A stretch of DNA of 62,426 bases, counting the filler. It is 6 parts of 6 records of this genome, joined end to end, with 100 filler letters (N's around TTAATTAATTAA, not from the genome) between each part and the next. Parts side by side here need not be neighbours in the genome. Positions count along the whole stretch, not along the records: positions 38,619 to 58,818 come from SRR20825010_7187; 5 more parts are not named here. One strand, 5' to 3'. This document shows, one piece after another, positions 1 through 62,426 of this stretch (positions are counted from its first letter, which is position 1; each line of letters opens with the position of its first letter). The notes beneath the pieces were generated by a model that was given only the letters and a program-made list of their open reading frames with translations, did not search any database and had not been told where the DNA came from. A program made the translations under genes and the position numbers.

Positions 1-60
1 CCCTCGCGTACGCCTGAACGGCGTCGCTCAACCTTTCCCAAACTTCGTTTCGGGAGAGGT
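1..60. repeat. Truncated palindromic intergenic (REP-like) repeat at the contig edge
   Basis: Hairpin ACCTTTCCCAAA-CTTCG-TTTCGGGAGAGGT (31-60), preceded by CCCTCGCGTACGCCTGAACGGCGTCGCTC. It resembles, from memory, dispersed Rhodopirellula repeats. A contig break here fits a multicopy element. Confidence 0.5.
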
Positions 61-216
61 AAGCCAATGCTGAAAACTGCATGACCTCGAGAGCCCGAGA
101 GGGCGTTTTTGGTGCATCAACGTCGCCGTTCAGTTCCACCCGAACGAACGACTTCTTCAGCGAGCCTCCATCCATTGGTCAGAGGCAAGGGGCCATTGAG
201 CGGAGCCCATCTGCGA

Positions 217-597
217 TCACTCCGACGTTGATTCGTCGACCCATTGAGCGTATCCCGGCGACGCCTTCTCGACCGGCAAGGCGACGATCTGAGGTTCGTC
301 GTAGGGATGATTCTGGGCCAGCCAATCGATCACCTGATCGGTTCGTTGGGAGGTGGTTTTGATGACCACTCGGAACTCTTTTTCTGAACAGGACTGGCCG
401 TCCCAAACGTAGTGGCTGATGATCGATGAATCGATCTGCACGCATGCTGCCAAACGCTCCCGCAGCAACCCCTTCGCGATCGCTTCCGCCTGCTCGGAAG
501 ATTGCACGGTCGTCCACAAAACGGTCAGACGAGGCCCATCGAACGTCCTCGAAACGGACTTTTTTGGGTCGTTCTCAAATTCTTTTTTGGTGCTCAT
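217..597 (-). CDS. cutA: Divalent-cation tolerance protein CutA
   Basis: Motifs ERLAACVQI, SHYVWDG, IKTT and HPYDEPQIVALPV, typical of CutA1. Confidence 0.93.
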   Translation of the reverse strand: MSTKKEFENDPKKSVSRTFDGPRLTVLWTTVQSSEQAEAIAKGLLRERLAACVQIDSSIISHYVWDGQSCSEKEFRVVIKTTSQRTDQVIDWLAQNHPYDEPQIVALPVEKASPGYAQWVDESTSE

Positions 598-625
598 CGA
601 CCCTCGTTTTCACCCCTAAAACGCC

Positions 626-893
626 TGTGGATAACCTGTCATTCCACTGTCTGAAGTTTGTCTGAAAATGTCTGACTTTCGACAGCCATTGGCAAGTCAC
701 TGTCTGGGTATGTTCGAAGTCGGTCCAACTTCAGACAGATTTGAGACATCCAAACGACAGGTTATCCACAATGCTTTAGTCGCTGTTTTGATCGTGTTTT
801 GCGGAGTCATTTGAGTTTCAAACAACGCTTTCAGACACTCGGCGTCCACGCATTACGACGACGACGGTAATTAAATTAGTAAGTTTTGATAGC
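626..893. promoter_or_regulatory. Putative chromosomal replication origin (oriC)
   Basis: Perfect DnaA boxes TGTGGATAA (626-634) and TTATCCACA (762-770), 11-bp-phased variant boxes, a trinucleotide run (851-865) and an AT-rich tract (868-890), all upstream of dnaN. Confidence 0.75.
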
Positions 894-1101
894 AAACATG
901 CTGGGAAGAACCGCCCAAGCTCACATCCGGTTTTGGGTCGTGTTCGAATCGGGGCCATCGGTGGAGCTTTCAGGGGATGCCAATCCGAAGCGATCGCGTT
1001 ACAACTTGGACCGCCCTGAGCAACGTGTTTGCCGCGAAGCATGTGGGGCTCGGCCGGCGGTTGTCGGCGTTCCTGCCCTGTCTCTTTTTTCAATCGCTCC
1101 G

Positions 1102-2220
1102 ATGAAGATCACCTGCCAACGAGACATCCTCGCCAACGCTTTCGTCCTCGCAGCATCGATTGCTCCGAGCCGATCGCCGAAGGAGATTTTGCAGAACGTC
1201 AAAGTGACCGCCGCGGGCGACAAGATCACGCTGATGGCGACCGACCAAGAGGTCGGAATTCGGTTGGACGTTAGCGAGGGAATCGAGGTTGAAACCGAAG
1301 GCACGGCTCTGCTGCCAGTGGCCCGAACCGGGCCGATTCTGAGAGAGAGCAACGACGAGACGATCACGATCGAAACCGATGAAGCCGGCATCAAAATCTC
1401 GGGCAGCCGGAGCAAGTTTCGCTTGCCCGGAAACAACCCCGATGAGTTCCCCAGCGTCCACGAATTCGACGAGTCAAAGTACCACCAGATCAGCACTCGC
1501 ACCTTTCGCGAAATGCTCCGCCGGACCGTCTTCGCGACCGACTCCGAAAGCAGCCGCTACGCCCTCGGTGGTGTGCTTCTGGAGATGGAAGAAAGTTCCG
1601 TCATCGCCGTCGGTACCGATGGCCGGCGACTGGCCCGCATGGAAGGCACCGGCGAATCGGTGGGTGGTCACGCGACCAGCGGCATGACCACCATCGTGCC
1701 AACGCGAGCGATCGGATTGATCGAACGAGCCCTGAGCGAGAAGGACGATTTCGTCGAGGTCGCCTCTCGCGGAAACGACCTTCTGATCCGGACCCCACGG
1801 GCGGTCATCAGCAGCCGTTTGGTCGAAGGTCGCTATCCGAACTGGCGTCAGGTTTTGCCCCAACGAGAAAACGCGATTCAGATCGATGTGGTCGTCGGGC
1901 CCCTGTTCGCTGCCCTTCGACAAGCCGCCATCGTGACGGACTTGGACAGCCGCGGAGTCGACTTCACTTTCGCCGACGGCACGTTGAAGTTGGAAGCCAA
2001 GACCGCCGACCTGGGTGAATCACAAATCGAGTTGCCGATCGCCTACGACGGCGAGTCGATCACGCTGACGATGGACCATCGCTACTTGGCCGATTTCTGC
2101 AAAGTGATGGACAACGAATCGACCGTCGTGATGGAAATCGAATCGGCGAAGTCACCCGCTCTGCTGCAGACCGACGACGGGTACGCTTACGTCATCATGC
2201 CGATGGCTCGTGATCGGTGA
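1102..2220 (+). CDS. dnaN: DNA polymerase III beta sliding clamp
   Basis: MKITCQR start (ATG 1102), ATDQE, RYALGGVLLE, VGTDGRRLA, SRLVEGRYPNWRQV and C-terminal YVIMPM. About 372 aa. Confidence 0.97.
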   Translation: MKITCQRDILANAFVLAASIAPSRSPKEILQNVKVTAAGDKITLMATDQEVGIRLDVSEGIEVETEGTALLPVARTGPILRESNDETITIETDEAGIKISGSRSKFRLPGNNPDEFPSVHEFDESKYHQISTRTFREMLRRTVFATDSESSRYALGGVLLEMEESSVIAVGTDGRRLARMEGTGESVGGHATSGMTTIVPTRAIGLIERALSEKDDFVEVASRGNDLLIRTPRAVISSRLVEGRYPNWRQVLPQRENAIQIDVVVGPLFAALRQAAIVTDLDSRGVDFTFADGTLKLEAKTADLGESQIELPIAYDGESITLTMDHRYLADFCKVMDNESTVVMEIESAKSPALLQTDDGYAYVIMPMARDR

Positions 2221-2225
2221 TCGCC

Positions 2226-2627
2226 ATGGGACAGCCGCCCAAACCATCCGGCGGTGGATCCAGTCGCGGTGAATCAGGTCGCGGGGCAAATTCTTCCAAA
2301 CGCCTGCCGCCCAAACTGGTCGAAGAGAAATCTGGCGGCCCGCGGAAGATCGGCAGTCTGATTTCTCAGTTGATGAGCCGACGCGGATACGCTTCCGTCG
2401 GTGCCGAGTCAGCTTTAACAGGCACGATCAAATCGGCCGTCGATGCTTCGATCGCTTCTTCGTTTCGAGTCGGCAAACTGCAACGCGGCGTGCTGATGAT
2501 CTACGCGGTGGACAGTGTGGTGATGCAGGAGCTGACCTTTCAAAAACGCCGCATTCTGAAAAAGCTGGCCAAGGAACACCCGCAAGCCAAAATCCAGGAT
2601 CTGCGTTTCAAGGTCCAAGCGGAGTAG
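2226..2627 (+). CDS. dciA: DUF721/DciA family helicase-loading protein
   Basis: KIGSLISQLM...GVLMIYAVDSVVMQELTFQKRRILKKL...IQDLRFKV pattern, directly after dnaN. Start is ATG 2226 or GTG 2217. Confidence 0.8.
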   Translation: MGQPPKPSGGGSSRGESGRGANSSKRLPPKLVEEKSGGPRKIGSLISQLMSRRGYASVGAESALTGTIKSAVDASIASSFRVGKLQRGVLMIYAVDSVVMQELTFQKRRILKKLAKEHPQAKIQDLRFKVQAE

Positions 2628-2818
2628 TCCGAGGTTTGGGTTGTCTCACCAATCACAACCCGCATCGTCAGCAAGGCAGTGTTCAACGGCGGCAATGAGC
2701 AGCGACCTGTCTTGATCGGCAGGAACCTCGAGCGGCTGGCATCCTTGCGTTTTCGAAATCCGATTGGGTACGTTGATAGCACCGCCCTGCTCGTCTGCCA
2801 CTCCCTTTGGATTCCCCC

Positions 2819-3607
2819 ATGCTTTCCGCTCGCGTCATTCCCTGCCTCGATGTCCATGGCGGACGCGTCGTCAAAGGCACCAACTTTGTGAACCTGCGAG
2901 ATGCCGGTGACCCAGTCGAAGTGGCGCGGCGATACGAAGCCGAAGGGGCCGATGAATTGGTGTTCTTGGACATCACCGCCAGCCACGAAGAACGAGCGAT
3001 CCTGTTGGATGTTGTTCGGCGTACCGCAGAACAGGTCTTCATGCCGCTGACCGTGGGCGGTGGCGTGCGAACGGTCGAGGATGTTCGAGCGTTGTTGTCG
3101 GCCGGTTGCGACAAGGTGTCCATCAACTCGTCAGCCGTGACCAACCCCGACTTCATCCGCCAAGCCGCCGATCGATTCGGACGTCAGTGCATCGTGGTGA
3201 ACATCGATCCCAAACGAGTTCAGAAAGACGGCGAAGAGTTTTGGGAGGTGCACATCAACGGCGGTCGCAAACCGACCGGGCTGCAAGCGGTCGAGTGGGC
3301 CAAACGAGTCGAAGAGCTGGGGGCCGGTGAGATTGTGCTGACCAGCATGGACGCCGACGGTACTTGCGACGGATATGACATTCCGATCACCCGAGCGGTC
3401 AGTGAAGCGGTCCGGATCCCTGTCGTCGCCAGCGGCGGTGCCGGAAATCCAGACCACTTGGTTGAGGCCATCCGCGATGGGAAGGCGGACGCGGTTCTGG
3501 CGGCCAGCATTTTCCACTTTGGTACCCACCCAATCGGACCGACCAAACAGCACATGGCCGAGGCTGGAATTCCGGTTCGGATGCCCGCAGGGCCTTTCGC
3601 CACATGA
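2819..3607 (+). CDS. hisF: Imidazole glycerol phosphate synthase cyclase subunit
   Basis: [49 protein letters not shown] and LAASIFH. Confidence 0.98.
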
Positions 3608-3721
3608 ACGGATCGTCAACGGTGCCTTGACCGTCTTGGCGGTGGGAAGGAACATGGCGGTTTGAGTTGCCGGAAGCTGCTTTGGGGCTTTCAACCGTTT
3701 TCTTGAACCGAGTCGTTTACC

Positions 3722-5293
3722 GTGTCTGATGTGGTCCCCGTCCGTAACGCATTGATCAGTGTCAGCGACAAGATGGGGCTGGCAGATTTTGCCGCCGGAT
3801 TGTCCGCCGCTGGAGTCACGATCTACAGCACCGGTGGGACTCGTGCCCACTTGGAACAATCCGGTATCAAGGTCGAAGATGTGGCCGAGTACACCGGTTT
3901 TCCGGAAATGCTGGATGGTCGCGTCAAAACGCTGCACCCGCGAATTTTCGCTGGCATCTTGGCTCGTCGCGACCTCGATGATCACATGGACACGATCGCT
4001 GATCATGACATCGAGCCATTTGATTTGGTCGTCGTGAATCTGTATCCATTCGCCGCAACGGTCAGTCGTTCGGGTGCGACTCGAGCCGAATGCATCGAAC
4101 AGATCGATATCGGTGGCCCCAGCCTTGTGCGAGCGGCTGCGAAAAATCATGGCGATGTCGCGATCGCTACCAGCCCCGAGCAATACGGCGACGTTCTCGA
4201 TCAGCTGGAAACGTTGGGCGGAACCACCGACGAGCTACGCACCCAGCTCGCCGCCGAAGCGTTTGATCACACCGCCGGCTACGACCGAGCTATCGCCGAT
4301 TACATGCAAGGCGATGCGGTGGGCGGCGAGTTCCCCGCTTCGATGCACGTGTCACTACGACGCAAAACCCAGTTGCGATACGGCGAAAACCCGCACCAAC
4401 GAGCCGCGTTGTATTCCGATTCGTCGGATCGATCCGCGAACTTGGTGTCGGCTCGTCAGATCAGTGGCAAAGAGTTGTCTTACAACAACCTGTTGGACCT
4501 CGATGCCGCTCTCGACATCGCTCGCGGTTTTGCCGAACCAGCGGTCTCGGTCATCAAGCACAACAACCCCTGTGGTGCTGCGACCGGTGATACTCTGTCC
4601 GAAGCGGTCGACAAAGCCATGGCTGGTGACCCGCTGTCAGCCTTTGGTTCCGTCATTGGCATGAACCGAACGCTCGATGAAGCGACGGCCGAATTTTTGT
4701 GTCAGCCCGGATTGTTCATCGAAGCCATCGTCGCACCCGATTTCGAAGCCGGTGCGGTCGGGCTGCTGACGACCAAACCACGTTGGAAAGACAACGTTCG
4801 CTTGATGCAAGTTGGTCGCTTGGACGAACCCGCTCGCAAAGTGTCGCGCCGATTCATCAGCGGCGGCATGTTGGTGCAAGACGCCGACCGCATGGTCAGC
4901 TCGCCATTGCAGTGGAACACCGTCACGGAAACACCCGTCGATGATGACCTGTGGGACGACATTTCCTTTGGTTGGGAAATGGTTCGCCACGTGAAGAGCA
5001 ACGCGATCGTGCTGGCCAAAGACACATCGTTGATCGGCGTGGGTGCTGGCCAAATGAGCCGCGTCGACAGCGTTGAGATCTCGATCAAGAAAGCCGCAGA
5101 GCGTTCCGAAGGATCGATTCTCGCGTCCGATGCGTTCTTCCCCTTCCCCGATTCGATCGAAGCGGCCGCGAAAGCGGGCGTGCTGGCTATCATTCAACCC
5201 GGCGGTTCGCGTCGCGATGACGAAGTGATTGCCGCCTGTGACGAACACGAAATCGCGATGGTCTTCACCGGTCGTCGTCACTTCAAACACTGA
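3722..5293 (+). CDS. purH: Bifunctional AICAR transformylase/IMP cyclohydrolase
   Basis: ALISVSDK, GRVKTLHP, IDIGGPSLVRAAAKN, LRYGENPHQ, KHNNPCG, SDAFFPF and TGRRHFKH. Confidence 0.98.
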   Translation: MSDVVPVRNALISVSDKMGLADFAAGLSAAGVTIYSTGGTRAHLEQSGIKVEDVAEYTGFPEMLDGRVKTLHPRIFAGILARRDLDDHMDTIADHDIEPFDLVVVNLYPFAATVSRSGATRAECIEQIDIGGPSLVRAAAKNHGDVAIATSPEQYGDVLDQLETLGGTTDELRTQLAAEAFDHTAGYDRAIADYMQGDAVGGEFPASMHVSLRRKTQLRYGENPHQRAALYSDSSDRSANLVSARQISGKELSYNNLLDLDAALDIARGFAEPAVSVIKHNNPCGAATGDTLSEAVDKAMAGDPLSAFGSVIGMNRTLDEATAEFLCQPGLFIEAIVAPDFEAGAVGLLTTKPRWKDNVRLMQVGRLDEPARKVSRRFISGGMLVQDADRMVSSPLQWNTVTETPVDDDLWDDISFGWEMVRHVKSNAIVLAKDTSLIGVGAGQMSRVDSVEISIKKAAERSEGSILASDAFFPFPDSIEAAAKAGVLAIIQPGGSRRDDEVIAACDEHEIAMVFTGRRHFKH

Positions 5294-5311
5294 TCGACCG
5301 ATAGCATTGCG

Positions 5312-6091
5312 ATGACGATTCTCGACGACATCCTGGTAAAAACTCGCCAAGTCATCGCGCGTGATCAAGCTTCCGTGCCCGCCGCGGAACTCGTCGCGGC
5401 GGCGAAGGATCTTCCCGCGTGCCGAGACTTTCACGCATCGCTCGCGGCCACCGATCAAGTTCGCTTGATCGCCGAAGTCAAACGAGCCAGTCCTTCCGCC
5501 GGCCTGATCCGCGAAGACTTCGACCCACCAACGATCGCCAAGTCGTACGAAGACGGAGGAGCCGCTTGCATCAGCGTGCTCACCGACGAACCGTTCTTCC
5601 AAGGCTCATTGGACTTTCTTCGGGCCGTTCGTTCGGCGGTTGATTTGCCAATCCTTCGCAAGGACTTCATCGTCGATCCCTATCAACTGTTGCAGGCCCG
5701 CGTCGCCGGTGCCGATGCGGTGTTGTTGATCGCCGAATGTCTCTCGCCACAGCAATTGATCGAGATGGATGAGCAGGCCTCCGAGTTGGGACTGCAAACG
5801 CTGATCGAACTCTACGAACCCGAGAACCTGGATCCGGTTCTGGCAACCAACACGCGGTTGGTTGGAATCAACAACCGAGACCTGCGAACTTTCGAAACCG
5901 ATCTGCAGCACTGCGTCCGTTTGGCCGCGGGCATTCCTTCGGACCGATTGGTGGTCGGTGAAAGCGGCATCCGAACCGCGGCCGACGTCGCCATGCTGAA
6001 AGCCGGCGGCATCAAAGCCATCCTGGTCGGCGAATCACTGATGCGTCAGCCCGACATAACGATCGCCACCAAGGCGTTGCTCGACAGCTGA
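5312..6091 (+). CDS. trpC: Indole-3-glycerol phosphate synthase
   Basis: IAEVKRASPSAG, ISVLTDEPFFQG, LRKDFI, GINNRDL, ESGI and LVGESLM. Confidence 0.97.
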   Translation: MTILDDILVKTRQVIARDQASVPAAELVAAAKDLPACRDFHASLAATDQVRLIAEVKRASPSAGLIREDFDPPTIAKSYEDGGAACISVLTDEPFFQGSLDFLRAVRSAVDLPILRKDFIVDPYQLLQARVAGADAVLLIAECLSPQQLIEMDEQASELGLQTLIELYEPENLDPVLATNTRLVGINNRDLRTFETDLQHCVRLAAGIPSDRLVVGESGIRTAADVAMLKAGGIKAILVGESLMRQPDITIATKALLDS

Positions 6092-6192
6092 GGAGGTCGT
6101 GGATCAAGGCGGGTGGGTCTCGGGGCTCGCTCGGCGCTATTCACGTGCACTCGCCCCGGAGGATGTTGATTTTATTACTGACGCATCTGGCC

Positions 6193-6260
6193 GTAGCGGA
6201 AGTCGCCAAGACTTTCGGCGAATAACGGTGCAGGCCGAAATTCTTGGCGAGTTCCGCTAC
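6193..6260. repeat. GTAG-type REP doublet / long palindrome
   Basis: GTAGCGGAAGTCGCCAAGACTTTCGGC ... GCCGAAATTCTTGGCGAGTTCCGCTAC. The ~27-bp arms are near-perfect inverted repeats that start with GTAG. Confidence 0.75.
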
Positions 6261-6422
6261 CTCACTCACTGAATCGACGCCCCAGAGGGGGCCGTCGTGG
6301 ATGTGCGGTCTGAAGGCACCATCCTTTGCTGCTTCGTCTGGCAGCAGTGGCTATGATGGACCGCAGCCCACCGGTTCCTTCGCCTGGCAGGAACCGTCCC
6401 CCCTCCTTTGCAAGGCGAGTTC

Positions 6423-7877
6423 ATGTCATCCAGAAGCGCTTTCCCGATTCCTCGCTGCCAATCCATTGTGCTCGGCCTCGCGGGGTTTCTCGCACTGCTT
6501 GGTAGCCACAGCTCGGCTGCTGAGTCCAACGACACGTCCGAGAAGCCCAACGTCATCGTGATCTTCACCGATGATCAAGGCTACAACGATTTGGGATGTT
6601 ATGGTTCGCCCAATATCAAGACACCCAACCTTGATCGCTTGGCCAGCGAAGGACGTCGCTACACCAGTTTCTACTCAGCGTGTTCGGTGTGTTCGCCTTC
6701 GCGAGCGGCGTTGCTAACGGGCTGCTATCCCAAGCGGGTTGGATTGCATCAGCATGTCTTGTTCCCTCAAAGCAAACATGGGTTGCATCCCGATGAGGTC
6801 ACGATTGCGGACCATTTGAAGTCAGCCGGTTACGCCACCGCTTGCGTCGGCAAATGGCACTTGGGGCACCACAAGGAAACGCTGCCAACATCCAACGGCT
6901 TTGACTCTTACTATGGGATTCCGTATTCCAATGACATGAATCATCCCGACAACAAACGACTCGGGAAAATGTCGTCGGATGATCGTTGGACGGACCAGTC
7001 CTCTGCGGTGACTCTATGGAACACACCGTTGGTGCAAGATGAAGAAATCATTGAACTGCCCGTTGATCAAAGGACCATTACCCGCCGGTACACGGATCGG
7101 GCCATCGAGTTTGTCGAAGCAAACCAAGACAAACCGTTCTTCTTGTATCTGCCTCATTCCATGCCGCACATTCCTTTGTATGTGCCGGAGGATGTCTACG
7201 ATCCCGATCCGCAAAATGCTTACAAATGTGTGATCGAGCATGTCGACACGGAAGTGGGACGGCTGATTCAAACAGTCCGTGATCTTGGTTTGTCAGAAAA
7301 GACGTTGATCGTTTACACCAGCGACAATGGACCTTGGTTGCAATTCAAGAACCATGGTGGAAGTGCCGGTCCCTTGCGAGCCGGAAAAGGCACCACGTTT
7401 GAAGGAGGCCAGCGCGTGCCCTGCATCATGTGGGCACCAGGACGCATTCCTGCGGGCACATCCAGCAACGCTTTCGCGACCAACATGGACCTGCTTCCCA
7501 CCATCGCTTCGGTTACGGGCGTCGCACTGAAGAACGATCGAAAGATCGACGGGGTCGACCTGACATCGACTTTCACATCGGACGAGTCTGCTCGGGATGA
7601 ATTCGTCTTCTATTCCGCACATGGTGTGCTCGAAGGCATTCGGATGGGCGATTGGAAATATCTGCGACAGGTAGCGCGTCGAGGTCCAAATGCGAAGGGA
7701 CCGAAGCCCGAACCAAAGGTCTTTCTGTTTGATTTGTCACAGGACATCGGTGAGAAGAACAATCTTGCCGAACAACAACCCAAACGCGTGCAGAAAATGC
7801 ATGCTCGCATGGAAGAATTGAACGAAGAGATCACGGCGAATGCTCGCCCTGTTTGGCGAAAAAAGGTGAACTCATGA
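6423..7877 (+). CDS. Secreted formylglycine-dependent (S1) sulfatase, arylsulfatase A-like
   Basis: Signal peptide, PNVIVIFTDD, CSPSRAALLTG, GKWHLG and SDNGP. Confidence 0.95.
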   Translation: MSSRSAFPIPRCQSIVLGLAGFLALLGSHSSAAESNDTSEKPNVIVIFTDDQGYNDLGCYGSPNIKTPNLDRLASEGRRYTSFYSACSVCSPSRAALLTGCYPKRVGLHQHVLFPQSKHGLHPDEVTIADHLKSAGYATACVGKWHLGHHKETLPTSNGFDSYYGIPYSNDMNHPDNKRLGKMSSDDRWTDQSSAVTLWNTPLVQDEEIIELPVDQRTITRRYTDRAIEFVEANQDKPFFLYLPHSMPHIPLYVPEDVYDPDPQNAYKCVIEHVDTEVGRLIQTVRDLGLSEKTLIVYTSDNGPWLQFKNHGGSAGPLRAGKGTTFEGGQRVPCIMWAPGRIPAGTSSNAFATNMDLLPTIASVTGVALKNDRKIDGVDLTSTFTSDESARDEFVFYSAHGVLEGIRMGDWKYLRQVARRGPNAKGPKPEPKVFLFDLSQDIGEKNNLAEQQPKRVQKMHARMEELNEEITANARPVWRKKVNS

Positions 7878-9277
7878 TTCGGTTGTTATTCTCGCTATCG
7901 GTCTTTGTTGTCTCGCTTTTCTTGATGGGAAAAGCTGCGACAGCGAATGAACAGCCAAACTTGGTCTTTGTCATCGCCGATGATTGCACCTTTCGAGATA
8001 TTGGTTGCTACGGTGGCCAAGCCCACACACCACGCATCGATGCGTTGGCGGAAGAAGGCATGCGGTTCACTCGTTGCTTTCAATCGGTCGCCATGTGCTC
8101 GCCAACCCGGCACAGCATTTATTGCGGTCAGTACCCGGTGAAATCAGGTGCCTACCCGAATCACACGTTTGTCCCGGAAGGAACCGATAGCGTGGTTCAG
8201 TTCCTGCAACCATTGGGTTATCAGGTCGCACAGAGTGGGAAACGACACATCGCACCACCATCGGTTTTCAATTGGGAGCAGTTGCCGGGCAACTCCAACC
8301 CCGACTTTGAGGCGGTGGAAGAGTTCGTGAAAGCGTGCTCTGAAACCGAACAACCGTTCTGCCTGTTCTTATGTTCCAACGAACCTCACACACCTTGGAA
8401 CAAAGGCGATGCTTCCCGCTACGATCCTGCGACACTCGAGTTGCCGCCCTACATTCTGGACACACCCGAAACTCGCGATGGGATGTCTCGCTACCTGGCT
8501 GAGATCACCTACTTCGATTCGCAGGTGGGAGAGGCCATCGATTTGCTTGACCAATACAAAGTCGCCGACAACACCCTGTTGATCGTCGTCAGCGAACAAG
8601 GCAATTCGATGCCATTTGCGAAATGGACTTGTTATGACAGCGGGCTGCAATCAGGTTGCATCGTCCGTTGGCCAGGGCATGTCGAAGCCGGATCGACGAA
8701 CGATGCCATGATCGAGTACATCGACTTTCTTCCGACATGGATCGAGGTGGCCGGTGGCGATCTCAGTTCCGAGATGGCAGCGAAACTCGACGGAAAAAGT
8801 TTGCTACCTGTTTTGGCTGGCAAGCAAACTCATAAAAACCTGGTGTTTGGGGAGATGACCACACGAGGAATCAACAACGGTTCCGAGTACTACGGCATTC
8901 GGAGCGTCCGATCGGAACGTTACAAGTACATTTGGAACTTCACCCCGGAGGTGACTTTCCAAAATGCTTGCACGAGTTCGAAAGAGTTTGTCAGTTGGAA
9001 ACGCGAAGCGGAAGCTGGAAACGCGAAAGCGATTAAGCTGGTCGAGCGTTACACACAGCGTCCCAAAATCGAGTTTTACGATCTCGCGAATGACCCGTTG
9101 GAACTGAACAACCTGGCCGCCGATCCAGCTCATTATGAGACAATGCGATCCTTGAGAATGGAACTCGATCAATGGATGCAGCATTGCGGCGACAAAGGCC
9201 AAGCGACCGAATTGGACGCCCTCAATCACATGAAACGCGGCCAATCCAAACGGAAAAAGAAGCAAGCGAAATCTTGA
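7874..9277 (+). CDS. Secreted S1 sulfatase, N-sulfoglucosamine sulfohydrolase-like
   Basis: Signal peptide, PNLVFVIADD, CSPTRHSIYCG, EPHTPW and AKWTCYDSG. ATGA overlap with the upstream sulfatase. Confidence 0.9.
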   Translation: MIRLLFSLSVFVVSLFLMGKAATANEQPNLVFVIADDCTFRDIGCYGGQAHTPRIDALAEEGMRFTRCFQSVAMCSPTRHSIYCGQYPVKSGAYPNHTFVPEGTDSVVQFLQPLGYQVAQSGKRHIAPPSVFNWEQLPGNSNPDFEAVEEFVKACSETEQPFCLFLCSNEPHTPWNKGDASRYDPATLELPPYILDTPETRDGMSRYLAEITYFDSQVGEAIDLLDQYKVADNTLLIVVSEQGNSMPFAKWTCYDSGLQSGCIVRWPGHVEAGSTNDAMIEYIDFLPTWIEVAGGDLSSEMAAKLDGKSLLPVLAGKQTHKNLVFGEMTTRGINNGSEYYGIRSVRSERYKYIWNFTPEVTFQNACTSSKEFVSWKREAEAGNAKAIKLVERYTQRPKIEFYDLANDPLELNNLAADPAHYETMRSLRMELDQWMQHCGDKGQATELDALNHMKRGQSKRKKKQAKS

Positions 9278-9299
9278 CCAGAACGCAACTCAGTTGGTT

Positions 9300-11585
9300 T
9301 CACTGAGTGTTGGCTAAACGAGCTTCCAAGTCGTCGTAGTAGCGTCGCGAGATGCGGTGGAAGGCGAGGCCTTGCCATTCGGCCGCTTGTCGCGCGGGGA
9401 TCAACCCGACGATGGAAGGTTCTTCGTAGAGTGCTTGCAGCGTGCTCTCGATCAACGGATCAGGAGCTGAATCTCGGCAGACAAGAAACGCGGTGGTTCC
9501 GACCGTGTGAATTCCCGATGGAGGAATGCTCGAACCCGCGTACGCATCGGTCGCGATCGTCATCGCGTGCAACGTTGGATGCTGCAGCGCGATCGAAACG
9601 CCATCGGGTAGCGGCAGCAAATGCCATCGCTGTTCTGCCAACATTCGAGTGACTAGATCACTGCCGACGCCGATGCAAATGATCGCGGCTTCCGCAGAAA
9701 CTTTCGGATTGGTTTCTTGCAGTGTGTCCCATGGCATTTCGACGCGAGGTGAAACGGATTCGGACAATCCCAGCGACTCTAGCACCATTTCAGCGGCTCG
9801 ACGGGAACCACTGCCATGAGGCCCCACGGCAATGCGTTGTCCCGAGAGATCTTCGACGGAATCAATTTCACTATCGTCGCGAATGAGAACGTGGACCGCT
9901 TCGTAGAACAATGGTGCGACCACACGAAGTGTTTCACCGTTGACCGCGGTCGCTTGGATGGGTGCCAACTCAAATTCACCAGCGATCAATCGTTCGCGAT
10001 TGTCCCATGTGCCATTGGTTCCAATGACTTCGCAAGGAACCGACGTTTGTGACTGCAATGTTTTCGACAGCTGTTCGGAGACGCGATTGTACAGACCACC
10101 GGGAAGACCACCGGCAATTCGAATTTGAGTCGGCATCGCGTTGTTGATTCGTTGCTGCCAAACCAAACCGCCAAACAACAACAGCGGAAGAATCAGCGAA
10201 GCCGACAAGATTCCATTTTGAAAGCGACGTTGTCCGACCGGGGTGCCAGACGTTTGGCGACCCGTGACCGCGGCGACCACGGGAACTTGCCCGAACCAAT
10301 CAACGACCTTGCGGGCTCGACTTCGAGAACGAGCATGAATGGTTTGTCCGCACAAAAACCGATTCAGATCATCAGCCAAGTTCTTAGCAGTTTTGTAGCG
10401 ATCCTTGGGCTGCTTTTCCAAGCATTTAGCAACGATCACTTCCAGATCCGACTCCGCTTCCGGACACACCGATCGCAGAGTCGGCGGAGGTTGATGAGCA
10501 ACCTTCAACAACGTTTGCATCACGGTGTCGCCAACAATTGGCGGTCTCGAAGTGATCGCCGCAAATAGGATCGCACCGAGTGAGTAGATGTCACTGTGAT
10601 GGGTCACACGATCGCTGTGTCCGAGAGCTTGCTCGGGAGCCATGTAGTGAGGCGTTCCCACCGCGGCACCGCTGCCCGTCACGCTGCTGTCCGCATCGGT
10701 GTGCTTTGCCAAACCGAAATCGGTCACGTGGACCTGGCCGGATGGGTCGATCAGCACGTTACCGGGCTTGAGATCGCGATGCAGGACTCCGCGGCTGTGT
10801 GCATGATGAATGGCGTGAGCCACATCGCGAACGATCTCAGCGGCACGTCGTGACGGCAACGGGCCTTTGGCGAGCACCTTTTGAAGGTCTTCTCCCTCGA
10901 CGTACTGCATCGAGAAGAAATGGTGGCCAGCACGGCGTCCAAATTGGTGAACGGCAACGATGTTGGGATGCTTGAGCTTCGCGGCGGCCTTGGCTTCGGT
11001 GTAAAAGCGTTTGACTTCATCTTGTCCGGCCAAAATACCGCTGCGGATCATCTTCACTGCAACCAACCGGTCCAGTTCCCGTTGCTTGGCCAGGTAGACC
11101 ACACCCATCCCACCAACACCCAATACTTTGAGCAGCTGATAGTCACCCAGATCAAACGGCAGCGACGGACCCGAATCGCCCTGGGATCGATTGGCCATCG
11201 GCAACGTCAAATTGGGATCCACATTGGAGTGTTCGCCCAACCCGTCAGCCGACAACGCAGTGCCGATTCCAATCGTGTCCGCCATGTCGGTTTGCACGTC
11301 GATCTGGCTGGCCGTTGATGCCAACTGAGCCGCTTGGTCGCTGACCTCCGCATCGGGTGGCAGTGTGATGGGTTCTGTCCATGGACCTGACGTTCCCTTG
11401 GCATCCGACCCGGCCATCGAAAACGTTCCGATCAAGTCAGCAGCATCCATCAATTCGCGAAGTTGATCGGCGTGTTCGGGGTGCTGGTTGAGAAAGTCAT
11501 CTCGTGACGTCAGTTCCCCTGTGTCGCATGCGGACAGGTACAAAGCGAAGATCTCATCCAAGTCGTCTTCGTTGGACTCAGCCAT
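9300..11585 (-). CDS. Membrane Hanks-type Ser/Thr kinase with a C-terminal TAXI-type solute-binding domain
   Basis: GVGGMG, VAVK, HRDLKPGN, DFG and GTPHYMAPE, then one TM segment (ILSASLILPLLLFGGLVW), then TAXI-like IRIAGGLPGGLY, LFYEAVHVL and RIAVGPHGSGS. ATG 11585 overlaps the sigma stop (TGATG). Confidence 0.9.
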   Translation of the reverse strand: MAESNEDDLDEIFALYLSACDTGELTSRDDFLNQHPEHADQLRELMDAADLIGTFSMAGSDAKGTSGPWTEPITLPPDAEVSDQAAQLASTASQIDVQTDMADTIGIGTALSADGLGEHSNVDPNLTLPMANRSQGDSGPSLPFDLGDYQLLKVLGVGGMGVVYLAKQRELDRLVAVKMIRSGILAGQDEVKRFYTEAKAAAKLKHPNIVAVHQFGRRAGHHFFSMQYVEGEDLQKVLAKGPLPSRRAAEIVRDVAHAIHHAHSRGVLHRDLKPGNVLIDPSGQVHVTDFGLAKHTDADSSVTGSGAAVGTPHYMAPEQALGHSDRVTHHSDIYSLGAILFAAITSRPPIVGDTVMQTLLKVAHQPPPTLRSVCPEAESDLEVIVAKCLEKQPKDRYKTAKNLADDLNRFLCGQTIHARSRSRARKVVDWFGQVPVVAAVTGRQTSGTPVGQRRFQNGILSASLILPLLLFGGLVWQQRINNAMPTQIRIAGGLPGGLYNRVSEQLSKTLQSQTSVPCEVIGTNGTWDNRERLIAGEFELAPIQATAVNGETLRVVAPLFYEAVHVLIRDDSEIDSVEDLSGQRIAVGPHGSGSRRAAEMVLESLGLSESVSPRVEMPWDTLQETNPKVSAEAAIICIGVGSDLVTRMLAEQRWHLLPLPDGVSIALQHPTLHAMTIATDAYAGSSIPPSGIHTVGTTAFLVCRDSAPDPLIESTLQALYEEPSIVGLIPARQAAEWQGLAFHRISRRYYDDLEARLANTQ

Positions 11586-12241
11586 CACGTCTTCCACCAT
11601 GGACTGCTGCCGGTGTCCAAAATCGTGCGAAGCTTTTTCAAACCGCGTTTGAGCAATCCGGCGACCGCGGTTTCGCTCTTGTCCGTTCGGTCGACGATCT
11701 CTTTCAACGACAAGCCTTCCATGTAACGCAAACGAATCGCCTCAGCTTGCGTTTCTGGAAGTTCATGCAGTGCTTGCATCATCGCGCTGACGGCCTCTTG
11801 TCGAACCGCGACGCCGCTCGGGCTGGTTTTGGCTCCGGGCATCTGTGCGATCCAGTTGTCCGGCTGACTGCCATCGCCACCGGCCCCTCCGGCATGCACT
11901 TCTTTCTTGGTCGAACGTTTTTGAGTCATCACGTGATGAGCGACCGCTGATGCAACATTGTTTTTCAGCATGCCACGCAACCAGCCCGCGAACTCACCCG
12001 CCGATTCACCTCGAAAAGCATGCAGGTCACGTTTGGCTTCCAAAAACGTGACTTGCACCAAATCCGCAGGATCGATTCGCCGGCGAAGTTGATCGCTGAG
12101 ATACCGATGGGCCAGCATCAACAGATACCCTCGATAGCGCAGCATCAGTCGACCCAACGCTTCGTTGTCGCCTCCTTTGGAAGCGATCACCAAAGCGGTT
12201 GTGGTGTCTGATGATGTCGAATTGGAAGGCGATCGGTTCAA
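11585..12241 (-). CDS. ECF sigma-70 factor (planctomycete kinase-associated type)
   Basis: Region 2 ALGRLMLRYRGYL...DPADLVQVTF...FAGWLRG and region 4 LHELPETQAEAIRLRYMEGLSLKEI...AVAGLLKRGLKKLR. Start is approximate. Confidence 0.93.
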   Translation of the reverse strand: MNRSPSNSTSSDTTTALVIASKGGDNEALGRLMLRYRGYLLMLAHRYLSDQLRRRIDPADLVQVTFLEAKRDLHAFRGESAGEFAGWLRGMLKNNVASAVAHHVMTQKRSTKKEVHAGGAGGDGSQPDNWIAQMPGAKTSPSGVAVRQEAVSAMMQALHELPETQAEAIRLRYMEGLSLKEIVDRTDKSETAVAGLLKRGLKKLRTILDTGSSPWWKT

Positions 12242-12607
12242 CAGAAATCTCTCAGCAAAAACGGTGTCTGTCAGTCTAATCCAGTTTCACCGCCTGGTTG
12301 ATCTCCCGCCGGACTAGGTTTGGTGAAAGAACGTGGTGCAACTGTCAATCATGGCGTTTTCAGATCCCGATGGGGACCGATTCTCGGTTCAGCACCGAAA
12401 TTTCGCTCACTTCCTAAGTGCTTCCCAACTCTGGATTTGCAAAACGATGTCCTGGATTGGCTAAAAAGTGGGGCCGGGATCGAATGGCGTCCAGATCACC
12501 ATTCGGCTTGCTTGGATGGCGTGAGGTGGTTTGCTAAAGTGCCAAGGCGGAACTTCACCAAAAGTTCCGACCTTCCCCGCCTTCACACCACTACGGAACG
12601 AGCCACC

Positions 12608-13969
12608 ATGCTTCGTCGACTTCGTATCCTGCCCTCATTCGAATCTGTTCGGCCGATCTTGGCAAAGCTGAATCGATTTGCCGCAACTTCTTTGATGCTC
12701 GGCACAATCACATTGGCAACGAGCACGCTGGGAACGAGTTTGCTGGCCGGCGATGCCGATTGGCCTCAATGGCGAGGTCCGGCCCGAGACGGGAAAGCGG
12801 CCGATCAAAGTCTGTTGCAAATATGGCCGGAAGGTGGTCCTGAACTGAAGTGGACATTTTCCACTGCCGGACGTGGGTACAGCAGCACGACCATCGTCGA
12901 CGGCAAGCTGTTCTCGATGGGATCAGACGAACAGAATTGCTATGCGATTTGCATCGATGCAAAATCCGGACAATCGATCTGGCAAGTTCCGATATCACGA
13001 GCCGGCACCGGTGACGACTACAACACCGGTTGGGGCGGCGGACCACGCAGCACCCCAACCGTCGATGGTGATCAGGTCTTTGTCATGTCCGATGTGGGTG
13101 TCGTCTCGGCATTGCGACGCGAAGACGGTGCCAAGCTATGGTCGGTGGACTTGGTCGCTGATTACGGTGGTGAGATTCCCAAGTGGGGATACAGCGAGTC
13201 TGTGTTGATCGACGGTGATCGTGTGGTCGTCACCCCGGGACGCAGCAACTTCATGATTGCCTTGGATCGTCAAACCGGCAAATTGCTTTGGCAGTCCAAA
13301 GGTGTCGACTCAGTCGCACATTATGTTTCGGCCATGAAGGGTTCCATCGGCGATGTCGACTACTACGTCACCGCGGGCAGCATCGGCGTGGTAGCGTTTG
13401 ATTGCCAATCAGGCGAGAAGCTGTTCGGAAATGAACTATCAGGAAACAAAGTTGCAACGATTCCAACGCCGCTGATTCTCGACGACCACATCTACCACAC
13501 CAGTGACTACGGTGCCGGCAATGTTCTGTTGAAATTGACATCCGCTGGCAATGGAATCAACGCCGAGCAGGTTTACCACTTGGATGGGAAATCCATGATG
13601 AATCACCACGGCGGCGTGGTGGCTGTGGATGGAACCATCTACGGACTGACCAAAGCCAGCGGTGGTGTTTGGATGGCTCAAGACATCAAGAGCGGCGATA
13701 CGCTTTGGCAAGAGAAGTTGCGTCCGAACACGAGTGGTTCGATCTGCTTCGCCGATGGTTGTTTGTATTGCTACAACGACAAAGATGGCACCGTGGTTCT
13801 GCTGGAACCCAACAAGGATCGATGGTCTCCACTTGGGCAACTGACCATTCCTCGCGAAACCGATTTGCCCCGCGGAAGCGGTGCGATCTGGGCTCACCCC
13901 GTGGTGGCTGATCAGACTTTGTTCATTCGTGACCAAAACCTGATCTTCGCGTTCGATATCGCTCGCTGA
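12608..13969 (+). CDS. PQQ-binding-like beta-propeller protein (planctomycete BamB-like family)
   Basis: Signal peptide, then DWPQWRGP, PELKW, GYSS, GPRSTP, WAHPVV and LFIRDQ. Start is uncertain; the ORF-track start at 12320 is likely too early. Confidence 0.85.
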   Translation: MLRRLRILPSFESVRPILAKLNRFAATSLMLGTITLATSTLGTSLLAGDADWPQWRGPARDGKAADQSLLQIWPEGGPELKWTFSTAGRGYSSTTIVDGKLFSMGSDEQNCYAICIDAKSGQSIWQVPISRAGTGDDYNTGWGGGPRSTPTVDGDQVFVMSDVGVVSALRREDGAKLWSVDLVADYGGEIPKWGYSESVLIDGDRVVVTPGRSNFMIALDRQTGKLLWQSKGVDSVAHYVSAMKGSIGDVDYYVTAGSIGVVAFDCQSGEKLFGNELSGNKVATIPTPLILDDHIYHTSDYGAGNVLLKLTSAGNGINAEQVYHLDGKSMMNHHGGVVAVDGTIYGLTKASGGVWMAQDIKSGDTLWQEKLRPNTSGSICFADGCLYCYNDKDGTVVLLEPNKDRWSPLGQLTIPRETDLPRGSGAIWAHPVVADQTLFIRDQNLIFAFDIAR

Positions 13970-14004
13970 GGAGCTATTCGGAAACAATTTCGGGATTTTA
14001 AAAA

Positions 14005-14030
14005 GTAGCGGAAGGGCGCGAGCCCTCCGG
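14005..14030 (+). repeat. GTAG-type REP element at the contig end
   Basis: GTAG-CGGAAGGGC-GCGA-GCCCTCCG-G: a GTAG tetranucleotide plus a GC hairpin. Shares GTAGCGGAAG with the element at 6193. Confidence 0.65.
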
Positions 14031-14034
14031 TTCC

Positions 14035-14134
14035 NNNNNNNNNNNNNNNNNNNNNNNNNNNNNNNNNNNNNNNNNNNNTTAATTAATTAANNNNNNNNNN
14101 NNNNNNNNNNNNNNNNNNNNNNNNNNNNNNNNNN
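14035..14134. other. Artificial contig spacer
   Basis: N44-TTAATTAATTAA-N44 with stop codons in all six frames. Composition changes across it. Confidence 0.99.
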
Positions 14135-15437
14135 CACCATGTGCCTGACCGAACCGCATTGCGGCACCGACCTGGGCATGTTGCGCAGCAAGGCTGAGCC
14201 ACAAGCAGATGGCAGCTACAAAATTACCGGTGCGAAAATTTTCATCAGCAGTGGTGAACACGACATGGCCGAGAACATCATTCACCTGGTGTTGGCACGT
14301 CTTCCCGATGCACCCCAAGGTACCAAAGGCATTTCATTGTTTCTGGTTCCCAAATTCATTCCGAATGCAGACGGAACACTTGGCGAGCGCAACCCCATAT
14401 TCTGTGGCGCCATTGAACACAAAATGGGCATTCACGGCAACGCCACCTGCCAGATGAACCTGGACGGTGCAAGCGGCTGGTTGATCGGTCAGCCCCACCG
14501 CGGCTTGGCCGCCATGTTCGTGATGATGAACGCAGCCCGCCTGGGTGTGGGCATGCAGTCATTGGGCCTGACTGAAGTGGCATATCAAAACGCCGTGGTG
14601 TACGCGAAAGATCGTATTCAAGGCCGTTCACTGACTGGCCCCAAAGCCAGCGATAAACCCGCAGATCCCATCATCGTTCATCCCGATGTGCGCAAAATGT
14701 TGCTGACCACCCGTGCTTATGCCGAAGGTGGCCGCGCACTGTGTTTCTGGACTGCGCTTGAACTGGACAAAGAATTGAATCACCCCGATGAAGCCGTCCG
14801 CAAGGAAGCTTCCGAGATGGTTGCCCTGGCCACACCGATCGTAAAAGCGTTCATCACCGACAACGCTTGGGAAGCAACATCCCATTGCATGCAGGTGTAC
14901 GGCGGCCATGGTTACATTGCCGAGTGGGGCATGGAGCAGTATGTTCGCGACAGCCGCATCAACATGATTTACGAAGGCACCAACACCATTCAATCGCTCG
15001 ACCTGTTGGGTCGCAAAGTGTTGGGCGACGGTGGTGCCAAGTTGATGAAATTTGGAAAAATGGTGCGCGCATTGTGCGAAGAGCAGGCCAACAACCCCGC
15101 CATGAAAGAGTTCGTTGAACCCCTGGCTGATCTGGGCGACAAGGTCAGCAAGCTGACCATGGAAATTGGTGGCAAAGCCATGCAAAACCCGGATGAAGTA
15201 GGTGCGGCAGCTGTCGATTATTTGCGTGTGGTTGGCCACTTGTTCTACGGCTACTTCTTTGCCCAGGCTGCAAAAATTGCACTGGAAAAGCAAGCCAGTG
15301 GCGACAAGTTCTACACCGCTAAATTGCACACAGCCCGTTTCTATTTCCAGAAAATGCTGCCTGAAACCGCCATGTTGATTCGCAAGGCGCGCGCCGGTTC
15401 AGCCAGTTTGATGGAAATGGAAGCAGACCTGTTTTAA
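14135..15437 (+). CDS. Acyl-CoA dehydrogenase (5'-truncated)
   Basis: TMCLTEPHCGTDLG, GAKIFISSG, GTKGISLF, EHKMGIHG, MNAARLG, YGGHGY and IYEGTN, plus the C-terminal extension. Confidence 0.96.
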
Positions 15438-17344
15438 GCGACCCGTTGTTGGTTTGTCAGCATTGATTCTGTGATGGATATCAACTGGTCAAGATAGTCA
15501 AAGTGAGGCGTAAGCGTGTCAAGCCAGTTTGAGGCATGCCCCAAATAGGCTTGACAGTTTCGCTGATCGAAATGGGGATGAAACCTTTCCGCCTGTATTG
15601 CTCGAATCATCTCAGCAATTGGCAGATGGTTTTCCACGTAAGGCTTTATGTACAACACATGCGGTTGAATCGCGATGTTTTGAGAAATATAGTCCAGAAC
15701 CATGTCGGTCTGGTTAATGTTTACCCAGGCAATGCTGTGGGGTATGTGGTTCTCAAGCAGTATTTGCCGGAAGGCTTCTTGCCTGGAATAAGCGTCAAAC
15801 ATTTTCGTGCGTGATGTGTTCAGTTTCTGAATTGCCACTCGAAGCTGACTGTCCAATGTCGCGGGCTTTGGCGTTGTCTTTATGGCCACAATTTGCGTGG
15901 TCGCGTCGTTGTTTGGGCTATTGTGTGGTTCTGGTTGAGGGCTCTTTTTTGGGCTTTGCTGCGGACTGGGCGGTGGACTGTTGTGTGCCATGGCCTCGGC
16001 AATTAATTGCTCAAGCTGATTTAACCTGTGTTCAACGTCTTTTTTGTACTGTTGTACTTCTGCTTTTCCTGTTGGCCACCTGTCGGCGTCGATTCGACTG
16101 TCAATTTCTTGAAGCTCGCCCGCGAAGACGTCTCCCATTTTGCGTTTTTCATCTGATGTTGAAATTGCCAGTTTTTTTACATCATGACGCAGCCAGTCTG
16201 CCAGCTTGGAAAGTTCAGCATTGAATTTGGTCGCGAGCGGCTTTTCGGCAATGTGTGTACTTTGACGGCGACTTGGCCCGCTTGTAACTGCGGGTTTCGT
16301 TTCTTTTTCAGCGACAGGATTTCCCGTTTCCTGCGGTTTTTTGCTGATGGTTGTTTCAGCTGGTGCTTCCGTCTGCTCTGCTTCGATCAATTCGTCTGCC
16401 AGTGAATTGATGTCTTCAAGCTGGATGTTTTGAAGATAAGAAATCACTTCTTCAGACAGTGTGTCGTGGTCGGCTTGAATCAATTGCAATTGCAGTAGCC
16501 CAGGCTGTGTGACGCTTTCTGTCTGGTGTCGCTTCGCAAGGGCCAACACAATATCCGAATTGCTGAGATCGCCCACTGTGAGTTGTTGGCCCAGTTTCTG
16601 AAGTTTTTGATTTGCTGAGTCAAATACGTTCATGATGGGAAGATTGTTGATCGTTTGCATCTTGAAAGATTCAAACACGGTCTTGTTGTCTTCCGTCAGC
16701 TTGTCGACCATGGATGAAAATTCAAGCAGTTTGATTCTTTCAGGGCCGTCGCTCACTCCGCTAAGGTACATCTCAACATTTGATTTCAGGCAGTCAAGAA
16801 AAATGTTGAGCCGACTGGATTCGGTTGAAATCAGGCTGGTTTGGCACAGTGTTGTTTGATAAATTGTAAGTGCCTGAAACAATTTTCCAAGTTCATTTTG
16901 TTTGGCTAAGGGGATTACTTCCAAAACCCGCTCCATCGCGCCATTGAGTCTTTGGGTGATTTGAACAATGTTTTCTTGCAGCAGATCAATTGTTTTAATA
17001 TAAGTTGAATTCTGACTTTTTCCAGCGCTTGTTTGGTGTGGGCTCTCTACCGACATCATTGCATTTAACGACTGTTGCATCTGTTTTTTGATCAGCGGCA
17101 ATTGTTGAACCAAGTGTTTGTTGACGGCTGTGCTGATTTCGTTAAGTTGCTTGCTCAGTTCCTTGGCTTTGTTTTTTTTGATTGGTGATTGAGGTCGCAC
17201 GATTTCTTGCGTTAACAACGTGCCCAAGGCTGAACATCTGGAGCAGAGCCCGGAAATTTGTACCTCGCCAATGTTTAGTTGTGATTTGTTTAGTTCATGA
17301 AGCAGTGCGTAGGCATTGGTTGAACTTGTAATGGGTTGCGGCAT
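15434..17344 (-). CDS. Orphan 636-aa helical/coiled-coil protein, candidate secreted (type III-like) effector
   Basis: Long ORF, visibly more AT-rich than its neighbours, with an S/T/N/P-rich N-terminus, no signal peptide, Q/L-rich helices and a Pro/Ser linker (SPPPSPQQSPKKSPQPEP). Confidence 0.75.
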   Translation of the reverse strand: MPQPITSSTNAYALLHELNKSQLNIGEVQISGLCSRCSALGTLLTQEIVRPQSPIKKNKAKELSKQLNEISTAVNKHLVQQLPLIKKQMQQSLNAMMSVESPHQTSAGKSQNSTYIKTIDLLQENIVQITQRLNGAMERVLEVIPLAKQNELGKLFQALTIYQTTLCQTSLISTESSRLNIFLDCLKSNVEMYLSGVSDGPERIKLLEFSSMVDKLTEDNKTVFESFKMQTINNLPIMNVFDSANQKLQKLGQQLTVGDLSNSDIVLALAKRHQTESVTQPGLLQLQLIQADHDTLSEEVISYLQNIQLEDINSLADELIEAEQTEAPAETTISKKPQETGNPVAEKETKPAVTSGPSRRQSTHIAEKPLATKFNAELSKLADWLRHDVKKLAISTSDEKRKMGDVFAGELQEIDSRIDADRWPTGKAEVQQYKKDVEHRLNQLEQLIAEAMAHNSPPPSPQQSPKKSPQPEPHNSPNNDATTQIVAIKTTPKPATLDSQLRVAIQKLNTSRTKMFDAYSRQEAFRQILLENHIPHSIAWVNINQTDMVLDYISQNIAIQPHVLYIKPYVENHLPIAEMIRAIQAERFHPHFDQRNCQAYLGHASNWLDTLTPHFDYLDQLISITESMLTNQQRVA

Positions 17345-17458
17345 TGTGAGGGTCTGAATTTTTTAGGGACTAATTTGTACCTCTGGTTTGAAAGTAGTTC
17401 AATTGAATTGATTGGTGGTGATGACTTGTTTAACCTCAACGGGTTAGAATCAAGCGAA

Positions 17459-17478
17459 AATAAAACGAACGTTCGGTT
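17459..17478. promoter_or_regulatory. Palindromic TetR-type (FadP-like) operator
   Basis: AATAAAACGAACGTTCGGTT, 30 nt before the fadN-like start. It resembles the recalled Burkholderiales FadP motif (ACG-N2-CGT core). Confidence 0.6.
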
Positions 17479-17508
17479 TTAAATTTCCAAAATTTTAGGG
17501 AGACACAC

Positions 17509-26901: not shown

Positions 26902-27272
26902 TTCAGTTACTTTTGTACCTGGGTTTGTGTTGCCTCCAGAAAATGCTGGTTTATCCTTGTTTGCGGTCTAATATCAATTAATATCGTTTTGTAAACTAAA
27001 TGCGATGGCGCTTCGGATTTAAAAAGGTTTTCGCCGTGCATATAGTTTTCTTTATAAACTATATTGTTCGCGTTGACCTTGCTCGCATTCAACACCTAAC
27101 CCAAACTGCCCCAAAAGCGCTTCTGCCTGTGGTTTCTGCGTATATGGAAAACCACAATTGCCGCACATAAGCCACGTGCCGATACTCCATCCACCCGCAC
27201 TGGTTTGTGTGGAAGTTAATAATAAAAAAACTTTGGCAGTCGACGATAGATACCAATCACAAGGAGAGTTCC

Positions 27273-28250
27273 GTGAAGAAATCGATTAAATCCGTTTTGG
27301 CAGTGGCCCTGTTGGGCCTGGTGGGTTCAGTGCAAGCTGCTGACCCCTATCCATCCAAAGTTATCACCATGTTGATTCCATTTGCTGCGGGTGGTCCTAC
27401 TGACACGGTAGGTCGCCTGATCGCTCAATCCATGTCCAAAGATCTTGGGCAGCAGGTGATTGTTGAAAACCTGGGTGGTGCCGGTGGCACGCTGGCAGCC
27501 GGCAAAGCAGCCCGCTCTAACCCTGATGGCTACAACATTTTCTTGCATCACATTGGTCAGTCCACAGCGCCTTCCCTGTATCGCAAGTTGTCTTACAACG
27601 CATCCAGCGATTTTGAAACGATCGGTTTGGTAACTGACGTTCCGATGACGATTGTTGCACGCGGCAACATGCCAGCGAAGAACATGCAAGAACTGCTTGC
27701 TTACATCAAGACCAACAAAGACAAAGTGACTTACGCCAACGCTGGTGTTGGTTCTGCTTCACACCTGTGTGGAATGCTGTTCCAGACTGCAGTGGGTGTT
27801 GATTTGACTACCGTTCCTTACAAAGGCACAGGCCCTGCAATGAACGACTTGCTGGGCGGTCAGGTTGATTTCATGTGCGACCAAACCACCAACACCACAA
27901 GCCAGATCAAAGGCGGAAAAATCAAGGGCTACGCGGTTACCACCAAAAAGCCAGTTGCTTCCCTTCCTGATCTGCCTACGCTCGACAAATCCGGTTTGCC
28001 CGGCTTTGAAGTGGGTGTTTGGCATGGTTTGTATGCCCCCAAAGGCACACCAAAGCCCATCGTTGATCGTTTGAACAAAGCATTGAACGTTGCGTTGAAA
28101 GATCCAGCTGTAGTGTCGCGTTTTGCAGAATTGGGCACAGAGCCTGTTTCTGCTGAAATGGCTACGCCTGAAGCGCATCGCAAGCATCTGGATTCAGAAA
28201 TTGCACGCTGGAAGCCAATTATCGACAAAGCGGGTCAATACGCTGACTGA
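27273..28250 (+). CDS. tctC: Tripartite tricarboxylate transporter substrate-binding protein (Bug/TctC)
   Basis: AAGGAG RBS and GTG start, signal peptide, PFAAGGPTD, ENLGGAGG, GVGSASHL and VPYKGTGPAMNDLLGG. Confidence 0.93.
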   Translation: MKKSIKSVLAVALLGLVGSVQAADPYPSKVITMLIPFAAGGPTDTVGRLIAQSMSKDLGQQVIVENLGGAGGTLAAGKAARSNPDGYNIFLHHIGQSTAPSLYRKLSYNASSDFETIGLVTDVPMTIVARGNMPAKNMQELLAYIKTNKDKVTYANAGVGSASHLCGMLFQTAVGVDLTTVPYKGTGPAMNDLLGGQVDFMCDQTTNTTSQIKGGKIKGYAVTTKKPVASLPDLPTLDKSGLPGFEVGVWHGLYAPKGTPKPIVDRLNKALNVALKDPAVVSRFAELGTEPVSAEMATPEAHRKHLDSEIARWKPIIDKAGQYAD

Positions 28251-28270
28251 TTTACTACCGAGATTTAAAA

Positions 28271-28723
28271 ATGCCAAAAGATTTACGTGACTTTTGGGCC
28301 GGGCTGCTGTACCTCATTATTGGTGCGGCAGCTTTGTATATGGCCAGGGACTATGAGATGGGCACTGCTGTAAGCATGGGCCCGGGCTATTTCCCCATTG
28401 TACTGAGCGGCTTGCTGATATTGATCGGTTCAATTTCGCTGATCCGCTCGTTTATTGTTCACGGTGAGCCCCTGCAGGGGTTTGCCATCTCAAAAATCCT
28501 GTATGTAACAGTTTCAATCCTGGCATTTGCCTTGGTGGTTGATGGTGCAGGGTTTGCCATCGCGGTGGTGCTGGTGTTCGGTATTTCTGCGGCGGCCAGC
28601 AAGTTTTTCAATTGGAAGTTCACCCTTATTATTGCATTGGCTTCATCAATTTTTTGTAGCCTGTTGTTTGTCAAAGGTTTAGGAATTCCACTGCCCATCT
28701 TCGGGTCTTGGTTTGGAATGTAA
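28271..28723 (+). CDS. tctB: Tripartite tricarboxylate transporter small subunit TctB
   Basis: About four TM segments, MGPGYFP and LFVKGLGIPLP. Confidence 0.9.
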   Translation: MPKDLRDFWAGLLYLIIGAAALYMARDYEMGTAVSMGPGYFPIVLSGLLILIGSISLIRSFIVHGEPLQGFAISKILYVTVSILAFALVVDGAGFAIAVVLVFGISAAASKFFNWKFTLIIALASSIFCSLLFVKGLGIPLPIFGSWFGM

Positions 28724-28725
28724 TC

Positions 28726-30228
28726 ATGGAACTTCTAGCTAATTTATCTTTGGGTCTTGAAACAGCACTCACGCTCAACAACCTGTTTTTCTGTTTGATT
28801 GGCGTGTTTTTGGGTACGGCCATTGGTGTGTTGCCCGGTTTGGGCCCCACAGCAACCATTGCGATGCTGTTGCCCATCACCTTTGGGTTGCCACCGGTTT
28901 CATCGCTCATCATGCTTTCCGGTATTTATTACGGTGCGCAATATGGCGGATCTACCACGGCCATTCTCGTGAACCTGCCCGGGGAATCGTCTTCAGTGGT
29001 CACTGCACTTGACGGCTATCAAATGGCAAAACAGGGCAGGGCTGGCAAAGCGCTTGCCACTGCGGCCATTGGTTCGTTTGTTGCGGGCACTGCAGCCACC
29101 TTGCTGTTGGCCCTGTTTGCGCCCCCTTTGGCAGACATCGCTTTGCAATTCGGTGCGGCAGAATATTTCTCGTTGATGGTTGTTGGTTTGGTGGCGTCAG
29201 TTGTTTTGGCCAGTGGATCGCTGCTGCAGGCGTTTGGCATGATCGTGTTGGGTTTGCTTTTGGGCATGGCCGGCACCGATGTAAATTCCGGGCTTGAGCG
29301 CTACACTTTCGAAACACCCTACATGGCCGAAGGCATCAACTTCGTGATCTTGGCCATGGGCATGTTTGGTCTGGGTGAAATCATCAAGAACCTGGAAGAA
29401 GAACACCTTCGCTCTGCTATGGTCGCCAAAGTGCAGGGTTTGATGCCTAGCAAGGAAGACTTCAAACGCATGGCCTGGCCAATTGTTCGTGGCACAAGCC
29501 TGGGGTCATTGTTGGGTATCTTGCCCGGTGGTGGAGCCATGCTGGCCTCATTTGCTTCTTATTCTATCGAGAAGAAAATTTCGAAAACGCCCGAGCAGTT
29601 CGGCAAAGGCGCGATCGAGGGTGTGGCCGGTCCGGAATCTGCCAACAATGCGGGCGCACAAACATCGTTCATCCCGTTGTTGACACTGGGCATTCCATCC
29701 AATCCTGTCATGGCTTTGATGATTGGTGCCATGATCATTCAGGGTATTACGCCAGGGCCAGCGGTCATGACGGAACAGCCAACCCTGTTCTGGGGCATTA
29801 TCGTGTCCATGTGGATTGGCAACCTGTTTCTGGTGGTGTTGAATCTGCCCTTGATCGGTATTTGGGTCAAAATGATTTCGGTGCCGTACCACTACCTGTA
29901 CCCAGCCATTCTGGTGTTCTGTTGTATCGGCGCATTCAGCTTGGGTAACAAGGTGTTCGACATTTATCTGTTGGCAGGCTTTGGTGTGCTCGGCTATATC
30001 TTCTCCAAGCTGAAATGTGAACCAGCTCCGCTTTTGTTGGGTTTCATTCTTGGCCCGATGATGGAAGAGTACCTGCGCAGGGCTTTGCTGCTGTCTCGTG
30101 GCGATTTCACCGTGTTGGTGACCCGCCCAATCAGCGCAACCATGTTGGCAATCGCTGCTCTCGCATTGATTGTTGTGTTCCTGCCTTCAATCCAGAAAAA
30201 ACGTGAAGAGGCTTTTCACGAAGAGTGA
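28726..30228 (+). CDS. tctA: Tripartite tricarboxylate transporter large subunit TctA
   Basis: [35 protein letters not shown] and [10 protein letters not shown]. Confidence 0.96.
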
Positions 30229-30255
30229 CGCATTAGGTTTTATTGAATGTCGCTG

Positions 30256-30294
30256 AAAAGGGCTGTCGAAATTAATGTTTCGGCAGCCCTTTTT
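30256..30294 (+). terminator. Intrinsic terminator after tctA
   Basis: AAAAGGGCTGTCGAAA-loop-TTTCGGCAGCCCTTTTT. Confidence 0.85.
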
Positions 30295-30366
30295 GCTGCG
30301 GTATGAATTGTGTTGCATTGTGTTGTATTATCCAGGAAGTAGCTAAGTAGCGGTTGGATAGCAAGA

Positions 30367-31242
30367 ATGGACATTCAGTTTCCCTCAGTGTCACCAGAAG
30401 AATCAAACTTCGGGGACAGCAAGCTTGACCCGAATCAGGTTGTGCCCCTGTATCACCAGATTTACCTGATATTGCGTGAACGCATTATTGAGGGTCATTA
30501 CGACGCCAAGCCGCTTCCGGGTGAATTGGTGCTGGCGGAGCAGTTCAATGTATCGCGGGTTACCATGCGCCGTGCATTGCAAGATCTCGTGAAAGAGGGC
30601 TTGGTGGCCAGAGGGCGCGGCAAAGGTACTTTCGTGAAACCTCGAACGGAATCACGCAGTTCCCTGATCGGCCAAAGCCAGTTGCTCAGTGCCTCGGCCA
30701 TGCGGCTTCAAGCCAGTGGCGATTCCTCTGATCTGCAGTTAATTACCTCCAAGCGAATTCTTCCTCCACCCGACATTGCCACATTGTTGCACTTGCCCAG
30801 CGATGCAATTGTTGAGAAGCTGATCAGGATCCGTCAACTGGATGGTCAACCGGTGGCCCACCTGACCAGCTACATTCCTCAAGATTTATCGGGTCGAATT
30901 TGCCGTCGCAGGTTGCGCGAGTTTCCAATTCTTGTGTTGCTTGAAGAAGCAGGCGTCAAAGTGGCCAAGGCGCGACAAACCATTTCAGCCCGGCTTGCTG
31001 ATGCCTCGGTGGCGTATGCCCTTGGGGTACCGGTGGGCGCGCCTTTGTTGGCCATTTCCCGCGTTGCGTACGATGAAAACGGCAGGCCTGTGCAAGTCTT
31101 GAAGGGTTTGTATCGCCCAGATCGCTACGATTACCGGATCGAGCTTTCACGCAAGCAGGCCAAGGGGCAAAGTTCCTGGCAGCACGTGAACGAGGTCGAG
31201 TTTGCATTCGAGATGCACCAACAAGACCTCAGTCATTTCTAG
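30367..31242 (+). CDS. GntR family (HutC/UTRA) transcriptional regulator
   Basis: PLYHQIY, LPGELVLAEQFNVSRVTMRRAL and RGRGKGTFV, then a UTRA domain ending YRPDRYDY. Confidence 0.94.
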   Translation: MDIQFPSVSPEESNFGDSKLDPNQVVPLYHQIYLILRERIIEGHYDAKPLPGELVLAEQFNVSRVTMRRALQDLVKEGLVARGRGKGTFVKPRTESRSSLIGQSQLLSASAMRLQASGDSSDLQLITSKRILPPPDIATLLHLPSDAIVEKLIRIRQLDGQPVAHLTSYIPQDLSGRICRRRLREFPILVLLEEAGVKVAKARQTISARLADASVAYALGVPVGAPLLAISRVAYDENGRPVQVLKGLYRPDRYDYRIELSRKQAKGQSSWQHVNEVEFAFEMHQQDLSHF

Positions 31243-31254
31243 GTTGTTGCGCAA

Positions 31255-31347
31255 TTACTTTAGCGGTTCAACCGGGCGGGAATTGCGGTTTTCGTCCACG
31301 GCAACATAGGTTACATACGCTTCAGTTACCTTGGCTACATCGTCAGG
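31255..31347 (-). CDS. Acyl-CoA thioesterase YciA-like (C-terminal fragment)
   Basis: Manual translation PDDVAKVTEAYVTYVAVDENRNSRPVEPLK*, matching the hot-dog thioesterase C-terminus. Confidence 0.8.
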   Translation of the reverse strand, partial: PDDVAKVTEAYVTYVAVDENRNSRPVEPLK

Positions 31348-31447
31348 NNNNNNNNNNNNNNNNNNNNNNNNNNNNNNNNNNNNNNNNNNNNTTAATTAAT
31401 TAANNNNNNNNNNNNNNNNNNNNNNNNNNNNNNNNNNNNNNNNNNNN
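31348..31447. other. Artificial contig spacer
   Basis: N44-TTAATTAATTAA-N44. Confidence 0.99.
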
Positions 31448-32115
31448 ACTTAATAGAATCTGGACAGAAGTACCAAGATTCGGTAGATAGAGCTATTCAA
31501 CTTGCAGTTGATGGTCATATTGTCACATTTGGTTTGAAACCCACAAAACCTGAAACAGGCTTTGGATATATCAAAGCTGAGGGTGAGGAAGTTAGAGGTT
31601 TTCGTGAAAAACCGAATTTAGAAACAGCTGAAGGGTTTCTTAAAAGTGGTAACTTTTTCTGGAATTCTGGGATGTTTTGCTTTCAAGCAGGAGTATACCT
31701 AGAAGAACTTAAGTCTTTTGAACCTGGAGTTTATAATGCATCCAAAGCCGCTTTTGATTCAGCTGTTGAAGGTAAGCTTGACATTGACCTTTCTATGAAA
31801 ATCCCATCTATTTCTGTGGATTATGCAGTAATGGAAAAAACCAAAAAGATTAAAGTGGTTCAGTCGAAATTCTCATGGTCAGATATGGGTTCATTTGAAT
31901 CTATCTATTCCTATTTCAGACAGCAAGGGCATCCTGTCGATTCCAAAGGTAATATGGTGATTGGGACAAGCCTTCACACTGAGTTTTTAGGGATGAAAAA
32001 TACACTTCTTGTTCATACCAATGATGCTATTTTGGTTCTAAAGAAGGAGAAAGCTCAAGACGTGAAAAAGGTATTTGAGCGTTTGGAAAGAGAGAAGCCT
32101 GAAATATTAGCTTAA
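31448..32115 (+). CDS. manC: Mannose-1-phosphate guanylyltransferase (5'-truncated, no cupin domain)
   Basis: IVTFGLKPTKPETGFGYI, FREKP, WNSGMF, ISVDYAVME and WSDMGS. Confidence 0.93.
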
Positions 32116-32155
32116 TTCTATAAATGCTTCACTCATTTAATCAACAAATGAATCA

Positions 32156-33127
32156 TTGAGAAAGAACGACAAAATTTTTATTGCAGGTCATCGGGGAATG
32201 GTTGGTTCTGCTATTTGGAGCGCTCTTCATGTGAAAGGCTATACCAATTTAGTAGGAAGAAATTCACGCGAACTTGATCTCAGAAATCAGCTTGCTGTTT
32301 CTGATTTTTTTTCTCAGGAAAAACCAGCTGTAGTAATTGATGCAGCAGCTAGAGTAGGGGGTATTTTAGCAAATAGTAATTACCCATTTCAGTTTTTGAT
32401 GGAGAATATGCAGATTCAAAATAATCTCATAGACTCGTCTCTGAAAGCAGATGTGCAAAAGTTCATCTTCTTAGGTTCTTCCTGTATTTATCCAAAATTA
32501 GCTCCACAGCCTCTGAAAGAGGAGTACTTATTAACAGGCCCATTGGAACCGACAAATGAATGGTATGCAGTAGCAAAAATCACTGGTGTGAAAGCCTGTG
32601 AAGCCATTAGGAAGCAATTTGGAAAGGACTACATTTCTTTAATGCCTACCAATTTATATGGGCCAAATGATAATTTTGATTTGACTACTTCTCATGTTCT
32701 TCCGGCAATGATAAGGAAGTTTCATGAGGCTAAATTGGCTGGTGAAAGAATTGGAATGAATTGTAGTGAGCCTGTCGAACTATGGGGTTCTGGCTCACCT
32801 ATGCGTGAGTTTTTATTTGTAGAAGACTTAGCTGATGCAGTAGTGTTTGCATTAGAAAATGAGTTCAAGGAAAACTTGTATAACATTGGAACAGGGACTG
32901 ATCTTTCTATTAAAGAGCTAGCTGAATTGATTCAAAAAACAGTAGGACATACTGGAGATATTAATTGGGATTCGACCAAACCCGATGGAACACCAAGAAA
33001 ATTAATGGATGTCACCAAAATGCAACAAGCTGGATGGAAAGCAAAAATTGGTCTTGAAGATGGTATTAAAAGAACATACGAATGGTTTTTGAAGAATCAA
33101 GAAACTTTTAAGGAAGTGAAAATTTAA
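32156..33127 (+). CDS. fcl: GDP-L-fucose synthase
   Basis: AGHRGMVGSA, AARVGGI, FLGSSCIYP, YAVAK, MPTNLYGP, SHVLPA and KPDGTPRK. Confidence 0.97.
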   Translation: MRKNDKIFIAGHRGMVGSAIWSALHVKGYTNLVGRNSRELDLRNQLAVSDFFSQEKPAVVIDAAARVGGILANSNYPFQFLMENMQIQNNLIDSSLKADVQKFIFLGSSCIYPKLAPQPLKEEYLLTGPLEPTNEWYAVAKITGVKACEAIRKQFGKDYISLMPTNLYGPNDNFDLTTSHVLPAMIRKFHEAKLAGERIGMNCSEPVELWGSGSPMREFLFVEDLADAVVFALENEFKENLYNIGTGTDLSIKELAELIQKTVGHTGDINWDSTKPDGTPRKLMDVTKMQQAGWKAKIGLEDGIKRTYEWFLKNQETFKEVKI

Positions 33128-33370
33128 TTATTCTGTTAAATTTTAATAGCTGTATTCGGCTACCTGCACCTATGTTTAATCAGGCATCAAACTTAAATTC
33201 GGTCCCTGAGCGCAGTTAACGAGAATGGTATTCAAAATATGTATTGATCCGAATACACATAAATTTTTATAGATTCAACTTTCATGTTTATGCAATAAGC
33301 CCTAAATTCTAGGCTCAAATCACAAACATCTAATTTATTCTTTTTAATACTAACCATTATCCTTGTCCAT

Positions 33371-34231
33371 TTGAAAGCCGCTGTTCTCATTGCATGCCAT
33401 AACCGAAAAGAAAAAACTAGAAATTGCCTTCAAAATCTCTTTGAACAGGATTTGCCCAAGGATAGTACTTTAGAAGTGTTCCTTTGCGATGATGGAAGTA
33501 CTGACGGCACTTCTGAAATGATTAATTCAGAGTTTCCCCAAGTTCATACCGTTTATGGGAGTGGAAAACTTTTTTGGAATGGAGGAATGGATTTAGCTTG
33601 GAAGAATGCTATTGAATCAGATGATTTTGATTTTTATTTCTGGCTCAATGATGATACGTTCTTATTGCCTAACGCCATAAAAAATATCTATGCTGATTAC
33701 CTCAAAGTTGGAAAGCCGAACATCATTACAGCGGCATGTAAGATTCCAAACACAGAGGAATTCTCATATGGTGGTTGGGATGGTTTTGGGCCAATTAAGC
33801 CTAAAAAGAATCTACAGCAAGTAACCTTGATATCGGGTAATTTTGTGTTGATCTCCAAAGAAATCGTTAGTAAAATAGGAACACTTTCACCTTCCTACAC
33901 ACATTACCTAGGAGATTATGATTATGGCCTTAGAGCTATCGAGGCAGGGTTTGATTGCTATACAAGCTCAGATTATCTTGCTGAATGCGATACTAATATT
34001 CTGCCATATTGGGGGAATCCTAGCTACCCGCTAAGGAAAAGATGGAAAATGTTGCACGATGTGAAAGGACAGGCATTTTCAGAATATTTACGTTTCAAAT
34101 TCAGGCATTACGGAGTTGCCATAGGGATTAAAACTATGCTAGATACATACTCCAAAGTATTGAGTCCAAATACCTACACAAGCTTTAGGGATTTGGTTAG
34201 AAAAAAAGTTCTTAGACGAACCGCTTACTAA
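33371..34231 (+). CDS. GT2 family glycosyltransferase
   Basis: LIACHNR, DDGSTDGT, LFWNGGM, WLNDD, GNFVLI and HYLGDYDYG. Confidence 0.93.
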   Translation: MKAAVLIACHNRKEKTRNCLQNLFEQDLPKDSTLEVFLCDDGSTDGTSEMINSEFPQVHTVYGSGKLFWNGGMDLAWKNAIESDDFDFYFWLNDDTFLLPNAIKNIYADYLKVGKPNIITAACKIPNTEEFSYGGWDGFGPIKPKKNLQQVTLISGNFVLISKEIVSKIGTLSPSYTHYLGDYDYGLRAIEAGFDCYTSSDYLAECDTNILPYWGNPSYPLRKRWKMLHDVKGQAFSEYLRFKFRHYGVAIGIKTMLDTYSKVLSPNTYTSFRDLVRKKVLRRTAY

Positions 34232-34342
34232 AATTAGTGATGAACTTTGTGGGATTAAGTAAAGCGGAATGAATTTATCTCCCATTCAAATGCACTATTC
34301 AAGATTCTTTTTGCTGACCTTCCGCATTTTTAAAACCAAATA

Positions 34343-34781
34343 ATGAAAACTGCATTAATTACAGGAATCACCGGACAAGATGGTGCCTATCTCGCTGAGT
34401 TACTCCTAGAGAAAGGTTATAAGGTTCATGGAGTTAAGCGCAGATCGTCCTTAATAAATACGGATAGAATTGATCACTTATACCAGGATCCGCATGTAGA
34501 GAATCCACAACTGGTGCTACACTACGGAGATATGACAGATTCCATGAATTTGACTCGTATCATTCAGGAAACCCAGCCGGACGAGATTTACAATATGGCG
34601 GCGATGTCCCATGTGCAGGTTTCCTTTGATATCCCAGAATATACAGCCAATGCAGATGGAATTGGGACATTACGGGTTTTAGAGGCCGTGCGCTTATTGG
34701 GATTGGAAAAGAAGACCAAAATCTATCAAGCATCTACTTCAGAATTGTATGGTCTTGTTCAGCAAGTACCGCAGTCAGAGT
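34343..34781 (+). CDS. gmd: GDP-mannose 4,6-dehydratase (3'-truncated)
   Basis: [29 protein letters not shown] and [10 protein letters not shown]. Confidence 0.97.
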
Positions 34782-34881
34782 NNNNNNNNNNNNNNNNNNN
34801 NNNNNNNNNNNNNNNNNNNNNNNNNTTAATTAATTAANNNNNNNNNNNNNNNNNNNNNNNNNNNNNNNNNNNNNNNNNNNN
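34782..34881. other. Artificial contig spacer
   Basis: N44-TTAATTAATTAA-N44. Confidence 0.99.
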
Positions 34882-35134
34882 CGGCATTGACCACCACCAG
34901 TGCCTTTTTATCGGCAGTAATCAACGGGCCAAATAATTGCTGGGAATCCTTATAATTGTAAACTTCGGCAAAGTGTCCTTCGGTAACGATCAATTTGGAA
35001 ACGTTATTGATCTGCTCTTGAATAAGCATGGAATTCTCTTTTAAAATCGACTTCTTTTCTTTCTCCTCAGAACAGGAACGAAAAATTAAAACAACAGCCA
35101 ACGTAAGGATTACCCCGATAAATACTTTCTTCAT
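34882..35134 (-). CDS. DUF4230 domain protein (3'-truncated)
   Basis: N-terminal TM anchor, QINNVSKLIVTEGHFAEVYNY and KKALVVVNA. Confidence 0.8.
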
Positions 35135-35137
35135 GCA

Positions 35138-36082
35138 CTAAAATTTCATATAAGGATACTTCTTTTGAAGGTACGTAATTTTTTGATCAAGTGCCTTAAG
35201 GAATTCCTGATGCTTTAGCGATTCAGGATTAAAAGGCCTGTGATTTAAGCCACTTTGCACAGCAGCCACCTTTTCCATAGTTGGCCACGCCTCTTGGGCG
35301 ATCCATACAGAAACAAACTTTTCCCAGATATAGGTAATCGCCAGATCATTGGGATGCACCAGATCATTCCCGTAAAAGCGATAATCCCGAAGTTCGTCCA
35401 TCATTAGTTCATAACTCGGGAAATACAAGGCATTCCCTTTTTTTATTATTTGATGAACAGCACTGATTAAATGTGCCTTACTTAGTTGATTTTCCACAAA
35501 TCCATCCTTTAAATGACGCACTGGGGAAACTGTAAAAACAATCTGGGTTTTTGTATTTATGGTTTGAATCTGGTGTACAATAGCTTCCAAACTTTGTACA
35601 ATTTTTTCAATTGAAAGTAATTCTTTCTTAAAGGCCAACTGTGGAACCTTATGGCAATTGGCAACTTCTTTTCCACTCTCCTTCAATTGATAGGTCCATG
35701 CGGTCCCTAAAGTAATGAAGATGTGGGAAGCCTTATTTATATATAATTTTGTTTTCGATAAGCCCGAGTTTAAGCTACCTAGCAAATCTTCTTTTGCAAC
35801 AGAGGACAAATCGGAATGTGCATCATAGCACTGCCAGCGCTCATTCAAAAAAAACACTTCTTCCTCTGTGTATGACTCTTCTTGAATTGCCCTGGAAATC
35901 AAGTTTTCAATGGCCAAAGGATGAAATAAAATTCCAAACGGATTTTGAAGTGCCCGGAATTTATAATACGCCAGCTTGTCCCCTATATTATTGGCAAAAC
36001 AAGACCCCAACACTACTAATTGACTGTTATAATCAATCTGATTTTCAGCCTTTTTTAGAGGTATCTGTGTTTGAAGTTTCAT
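35138..36082 (-). CDS. GSCFA domain protein (SGNH-like)
   Basis: LGSCFANNIG, NPFGILFHP, ITLGTAW, NCHK, TVSPVRH, YFPSYE and DELRDYRFY..D..HP. Confidence 0.93.
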   Translation of the reverse strand: MKLQTQIPLKKAENQIDYNSQLVVLGSCFANNIGDKLAYYKFRALQNPFGILFHPLAIENLISRAIQEESYTEEEVFFLNERWQCYDAHSDLSSVAKEDLLGSLNSGLSKTKLYINKASHIFITLGTAWTYQLKESGKEVANCHKVPQLAFKKELLSIEKIVQSLEAIVHQIQTINTKTQIVFTVSPVRHLKDGFVENQLSKAHLISAVHQIIKKGNALYFPSYELMMDELRDYRFYGNDLVHPNDLAITYIWEKFVSVWIAQEAWPTMEKVAAVQSGLNHRPFNPESLKHQEFLKALDQKITYLQKKYPYMKF

Positions 36083-36165
36083 TATTTAATTTTAAGCATT
36101 ACCCTCCTTAAGCAACTCTAAAGCCTTCTTAAGATAATACAACTATTCAGATTCTTACTGCCGCC

Positions 36166-38518
36166 CTAAACTATATAAGCTTTGGCTTTCTCCAGCACCT
36201 CGCCAATCCCAGCTGGATTTTTACCTCCGGCGGTAGCAAAAAACGGTTGTCCGCCCCCGCCACCTTGAATGTACTTTCCAAGCTCCCGAACTATGGTTCC
36301 GGCATTCAATTTCCTCTGCTCTACCAATTCTTTGGAGATATAACAGGACAAAAGTGCTTTGCCCTCGTTCTCCGAGGCGAAAAGTAAAAATAGATCCTCT
36401 CTATTCTGGCCCATCTCAAAGGAGATGTCCTTTATTCCTGCGGCATCCAAATCCACCTTCTTGGCCAAGAATTGAATTCCGTTCACTTCGCTAAGTTCAT
36501 TGAGCAACTCGCCCTTCAAATTTTTAGCCTTCTCTTTTAATAGGTTCTCCAACTCTTTTTTCAACCTCAAATTTTCATCTTGCAAGGCCGTCAAAGCCTT
36601 AACCGGTTCCTGGGAATTGTTCAAGAGTTCCTTAATTTCCAAAAGGGTAGTATTACTTTCGGAAAAGAAATCCTTGACCGCATCGGAGGTTATGGCCTCT
36701 ATTCTCCGTATGCCCGCTGCCACGGCCCCTTCCGACCTAATTCTAAAATGCCAGATATCGGCAGTATTCTTCACATGGGTTCCCCCACAAAGTTCTATGG
36801 ATTGTCCAAAACGAATGGTCCTGACCGCATCGCCATATTTTTCCCCAAAAAGGGCCATTGCCCCTTGTTCCAAGGCCTTTTCCATGGGCACATTGCGCTG
36901 TTCCTCCAAAGGCAGGCCACTGCTTATGCGGGCATTTACAAAACTTTCTATAGATGTAAGTTCATCCGTACTAAGTTTGGCAAAATGGGAAAAATCGAAA
37001 CGCAGGTATTTGGAATGTACAGCAGAACCTTTTTGTTCCACATGCGTCCCCAGAATTTCACGTAGTGCCTGGTGCAATAAATGCGTGGCCGTATGGTTAC
37101 ATTCGGTTCTCTTGCGTTGCTTTGCATCTACCACAGCCTTAAATTTACCCCCAGTGTCCTTGGGTAAATTTTTTGCAAAATGGACAATCTCGTTATTTTC
37201 TTTTTTGGTATCCAATATATATACCACATCGCCATTGGGGGCTTCCAAATACCCCTTGTCACCAACCTGCCCTCCACCTTCGGGATAAAACGGGGTTAGG
37301 TTGAATACAATCTGATATTGCTCTCCCTCCTTCTTGGAAGTAACTTTTCTGTATTTTACAATTTTTACCGAGGTCTCCAAATTATCATAACCCACAAATT
37401 CCTGCTGCGGATCCTCGGCAAGAACTATCCAATCTTCTTTGGACACTTCAGATGCCGATCTGGAACGGTCCTTTTGCTCCTTCATGGCAGTCTCGAAACC
37501 TTTTTCATCCAGATCATATCCTCTTTCACTTAAAATAAGTGCTGTTAAATCGATAGGAAATCCGAAGGTATCATAAAGCTCGAAGGCTTTTCTACCATCT
37601 ATTTTTTTGTCCTTGTTTTCGGCCACTATATTATCCAACAACAATAATCCCTGGTCCAAAGTCTTTAAAAAAGAATGTTCTTCTTCCTTGACCACATTTT
37701 CAATTAACTGTTGTTGGTCCTTAAGTTCTGGAAAGGATTTCCCCATGGTATCGGAAAGCACCTTTACCAATAGAAACATAAAAGGTTCCTTGGTGTTCAA
37801 AAAGGTGAAACCGTAACGAATGGCCCTACGCAAAATTCTGCGGATAACATAGCCCGCGCCCGTATTACTGGGCAACTGTCCGTCCGCAATGGAAAATGAA
37901 ACCGCACGTATATGATCGGCAATTACCCTTATGGCAATATTTATTTCTTCATCCTTCCCATATTTGGAATTGGTAATAGTCTCTATCTCCCTGATTATAG
38001 GGGTAAACACATCGGTATCGTAATTGGACTGCACACCCTGCATTACCATGCACAAACGTTCAAAGCCCATTCCGGTATCCACATGTTTGGCCGGCAAGGA
38101 TTCCAATTGTCCGTTGGCCTTCCTATTGTACTGCATAAAAACCAGGTTCCAGATCTCAACGACCTGGGGGTGATCATTATTCACTAGCGAAGCACCGGAT
38201 ACTTTGGCCTTTTCCTCGGCCGAACGGATATCCACATGTATCTCCGAACATGGTCCACAGGGTCCTTGGTCTCCCATTTCCCAAAAATTATCTTTCTTGT
38301 TCCCAAAAAGAATCTTGTCCTTGGCGACTATCTTAGTCCAAAGCTCCAAGGCTTCCGTATCTTGGTCCAATTTATCGGCATCCTTACTTCCCTCAAAGAC
38401 CGTTACGTAAAGGCTGTCCTTATCAATCTTGCAAACTTCAGTTAAAAACTCCCATGCCCATGCAATGGCCTCGGCCTTGAAGTAGTCCCCAAAACTCCAA
38501 TTCCCCAACATTTCGAAC
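36166..38518 (-). CDS. alaS: Alanine--tRNA ligase (5'-truncated)
   Basis: [48 protein letters not shown] and GGGGG. Confidence 0.99.
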
Positions 38519-38618
38519 NNNNNNNNNNNNNNNNNNNNNNNNNNNNNNNNNNNNNNNNNNNNTTAATTAATTAANNNNNNNNNNNNNNNNNNNNNNNNNN
38601 NNNNNNNNNNNNNNNNNN
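38519..38618. other. Artificial contig spacer
   Basis: N44-TTAATTAATTAA-N44. Confidence 0.99.
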
Positions 38619-38800
38619 GCGTCATGGAGGGCGTGTGGGACATTTCATGCCCTGTGTCCAGCCAAGGACAAGAAGAGATCGTCGCTGCCTTGACCACGCC
38701 TTATGTGCGTCTCGTCACCAATCAGGTGTCAAAAGACATTGTGGCGCAAAAACTTAAGGCCGCCGCCGCAGAAATCTCCCGCAAACTCAATAATGACTGA
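38619..38800 (+). CDS. IclR family regulator (C-terminal fragment)
   Basis: Manual translation VMEGVWDISCPV...IVAALTTPY...LKAAAAEISRKL*, matching the IclR effector-domain end. Confidence 0.75.
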
Positions 38801-38843
38801 GATTCTGCCGTTTTCGGGCCTAGGTTGCTTACGGGCGATTTGA

Positions 38844-38875
38844 TTTACATATAAAATTATGTCGTCTATATAAAA
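38844..38875. promoter_or_regulatory. Candidate operator upstream of the sugar catabolic operon
   Basis: AT-rich TTTACATATAAAA-TTATGTC-GTCTATATAAAA, with ATATAAAA repeated at 38849 and 38868. Confidence 0.45.
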
Positions 38876-38893
38876 CGGAGAAGGGAGGCGACA

Positions 38894-39940
38894 ATGCCGA
38901 CTGTAAAATCCGTTTTCGGGGCCGAGGGTTCACTATTGGACCGGCTACCGGCGCTTGGGCTGGGTGCAGCGCCATTGGGCAATCTTTATCGCCCGATGTC
39001 GGATGCTGAATGCGAGCACCTGCTGGAAGCGGCTTGGGCTTTCGGCTTGCGCTATTTTGATACTGCGCCGCTTTACGGCTTCGGCATGTCGGAGCGGAGG
39101 CTTGGTGCCTTTTTGCGCGGTAAGCCGCGTGACGAATTTTTTGTCTCGACCAAAGTCGGACGATTGCTGAAACCAAACGCCGGCTATCACGGGCAGCGCG
39201 ACTATTTCATTGATGCCGATCCCTTTGAGCCAGTTTTTGATTATTCACGCGATGCCGTTTTGCGCTCGCATGAAAACAGTCTTGAGCGACTTGGGCTGGA
39301 TCGTATCGATATTCTGCTGATGCACGACATTGGCGCAGCGACGCATGGCGAAGCCCACGCTGAAACTTTTGCGACAGCCATGACCGGTGGATATTCCGCA
39401 ATGGATGAATTGCGAAGCAGTGGTGCTGTCGGCGCTATCGGCCTTGGTGTGAATGAATGGGAAGTCTGTGCCGAGGCTATGGCGCGTGGCACCTGGGATT
39501 GCATGCTGCTGGCCGGTCGTCACACACTTCTGCAGCAAGAGGCAGGAGCGTTTCTCGACCTCTGTATCGACATGAATGTGCGTGTAATCGCAGCCGGAGT
39601 GTTCAATTCAGGCATTCTCGCCACAGGCACCGGCGCTTATGCGCGCTTCAATTATGATGTCGCATCTGACGAGATCGCGGCGCGTGTAAGCGAACTCGCC
39701 CGTATCTGCGGTGATTTCAATACCCCTTTGGGTGCTGCCGCCATTCAATATCCAAAAGCCCATCCTGCAGTGATTTCCGTACTTGCAGGCATTGGGTCTT
39801 CGGATGAGCTGATCCAGACAATGGACTGGGTTGGACGCAGCGTGCCCGATGGTTTGTGGCAGGCTTTGCGGGCAAAAGGTCTCCTGCGGAAAGAATTGCC
39901 AGTTCCCGTGAATACCGAAGCCGCGGACGAGGCCGTATGA
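38894..39940 (+). CDS. Aldo/keto reductase, D-threo-aldose/L-fucose 1-dehydrogenase-like
   Basis: LGLGAAPLGNL, FDTAPLYGFGMSE, STKVGRLL, FDYS, HDIG, LLAGR and GVFNSGILA. Confidence 0.88.
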   Translation: MPTVKSVFGAEGSLLDRLPALGLGAAPLGNLYRPMSDAECEHLLEAAWAFGLRYFDTAPLYGFGMSERRLGAFLRGKPRDEFFVSTKVGRLLKPNAGYHGQRDYFIDADPFEPVFDYSRDAVLRSHENSLERLGLDRIDILLMHDIGAATHGEAHAETFATAMTGGYSAMDELRSSGAVGAIGLGVNEWEVCAEAMARGTWDCMLLAGRHTLLQQEAGAFLDLCIDMNVRVIAAGVFNSGILATGTGAYARFNYDVASDEIAARVSELARICGDFNTPLGAAAIQYPKAHPAVISVLAGIGSSDELIQTMDWVGRSVPDGLWQALRAKGLLRKELPVPVNTEAADEAV

Positions 39941-40794
39941 GGATCGACGCCCATCAGCATTTTTGGCAATTGGATAATTCGTTTTGCAATTGGCCAACAC
40001 CGGCAGAGGCGGCGATTTATCGTGACTTCGGTCCTGATGATTTCGCACCACTTCTGCGCCGTCATCAGATAACGGCAAGTGTTTTGGTGCAGGCTGCACC
40101 CGCATTTGAAGAAACGGAATACCTGCTCGGCCTTGCCGATCAGCATAATTTTGTTGGTGCGGTTGTTGGTTGGGTCGATATGGAAAGCCGCAGCGCCACG
40201 CGCCAAATCCGTGAACTGGCCCAGCATAACAAGTTTCGCGGCATCCGGCCAATGTTGCCAAGTATCTCCGATCCCAATTGGATTCTTGATCACGCCTTCG
40301 ACGATGTGTTCCACGCGCTGGAACAGCAGGGTTTGAGCTTCGACGCGCTGGTGACACCCGTGCATCTGGAAGCAATAAGAGTTCTTGCCGAGCGCCACCC
40401 GGGTCTCGCAATCATTATCGACCACGGTGCCAAGCCGGCAATTCGTGACGGGCATGCCGCGTCTGACGGTTTACATGGCTGGGCATTGCGCATGTCTCTG
40501 TTTGCGCAGCTGCCGCAAGTTTGCTGCAAATTGTCGGGCCTTCTCACCGAGGCATTGCCTGCCGCCACCCTTGCCGATCTGCGCCCATATCTCGACCATC
40601 TCTATGAGGTATTCGGGCCTGAGCGATTGTTGTGGGGTAGTGACTGGCCGGTTCTGGGGCTTGCAGCTGAGTACGGTCACTGGATTGATTTGGTCGGAGA
40701 GTGGCTCTCCGGCAAACCTGCCGCCGCACAGGCGCAAATTTGGGGCGGAAACGCCCAACGTATCTATCGAATTGATACAAAAGGAGAAGCCTGA
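39937..40794 (+). CDS. Amidohydrolase-family L-fuconolactonase-like protein
   Basis: MRIDAHQHFW, VLVQAA, VVGWVD, IDHGAKP, CKLSGL and WGSDWPV. ATGA overlap with the upstream gene. Confidence 0.88.
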   Translation: MRIDAHQHFWQLDNSFCNWPTPAEAAIYRDFGPDDFAPLLRRHQITASVLVQAAPAFEETEYLLGLADQHNFVGAVVGWVDMESRSATRQIRELAQHNKFRGIRPMLPSISDPNWILDHAFDDVFHALEQQGLSFDALVTPVHLEAIRVLAERHPGLAIIIDHGAKPAIRDGHAASDGLHGWALRMSLFAQLPQVCCKLSGLLTEALPAATLADLRPYLDHLYEVFGPERLLWGSDWPVLGLAAEYGHWIDLVGEWLSGKPAAAQAQIWGGNAQRIYRIDTKGEA

Positions 40795-40797
40795 TCC

Positions 40798-41910
40798 ATG
40801 TCACGTATTCAGCATGCCGAAATTTGGATGGTGCCTCTCGAACCCAAAGTTATCAGGGTTGATGCCATCCAGTCCTTCGTGTGTCAGGAGACGATTATCG
40901 TCCGCCTCCATGATGCCGATGGAGCCACCGGCACAGGCTATAGCTACACGATAGGAACAGGCGGTTCATCCGTTGTCGCGCTTCTCGTCAATCACCTTCT
41001 GCCACAGCTGATTGGACGCGATGGCGACGACATCGAGGCGATTTGGCGCGATCTTCTGTTCCACACACATGCCACATCTGTCGGTGCCATTACGTCGTTG
41101 GCGCTCGCAGCCATTGACACCGCTTTGTGGGATTTGCGCGCGCGTCGCGCCAATCTTCCTCTTCACAAGATTGCCGGTGGCGCGAAATCAAGCGTGCCGA
41201 GCTATACGACCGAAGGCGGCTGGCTGCATCTTTCTGAAGAAGCGCTGGTCGAAGACGCGTTGCGTGCTCGCGAAGCTGGCTTTTACGGCGTTAAAATAAA
41301 AGTAGGAAAGCCATCTATTGCAGAAGATGTGTCGCGCATATCCGCTCTGCGTGACGCAATCGGCCATGACATGGAGCTTATGATCGACTGCAATCAGGCT
41401 TTTACAGTCGCCGAAGCTATTCGTCGCGCCGACGCTTTCAGGGATTTCGGTCTGGCATGGATTGAGGAGCCAATGGTCGCCGATGATGTAGCCGGCCACC
41501 AGCGCCTTGCTGCCTCCACAAGCATTCCTGTCGCCGTGGGTGAGTCGATTTATGGACTTGGTCATTTCCGCGAATATCTGCAACGTGATGCATGCGCGAT
41601 CATGCAGGTCGATTGCGCGCGTATCGGCGGTATCACGCCATGGCTCAAGGCGGCGCATCTTGCTGAAGCCTGCAACATGGATGTGGCCCCACACTTCCTG
41701 ATGGAGCTGCATGTCTCGCTTGCTTGCGCTGTGCCCAATGGGCGCTGGGTGGAATATATTCCGCAGCTCGACGACATAACCACATCGCGCCTCAAAATCA
41801 TTGAAGGTCGCGCCTTTGCACCCATGACGCCCGGTCTTGGTATCGAATGGGAATGGGGTGCTATTGGTGCCCGTAGTGTGATTACACAAAAAGTTGCGAA
41901 AGCAGCTTGA
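40798..41910 (+). CDS. Mandelate racemase-family sugar-acid dehydratase (probable L-fuconate dehydratase role)
   Basis: AIDTALWDL, KIKVG, D..WIEEP..GES metal ligands, GGITPW and PHFLMELH. Role inferred from operon context. Confidence 0.82.
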   Translation: MSRIQHAEIWMVPLEPKVIRVDAIQSFVCQETIIVRLHDADGATGTGYSYTIGTGGSSVVALLVNHLLPQLIGRDGDDIEAIWRDLLFHTHATSVGAITSLALAAIDTALWDLRARRANLPLHKIAGGAKSSVPSYTTEGGWLHLSEEALVEDALRAREAGFYGVKIKVGKPSIAEDVSRISALRDAIGHDMELMIDCNQAFTVAEAIRRADAFRDFGLAWIEEPMVADDVAGHQRLAASTSIPVAVGESIYGLGHFREYLQRDACAIMQVDCARIGGITPWLKAAHLAEACNMDVAPHFLMELHVSLACAVPNGRWVEYIPQLDDITTSRLKIIEGRAFAPMTPGLGIEWEWGAIGARSVITQKVAKAA

Positions 41911-41921
41911 GGATGGAGGAT

Positions 41922-43008
<1,087 letters not shown>

Positions 43009-43029
43009 TTCTGATTTTAGGTCTTTGAA

Positions 43030-43878
43030 ATGAAACTTCTTCGCTACGGTCCTGTCGGTCAGGAAAAACCCGGCCTTCTGGATGCGCATGGTCGTATGCG
43101 CGATCTTAGTGCTCATGTGCATGACATTTCTGGTCCGCATCTGGCCGATGAGGCCTTGCAGCGCTTGCGCTCCATTGACATTGATACTTTGCCGATTGTG
43201 GATGAGGGCACGCGCCTCGGGGCCTGTGTCGGCTCGGTCGGGAAGTTCATCTGTGTTGGCCTCAATTATGCCGATCACGCAGCCGAGTCAGGCATGGACG
43301 TGCCCGACGAGCCTGTATTGTTTTTCAAGGCCACAAGTGCGATTTGCGGACCGGACGATGATGTTATCATCCCTCGCAACAGCATAAAAACCGACTGGGA
43401 AGTCGAGCTCGGTGTCGTGATTGGCAAGGAGGCCCGCTATGTCTCGCCAGATGACGCCATGTCCCACATCGCTGGCTATTGCGTCGTCAATGATCTTTCC
43501 GAACGCGCCTTTCAGATGGAGCGCGGCGGCCAATGGGTTAAGGGCAAGAGTGCAGACACATTCGGCCCCATCGGTCCGTGGCTCGTCACGCGCGAGGAAG
43601 TTGCCGATCCGCATCAGCTGGACATCTGGTTGGAAGTAGACGGTAAGCGTCATCAGAACGGCAACACGCGCACGATGATTTTCAAGCTGCCATTTATTGT
43701 GAGTTACATCTCGCAGTTCATGAGCCTGCAACCCGGCGATGTGATTTCCACAGGCACACCGCCAGGTGTCGGGCTTGGCATGAAGCCGGAGCCGGTCTAT
43801 CTGCGTGCGGGTCAGACCATGCGTCTGGGCATCGAAGGTCTGGGCGAGCAGAACCAACGCACTGTTCCGGCTGCCTGA
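43030..43878 (+). CDS. FAH family hydrolase (2,4-diketo-3-deoxy-L-fuconate hydrolase-like)
   Basis: VGLNYADH, DWEVELG, NDLSER, WVKGK and TGTPPGVG. Confidence 0.9.
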   Translation: MKLLRYGPVGQEKPGLLDAHGRMRDLSAHVHDISGPHLADEALQRLRSIDIDTLPIVDEGTRLGACVGSVGKFICVGLNYADHAAESGMDVPDEPVLFFKATSAICGPDDDVIIPRNSIKTDWEVELGVVIGKEARYVSPDDAMSHIAGYCVVNDLSERAFQMERGGQWVKGKSADTFGPIGPWLVTREEVADPHQLDIWLEVDGKRHQNGNTRTMIFKLPFIVSYISQFMSLQPGDVISTGTPPGVGLGMKPEPVYLRAGQTMRLGIEGLGEQNQRTVPAA

Positions 43879-43902
43879 CGTTTTGGCAATCCTATTTGAC
43901 AA

Positions 43903-44988
43903 TCAGTTGGGAGCGTTTTGCGGACGCTTGTCCGCATCCCAATTCTCGATGGTGATCTGCGACTGGATAGCTGGCTCCATCAGGCCGGTCGCCATCGGGC
44001 ACTTCACGCCGGGGAGCGTGAAGACATCGAACAATTCACGGATTTCACCTTCAAAGCGCATCCACTGCACGACGTCGCCAGTGCGTGTATCGATGATCTG
44101 CACGCCGCACCAAGGTTCGGCATCGCGTTTTGCCATGGCATCATCCAGTTCCAGTCCGGAGAAGCTGCCATCACGTGGCAGTGACAGACCGACAAAGGCA
44201 AAATGTCCGTGGAACGAAAGACCGCGCATAAAGCCGGGCAGGAAAGCCACAACCTCAAGTGAGCCGTCGTTCTCGTTCACGGTGCAAAGATTGCCGCGTC
44301 CGGAATCAAGCACCCACAGCTTGCCGTTGTGAACGCGCGGCGAATGCGGCATGGACAGGTTCTGCGTCACGAATTCGTTGGAGGCGACATCCATGATAGA
44401 GCCGCCACTGGCGCGGCGATCGCGCCAGCCCGTCACCACGTCGCTCTTGCACACTGCAGTCACATATTTGGCTTCACCTTCATGCATCGCCAGTCCGTTG
44501 AGGTGGCAGCGATCTTCCGGCGCAAGTCTTGAGATGAAATGCGGTTTCCAGATCGGCTTGAAACTATGTGTGGCACTGGGAACGGCGAGGCAGGAATATT
44601 TGGTATTCACAAAGATGACTTGACCGGACTTGTCGATCCCCAATTCATGCACATCCAGATCGCCTGTTGTTTGCGCCGTACGCGGCACATAGTTTCGATC
44701 AAATCCATCGACAGATTGATCGGGTCCTAGAATGTTTTCCATCCGCCAGATCTGGAAGTGGTTGGCAAGATAGAGGCGCTGCGGCGAGGCCGCCACACCC
44801 ATGGCGCGCACGAAATGTCTTTCATGAAAACTTACCGAGCCATTGCTCTTGTGACCTACTAGGTAGAGCCGTCCCGACTGATAAGACGTCAGACCGAAGC
44901 TGATATTATGTTGGGCCATCCATCCTGCCAGGCCACGCGAGCAAGTGATTTTTGTTTTGACGGTCGAGGAAGTAGCTGGCTGGGACAT
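43903..44988 (-). CDS. TIGR03032/DUF4915 family protein
   Basis: TSYQSG, YVPR..TGDLDVHE, VNTKYSCL, WKPHFISRLAPEDRCHLNGLA, LSMPHSPR and PGFMRGL. Confidence 0.9.
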   Translation of the reverse strand: MSQPATSSTVKTKITCSRGLAGWMAQHNISFGLTSYQSGRLYLVGHKSNGSVSFHERHFVRAMGVAASPQRLYLANHFQIWRMENILGPDQSVDGFDRNYVPRTAQTTGDLDVHELGIDKSGQVIFVNTKYSCLAVPSATHSFKPIWKPHFISRLAPEDRCHLNGLAMHEGEAKYVTAVCKSDVVTGWRDRRASGGSIMDVASNEFVTQNLSMPHSPRVHNGKLWVLDSGRGNLCTVNENDGSLEVVAFLPGFMRGLSFHGHFAFVGLSLPRDGSFSGLELDDAMAKRDAEPWCGVQIIDTRTGDVVQWMRFEGEIRELFDVFTLPGVKCPMATGLMEPAIQSQITIENWDADKRPQNAPN

Positions 44989-45133
44989 AGATCACGACTT
45001 TATTTGAAGGTGGAGAAGGTTCAATTTATTGGTATTGAGCCATGGCACCGGGATAATGAGAATAGTCAATCTGGAAGGATATGCGAAAGTGAATCGGACA
45101 GAGCGAATAAATGGGAACCGGCACCTCAAGGCA

Positions 45134-46000
45134 ATGCATTTATTGCTGGTCAGTCTGCTGGGGTTGCAACTGGCTGCCTGTGTGGGCGTTCCCGAACTCG
45201 CCAAGCGTAAATCCGATGCGATGAATGTAGCACCTGCCGGATTTCATGCAGAAAATCTTGAAACGCGCGAATTCAAGCTTTTCGCTCTTCTCCCTGAGAA
45301 TATGCGTGTGTTGGATGACGGTATTCTCACGGTTTTGATCGAGGGTGATGGTTTCGCCTATATACGTCGCGACCGTGCCTCCGCGGATCCCACGCCGCTT
45401 TCACAGACAGTCATCGAGCTTTTGCCTCGTGATGGTAGACAGAATGTGGCTTATCTGGCGCGTCCATGTCAGTTCACCGGCGCGACCACGCCAGCTTGCG
45501 ATGTTTCTGTCTGGACATTGGAGCGCTACTCCGAACGGGTGATTGACACGATGGACGAAGCCGTGACGCTATTGAAGGCATCGGCTCATGCTAGTCAACT
45601 TCGGCTCATCGGTTATTCAGGTGGCGGTGTTGTTGCGGCCTTGTTGGCAGCTCGACGCGTTGATGTGGTATCGCTTGTCACTATTGCATCCCCGCTCGAT
45701 ACGGATGCATTTGTTGCTGTCCATTCGGTCTCTCCGATGAATGGTTCGCTCAATCCGCGGGATTTCGCGCAGGCACTTTCCAGTGTGCCGCAGATTCATT
45801 TTGTAGGAGAACAGGACAAGGTTGTGCCGAGACAGATTCTTGAAAGCTTTTTCGCATCTTTGCCAAACAAGGCTTGCGCCGAAATTGTCACTGTGTCGGG
45901 CGCGAGCCATAGCAGTGGATGGTCGAAGATTTTTCCCGCGCCTGTCGATCAGTTGCCGGTTTGCCACTCAGACAGTGTTTCGAAAGTTGTCGCGCCATGA
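45134..46000 (+). CDS. Alpha/beta-hydrolase lipoprotein
   Basis: Lipobox LAAC, IEGDG, DPTP, YLARPCQF, GYSGG nucleophile elbow, D-KVV and terminal His. Start is approximate. Confidence 0.85.
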   Translation: MHLLLVSLLGLQLAACVGVPELAKRKSDAMNVAPAGFHAENLETREFKLFALLPENMRVLDDGILTVLIEGDGFAYIRRDRASADPTPLSQTVIELLPRDGRQNVAYLARPCQFTGATTPACDVSVWTLERYSERVIDTMDEAVTLLKASAHASQLRLIGYSGGGVVAALLAARRVDVVSLVTIASPLDTDAFVAVHSVSPMNGSLNPRDFAQALSSVPQIHFVGEQDKVVPRQILESFFASLPNKACAEIVTVSGASHSSGWSKIFPAPVDQLPVCHSDSVSKVVAP

Positions 46001-46668
46001 ACGCTTCAATTAAGATTGCCCTGATCGACGACCACCACATGTTTCTGGATGGCTTGAGCGAAGTCATCAGAAGCTTGGACAAACGATATCGGTGCACCGG
46101 CTTCGCGTCGCCGCGTGAGGCCATCAGCCAGATCGAGGCGGGCACAAGTTTTGATCTCATTCTTTGCGATCTCGTGATGGAAGAGATGAATGGTGTCGCC
46201 TTCCTGCAAGCCATAAAGGCGCGCAATCTAACAACGCCCGTGCTCATTGTATCCGGCATCGACACTATGCCACCTGTCGAAACCGTTCTTAATCTTGGAG
46301 CGCGGGGCTTTGTCAGCAAATCAGCTCCGTCACTTTCCCTGCGCAAGGCGATTGAAACGGTCTTGGCAGGAGATATTTTTTTATCCGAGGAAATGTGGAG
46401 TCTCGTCAATTCAAACCCGCGCACCCTGCAGCACAGCAATGCAGTGTCATCCGACACAGCCGCTAACATTGATCATGTGATTGGTGGACGGCAGTTAGAG
46501 GTTCTCAATCTTATAGCCGAAGGCTATTCCAACAAGCGTATCTCCGATGTTCTGAATATTTCCGAGAACACCGTTAAAACACATATCCAGAATGTTTTCC
46601 GCCAACTCAATGTGACGCGCCGCACGGCCTGTGTCAGCAAGGCCCGGAGTCTTGGCCTCATTAGCTGA
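45997..46668 (+). CDS. NarL/FixJ family response regulator (REC + LuxR HTH)
   Basis: LIDDH, LCDLVM, GFVSK and EVLNLIAEGYSNKRI..ISENTVKTH. ATGA overlap with the hydrolase. Confidence 0.95.
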   Translation: MNASIKIALIDDHHMFLDGLSEVIRSLDKRYRCTGFASPREAISQIEAGTSFDLILCDLVMEEMNGVAFLQAIKARNLTTPVLIVSGIDTMPPVETVLNLGARGFVSKSAPSLSLRKAIETVLAGDIFLSEEMWSLVNSNPRTLQHSNAVSSDTAANIDHVIGGRQLEVLNLIAEGYSNKRISDVLNISENTVKTHIQNVFRQLNVTRRTACVSKARSLGLIS

Positions 46669-46682
46669 AGTGCTGCGCAGCT

Positions 46683-48482
46683 TCATCCAAAAACAATGGG
46701 TGCTGTCGATTGTGTTTCAGCTCGAACTGTCGCAATACGCCGCAAAATGCGATGCAGCCGTTCAGGCTCAACGGGTTTGTGCATGACCGATAGATTGATC
46801 GCGCCACCTTCCAAATCGTCGCCAGCAATGTCGCCGGTCATGATGATGGCCGGTATAGTCTCATTGATTTCGTCTCGGACCTTCTCGATGACATCTAGTC
46901 CGTTTTCACTATCGCCCAGTCTATGATCCACGAGCAGGACATGCGGTGTGGCGCCCGTCTGAGCTAGCACTTCCAGTGCATCGCTCGATGAGCGTGCTGA
47001 ATAGACTTGGCATCCCCAACTTGTCAGAACAGTTGTCATGCCGGCGCGGATTGCATCCTCGTTATCGACCAGCAATATGCATAGATTGCCGATGGTGGAA
47101 GTGAACGGGGCATAGGTATCTTGCGTGTGCTGCAGAAGGTGAGCGTCCTCCCGCAATGCCTCTAGCGTCAGTGTGGCGCAAGTGCCTTCCCCGACTCGGG
47201 ATGTCAAATCTAGTTTCAATCCAAGCAGTTTGACCAATCGGCGCACAATCGAGAGGCCAAGACCCAGACCCTTTTCTCGATTTCGCTCGGGATTGCCAAG
47301 CTGCACATATTCCTCGAAAACAAAATTGAGTTTGTTAGATGGAATGCCGCAACCGTTATCCTCAACTGCCACAACGATATTTTGCTCCACCCGCGAAACG
47401 CTTACCGTGACGGTTCCGCCACGTGCGGTGAATTTGACCGCGTTCGATATCAGATTGCGCAGAATCCGGGTGAGGATCAGCGGGTCCGTGCGCGCAGGCG
47501 CCTCCGGCGTTACAATTTCCAGCATGACACCGCGTCCGGCGGCGATAGCTGCAAATTCATCGCAGACGCGGCGCGCCAATGTGCCCACATCAATCGGGCG
47601 CATGTCCGGTACAATCACACCGGCATCAAGCCGCGATACATCAACCAGCCCGTCAAGAAGGTGGCCGAGCCCGCGCCAGCTCGCTTCCACTTTGGCCAGC
47701 AGCGCCAGTTGGTCAGGTCTCTTTGTGCGCTCGCGCAGTGCTGTCAGATAAAAGCCCTGAGCGTGCAACGGTTGGGCAAGGTCATGGCTGGTCGCGGCCA
47801 GAAAACGTGTCTTTTCTTCATTAGCCTTTTGCAAAGCGTTGCGTTGGCGGCTCAACTCTTCGATCAGAATGGCATTTTGTTGGATTGCCAATACGTCGCG
47901 CGTACCGATTTCCACCCGTGCGCTTGCCGACATGAAAAAAGCATAGGCCAGAAAGATCCCGATACCTGTGCCACTGAGTGGCCATGGCGCCATGACGAGA
48001 ACCCATGTGGCATAGGGCAGTAAAACGAAAGTCGCCAGGCCAACATAGGAGCGACGATAAGCCGATTGGGGTGCAATGCCGCCCAAAGAAATGCTCAGTA
48101 CCAAAACACCTGTCAGGAACAGGCTGGTCTCCGAATGCGCATCGGTTAGCAATGCCGCACCAATACCCCAAACCGCACCTGTGACACAAGAGATGGCAGT
48201 GTGCCAACCCAGATAGACATCCATGTTTTCCAGTGTCACGCCGCTGTGCCGGAAAAGATAAGGCAGCAGCAGTGTCGTCAGAATGGCCAGTGATGCCACC
48301 CCGAACCATAGTATGATTGGCAACAGCGGGTTTAGAAAAGCCAGAATGACGCAATAGCAAGTCAACAGACAAAAAACCGAAACCGCCGAACTACTTGCCC
48401 GTTCAAACAAAAGTCGCGCTTGGCCAAGTTCCAGCATATCCGGTTCTAGTTTGTGTGCGCCGATATCAATTTCCGAATTCAT
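46683..48482 (-). CDS. Membrane hybrid sensor histidine kinase (TM-HisKA-HATPase-REC)
   Basis: About six TM segments, FLAATSHDLAQP, NLISNAVKFT, DNGCGI, GLGLGL and a C-terminal receiver domain. Confidence 0.95.
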   Translation of the reverse strand: MNSEIDIGAHKLEPDMLELGQARLLFERASSSAVSVFCLLTCYCVILAFLNPLLPIILWFGVASLAILTTLLLPYLFRHSGVTLENMDVYLGWHTAISCVTGAVWGIGAALLTDAHSETSLFLTGVLVLSISLGGIAPQSAYRRSYVGLATFVLLPYATWVLVMAPWPLSGTGIGIFLAYAFFMSASARVEIGTRDVLAIQQNAILIEELSRQRNALQKANEEKTRFLAATSHDLAQPLHAQGFYLTALRERTKRPDQLALLAKVEASWRGLGHLLDGLVDVSRLDAGVIVPDMRPIDVGTLARRVCDEFAAIAAGRGVMLEIVTPEAPARTDPLILTRILRNLISNAVKFTARGGTVTVSVSRVEQNIVVAVEDNGCGIPSNKLNFVFEEYVQLGNPERNREKGLGLGLSIVRRLVKLLGLKLDLTSRVGEGTCATLTLEALREDAHLLQHTQDTYAPFTSTIGNLCILLVDNEDAIRAGMTTVLTSWGCQVYSARSSSDALEVLAQTGATPHVLLVDHRLGDSENGLDVIEKVRDEINETIPAIIMTGDIAGDDLEGGAINLSVMHKPVEPERLHRILRRIATVRAETQSTAPIVFG

Positions 48483-48736
48483 CCTACTCCCCTTAGCCGT
48501 TCCCGTTCCTGGCTCGGCATGTCTGAACTCTAGCAGATTATGGAGTTTCGTCGCTGATAACACTGTTAGTGAATGCTTTGCCGCTATGATTTTTTCATCT
48601 GGGCGCTGAAATTGTCTTGGCATAGTGCAAATGCGTCATGCCGGTATTCCTCACAGTTTCTAGTTTGTGAATCGCAGAGGGTGCGGGGGCAATCACTTGT
48701 CTTCTAACCCGTTGAATTCAAAGACTGGGGCTGAGT

Positions 48737-50080
48737 ATGAAGATGAGTTTGGTTCGGCTGGGGGGCAGCCTTCTTGCATTAGGTTTTGCGATGTCAATTG
48801 CGGGGCTCAGCGCGCGCGCCGGCTCTCTGGAAGATGCAATGCAGGCCCTGAACGCCCGTAATCCCGAGCAAGCCTATGCAATCCTGAAGCCCGAAGAACG
48901 CACTCGTGCAGGCAATCCCGAATTTGACTACGCATTGGGATTAGCTGCCGTCGACAGCGGCCGCGGTTCTGAGGCTGTCAGTGCTTTCGAACGTGTTCTG
49001 GCCGTGCAGCCAGACCATTTGCAAGCCCGTGCCGAGCTTGGCCGCGCCTATCTTGCCATCAACGAGCCGGAAGCCGCGCGGCGCGAAATGGCTAGCGTCG
49101 AAGCATCAAGCCATGTGCCTGACGATGTGCGCGAGACGCTCAACCTCTATGTGGCCGCTCTCGATACAGGCTTATCTGGCGGCGGCACCAACATCCGCAG
49201 CAATGTCACCATCAAGGCGGGCTATGACACCAACGTCAATAATTCCACCAATGACAGCCGTATTCTCATTCCCGCCTTTGCCGGACTGGGCTTTGCCACA
49301 CTAGCCGGTGGCGCAACTGCTGAAGAAGACGCATTTGCCGAAACATCCGGTCGCGTCACGCTCACACATGGGCTGTCCATTGATCGCAAGCTCATCGCCG
49401 AACTTAATGCCAGCTATCGTGGCAACTTGCATGAAGAGCAGTTCAATCAGGCAACTGCCGGATTGAATATCGGCTTGTCGCAAGCCACTCCCGATCACGG
49501 CACGTTCACAGTCTTGGCGCAGGCCCAGTCCTACTGGGTAGATGGCAAGCCCTATCGTTATAGCCTCGGCGGTATCGGTCAGTGGTCCATGAGCACAAAA
49601 TCGCACACCGATTACGGCGTCTATCTACAATATGCCTTCCAGAATTATCCCAATGCCAGCTTTCAGGACACAAACCGTGTGACGCTCGGCGCAACAATCG
49701 GTCAGGCATTTTCTGCCCCCTTCAAGCCATATGTCTTTGCCGGTGTCTATGGCGGCATCGAGAAGGCAACGCACAATAATGCCAGCAATCTTTCCTATGA
49801 CTTTGTGGGAGCTCGCGTCGGAGCGGAGCTTCAGATCACAGACCGCCTCGCAGCGTATGCGACCGCTGCGGTCGAGAATGACGAATACAAAGGTATCGAG
49901 CCGCTCTTCCTGAAAAATCGTTCGACGGTTCGAACCGATCTGTCAGGGGGTGCCCGCTTTGCGCTTACCCCGTCGATCAAGCTCAATCCAGAAGTCACCT
50001 ACACAAATGCCGACAGCAACATTCCGCTCAACAAGTATGACCGGTTTGTCGGCTCCCTCGCTCTCAGCATTGATTTTTAA
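48737..50080 (+). CDS. TPR + DUF560 outer-membrane beta-barrel (Slam / type XI secretion translocon)
   Basis: Signal peptide, TPR helices (AGNPEFDYALG..AFERVLA..RAELGRAY), GYDTNVN barrel start, amphipathic strands, SNIPLNKYDR and terminal F. Confidence 0.85.
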   Translation: MKMSLVRLGGSLLALGFAMSIAGLSARAGSLEDAMQALNARNPEQAYAILKPEERTRAGNPEFDYALGLAAVDSGRGSEAVSAFERVLAVQPDHLQARAELGRAYLAINEPEAARREMASVEASSHVPDDVRETLNLYVAALDTGLSGGGTNIRSNVTIKAGYDTNVNNSTNDSRILIPAFAGLGFATLAGGATAEEDAFAETSGRVTLTHGLSIDRKLIAELNASYRGNLHEEQFNQATAGLNIGLSQATPDHGTFTVLAQAQSYWVDGKPYRYSLGGIGQWSMSTKSHTDYGVYLQYAFQNYPNASFQDTNRVTLGATIGQAFSAPFKPYVFAGVYGGIEKATHNNASNLSYDFVGARVGAELQITDRLAAYATAAVENDEYKGIEPLFLKNRSTVRTDLSGGARFALTPSIKLNPEVTYTNADSNIPLNKYDRFVGSLALSIDF

Positions 50081-50106
50081 GTCCCGACTTACGTGAGGAT
50101 CACATC

Positions 50107-53100
50107 ATGACAAATTGTTTCAAGACCCGCACGCGTCTGGCAACAGCTCTTGCCACTGTTTCCCTGCTGGCACTCTCCACCGCACCCGCCCTGTCCATGC
50201 CCGTTCTCTTCGGCGCTAACAATATTTCGGTCGAAGGCGGAGGCAGCACTTCAGACATTGCCGAAGGTTCGACCGTCACGGTCACAGGTGCGTTGCTGCA
50301 AATGCAACTGGCCGACGGCAGCACTATCACTGTGCCCAAAGGATCTTCTTTCCGCATCGTTGGAGAAGGTGACGACGTGACCATTGAGGTCATTTCGGGC
50401 AGCGTGCGTGTTGATAGTAAAGGCACACCCATCACCATCTCGCATAACGGCTCCAGTATTACGACTACAGGCGGAGCCTTCTCCGCCTTTGCCTCTGCAT
50501 CAGGTGGCCTTGACGGCCGTGTCAACAGCGGCACAGCCAAGGTCAATGCCGGCGGCGAGGTGCAGGAATTTGCAAAAGGTGAGGGCTATCTCGCATCTGC
50601 GGACGGTGTTTCGGGCACATTCACACCGCCTGTCCCCGGTACCACGCAAGTGGCATCCAATAACAAGACTGACTTTTCGACAGCCGACCAGCGCGATGCA
50701 GATGGCAATTCGGTAGTGGCTGAAGAGGCTCTGGGCGGCAGCAGCAGTGGTGGCTATGGCGGCATACCACCTGTCACCGGTGTCATCGTGCCGGTCACAG
50801 GCGATGAACACACCGGCTATTCTATTGTCTATTCCGCTGACAGCGTTGGCATTGACCAACGTGCCGACGTTACGGTCACGGTCGGCGCAAATGGTGAGCT
50901 CAATCGCTACAAAGTCGGTGACGGTTCCAGTGAGGACCTTGAGCGCAATTCCAATGACAGTCTTGAACGTGGCAATGCCAACGGCGAGATTTTCATCGAG
51001 CGTTGGGCCGGTGGCGAAACCAATGGCAATTACTACAACGATTACAACGGCACCACTTTCTCCAGCCTTGGTCGGACGTCCTATCAGGGCTACCACCTTG
51101 CTTATGGCGAGGTCGGCACAAATATTCCGATTTCCGGCACCGCGCTTTACTCGCTTGCTGCCGCCACCAATCCCACATTCGACAAAGGTCAAACTGCGCC
51201 TGGCACATTCACCGGCACGCTTGGCATAGCCTTTGGCCCCACCTTTAAGGTAGGCGTCGATTTCACCGCCACTATGGCAGGCGACCGCGCTTACAACATT
51301 CTGACACCTGGCGGTTCTGCCAATCCGTCTGCTGTAGCCAGCGTGGGTATTATTGCGGATGGCATTTTTACGGTAACCAACATTCCCGTGGCTCAAGGTG
51401 GCATTTCCTGCCCGACCGCGAATTGCTTTGCGGTAGTGGATGGTGTGATAGGTGGTGATGCGGCCAGTTCCATCGGCATTGCATGGCAGATTTTGGATTT
51501 CGGTTCGGAAGTGGACGAGTTCTACCGTGGCGTGCGCCTTTCGGGTGCGGCGGCCTTCACTCAGGATTCCTATAGTGCCGGAGGTGGCGGTGGTAGTGGT
51601 GGCGGTGAAGAAGCCGCCATCGATAGCGGTTCGCTTGATGCACCGTTCCGCACCCCTTCAAGTGGCACCTATTTTGGTAATTCGCTTTACGCCCCCATCT
51701 TGTCCTTCCAGCGCGAAGCCACAATCACTCATGACCTTGTGTTCGACGAGCGAGGTGCTTTTATCGGCTTCCGCGGAACCAGCAATGGTTCGGGCACGTA
51801 CCGTCTCAATGATGGTGTCATCGCCGATCTTGCAGGCACTGCCTATATGCAGATCGGTCGCTGGAATGGCGGTACCATCCTCAAGAATGGTGAAACCTAC
51901 TTCACAGTTGGCGGTTGGCAGGGCGTGCCATATCTTCTCGGTGCGCCGATCAATAATTCTTATCTGCCTACATCGGGCACGGCCACATATGCACTGAGTG
52001 CCGCCACAGCACCGATCTTTGCGTCAGGTGCCTTCGCGCCGGGCGTATTCGATGGCAGCGCAGCCATTCTCTTCGGGGCCAGTGGCGGCAACCAGTGGAA
52101 GCTTGGTCTTGATGCCACTGTTACCATGCAGGAAACCAGCGGCGAGGTTGTCTACAACATTGCGACTCCGGGCGGCATTGTCGATCCGTCGCAAAGTCCG
52201 ATCAGCGGTGCCATTGCTTTCTATACAATCGACAGCCCCGTAGGCAGTTCCATTTGCCCCAGCACCACCTGTCAGGTTGATATTCGTTCAGCCATGGTCG
52301 GTGGTCCATCGGGCCGCGATGCGGGCATCAATTATGTGATCTATCAGGGTAGCAGTGATGCCATCATGGGCAGTGCCTTGTTCCAGGTTATTGGCAATGA
52401 TGTTCTCTATGATCAGGACATTGGCATGCTGGTACGGGCCATTTCGCCTAATAACAGCATCGTCACCGGCAGCCTTGGTGCCTATGGCGGACAGGATCAA
52501 ACAATTACCCATGAAGATGGTGGCGGCCTTTCGCAATTCGGTGCGCCGGGCAATTCCCAGAATTACCGTAGTGGCACCACCATTGTATCGGGCGGCACCA
52601 GCCAGGGCATGTCATGGTCGCGCTGGTCCAACGGTACAGCGGAAAGCGATTATCTGGCCGATAACCAGATCGTCTTGGGGGCTAATCAGTCCATCCATGC
52701 TGTAGCGGGTGCGCAGGCCAGCTCCATTCCAACCACTGGTACAGCGCAATACACGCTAGCTGGTGCGACGGCGCCCACCATCTCGGATGGTTCCGTGGCC
52801 CCGGGTACATTCTCCGGCACACTCGGTGTTGCTTTCGGCAGCTATGGTGATGCGCGTGTCGGCGTTGACTTCGATGTCGCTATTGGTGGCTTTACCTACA
52901 ATATTCTGTCCACGGGCGGATCGGCCACACCGGGCACCAGCGAAATCCTTCTCAACGGTGCTTCCTTCTCCAACTCACATGTGCCGGTTGCGATGGCAGG
53001 TGGTCCGGCTTGCACGGGCATGACGTGTGAAGCAACCGTCTCTGGTTTCCTCACAGGCAGTGGTGCGACAGGTGCTGCATTGTCCTATGCAATCTCAAGC

Positions 53101-53166
53101 AACGGTTCACCCAATCTTGAAAACACAGTGCAAGGCGTCGCAGCCTTCACCACTGCTGTCCCATGA
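50107..53166 (+). CDS. Secreted 1019-aa protein: FecR-like N-domain plus three TbpB/HphA-like handle-barrel repeats (putative T11SS cargo)
   Basis: Sec signal, FecR-like MQLADGSTITV..SSFRI..SGSVRV, then three copies of RW.GG...P.SGTA.Y.L.AAT.P...APG.F.G...FG...C-x4-C...G.A.F. Confidence 0.82.
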   Translation: MTNCFKTRTRLATALATVSLLALSTAPALSMPVLFGANNISVEGGGSTSDIAEGSTVTVTGALLQMQLADGSTITVPKGSSFRIVGEGDDVTIEVISGSVRVDSKGTPITISHNGSSITTTGGAFSAFASASGGLDGRVNSGTAKVNAGGEVQEFAKGEGYLASADGVSGTFTPPVPGTTQVASNNKTDFSTADQRDADGNSVVAEEALGGSSSGGYGGIPPVTGVIVPVTGDEHTGYSIVYSADSVGIDQRADVTVTVGANGELNRYKVGDGSSEDLERNSNDSLERGNANGEIFIERWAGGETNGNYYNDYNGTTFSSLGRTSYQGYHLAYGEVGTNIPISGTALYSLAAATNPTFDKGQTAPGTFTGTLGIAFGPTFKVGVDFTATMAGDRAYNILTPGGSANPSAVASVGIIADGIFTVTNIPVAQGGISCPTANCFAVVDGVIGGDAASSIGIAWQILDFGSEVDEFYRGVRLSGAAAFTQDSYSAGGGGGSGGGEEAAIDSGSLDAPFRTPSSGTYFGNSLYAPILSFQREATITHDLVFDERGAFIGFRGTSNGSGTYRLNDGVIADLAGTAYMQIGRWNGGTILKNGETYFTVGGWQGVPYLLGAPINNSYLPTSGTATYALSAATAPIFASGAFAPGVFDGSAAILFGASGGNQWKLGLDATVTMQETSGEVVYNIATPGGIVDPSQSPISGAIAFYTIDSPVGSSICPSTTCQVDIRSAMVGGPSGRDAGINYVIYQGSSDAIMGSALFQVIGNDVLYDQDIGMLVRAISPNNSIVTGSLGAYGGQDQTITHEDGGGLSQFGAPGNSQNYRSGTTIVSGGTSQGMSWSRWSNGTAESDYLADNQIVLGANQSIHAVAGAQASSIPTTGTAQYTLAGATAPTISDGSVAPGTFSGTLGVAFGSYGDARVGVDFDVAIGGFTYNILSTGGSATPGTSEILLNGASFSNSHVPVAMAGGPACTGMTCEATVSGFLTGSGATGAALSYAISSNGSPNLENTVQGVAAFTTAVP

Positions 53167-53231
53167 CGTAGGGGCAGAGCGCTACAAAAGAGGTCGGCTG
53201 GACTGTGCTGCAACCCCTTTCAGCTGACCGA

Positions 53232-53269
53232 CCCCATATCCGCCACTAAGCCCTCAGGCGGATATGGGG
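53232..53269. terminator. Strong stem-loop after the cargo gene
   Basis: CCCCATATCCGCC-12 nt-GGCGGATATGGGG, a 13-bp perfect stem. The U-tract is weak. Confidence 0.6.
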
Positions 53270-53363
53270 GTTCAATTATGGAGATGTTTAAGCGACGGTC
53301 TTCTCATAGCCGCACGTAACCCTATAATGCGCCTTGGTTTGGGTTTTGGGTTGCAAGTTGTAT

Positions 53364-55124
53364 ATGTCTGGTTCTGGTGAAGTCCTTTCTGTTGTTCTGG
53401 ACGCGGTATATGCATGCGCGGCTGATCCGGACCGTTGGGAAGATCTGATCGACGTCTATGCTTCGCTCGAACCTCATTTCAGCGACGGAGAAGATGGTCT
53501 GTCCGATGGCGGTGCGATGGCGGAAACTCTTCAGCCGCATCTCGACCGTGCCGGAGATGTCGCGCGCCGTGTGCTTCAAGCATCCGCCGTTCCAGAATCC
53601 GGCATGCAGACACAGACCACGCCGCCGCCCGTTGTTTATGTCCTGATCGGACGCGACCAACGCATTATTTCTACTTCGCCGTCGGTTCCTGCATTGCTTT
53701 CATCATTTTGTGCGCCTCTTGATCAGGGGCGTCTTTTTTCGATGGAAGATGCCGATAATCAGAAGCGCTATCGCGACGCCCGTGACGCCTTGAAAACAGG
53801 TGACGGCACCATGCCGGTTCTGTTCAGTTTCGATGACGGCACAGCAACACAATCTGTTTCCGGCTTTCTGGTGGACGCACCACACGCCAGCCGGTTGCTT
53901 GGTCTGGATAGTTCCGAACCGCTGCATGCCGAGTCCCATGCTTTGATCTTGCCGGATCGCACAGCTCTTGTGCGGCACGACCATCTTTTGCGAGCCAGTC
54001 TCGGGCTTACACCAGCGGAGTTGCGTCTTGCCAATCTGCTAAAGGATGGCTTGTCGCTTGCGGAAGCCGCGCCGCAGCTTGGCATCGCTGTCAATACGGC
54101 GCGAAACCAGCTCCGCGCCATTTTCACAAAACTGGGGGTTAACCGGCAAAGCGAAATGGTGCGCCATCTTGCAGAGCTTGGTCAGCTTGCTGCCTTTGTC
54201 CGTGGTCCCGACAATTTGCCGGACACCTTGCCCGCGTCGCAGGTCGGCAAGAATGGGGATAGTATCGAGACAACCCGCCGGTTTGTTACTTTGCCCGACG
54301 GGCGCAAACTTGCTTACCGTGAATATGGTGCCGAAGCCGGCATGCCGGTTTTCTTTTTGCACGCGGTTCTCTCGGGTTCGCTTTTAAGAGATGACGAAGC
54401 ACAAATGGCCCTTCGCCACGGTTTACGGCTCATTGTGATCGAGCGCCCCGGCACTGGCTGGTCAACATTTGATCCGGATATGAGTTTTGAGACTGTGGCC
54501 AAGGATTTGGAATTCTTGGCCGACGCGCTTGAATTGAAACAGGTTCTCGTCTCGGGCCGTTCGTCGGGCGCGCGTTTTGCCATTGCGGTTGCGAGACGCA
54601 TGGGTTCCCGCGTGCCGCGTCTTTTGCTTTGGGCTCCGCGCTTCAATGTCGATCCCGAACTCGATCGTCGTGATCTGCTCGGTCGTTTCTACGCCGGCAT
54701 GCGTCGTGTACCTTGGTATGCCCGGGCAGCCTTGTCGCTCTTGCGTGCCAAACTCTCGCGCCCTTTCTTGCGCGAAATGCTCATGCGCAGTCACGAACGT
54801 TCCCCTGCCGACCACGCCCTTATGGTCAACGACCCCGGATTGCTGGATTTCATGGTGCGGCAATCATTCGAGGCTCTGGAAATCACACATGAAGGCGTGG
54901 TGGGCGAGGCGCGTCTGCTCGACACCGATCAGCCGCTGGATCTGGACGGACTGGAGGCGGAACTGGTCATCTGGCACGGCCGCGAAGACGGATATGTCAA
55001 CAGCCGCGAGATAGAGCGCCGTGTGAGCAACCTTCCTTATGCAGAGTTTCGCCTGCTCGACAACGAAGGGCACATCTTCTCTCTGGACGCGCGCGAGAAA
55101 GTCTTCAAGCGTTTAAGGGATTAG
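53364..55124 (+). CDS. LuxR-HTH / alpha-beta hydrolase fusion regulator
   Basis: Central LTPAELRLA..GLSLAEAA..NTARNQLRAIFTKLG..RQSE, then LPDGRKLAYREYG, ERPGTG, GRSSG, WHGRED and EGH. Confidence 0.9.
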   Translation: MSGSGEVLSVVLDAVYACAADPDRWEDLIDVYASLEPHFSDGEDGLSDGGAMAETLQPHLDRAGDVARRVLQASAVPESGMQTQTTPPPVVYVLIGRDQRIISTSPSVPALLSSFCAPLDQGRLFSMEDADNQKRYRDARDALKTGDGTMPVLFSFDDGTATQSVSGFLVDAPHASRLLGLDSSEPLHAESHALILPDRTALVRHDHLLRASLGLTPAELRLANLLKDGLSLAEAAPQLGIAVNTARNQLRAIFTKLGVNRQSEMVRHLAELGQLAAFVRGPDNLPDTLPASQVGKNGDSIETTRRFVTLPDGRKLAYREYGAEAGMPVFFLHAVLSGSLLRDDEAQMALRHGLRLIVIERPGTGWSTFDPDMSFETVAKDLEFLADALELKQVLVSGRSSGARFAIAVARRMGSRVPRLLLWAPRFNVDPELDRRDLLGRFYAGMRRVPWYARAALSLLRAKLSRPFLREMLMRSHERSPADHALMVNDPGLLDFMVRQSFEALEITHEGVVGEARLLDTDQPLDLDGLEAELVIWHGREDGYVNSREIERRVSNLPYAEFRLLDNEGHIFSLDAREKVFKRLRD

Positions 55125-55142
55125 CCCGCAGCCTTGGTTGGG

Positions 55143-56927
55143 CTATAGCGGCCAGACCCAGAGGATCATCGGCACCGCGATGATGACAATGGCAAATTCC
55201 AGCGGCAGTCCCACACGCCAATAGTCCGAAAAGCGATAGCCGCCCGGCTCCATCACAAGCGTATTGGACTGATGTCCGATCGGCGTCAGAAACGCGCAGG
55301 ATGCGCCAATGGCAACAGCCATCAGGAACGGGTCAGAATTCACCCCAAGACGTTCGGCCAGCGTGATCGCGATGGGAGCCATAAGCACCGCTGTCGCATT
55401 ATTGTTGATCACATCGGACACACCCATAGTCACAACCAGCAAGATACCCATGACCCAGATCGGTCCCCAGCCTTGTGTGATGTCGAGGATCGAGCCTGCC
55501 ACCAGCGCTGTGCCGCCGGTTGCCTCCAATGCACCACCCACAGGAAACATCGCCGCCAGCAGCACGATCACCGGCCAGTCAATTGCCTGGTAGACTTCAT
55601 TGGGCCGCACGATATTGGTAGCAACAAGGGCCGCCGCCGCGCCCACAAAGGCTAGATGAACCGGCACCACGCCTGCAATCACAAGCGCGATAGCGGCAGC
55701 AAAAAATCCGCTCGCCATCACCAAGCGTCTTTGCCGCCCGATGCCAATGCTGCGTTCGGCCAGTGGCAGACAGCCCAGTGTCGCCAGCAGATCGCTCATG
55801 CCGCTGCGTGATCCCTGCAGCAACATCACGTCGCCGGCATGAAACGTCACATTGCCCACGCGTTCGCCGATGCGTTGTCCTTGACGTGCAATAGCGAGCA
55901 GGTTCACGCCATGCACTGTACGTAGCCGTGTGGATGTCGGGGTGAGTCCAATCAGCATGGAATCGGAGCTGATGACCGCTTCGACAAGATCGATCTCGTC
56001 CGACTTTAGGTCCTCGCGGCCAAATTCCTGATCGCCCACCAGCGACAGACCGCCGCCATCGATCATGGCTTTGAGTGCACTTGTATCGCCGCGCAGCACC
56101 AGCACATCGCCCGCCCGCAAGCGGTGATAACCAGTTGGCACAAGGCGGCGCTGGTCGTCATGGATCACACCGGCAATGATCACATCGTCATTGGCGAGCT
56201 TTTCCAGTTCGAACACAGTCATGCCCACGGCCTTTGCCCCTTCGGGAATTTCCGCTTCGGTAATGTAGTCGTCTATTTCAAAAGCCGAGCCGTTTGCCGA
56301 TTTGCGTTCCGCCAGCGGCAGCAGCCGCCAGCCGATGAAAACCAGAAAGATCAGTCCCGCCACGGCCACAGCCATACCCACAGGCGTGAAGGCGAACATG
56401 GAGAATGCCTCGCCCGTCCGGTTGGCACGAAAGCTGGAGATAATGATATTGGGAGGCGTACCGATCAGAGTCGTCAGTCCGCCCAGCAGCGATGCAAAGG
56501 CCAGCGGCATCAGTGTTTTTGCTGGCGAGTATCCGTCGCGATAGGCATTGCGCATAGCCACAGGCAGCATAAGCGCCAGAGCACCCACATTGTTCATGAA
56601 GCTCGACAGAACGGCGATCACCAGACATTGCGCGGCCAGCTGCAGGTTTTCTCGCCCTCGCAATGGCCCGATGGCCGCCACGACCAAATCGACCAGACCT
56701 GCATTCTGCAAACCGCGGCTGATAATGAGAACTGCCGCCACTGTAATGACGGCTGGATGTGCAAAGCCCTGAAAGGCATCGGCCACCGGCACCAATCCGG
56801 TCAGCGTCACAGCCATTAGCGCAAAGATAGCCACAACGTCATAGCGCCACCGGCCCCAGATAAAGAGGCCGAGCGTCGCGCCCAGAATTCCGAAAGCTAT
56901 GGCTTGCTGCGCCGTCATCAAGGTCAC
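55143..56927 (-). CDS. SLC13/DASS family permease with two TrkA-C domains
   Basis: RYDVVA, SSFMNNVGA, GGLTTLIGTPPN, INNNAT and FLTPIGHQSN. Confidence 0.93.
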   Translation of the reverse strand: MTLMTAQQAIAFGILGATLGLFIWGRWRYDVVAIFALMAVTLTGLVPVADAFQGFAHPAVITVAAVLIISRGLQNAGLVDLVVAAIGPLRGRENLQLAAQCLVIAVLSSFMNNVGALALMLPVAMRNAYRDGYSPAKTLMPLAFASLLGGLTTLIGTPPNIIISSFRANRTGEAFSMFAFTPVGMAVAVAGLIFLVFIGWRLLPLAERKSANGSAFEIDDYITEAEIPEGAKAVGMTVFELEKLANDDVIIAGVIHDDQRRLVPTGYHRLRAGDVLVLRGDTSALKAMIDGGGLSLVGDQEFGREDLKSDEIDLVEAVISSDSMLIGLTPTSTRLRTVHGVNLLAIARQGQRIGERVGNVTFHAGDVMLLQGSRSGMSDLLATLGCLPLAERSIGIGRQRRLVMASGFFAAAIALVIAGVVPVHLAFVGAAAALVATNIVRPNEVYQAIDWPVIVLLAAMFPVGGALEATGGTALVAGSILDITQGWGPIWVMGILLVVTMGVSDVINNNATAVLMAPIAITLAERLGVNSDPFLMAVAIGASCAFLTPIGHQSNTLVMEPGGYRFSDYWRVGLPLEFAIVIIAVPMILWVWPL

Positions 56928-57007
56928 TCCAGACCGGTCTCGTGAAGTAGGAATTTGGAATTAAAGTGCGTTTGCGTCTTTGGCAAACGGTCTGCTGAAT
57001 GTGCCGT

Positions 57008-57511
57008 CTACTCGGTATCCGGCTTGTCCTCGACATGGCGATCGATCTCGCCCGCGTCGATCAGCGGCGCGGCGTCGATATCTGTAGCATCCAGCAGGTC
57101 ACCCAGCCGTTCTAGTGCAGACAATATCATGGCCTGCTCCCAGCTTGGCAGAGTGATAAAGCGGTCCGAAAACCGCTGTTGCAATAGGTCGGGGGCCTGT
57201 TCCAGCACCGCGCGGCCCTCATCTGTCACACGGAGGTCGATCTGCCGCTTATCGCGTTCATTGCGTTGGCGGCTGGCAAATCCTGCTTTTTCCAACCGAT
57301 CCACGATATTGGTCACCGTCGCCTGCCCGAATTTGAGCGAGGTTGCCACCGCGCTCGGAGTGATGGGCCCCCGACGGTCGATTTGCTGCAAAACCATGAG
57401 CTGAGATGGCGTCAGGCCGGTGGCAGAGGCCAATTGCCGTCCGCCTTGATCTGTCGCTCGCAAAATGCGCCTGAGCGCCCGCAGCGTGTGGTCTGTGATC
57501 TGCCTGTCCAT
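57008..57511 (-). CDS. ectR: MarR family ectoine regulator EctR/CosR
   Basis: LRALRRILRATD, GLTPSQL, QATVTNIVDRLE, DKR and DAAPLI. Divergent from ectA. Confidence 0.85.
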   Translation of the reverse strand: MDRQITDHTLRALRRILRATDQGGRQLASATGLTPSQLMVLQQIDRRGPITPSAVATSLKFGQATVTNIVDRLEKAGFASRQRNERDKRQIDLRVTDEGRAVLEQAPDLLQQRFSDRFITLPSWEQAMILSALERLGDLLDATDIDAAPLIDAGEIDRHVEDKPDTE

Positions 57512-57569
57512 AACAATGACGGTTAAAGGTTCTCTGGCCCTCTGCCAAGCCTGATTTGTGAGCAAATAA

Positions 57570-57586
57570 ACTTCGGCAACCGAAGT
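57570..57586. promoter_or_regulatory. Palindromic MarR/EctR operator 1
   Basis: Perfect ACTTCGG-CAA-CCGAAGT between ectR and ectA. Confidence 0.7.
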
Positions 57587-57696
57587 AATTTTCGGCAGAA
57601 AACAGCCGATTATCAGCTACAGCTTGAATTTTCCGCAGAAAATCTCTATATCCTGCTCACCGATCGGGCAGATTTGGTCTGTCTCCCAGTAAAATT

Positions 57697-57713
57697 CCTT
57701 CGGAGGACGAAAT
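57697..57713. promoter_or_regulatory. Degenerate MarR/EctR operator 2
   Basis: CCTTCGG-AGG-ACGAAAT followed by AATTT, matching operator 1 in core and flank. Confidence 0.6.
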
Positions 57714-57813
57714 AATTTCTATTTACGTTCAAGAAGGGGCTGGTTCGGGATCATCCGGCGAGACTCGTGATAAAAGCCGGAGCAATGGGGGTAGCCGTAA
57801 AGACGCGGATCCT

Positions 57814-58359
57814 CTTCATTTCAGGGCACCTCAGGCCGAGGATGGCCCCGCTGTAACGGCGTTGATCTCCGCTTGTCCCCCGCTCGACACCAATTCGGCC
57901 TATTGCAATCTCCTGCAATGCAGCCATTTCGCCGACACATGCGTACTTGTCGAGCGCGAAACGGCGCAAGGGCGTCAGGCGGTCGGCTGGATTTCCGGCC
58001 ATCGTCCTCCGTCCGACCCGGATGTCTTTTTTGTCTGGCAGGTCGCTGTCCATGAAAGCGCGCGAGGCCTGGGCCTTGGCCGCCGCATGATTGCGCATCT
58101 GCTGGCCCGTTCTTCGGCCAAGGGGGCCACCAAGCTTCATACGACCATCACAGAGGACAATGACGCCTCTTGGGGTCTGTTTGTTTCTTTTGCGCGCCGC
58201 ATTGGCGCTGACCTTCACAAAGCGCCCTTTTTTGAGCGCGAAGCCCATTTCGGCGGGGCGCATGACACCGAATTTCTGGTCACGATTTCCCCACTTCCTG
58301 ACCAGTCGGCAGAAACGCGAACCGCTCATATCAATCCGGCTGCAACGGCAGCCAAATAG
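57814..58359 (+). CDS. ectA: Diaminobutyrate acetyltransferase (start codon unresolved)
   Basis: LHFRAPQAEDG..LISACPPLDTNSAYCNLL, FVWQVAV, RGLGLG, TTITEDNDASW and HFGGAHDTE. Homology begins 16 codons before the first canonical start (TTG 57862). Confidence 0.93.
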   Translation, partial: LHFRAPQAEDGPAVTALISACPPLDTNSAYCNLLQCSHFADTCVLVERETAQGRQAVGWISGHRPPSDPDVFFVWQVAVHESARGLGLGRRMIAHLLARSSAKGATKLHTTITEDNDASWGLFVSFARRIGADLHKAPFFEREAHFGGAHDTEFLVTISPLPDQSAETRTAHINPAATAAK

Positions 58360-58818
<459 letters not shown>

Positions 58819-58918
58819 NNNNNNNNNNNNNNNNNNNNNNNNNNNNNNNNNNNNNNNNNNNNTTAATTAATTAANNNNNNNNNNNNNNNNNNNNNNNNNN
58901 NNNNNNNNNNNNNNNNNN
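58819..58918. other. Artificial contig spacer
   Basis: N44-TTAATTAATTAA-N44. Confidence 0.99.
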
Positions 58919-59405
58919 CCCGGTCCTGACCGAAAACCTGACCGGCCTCGCCCGCCTTGTTCGCATGGCGACGATCCCGGCGATGGAAAATGTGGCGCTC
59001 TGGCATGAGCGGGATATCTCCCATTCCTCCGTTGAACGCGGCATTGGCCCGGATGCGACGATAACGCTCGATTTCGCGCTCGCCCGCCTCACCTCCGTGA
59101 TCGAGAAACTGGTGATCTATCCGGAAAATATGATGGCGAATATGAACAAGCTGGGGGGCCTGATCCATTCGCAGCGTGTTCTGCTGGCCCTGACGCAGGC
59201 CGGTGTCAGCCGGGAAGATTCATACCGTCTCGTGCAACGCAACGCCATGCGTGTCTGGCGGGAGGGCGCGGATTTCCTCGAACTGCTCAAAGCGGATGAG
59301 GAAGTAACAAACGCCTTGTCAGACGATCAGATCGAAGGCGTTTTTGATCTTGAGTATCACACCAAGCATGTGGAAACGATTTTCCGGCGGGTCTTCGGCG
59401 ACTAA
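58919..59405 (+). CDS. purB: Adenylosuccinate lyase (5'-truncated)
   Basis: PVLTENLTGLARLVR, ENVALWHERDISHSSVER, SQRVLLAL and VQRNAM. Confidence 0.96.
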
Positions 59406-59457
59406 CCGCAAAAGAGGCCCGCGTCGGTCAAAAAAGCTGCCATCTTCCGATAGATAA

Positions 59458-62426: not shown

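What the first reader, a model, noticed from the sequence alone, without database searches (positions are those of the whole stretch)
48737..53166. Slam/type XI secretion pair with an unusual cargo: FecR-like domain plus three tandem TbpB-like barrels, non-lipidated, no adjacent TonB receptor
Seen in the sequence: a TPR + beta-barrel outer-membrane protein followed 26 nt later by a 1019-aa Gly/Ser/Thr-rich protein with a Sec signal and no lipobox. After a FecR-like N-domain (which lacks the usual RGT, having TTTGGAF), it has three internal repeats whose RW anchors lie at 51001, 51859 and 52621. Each repeat has P.SGTA.Y.L.AAT.P, APG.F.G...FG, a Cys pair (CPTANC, CPSTTC, CTGMTC) and a terminal G.A.F-like strand. 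Gly-rich linkers precede repeats 1 and 2. Established: Slam/T11SS exports handle plus 8-stranded-barrel proteins (TbpB, fHbp, HphA), mostly in host-associated bacteria and usually with one or two lobes. Inference: this is a free-living alphaproteobacterial T11SS exporting a trivalent binder or adhesin. The FecR module may serve polymerisation or anchoring rather than sigma signalling.
Basis: partly seen in the sequence, partly recalled or inferred. Interest (0 to 1): 0.8.

Follow-up and report, generated by a model that had tools for sequence, protein, structure and literature searches.

The report
Slam exporter with three-lobed FecR cargo
Two adjacent genes in a Parvibaculum-like marine bacterium encode an outer-membrane protein of the Slam (type 11 secretion) family and its likely partner, a lipid-free protein with a FecR-like head and three transferrin-binding-protein-like lobes, a partner type missing from the published cargo lists I could search.

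Summary

**Outer-membrane protein.** Window 48737-50080 encodes a signal peptide, a TPR domain and a 14-strand barrel. It passes Pfam SlipAM/DUF560.

**Partner protein.** Window 50107-53166 starts 26 nt downstream. It encodes a 1019-aa protein with a signal peptide and no lipobox. It has a divergent FecR head and three homologous lobes.
- The third lobe was modelled at pLDDT 94. It is a handle plus 8-strand barrel.
- Its best solved matches are all Slam cargo (TbpB C-lobe Z 13.4, LbpB, NHBA, HpuA, fHbp, hemophilins).
- No sequence model (Pfam TbpB_B_D, PDB profiles) detects the lobes.

**Linkage.**
- The two genes are adjacent in 19 of 19 related loci.
- In 61 genomes of the family, all 14 with the Slam gene have the cargo gene just downstream.
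- Each of three genomes checked has one Slam gene and one three-lobed gene.

**Wider pattern.** FecR-domain proteins follow this Slam clade in 20 of 25 downstream genes scanned across Pseudomonadota, some without any lobe. The head, not the lobes, is therefore the constant partner.

**Not shown.** Export, ligand and fate of the head are inferred.

**Precedent.** Multi-lobe cargo is already published. FecR-headed cargo was not found in print. Earlier AI notes of this scan report FecR-barrel partners of Slam on at least 8 other genomes.

The parts
48737..50080 (+). Slam/T11SS-family outer-membrane protein (447 aa): signal peptide, TPR domain, 14-strand barrel
   Evidence: Pfam SlipAM 25.1 bits (cut-off 22) over aa 157-436, TPR_19 36 bits, TPR_16 34.2 bits. 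AF2 model pLDDT 89.4. Most of the 120 listed homologues carry PF04575.
48824..49174 (+). Periplasmic TPR domain (aa 30-146, seven helices)
   Evidence: Helices 30-39, 43-57, 61-73, 77-90, 95-107, 111-122 and 129-146 in the model. VIA-align Z 15-17 to TPR domains over residues about 28-147. The PDB profile search hits TPR proteins only.
49187..50074 (+). 14-strand beta-barrel (aa 151-446)
   Evidence: 14 long strands in the model. Best solved matches are CymA (Z 21.9, rmsd 3.4, 277 aligned) and OmpG (Z 19.9, rmsd 3.2, 238 aligned). Foldseek TM up to 0.69 to OmpG.
50081..50106 (+). 26-nt intergenic spacer with Shine-Dalgarno GAGGA (50095-50099)
   Evidence: Read from the sequence.
50107..53166 (+). 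1019-aa non-lipidated partner or cargo protein
   Evidence: Translation. 60 homologues, including Parvibaculum lavamentivorans Plav_1899.
50107..50196 (+). Sec-type signal peptide (aa 1-30), no lipobox
   Evidence: By inspection. No predictor was run.
50197..50646 (+). Divergent FecR-like head (aa 31-180; Pfam match aa 58-139)
   Evidence: FecR 21 bits, under the cut-off of 24. 14 of 16 homologues match at E<=0.01. hhalign to canonical FecR heads: 96.7%, E 4.5e-10, 131 columns, with TTTGGAF aligned to LGVRGT. Most conserved part of the protein (0.65).
50647..50781 (+). Low-complexity Gly/Ser-rich linker (aa 181-225)
50782..51576 (+). Lobe 1 (aa 226-490): handle with RW at 299 plus barrel with CPTANC
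   Evidence: Homologous to lobe 3 at E 1.2e-27. Mean pairwise identity 0.62 among 16 orthologues. Not folded on its own.
51577..51621 (+). Gly-rich linker (aa 491-505)
51622..52431 (+). Lobe 2 (aa 506-775): RW at 585, CPSTTC
   Evidence: Homologous to lobes 1 and 3 (E 1.2e-20 and 6.6e-17). Identity 0.43. Not folded on its own.
52432..53163 (+). Lobe 3 (aa 776-1019): seven-strand handle (about 1-95 of the lobe) plus 8-strand barrel (about 100-244), CTGMTC, terminal GVAAF strand
   Evidence: AF2 pLDDT 94.3, pTM 0.91. TbpB C-lobe Z 13.4, rmsd 3.7, 185 aligned over 1-244. NHBA C-domain Z 12.9. Foldseek top hits are fHbp, hemophilin, TbpB and NHBA, E about 1e-5.
53232..53269 (+). Perfect 13-bp inverted repeat (12-nt loop), 66 nt after the stop. 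Possible terminator without a T-run
   Evidence: fold -27 kcal/mol. Not flagged by the consensus scan.

Best explanation
This is a self-contained two-gene module of the Slam/type 11 secretion kind.

Shown here.
- The first gene encodes a DUF560/SlipAM-family protein with a signal peptide, a TPR domain and a 14-strand barrel.
- The second encodes a Sec-type, lipid-free protein with a divergent FecR-type head, a flexible linker and three homologous lobes.
- Each lobe is a handle plus 8-strand soluble barrel of the TbpB/fHbp/hemophilin fold. Lobe 3 was modelled; lobes 1 and 2 are assigned by homology.
- The two genes are inherited as one unit.

Inferred.
- Both proteins cross the inner membrane by Sec, and BAM inserts the barrel protein.
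- The barrel protein then handles its neighbour and passes the lobes through the outer membrane, with the C-terminal barrel acting as the address as in known cargo.
- Without a lipid anchor the product is either released, as hemophilins are, or held at the cell through its FecR head.
- The head is the constant partner of this Slam clade and, with lobe 1, the best conserved part. It therefore most likely carries the specific function or contact.

My odds.
- The two proteins work together: about 0.9.
- The lobes reach the cell surface: about 0.65.
- The ligand is unknown. I found no link to iron, heme or TonB here.
For: Family and fold of the OM protein.
- SlipAM 25.1 bits over the cut-off of 22, nearly full model coverage.
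- PF04575 is precomputed on most of the 120 listed homologues.
- 14 long strands. CymA Z 21.9 and OmpG Z 19.9.

Fold of the cargo.
- Lobe 3 pLDDT 94.3.
- The first 17 rows of an unbiased scan of 48,161 chains are all Slam-type cargo, Z 9.5-13.4, and 12 of them span essentially the whole lobe (start at residue 1). Membrane 8-strand barrels reach Z 8-9 on the barrel part alone.
- Foldseek gives 76 hits at E<=1e-3, led by fHbp, hemophilin, TbpB and NHBA.
- The three lobes are homologous.

Linkage.
- A Slam homologue lies directly upstream on the same strand in 19 of 19 loci, while other neighbours differ.
- In 61 genomes of the family, lobes occur in 15 and Slam in 14. All 14 have Slam just upstream of the lobes on the same contig. 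The 15th has the cargo at a contig start. Fisher p 6.7e-13, not corrected for kinship.
- Three genomes each have one Slam match and exactly three lobe matches, all in that one ORF.

Head.
- hhalign 96.7% to canonical FecR heads.
- FecR in 20 of 25 genes downstream of Slam-like genes across Pseudomonadota.
- A minimal relative has a canonical FecR domain (40.7 bits) plus one lobe directly after a Slam gene.
Against: - No experiment or expression data bears on export.
- The lobes match no sequence model of known cargo: Pfam at E<=10, Pfam at E<=1 on 7 relatives, PDB profiles.
- The Slam-specific TPR model is under its cut-off (22.2 against 35.2), and SlipAM passes only narrowly. In one of three relatives it falls under the cut-off (20.1 bits).
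- No Slam structure is in the PDB to compare with.
- Many FecR partners of this Slam clade end in Pro-rich tails with no barrel. For them the barrel-address model cannot hold, which leaves open that this clade does something other than plain secretion.
- No TonB-dependent receptor, the usual companion of known cargo, is nearby.
- Lobes 1 and 2 and the head were not folded.
Confidence: 0.75

Rival explanations
1. Threaded surface receptor. The three lobes are exported, but the FecR head stays in the periplasm docked on the TPR domain of the barrel protein, with the Gly/Ser linker passing through the barrel lumen. The protein is then an outer-membrane-spanning tethered binder that could also pass a signal inward. 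This differs from the best explanation only in the fate of the head.
For: - The head is the constant partner of this Slam clade: FecR in 20 of 25 downstream genes, including proteins with no lobe.
- The head and lobe 1 are the best conserved parts (0.65 and 0.62, against 0.43-0.44 for lobes 2 and 3).
- There is no lipid anchor.
- In known systems FecR-type domains contact periplasmic domains of outer-membrane proteins (established knowledge of FecR-FecA, recalled).
- Earlier AI notes of this scan reached similar readings on other genomes. These are leads only.
Against: - No contact was shown.
- There is no conserved signalling partner. The histidine kinase and regulator next door recur in only 1 of 19 loci.
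- CHASE2 genes lie 0.5-0.65 Mb away in three genomes (G002, G003, G317) and on another contig in G001.
Confidence: 0.25
2. No export. The barrel protein is a receptor or channel, and the FecR-lobe protein is its periplasmic partner, as FecR is to FecA. The lobes act as periplasmic binding modules.
For: - Partners without any barrel exist in this clade.
- Grossman et al. 2025 raise the possibility that some environmental T11SS-family proteins have changed function (passage seen).
Against: - The lobes have the two-domain fold so far seen in surface-exposed or secreted Slam cargo, top 17 rows.
- The barrel protein keeps the SlipAM signature and 14 strands.
Confidence: 0.12
3. The lobes are integral 8-strand outer-membrane barrels of the OmpA/OmpW type, inserted by BAM, and the terminal G.AAF is a beta-signal.
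For: OmpW, OmpA, NspA and PagL match the barrel part at Z 8.1-8.7. The protein ends in an aromatic-containing strand.
Against: - Soluble cargo lobes score far higher (Z 11-13.4) and cover the handle as well.
- The barrel strands carry Asp, Asn, Ser and Thr on both faces (read).
- Three membrane barrels in tandem, each with a soluble handle, have no precedent that I know of.
Confidence: 0.03

Closest known systems
Neisseria Slam1/Slam2 with TbpB, LbpB, fHbp and HpuA (T11SS cluster 1)
   Same: - DUF560/SlipAM protein with TPR plus 14-strand barrel.
- The partner is built of handle plus 8-strand-barrel lobes. TbpB C-lobe Z 13.4, LbpB N-lobe Z 12.8, HpuA Z 11.9, fHbp Z 11.7.
- The genes are adjacent.
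   Different: - No lipobox.
- Three lobes rather than one or two.
- A FecR head.
- No TonB-dependent receptor nearby.
- The lobes are invisible to Pfam TbpB_B_D.
- The host is a free-living marine type.
Soluble hemophilin-type cargo with their T11SS proteins (Hpl, HphA/HsmA, HrpC/HrpB)
   Same: The cargo is Sec-dependent and non-lipidated, with one handle plus barrel. Matches: 6om5 Z 11.4, 8gm3 Z 11.3, 7re4 Z 11.0.
   Different: - Hemophilins are about 250 aa with one lobe, and are tied to heme uptake genes and TonB receptors (passages).
- In those loci FecR is a separate regulator gene, not a fused domain.
Sphingomonas and Psychrobacter 'surface proteins' of Grossman et al. 2025 (Microb Genom, PMC12282271, section 15 read)
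   Same: These are predicted T11SS cargo with two to three handle-barrel pairs. Some are predicted soluble. They come from environmental bacteria.
   Different: - They were found through TbpBBD similarity and carry Pro-Thr or PTD repeat N-termini, with no FecR head.
- Seven lobe-family relatives, including one from Sphingomonas antarctica, show no TbpB_B_D match. I cannot say whether the two sets overlap, because the supplements are closed.
FecR/PupR-type anti-sigma regulators of cell-surface signalling (Pfam PF04773)
   Same: The head is homologous to this domain.
   Different: - There is no cytoplasmic anti-sigma part and no transmembrane helix, only a cleavable signal peptide.
- GGA replaces the RGT of canonical heads.
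- No sigma factor or TonB transducer gene is nearby.

Membership tests
T11SS outer-membrane protein (Slam; Pfam PF04575 SlipAM/DUF560) | Match to the SlipAM model over its gathering score | tested here: met
   25.1 bits against a cut-off of 22, model positions 5-277 of 288. This is a narrow pass. Relatives scored 35.4, 27.5 and 20.1 bits.
T11SS outer-membrane protein (Slam; Pfam PF04575 SlipAM/DUF560) | N-terminal periplasmic TPR domain | tested here: met
   TPR_19 at 36 bits and TPR_16 at 34.2 bits pass. Seven helices at aa 30-146. Z 15-17 to TPR domains.
T11SS outer-membrane protein (Slam; Pfam PF04575 SlipAM/DUF560) | Match to the Slam-specific TPR model (PF24575 TPR_Slam) | tested here: not met
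   22.2 bits, under the cut-off of 35.2.
T11SS outer-membrane protein (Slam; Pfam PF04575 SlipAM/DUF560) | 14-strand C-terminal barrel | tested here: met
   14 long strands in the model. The best matches are CymA and OmpG; that these are 14-stranded is recalled, not tested. No solved Slam exists to compare with.
T11SS outer-membrane protein (Slam; Pfam PF04575 SlipAM/DUF560) | Cargo export depends on it | not testable with these tools
   This needs co-expression or knock-out experiments.
T11SS cargo (TbpB/LbpB/fHbp/HpuA/hemophilin type) | C-terminal soluble 8-strand barrel preceded by a handle or pedestal | tested here: met
   Lobe 3 model pLDDT 94.3. Z 13.4 to the TbpB C-lobe over residues 1-244. 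The top 17 rows are all cargo of this type.
T11SS cargo (TbpB/LbpB/fHbp/HpuA/hemophilin type) | Sequence match to TbpB_B_D or related Pfam models, or to solved cargo | tested here: not met
   No such family at E<=10 for the three lobes or at E<=1 for 7 relatives. PDB profile searches gave nothing or only chance FepB hits, E 0.56 and 1.5.
T11SS cargo (TbpB/LbpB/fHbp/HpuA/hemophilin type) | Sec signal peptide (with or without lipobox) | tested here: met
   By inspection only: n-region, hydrophobic core, ALS|M. Homologues have AXA|xPVLFG. No lipobox Cys.
T11SS cargo (TbpB/LbpB/fHbp/HpuA/hemophilin type) | Encoded next to its T11SS outer-membrane protein | tested here: met
   19 of 19 loci. 14 of 14 Slam-positive genomes of 61.
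T11SS cargo (TbpB/LbpB/fHbp/HpuA/hemophilin type) | Companion TonB-dependent receptor (usual, not obligatory) | tested here: not met
   None among the flanking genes, the window's ORFs of 600 aa or more, or the recurrent neighbours in related loci.
FecR domain (Pfam PF04773) | Match over the gathering score | tested here: inconclusive
   The window protein scores 21 bits, under the cut-off of 24. 14 of 16 orthologues match at E<=0.01. hhalign to canonical heads gives 96.7%, E 4.5e-10. Lobe-bearing relatives score 40.7 and 41.8 bits.
FecR-type anti-sigma factor (cell-surface signalling) | Cytoplasmic anti-sigma domain and a transmembrane helix before the FecR domain; sigma and TonB-transducer genes alongside | tested here: not met
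   Only a 30-aa signal peptide precedes the head. No such genes are in the neighbourhood.

The most novel reading that the evidence does not exclude
This Slam clade is not a plain secretin but the outer-membrane half of a widespread, undescribed envelope device. Its fixed partner is a FecR-type head that docks on the periplasmic TPR domain, while variable C-terminal parts (one to six TbpB-like lobes, or Pro-rich tails) are threaded outward. That would give a tethered, lipid-free surface receptor spanning the outer membrane. The Parvibaculum form would be its trivalent version.
Probability: 0.25. Interest if true: 0.8.

Novelty: new variant of a known kind. Interest (0 to 1): 0.6.

Why it matters
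**Gap in known T11SS biology.** Only animal-associated members of type 11 secretion have known cargo. The published cargo hunts rely on sequence similarity to TbpB-type barrels, and their authors note that most environmental clusters have no predicted cargo (abstract and passages of PMC12282271).

**What this locus adds.**
- A free-living alphaproteobacterial Slam-family protein has an obvious, strictly co-inherited partner.
- The partner's lobes have the cargo fold but escape every sequence model tried.
- The lobe family is large: 761 representative clusters at E<=0.001, with one to six lobes each.
- A FecR head marks the partners of this whole Slam clade.

**Why that is useful.**
- It gives a concrete, testable cargo class for environmental T11SS.
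- It offers a simple host for experiments, Parvibaculum lavamentivorans DS-1, which carries a homologue of the cargo gene (Plav_1899) and a homologue of the Slam gene.
- It poses a mechanistic question: how is a lipid-free, three-lobed protein of more than 1000 aa handled, and what does the FecR head do?

Tried and rejected
**Complex prediction.** The barrel protein with lobe 3 gave no verdict (score 0.00, controls not run). I draw nothing from it.

**Sequencing runs.** The search for RNA listed two coded holders from one study, neither on record as RNA. No RNA holder is listed, and read laying was not used.

**Genome and notes for this window.** No whole genome is held for the window. There are no earlier notes on this genome.

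**Sequence links from the lobes to known cargo.** All failed.
- Pfam at E<=10.
- PDB profiles of 3 and of 16 lobes.
- Pfam on five long relatives, which gave only Phage_int_SAM_1 and DPC2 matches I take to be spurious, on helical repeat regions.
- Pfam on seven Sphingomonad-type relatives.

**Other weak or failed searches.**
- The ESM Atlas look-up of the head gave only weak leads: 0.90-0.92, with one FecR-named cluster.
- NCBIfam gave no meaningful hit for either protein.
- The first locus search with the 53-row alignment failed for lack of conserved stretches. A 16-row alignment worked.

**CHASE2-cyclase link, suggested by earlier notes.** Rejected for this lineage. The CHASE2 genes are 0.5-0.65 Mb away in three genomes and on other contigs in two more (G001, G119), where distance cannot be told.

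**Regulation by the adjacent histidine kinase and response regulator.** Not supported as a conserved feature. It recurs in 1 of 19 loci.

**Consensus scans.** Promoter and terminator scans found no more than shuffled sequence gives.

**Papers.** The J Bacteriol 2018 NsrA paper is not held. I saw NsrA only in passages of PMC7529298, which describe a roughly 1200-aa outer-membrane receptor acting with CHASE2 cyclases. I did not test any relation to it.

Full report
**1. The observation**

The window holds two same-strand ORFs, 48737-50080 (447 aa) and 50107-53166 (1019 aa).
- They are 26 nt apart, with GAGGA 7 nt before the second ATG.
- A perfect 13-bp inverted repeat follows the second stop.
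Repeat 3 reads PTTGTA instead of P.SGTA.
- The three repeats are homologous: E 1.2e-20, 1.2e-27 and 6.6e-17 at 31-37% identity over 176-236 residues.
- By eye, the cargo has a Sec-type signal peptide and no lipobox. Orthologues have AXA followed by a conserved xPVLFG. No signal-peptide predictor was available.

**2. The outer-membrane protein**

- Pfam gives SlipAM/DUF560 at 25.1 bits (cut-off 22) over nearly the whole model. General TPR families also pass. BBP2_2 matches the C-terminal quarter. The Slam-specific TPR model stays under its cut-off.
- Of 277 homologues, the 120 listed mostly carry PF04575. Some sources name them DUF560 or surface lipoprotein assembly modifier.
- An AF2 model built with 62 sequences (pLDDT 89.4) shows a signal helix, seven TPR-type helices (aa 30-146) and 14 long strands (aa 151-446).
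- No Slam structure is in the PDB by sequence or fold.
- The best barrel matches are CymA (Z 21.9, rmsd 3.4, 277 aligned) and OmpG (Z 19.9, rmsd 3.2, 238 aligned). I recall both as 14-stranded.

**3. The lobes**

- Lobe 3 (aa 776-1019) was modelled with 52 homologues, giving pLDDT 94.3 and pTM 0.91. It is all-beta, with about seven strands in a handle and eight in a barrel.
- Foldseek against the PDB gave 76 hits at E<=1e-3. The top hits are fHbp, A. baumannii hemophilin, the TbpB C-lobe and the NHBA C-domain.
- A search of 48,161 representative chains that does not lean on Foldseek put only Slam-type cargo in the first 17 rows:
  - TbpB C-lobe Z 13.4 (rmsd 3.7, 185 aligned, residues 1-244)
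  - a surface lipoprotein, 3hoe, Z 13.1
  - NHBA Z 12.9
  - LbpB N-lobe Z 12.8
  - HpuA Z 11.9
  - fHbp Z 11.7
  - hemophilins Z 11.0-11.4
- Membrane 8-strand barrels follow at Z 8-9, on the barrel part only.
- No sequence method links the lobes to those proteins.
- Lobes 1 and 2 were not folded. I assign them the same fold by homology.

**4. The head**

- Pfam FecR scores 21 bits, under the cut-off of 24. It matches 14 of 16 orthologues at E<=0.01.
- I compared a profile of 13 heads of this family with a profile of 16 heads taken from the 25 genes found downstream of Slam-like genes (section 6). The second profile's consensus carries LGVRGT. The result was 96.7% probability, E 4.5e-10, over 131 columns, and TTTGGAF aligns with LGVRGT.
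- The protein has no anti-sigma part and no membrane helix.
- Across 16 orthologues, mean pairwise identity is 0.65 for the head and 0.62 for lobe 1. It is 0.43 for lobe 2 and 0.44 for lobe 3 (0.52 for its barrel, 0.33 for its handle).

**5. Linkage of the two genes**

- A pattern scan of one genome per species found 19 loci. They are mostly Parvibaculum, plus MAGs labelled Hyphomicrobiales, Rhodobiaceae, Euryhalocaulis, Hoeflea and Alphaproteobacteria.
- A Slam homologue lies directly upstream on the same strand in 19 of 19.
- The histidine kinase, response regulator and transporter neighbours recur in only one locus, and the LuxR-hydrolase gene in two. Other neighbours vary, and none is a TonB-dependent receptor.
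- Three genomes each hold one SlipAM match and exactly three lobe matches, all in the adjacent ORF.
- In 61 genomes of the same family, lobes occur in 15 and the Slam profile in 14.
  - All 14 have Slam just upstream on the same contig.
  - The remaining genome has the cargo at a contig start.
  - 46 genomes have neither.
  - Fisher p is 6.7e-13, uncorrected for kinship.
- In an even sample of the class, only 2 of 301 genomes have lobes, one being the centre genome itself.

**6. The wider family**

- A profile of the three window lobes found 761 representative proteins at E<=0.001 (476 at 1e-10, 144 at 1e-30). They range from 197 to 2462 aa.
- Among the best 150, the number of matched stretches is 1 in 19 proteins, 2 in 51, 3 in 58, 4 in 16, 5 in 4 and 6 in 2. 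Fragments are included, and high scores favour many lobes.
- The other class-sample genome (G119) has a Slam gene directly followed by a 499-aa protein with a canonical FecR domain (40.7 bits) and a single lobe.
- The Slam profile hit 38 of 401 Pseudomonadota genomes. This tally includes one unpublished genome, G719, from which nothing else was taken.
- I fetched 32 loci covering 33 of the 43 match rows. I left out the centre genome and the 9 weakest rows.
- Lobes were detectable downstream of Slam in 6 of the 32 loci.
- Counting G119, there were 34 Slam-like ORFs.
  - 27 had a same-strand ORF starting within -60 to +400 nt.
  - 7 had none, some at contig ends.
  - I scanned 25, dropping two small ORFs of 135 and 169 aa.
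- 20 of the 25 carry Pfam FecR at E<=0.001, the best at 2.2e-15.
- Many of these end in Pro-rich tails with no lobe.
- So the FecR head is the constant partner of this Slam clade.

**7. Literature**

- Full-text searches found no paper joining FecR as a cargo domain with DUF560 or T11SS.
- In the two hemophilin preprints, FecR appears only as a neighbouring regulator gene (passages).
- The words FecR, Parvibaculum, tandem and Alphaproteobacteria do not occur in the main text of PMC12282271. FecR, Parvibaculum and Alphaproteobacteria do not occur in PMC8406197.
- Section 15 of PMC12282271, read in full, describes predicted cargo with two to three handle-barrel pairs in Sphingomonas and Psychrobacter. 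Three lobes are therefore not new in themselves.
- Supplementary tables are closed and could list relatives.

**8. Earlier notes of this scan**

- At least 8 AI notes on other genomes describe Slam-like genes paired with FecR-plus-barrel proteins, several next to CHASE2 cyclases.
- I tested two of their leads.
  - The constancy of the head holds in my own sample.
  - The CHASE2 link does not hold here.

**9. Verdict**

- This is a real and ordinary-looking operon of a known kind of system, with a partner architecture not found in print.
- The best reading is a T11SS-type pair that puts three TbpB-like lobes on or beyond the cell surface.
- Whether the FecR head is an exported effector or a periplasmic anchor is open, and so is the ligand.

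Noticed in passing
window 45919-48623: A hybrid histidine kinase with a multi-pass N-terminus lies at 46683-48623 (-). It resembles NahK/ErcS (306 bits, under the cut-off of 400). A NarL/LuxR-type response regulator lies at 45919-46668 (+). The kinase is transcribed divergently from the Slam gene. The pair recurs next to the module in only 1 of 19 related loci.
   Followed up: partly
window 53334-55124 (+): A 596-aa protein joins a LuxR-type HTH (GerE, weak) to a C-terminal alpha/beta hydrolase domain. It lies directly downstream of the cargo gene and is conserved there in the two closest loci (L001, L002).
   Followed up: partly
L035-L038, L040-L042, L045-L050 (genes just downstream of Slam-like genes): These are FecR-domain proteins of 260-680 aa that end in long Pro-rich or Pro-Thr-Ser tails and have no detectable lobe. 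A Slam-family partner without the barrel 'address' is unexplained by the current T11SS model.
   Followed up: partly
L025 2799-6311 (+): The Slam-like gene sits in an open frame of 1170-1286 aa, far longer than the usual 440-500 aa. This may be an N-terminal extension or a run-on frame in GC-rich DNA.
   Followed up: no
P0061, P0187, P0188 (relatives of the cargo, 1758-2462 aa): These giant lobe-family proteins carry long arrays of a helical repeat of about 40 aa, before or between the lobes. The repeat gives weak Phage_int_SAM_1 hits, which I take to be spurious.
   Followed up: no
window 9300-11600 (-): A Ser/Thr protein kinase domain is fused to an NMT1-like periplasmic binding domain (766 aa).
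   Followed up: no
window 15434-17344 (-) and 57751-58818 (-): ORFs of 636 aa and 355 aa have no Pfam family at the thresholds used (E<=1e-5 and E<=1e-3).
   Followed up: no
window 43903-44988 (-): A DUF4915 protein with a strong match (429 bits) and unknown function lies a few genes upstream.
   Followed up: no
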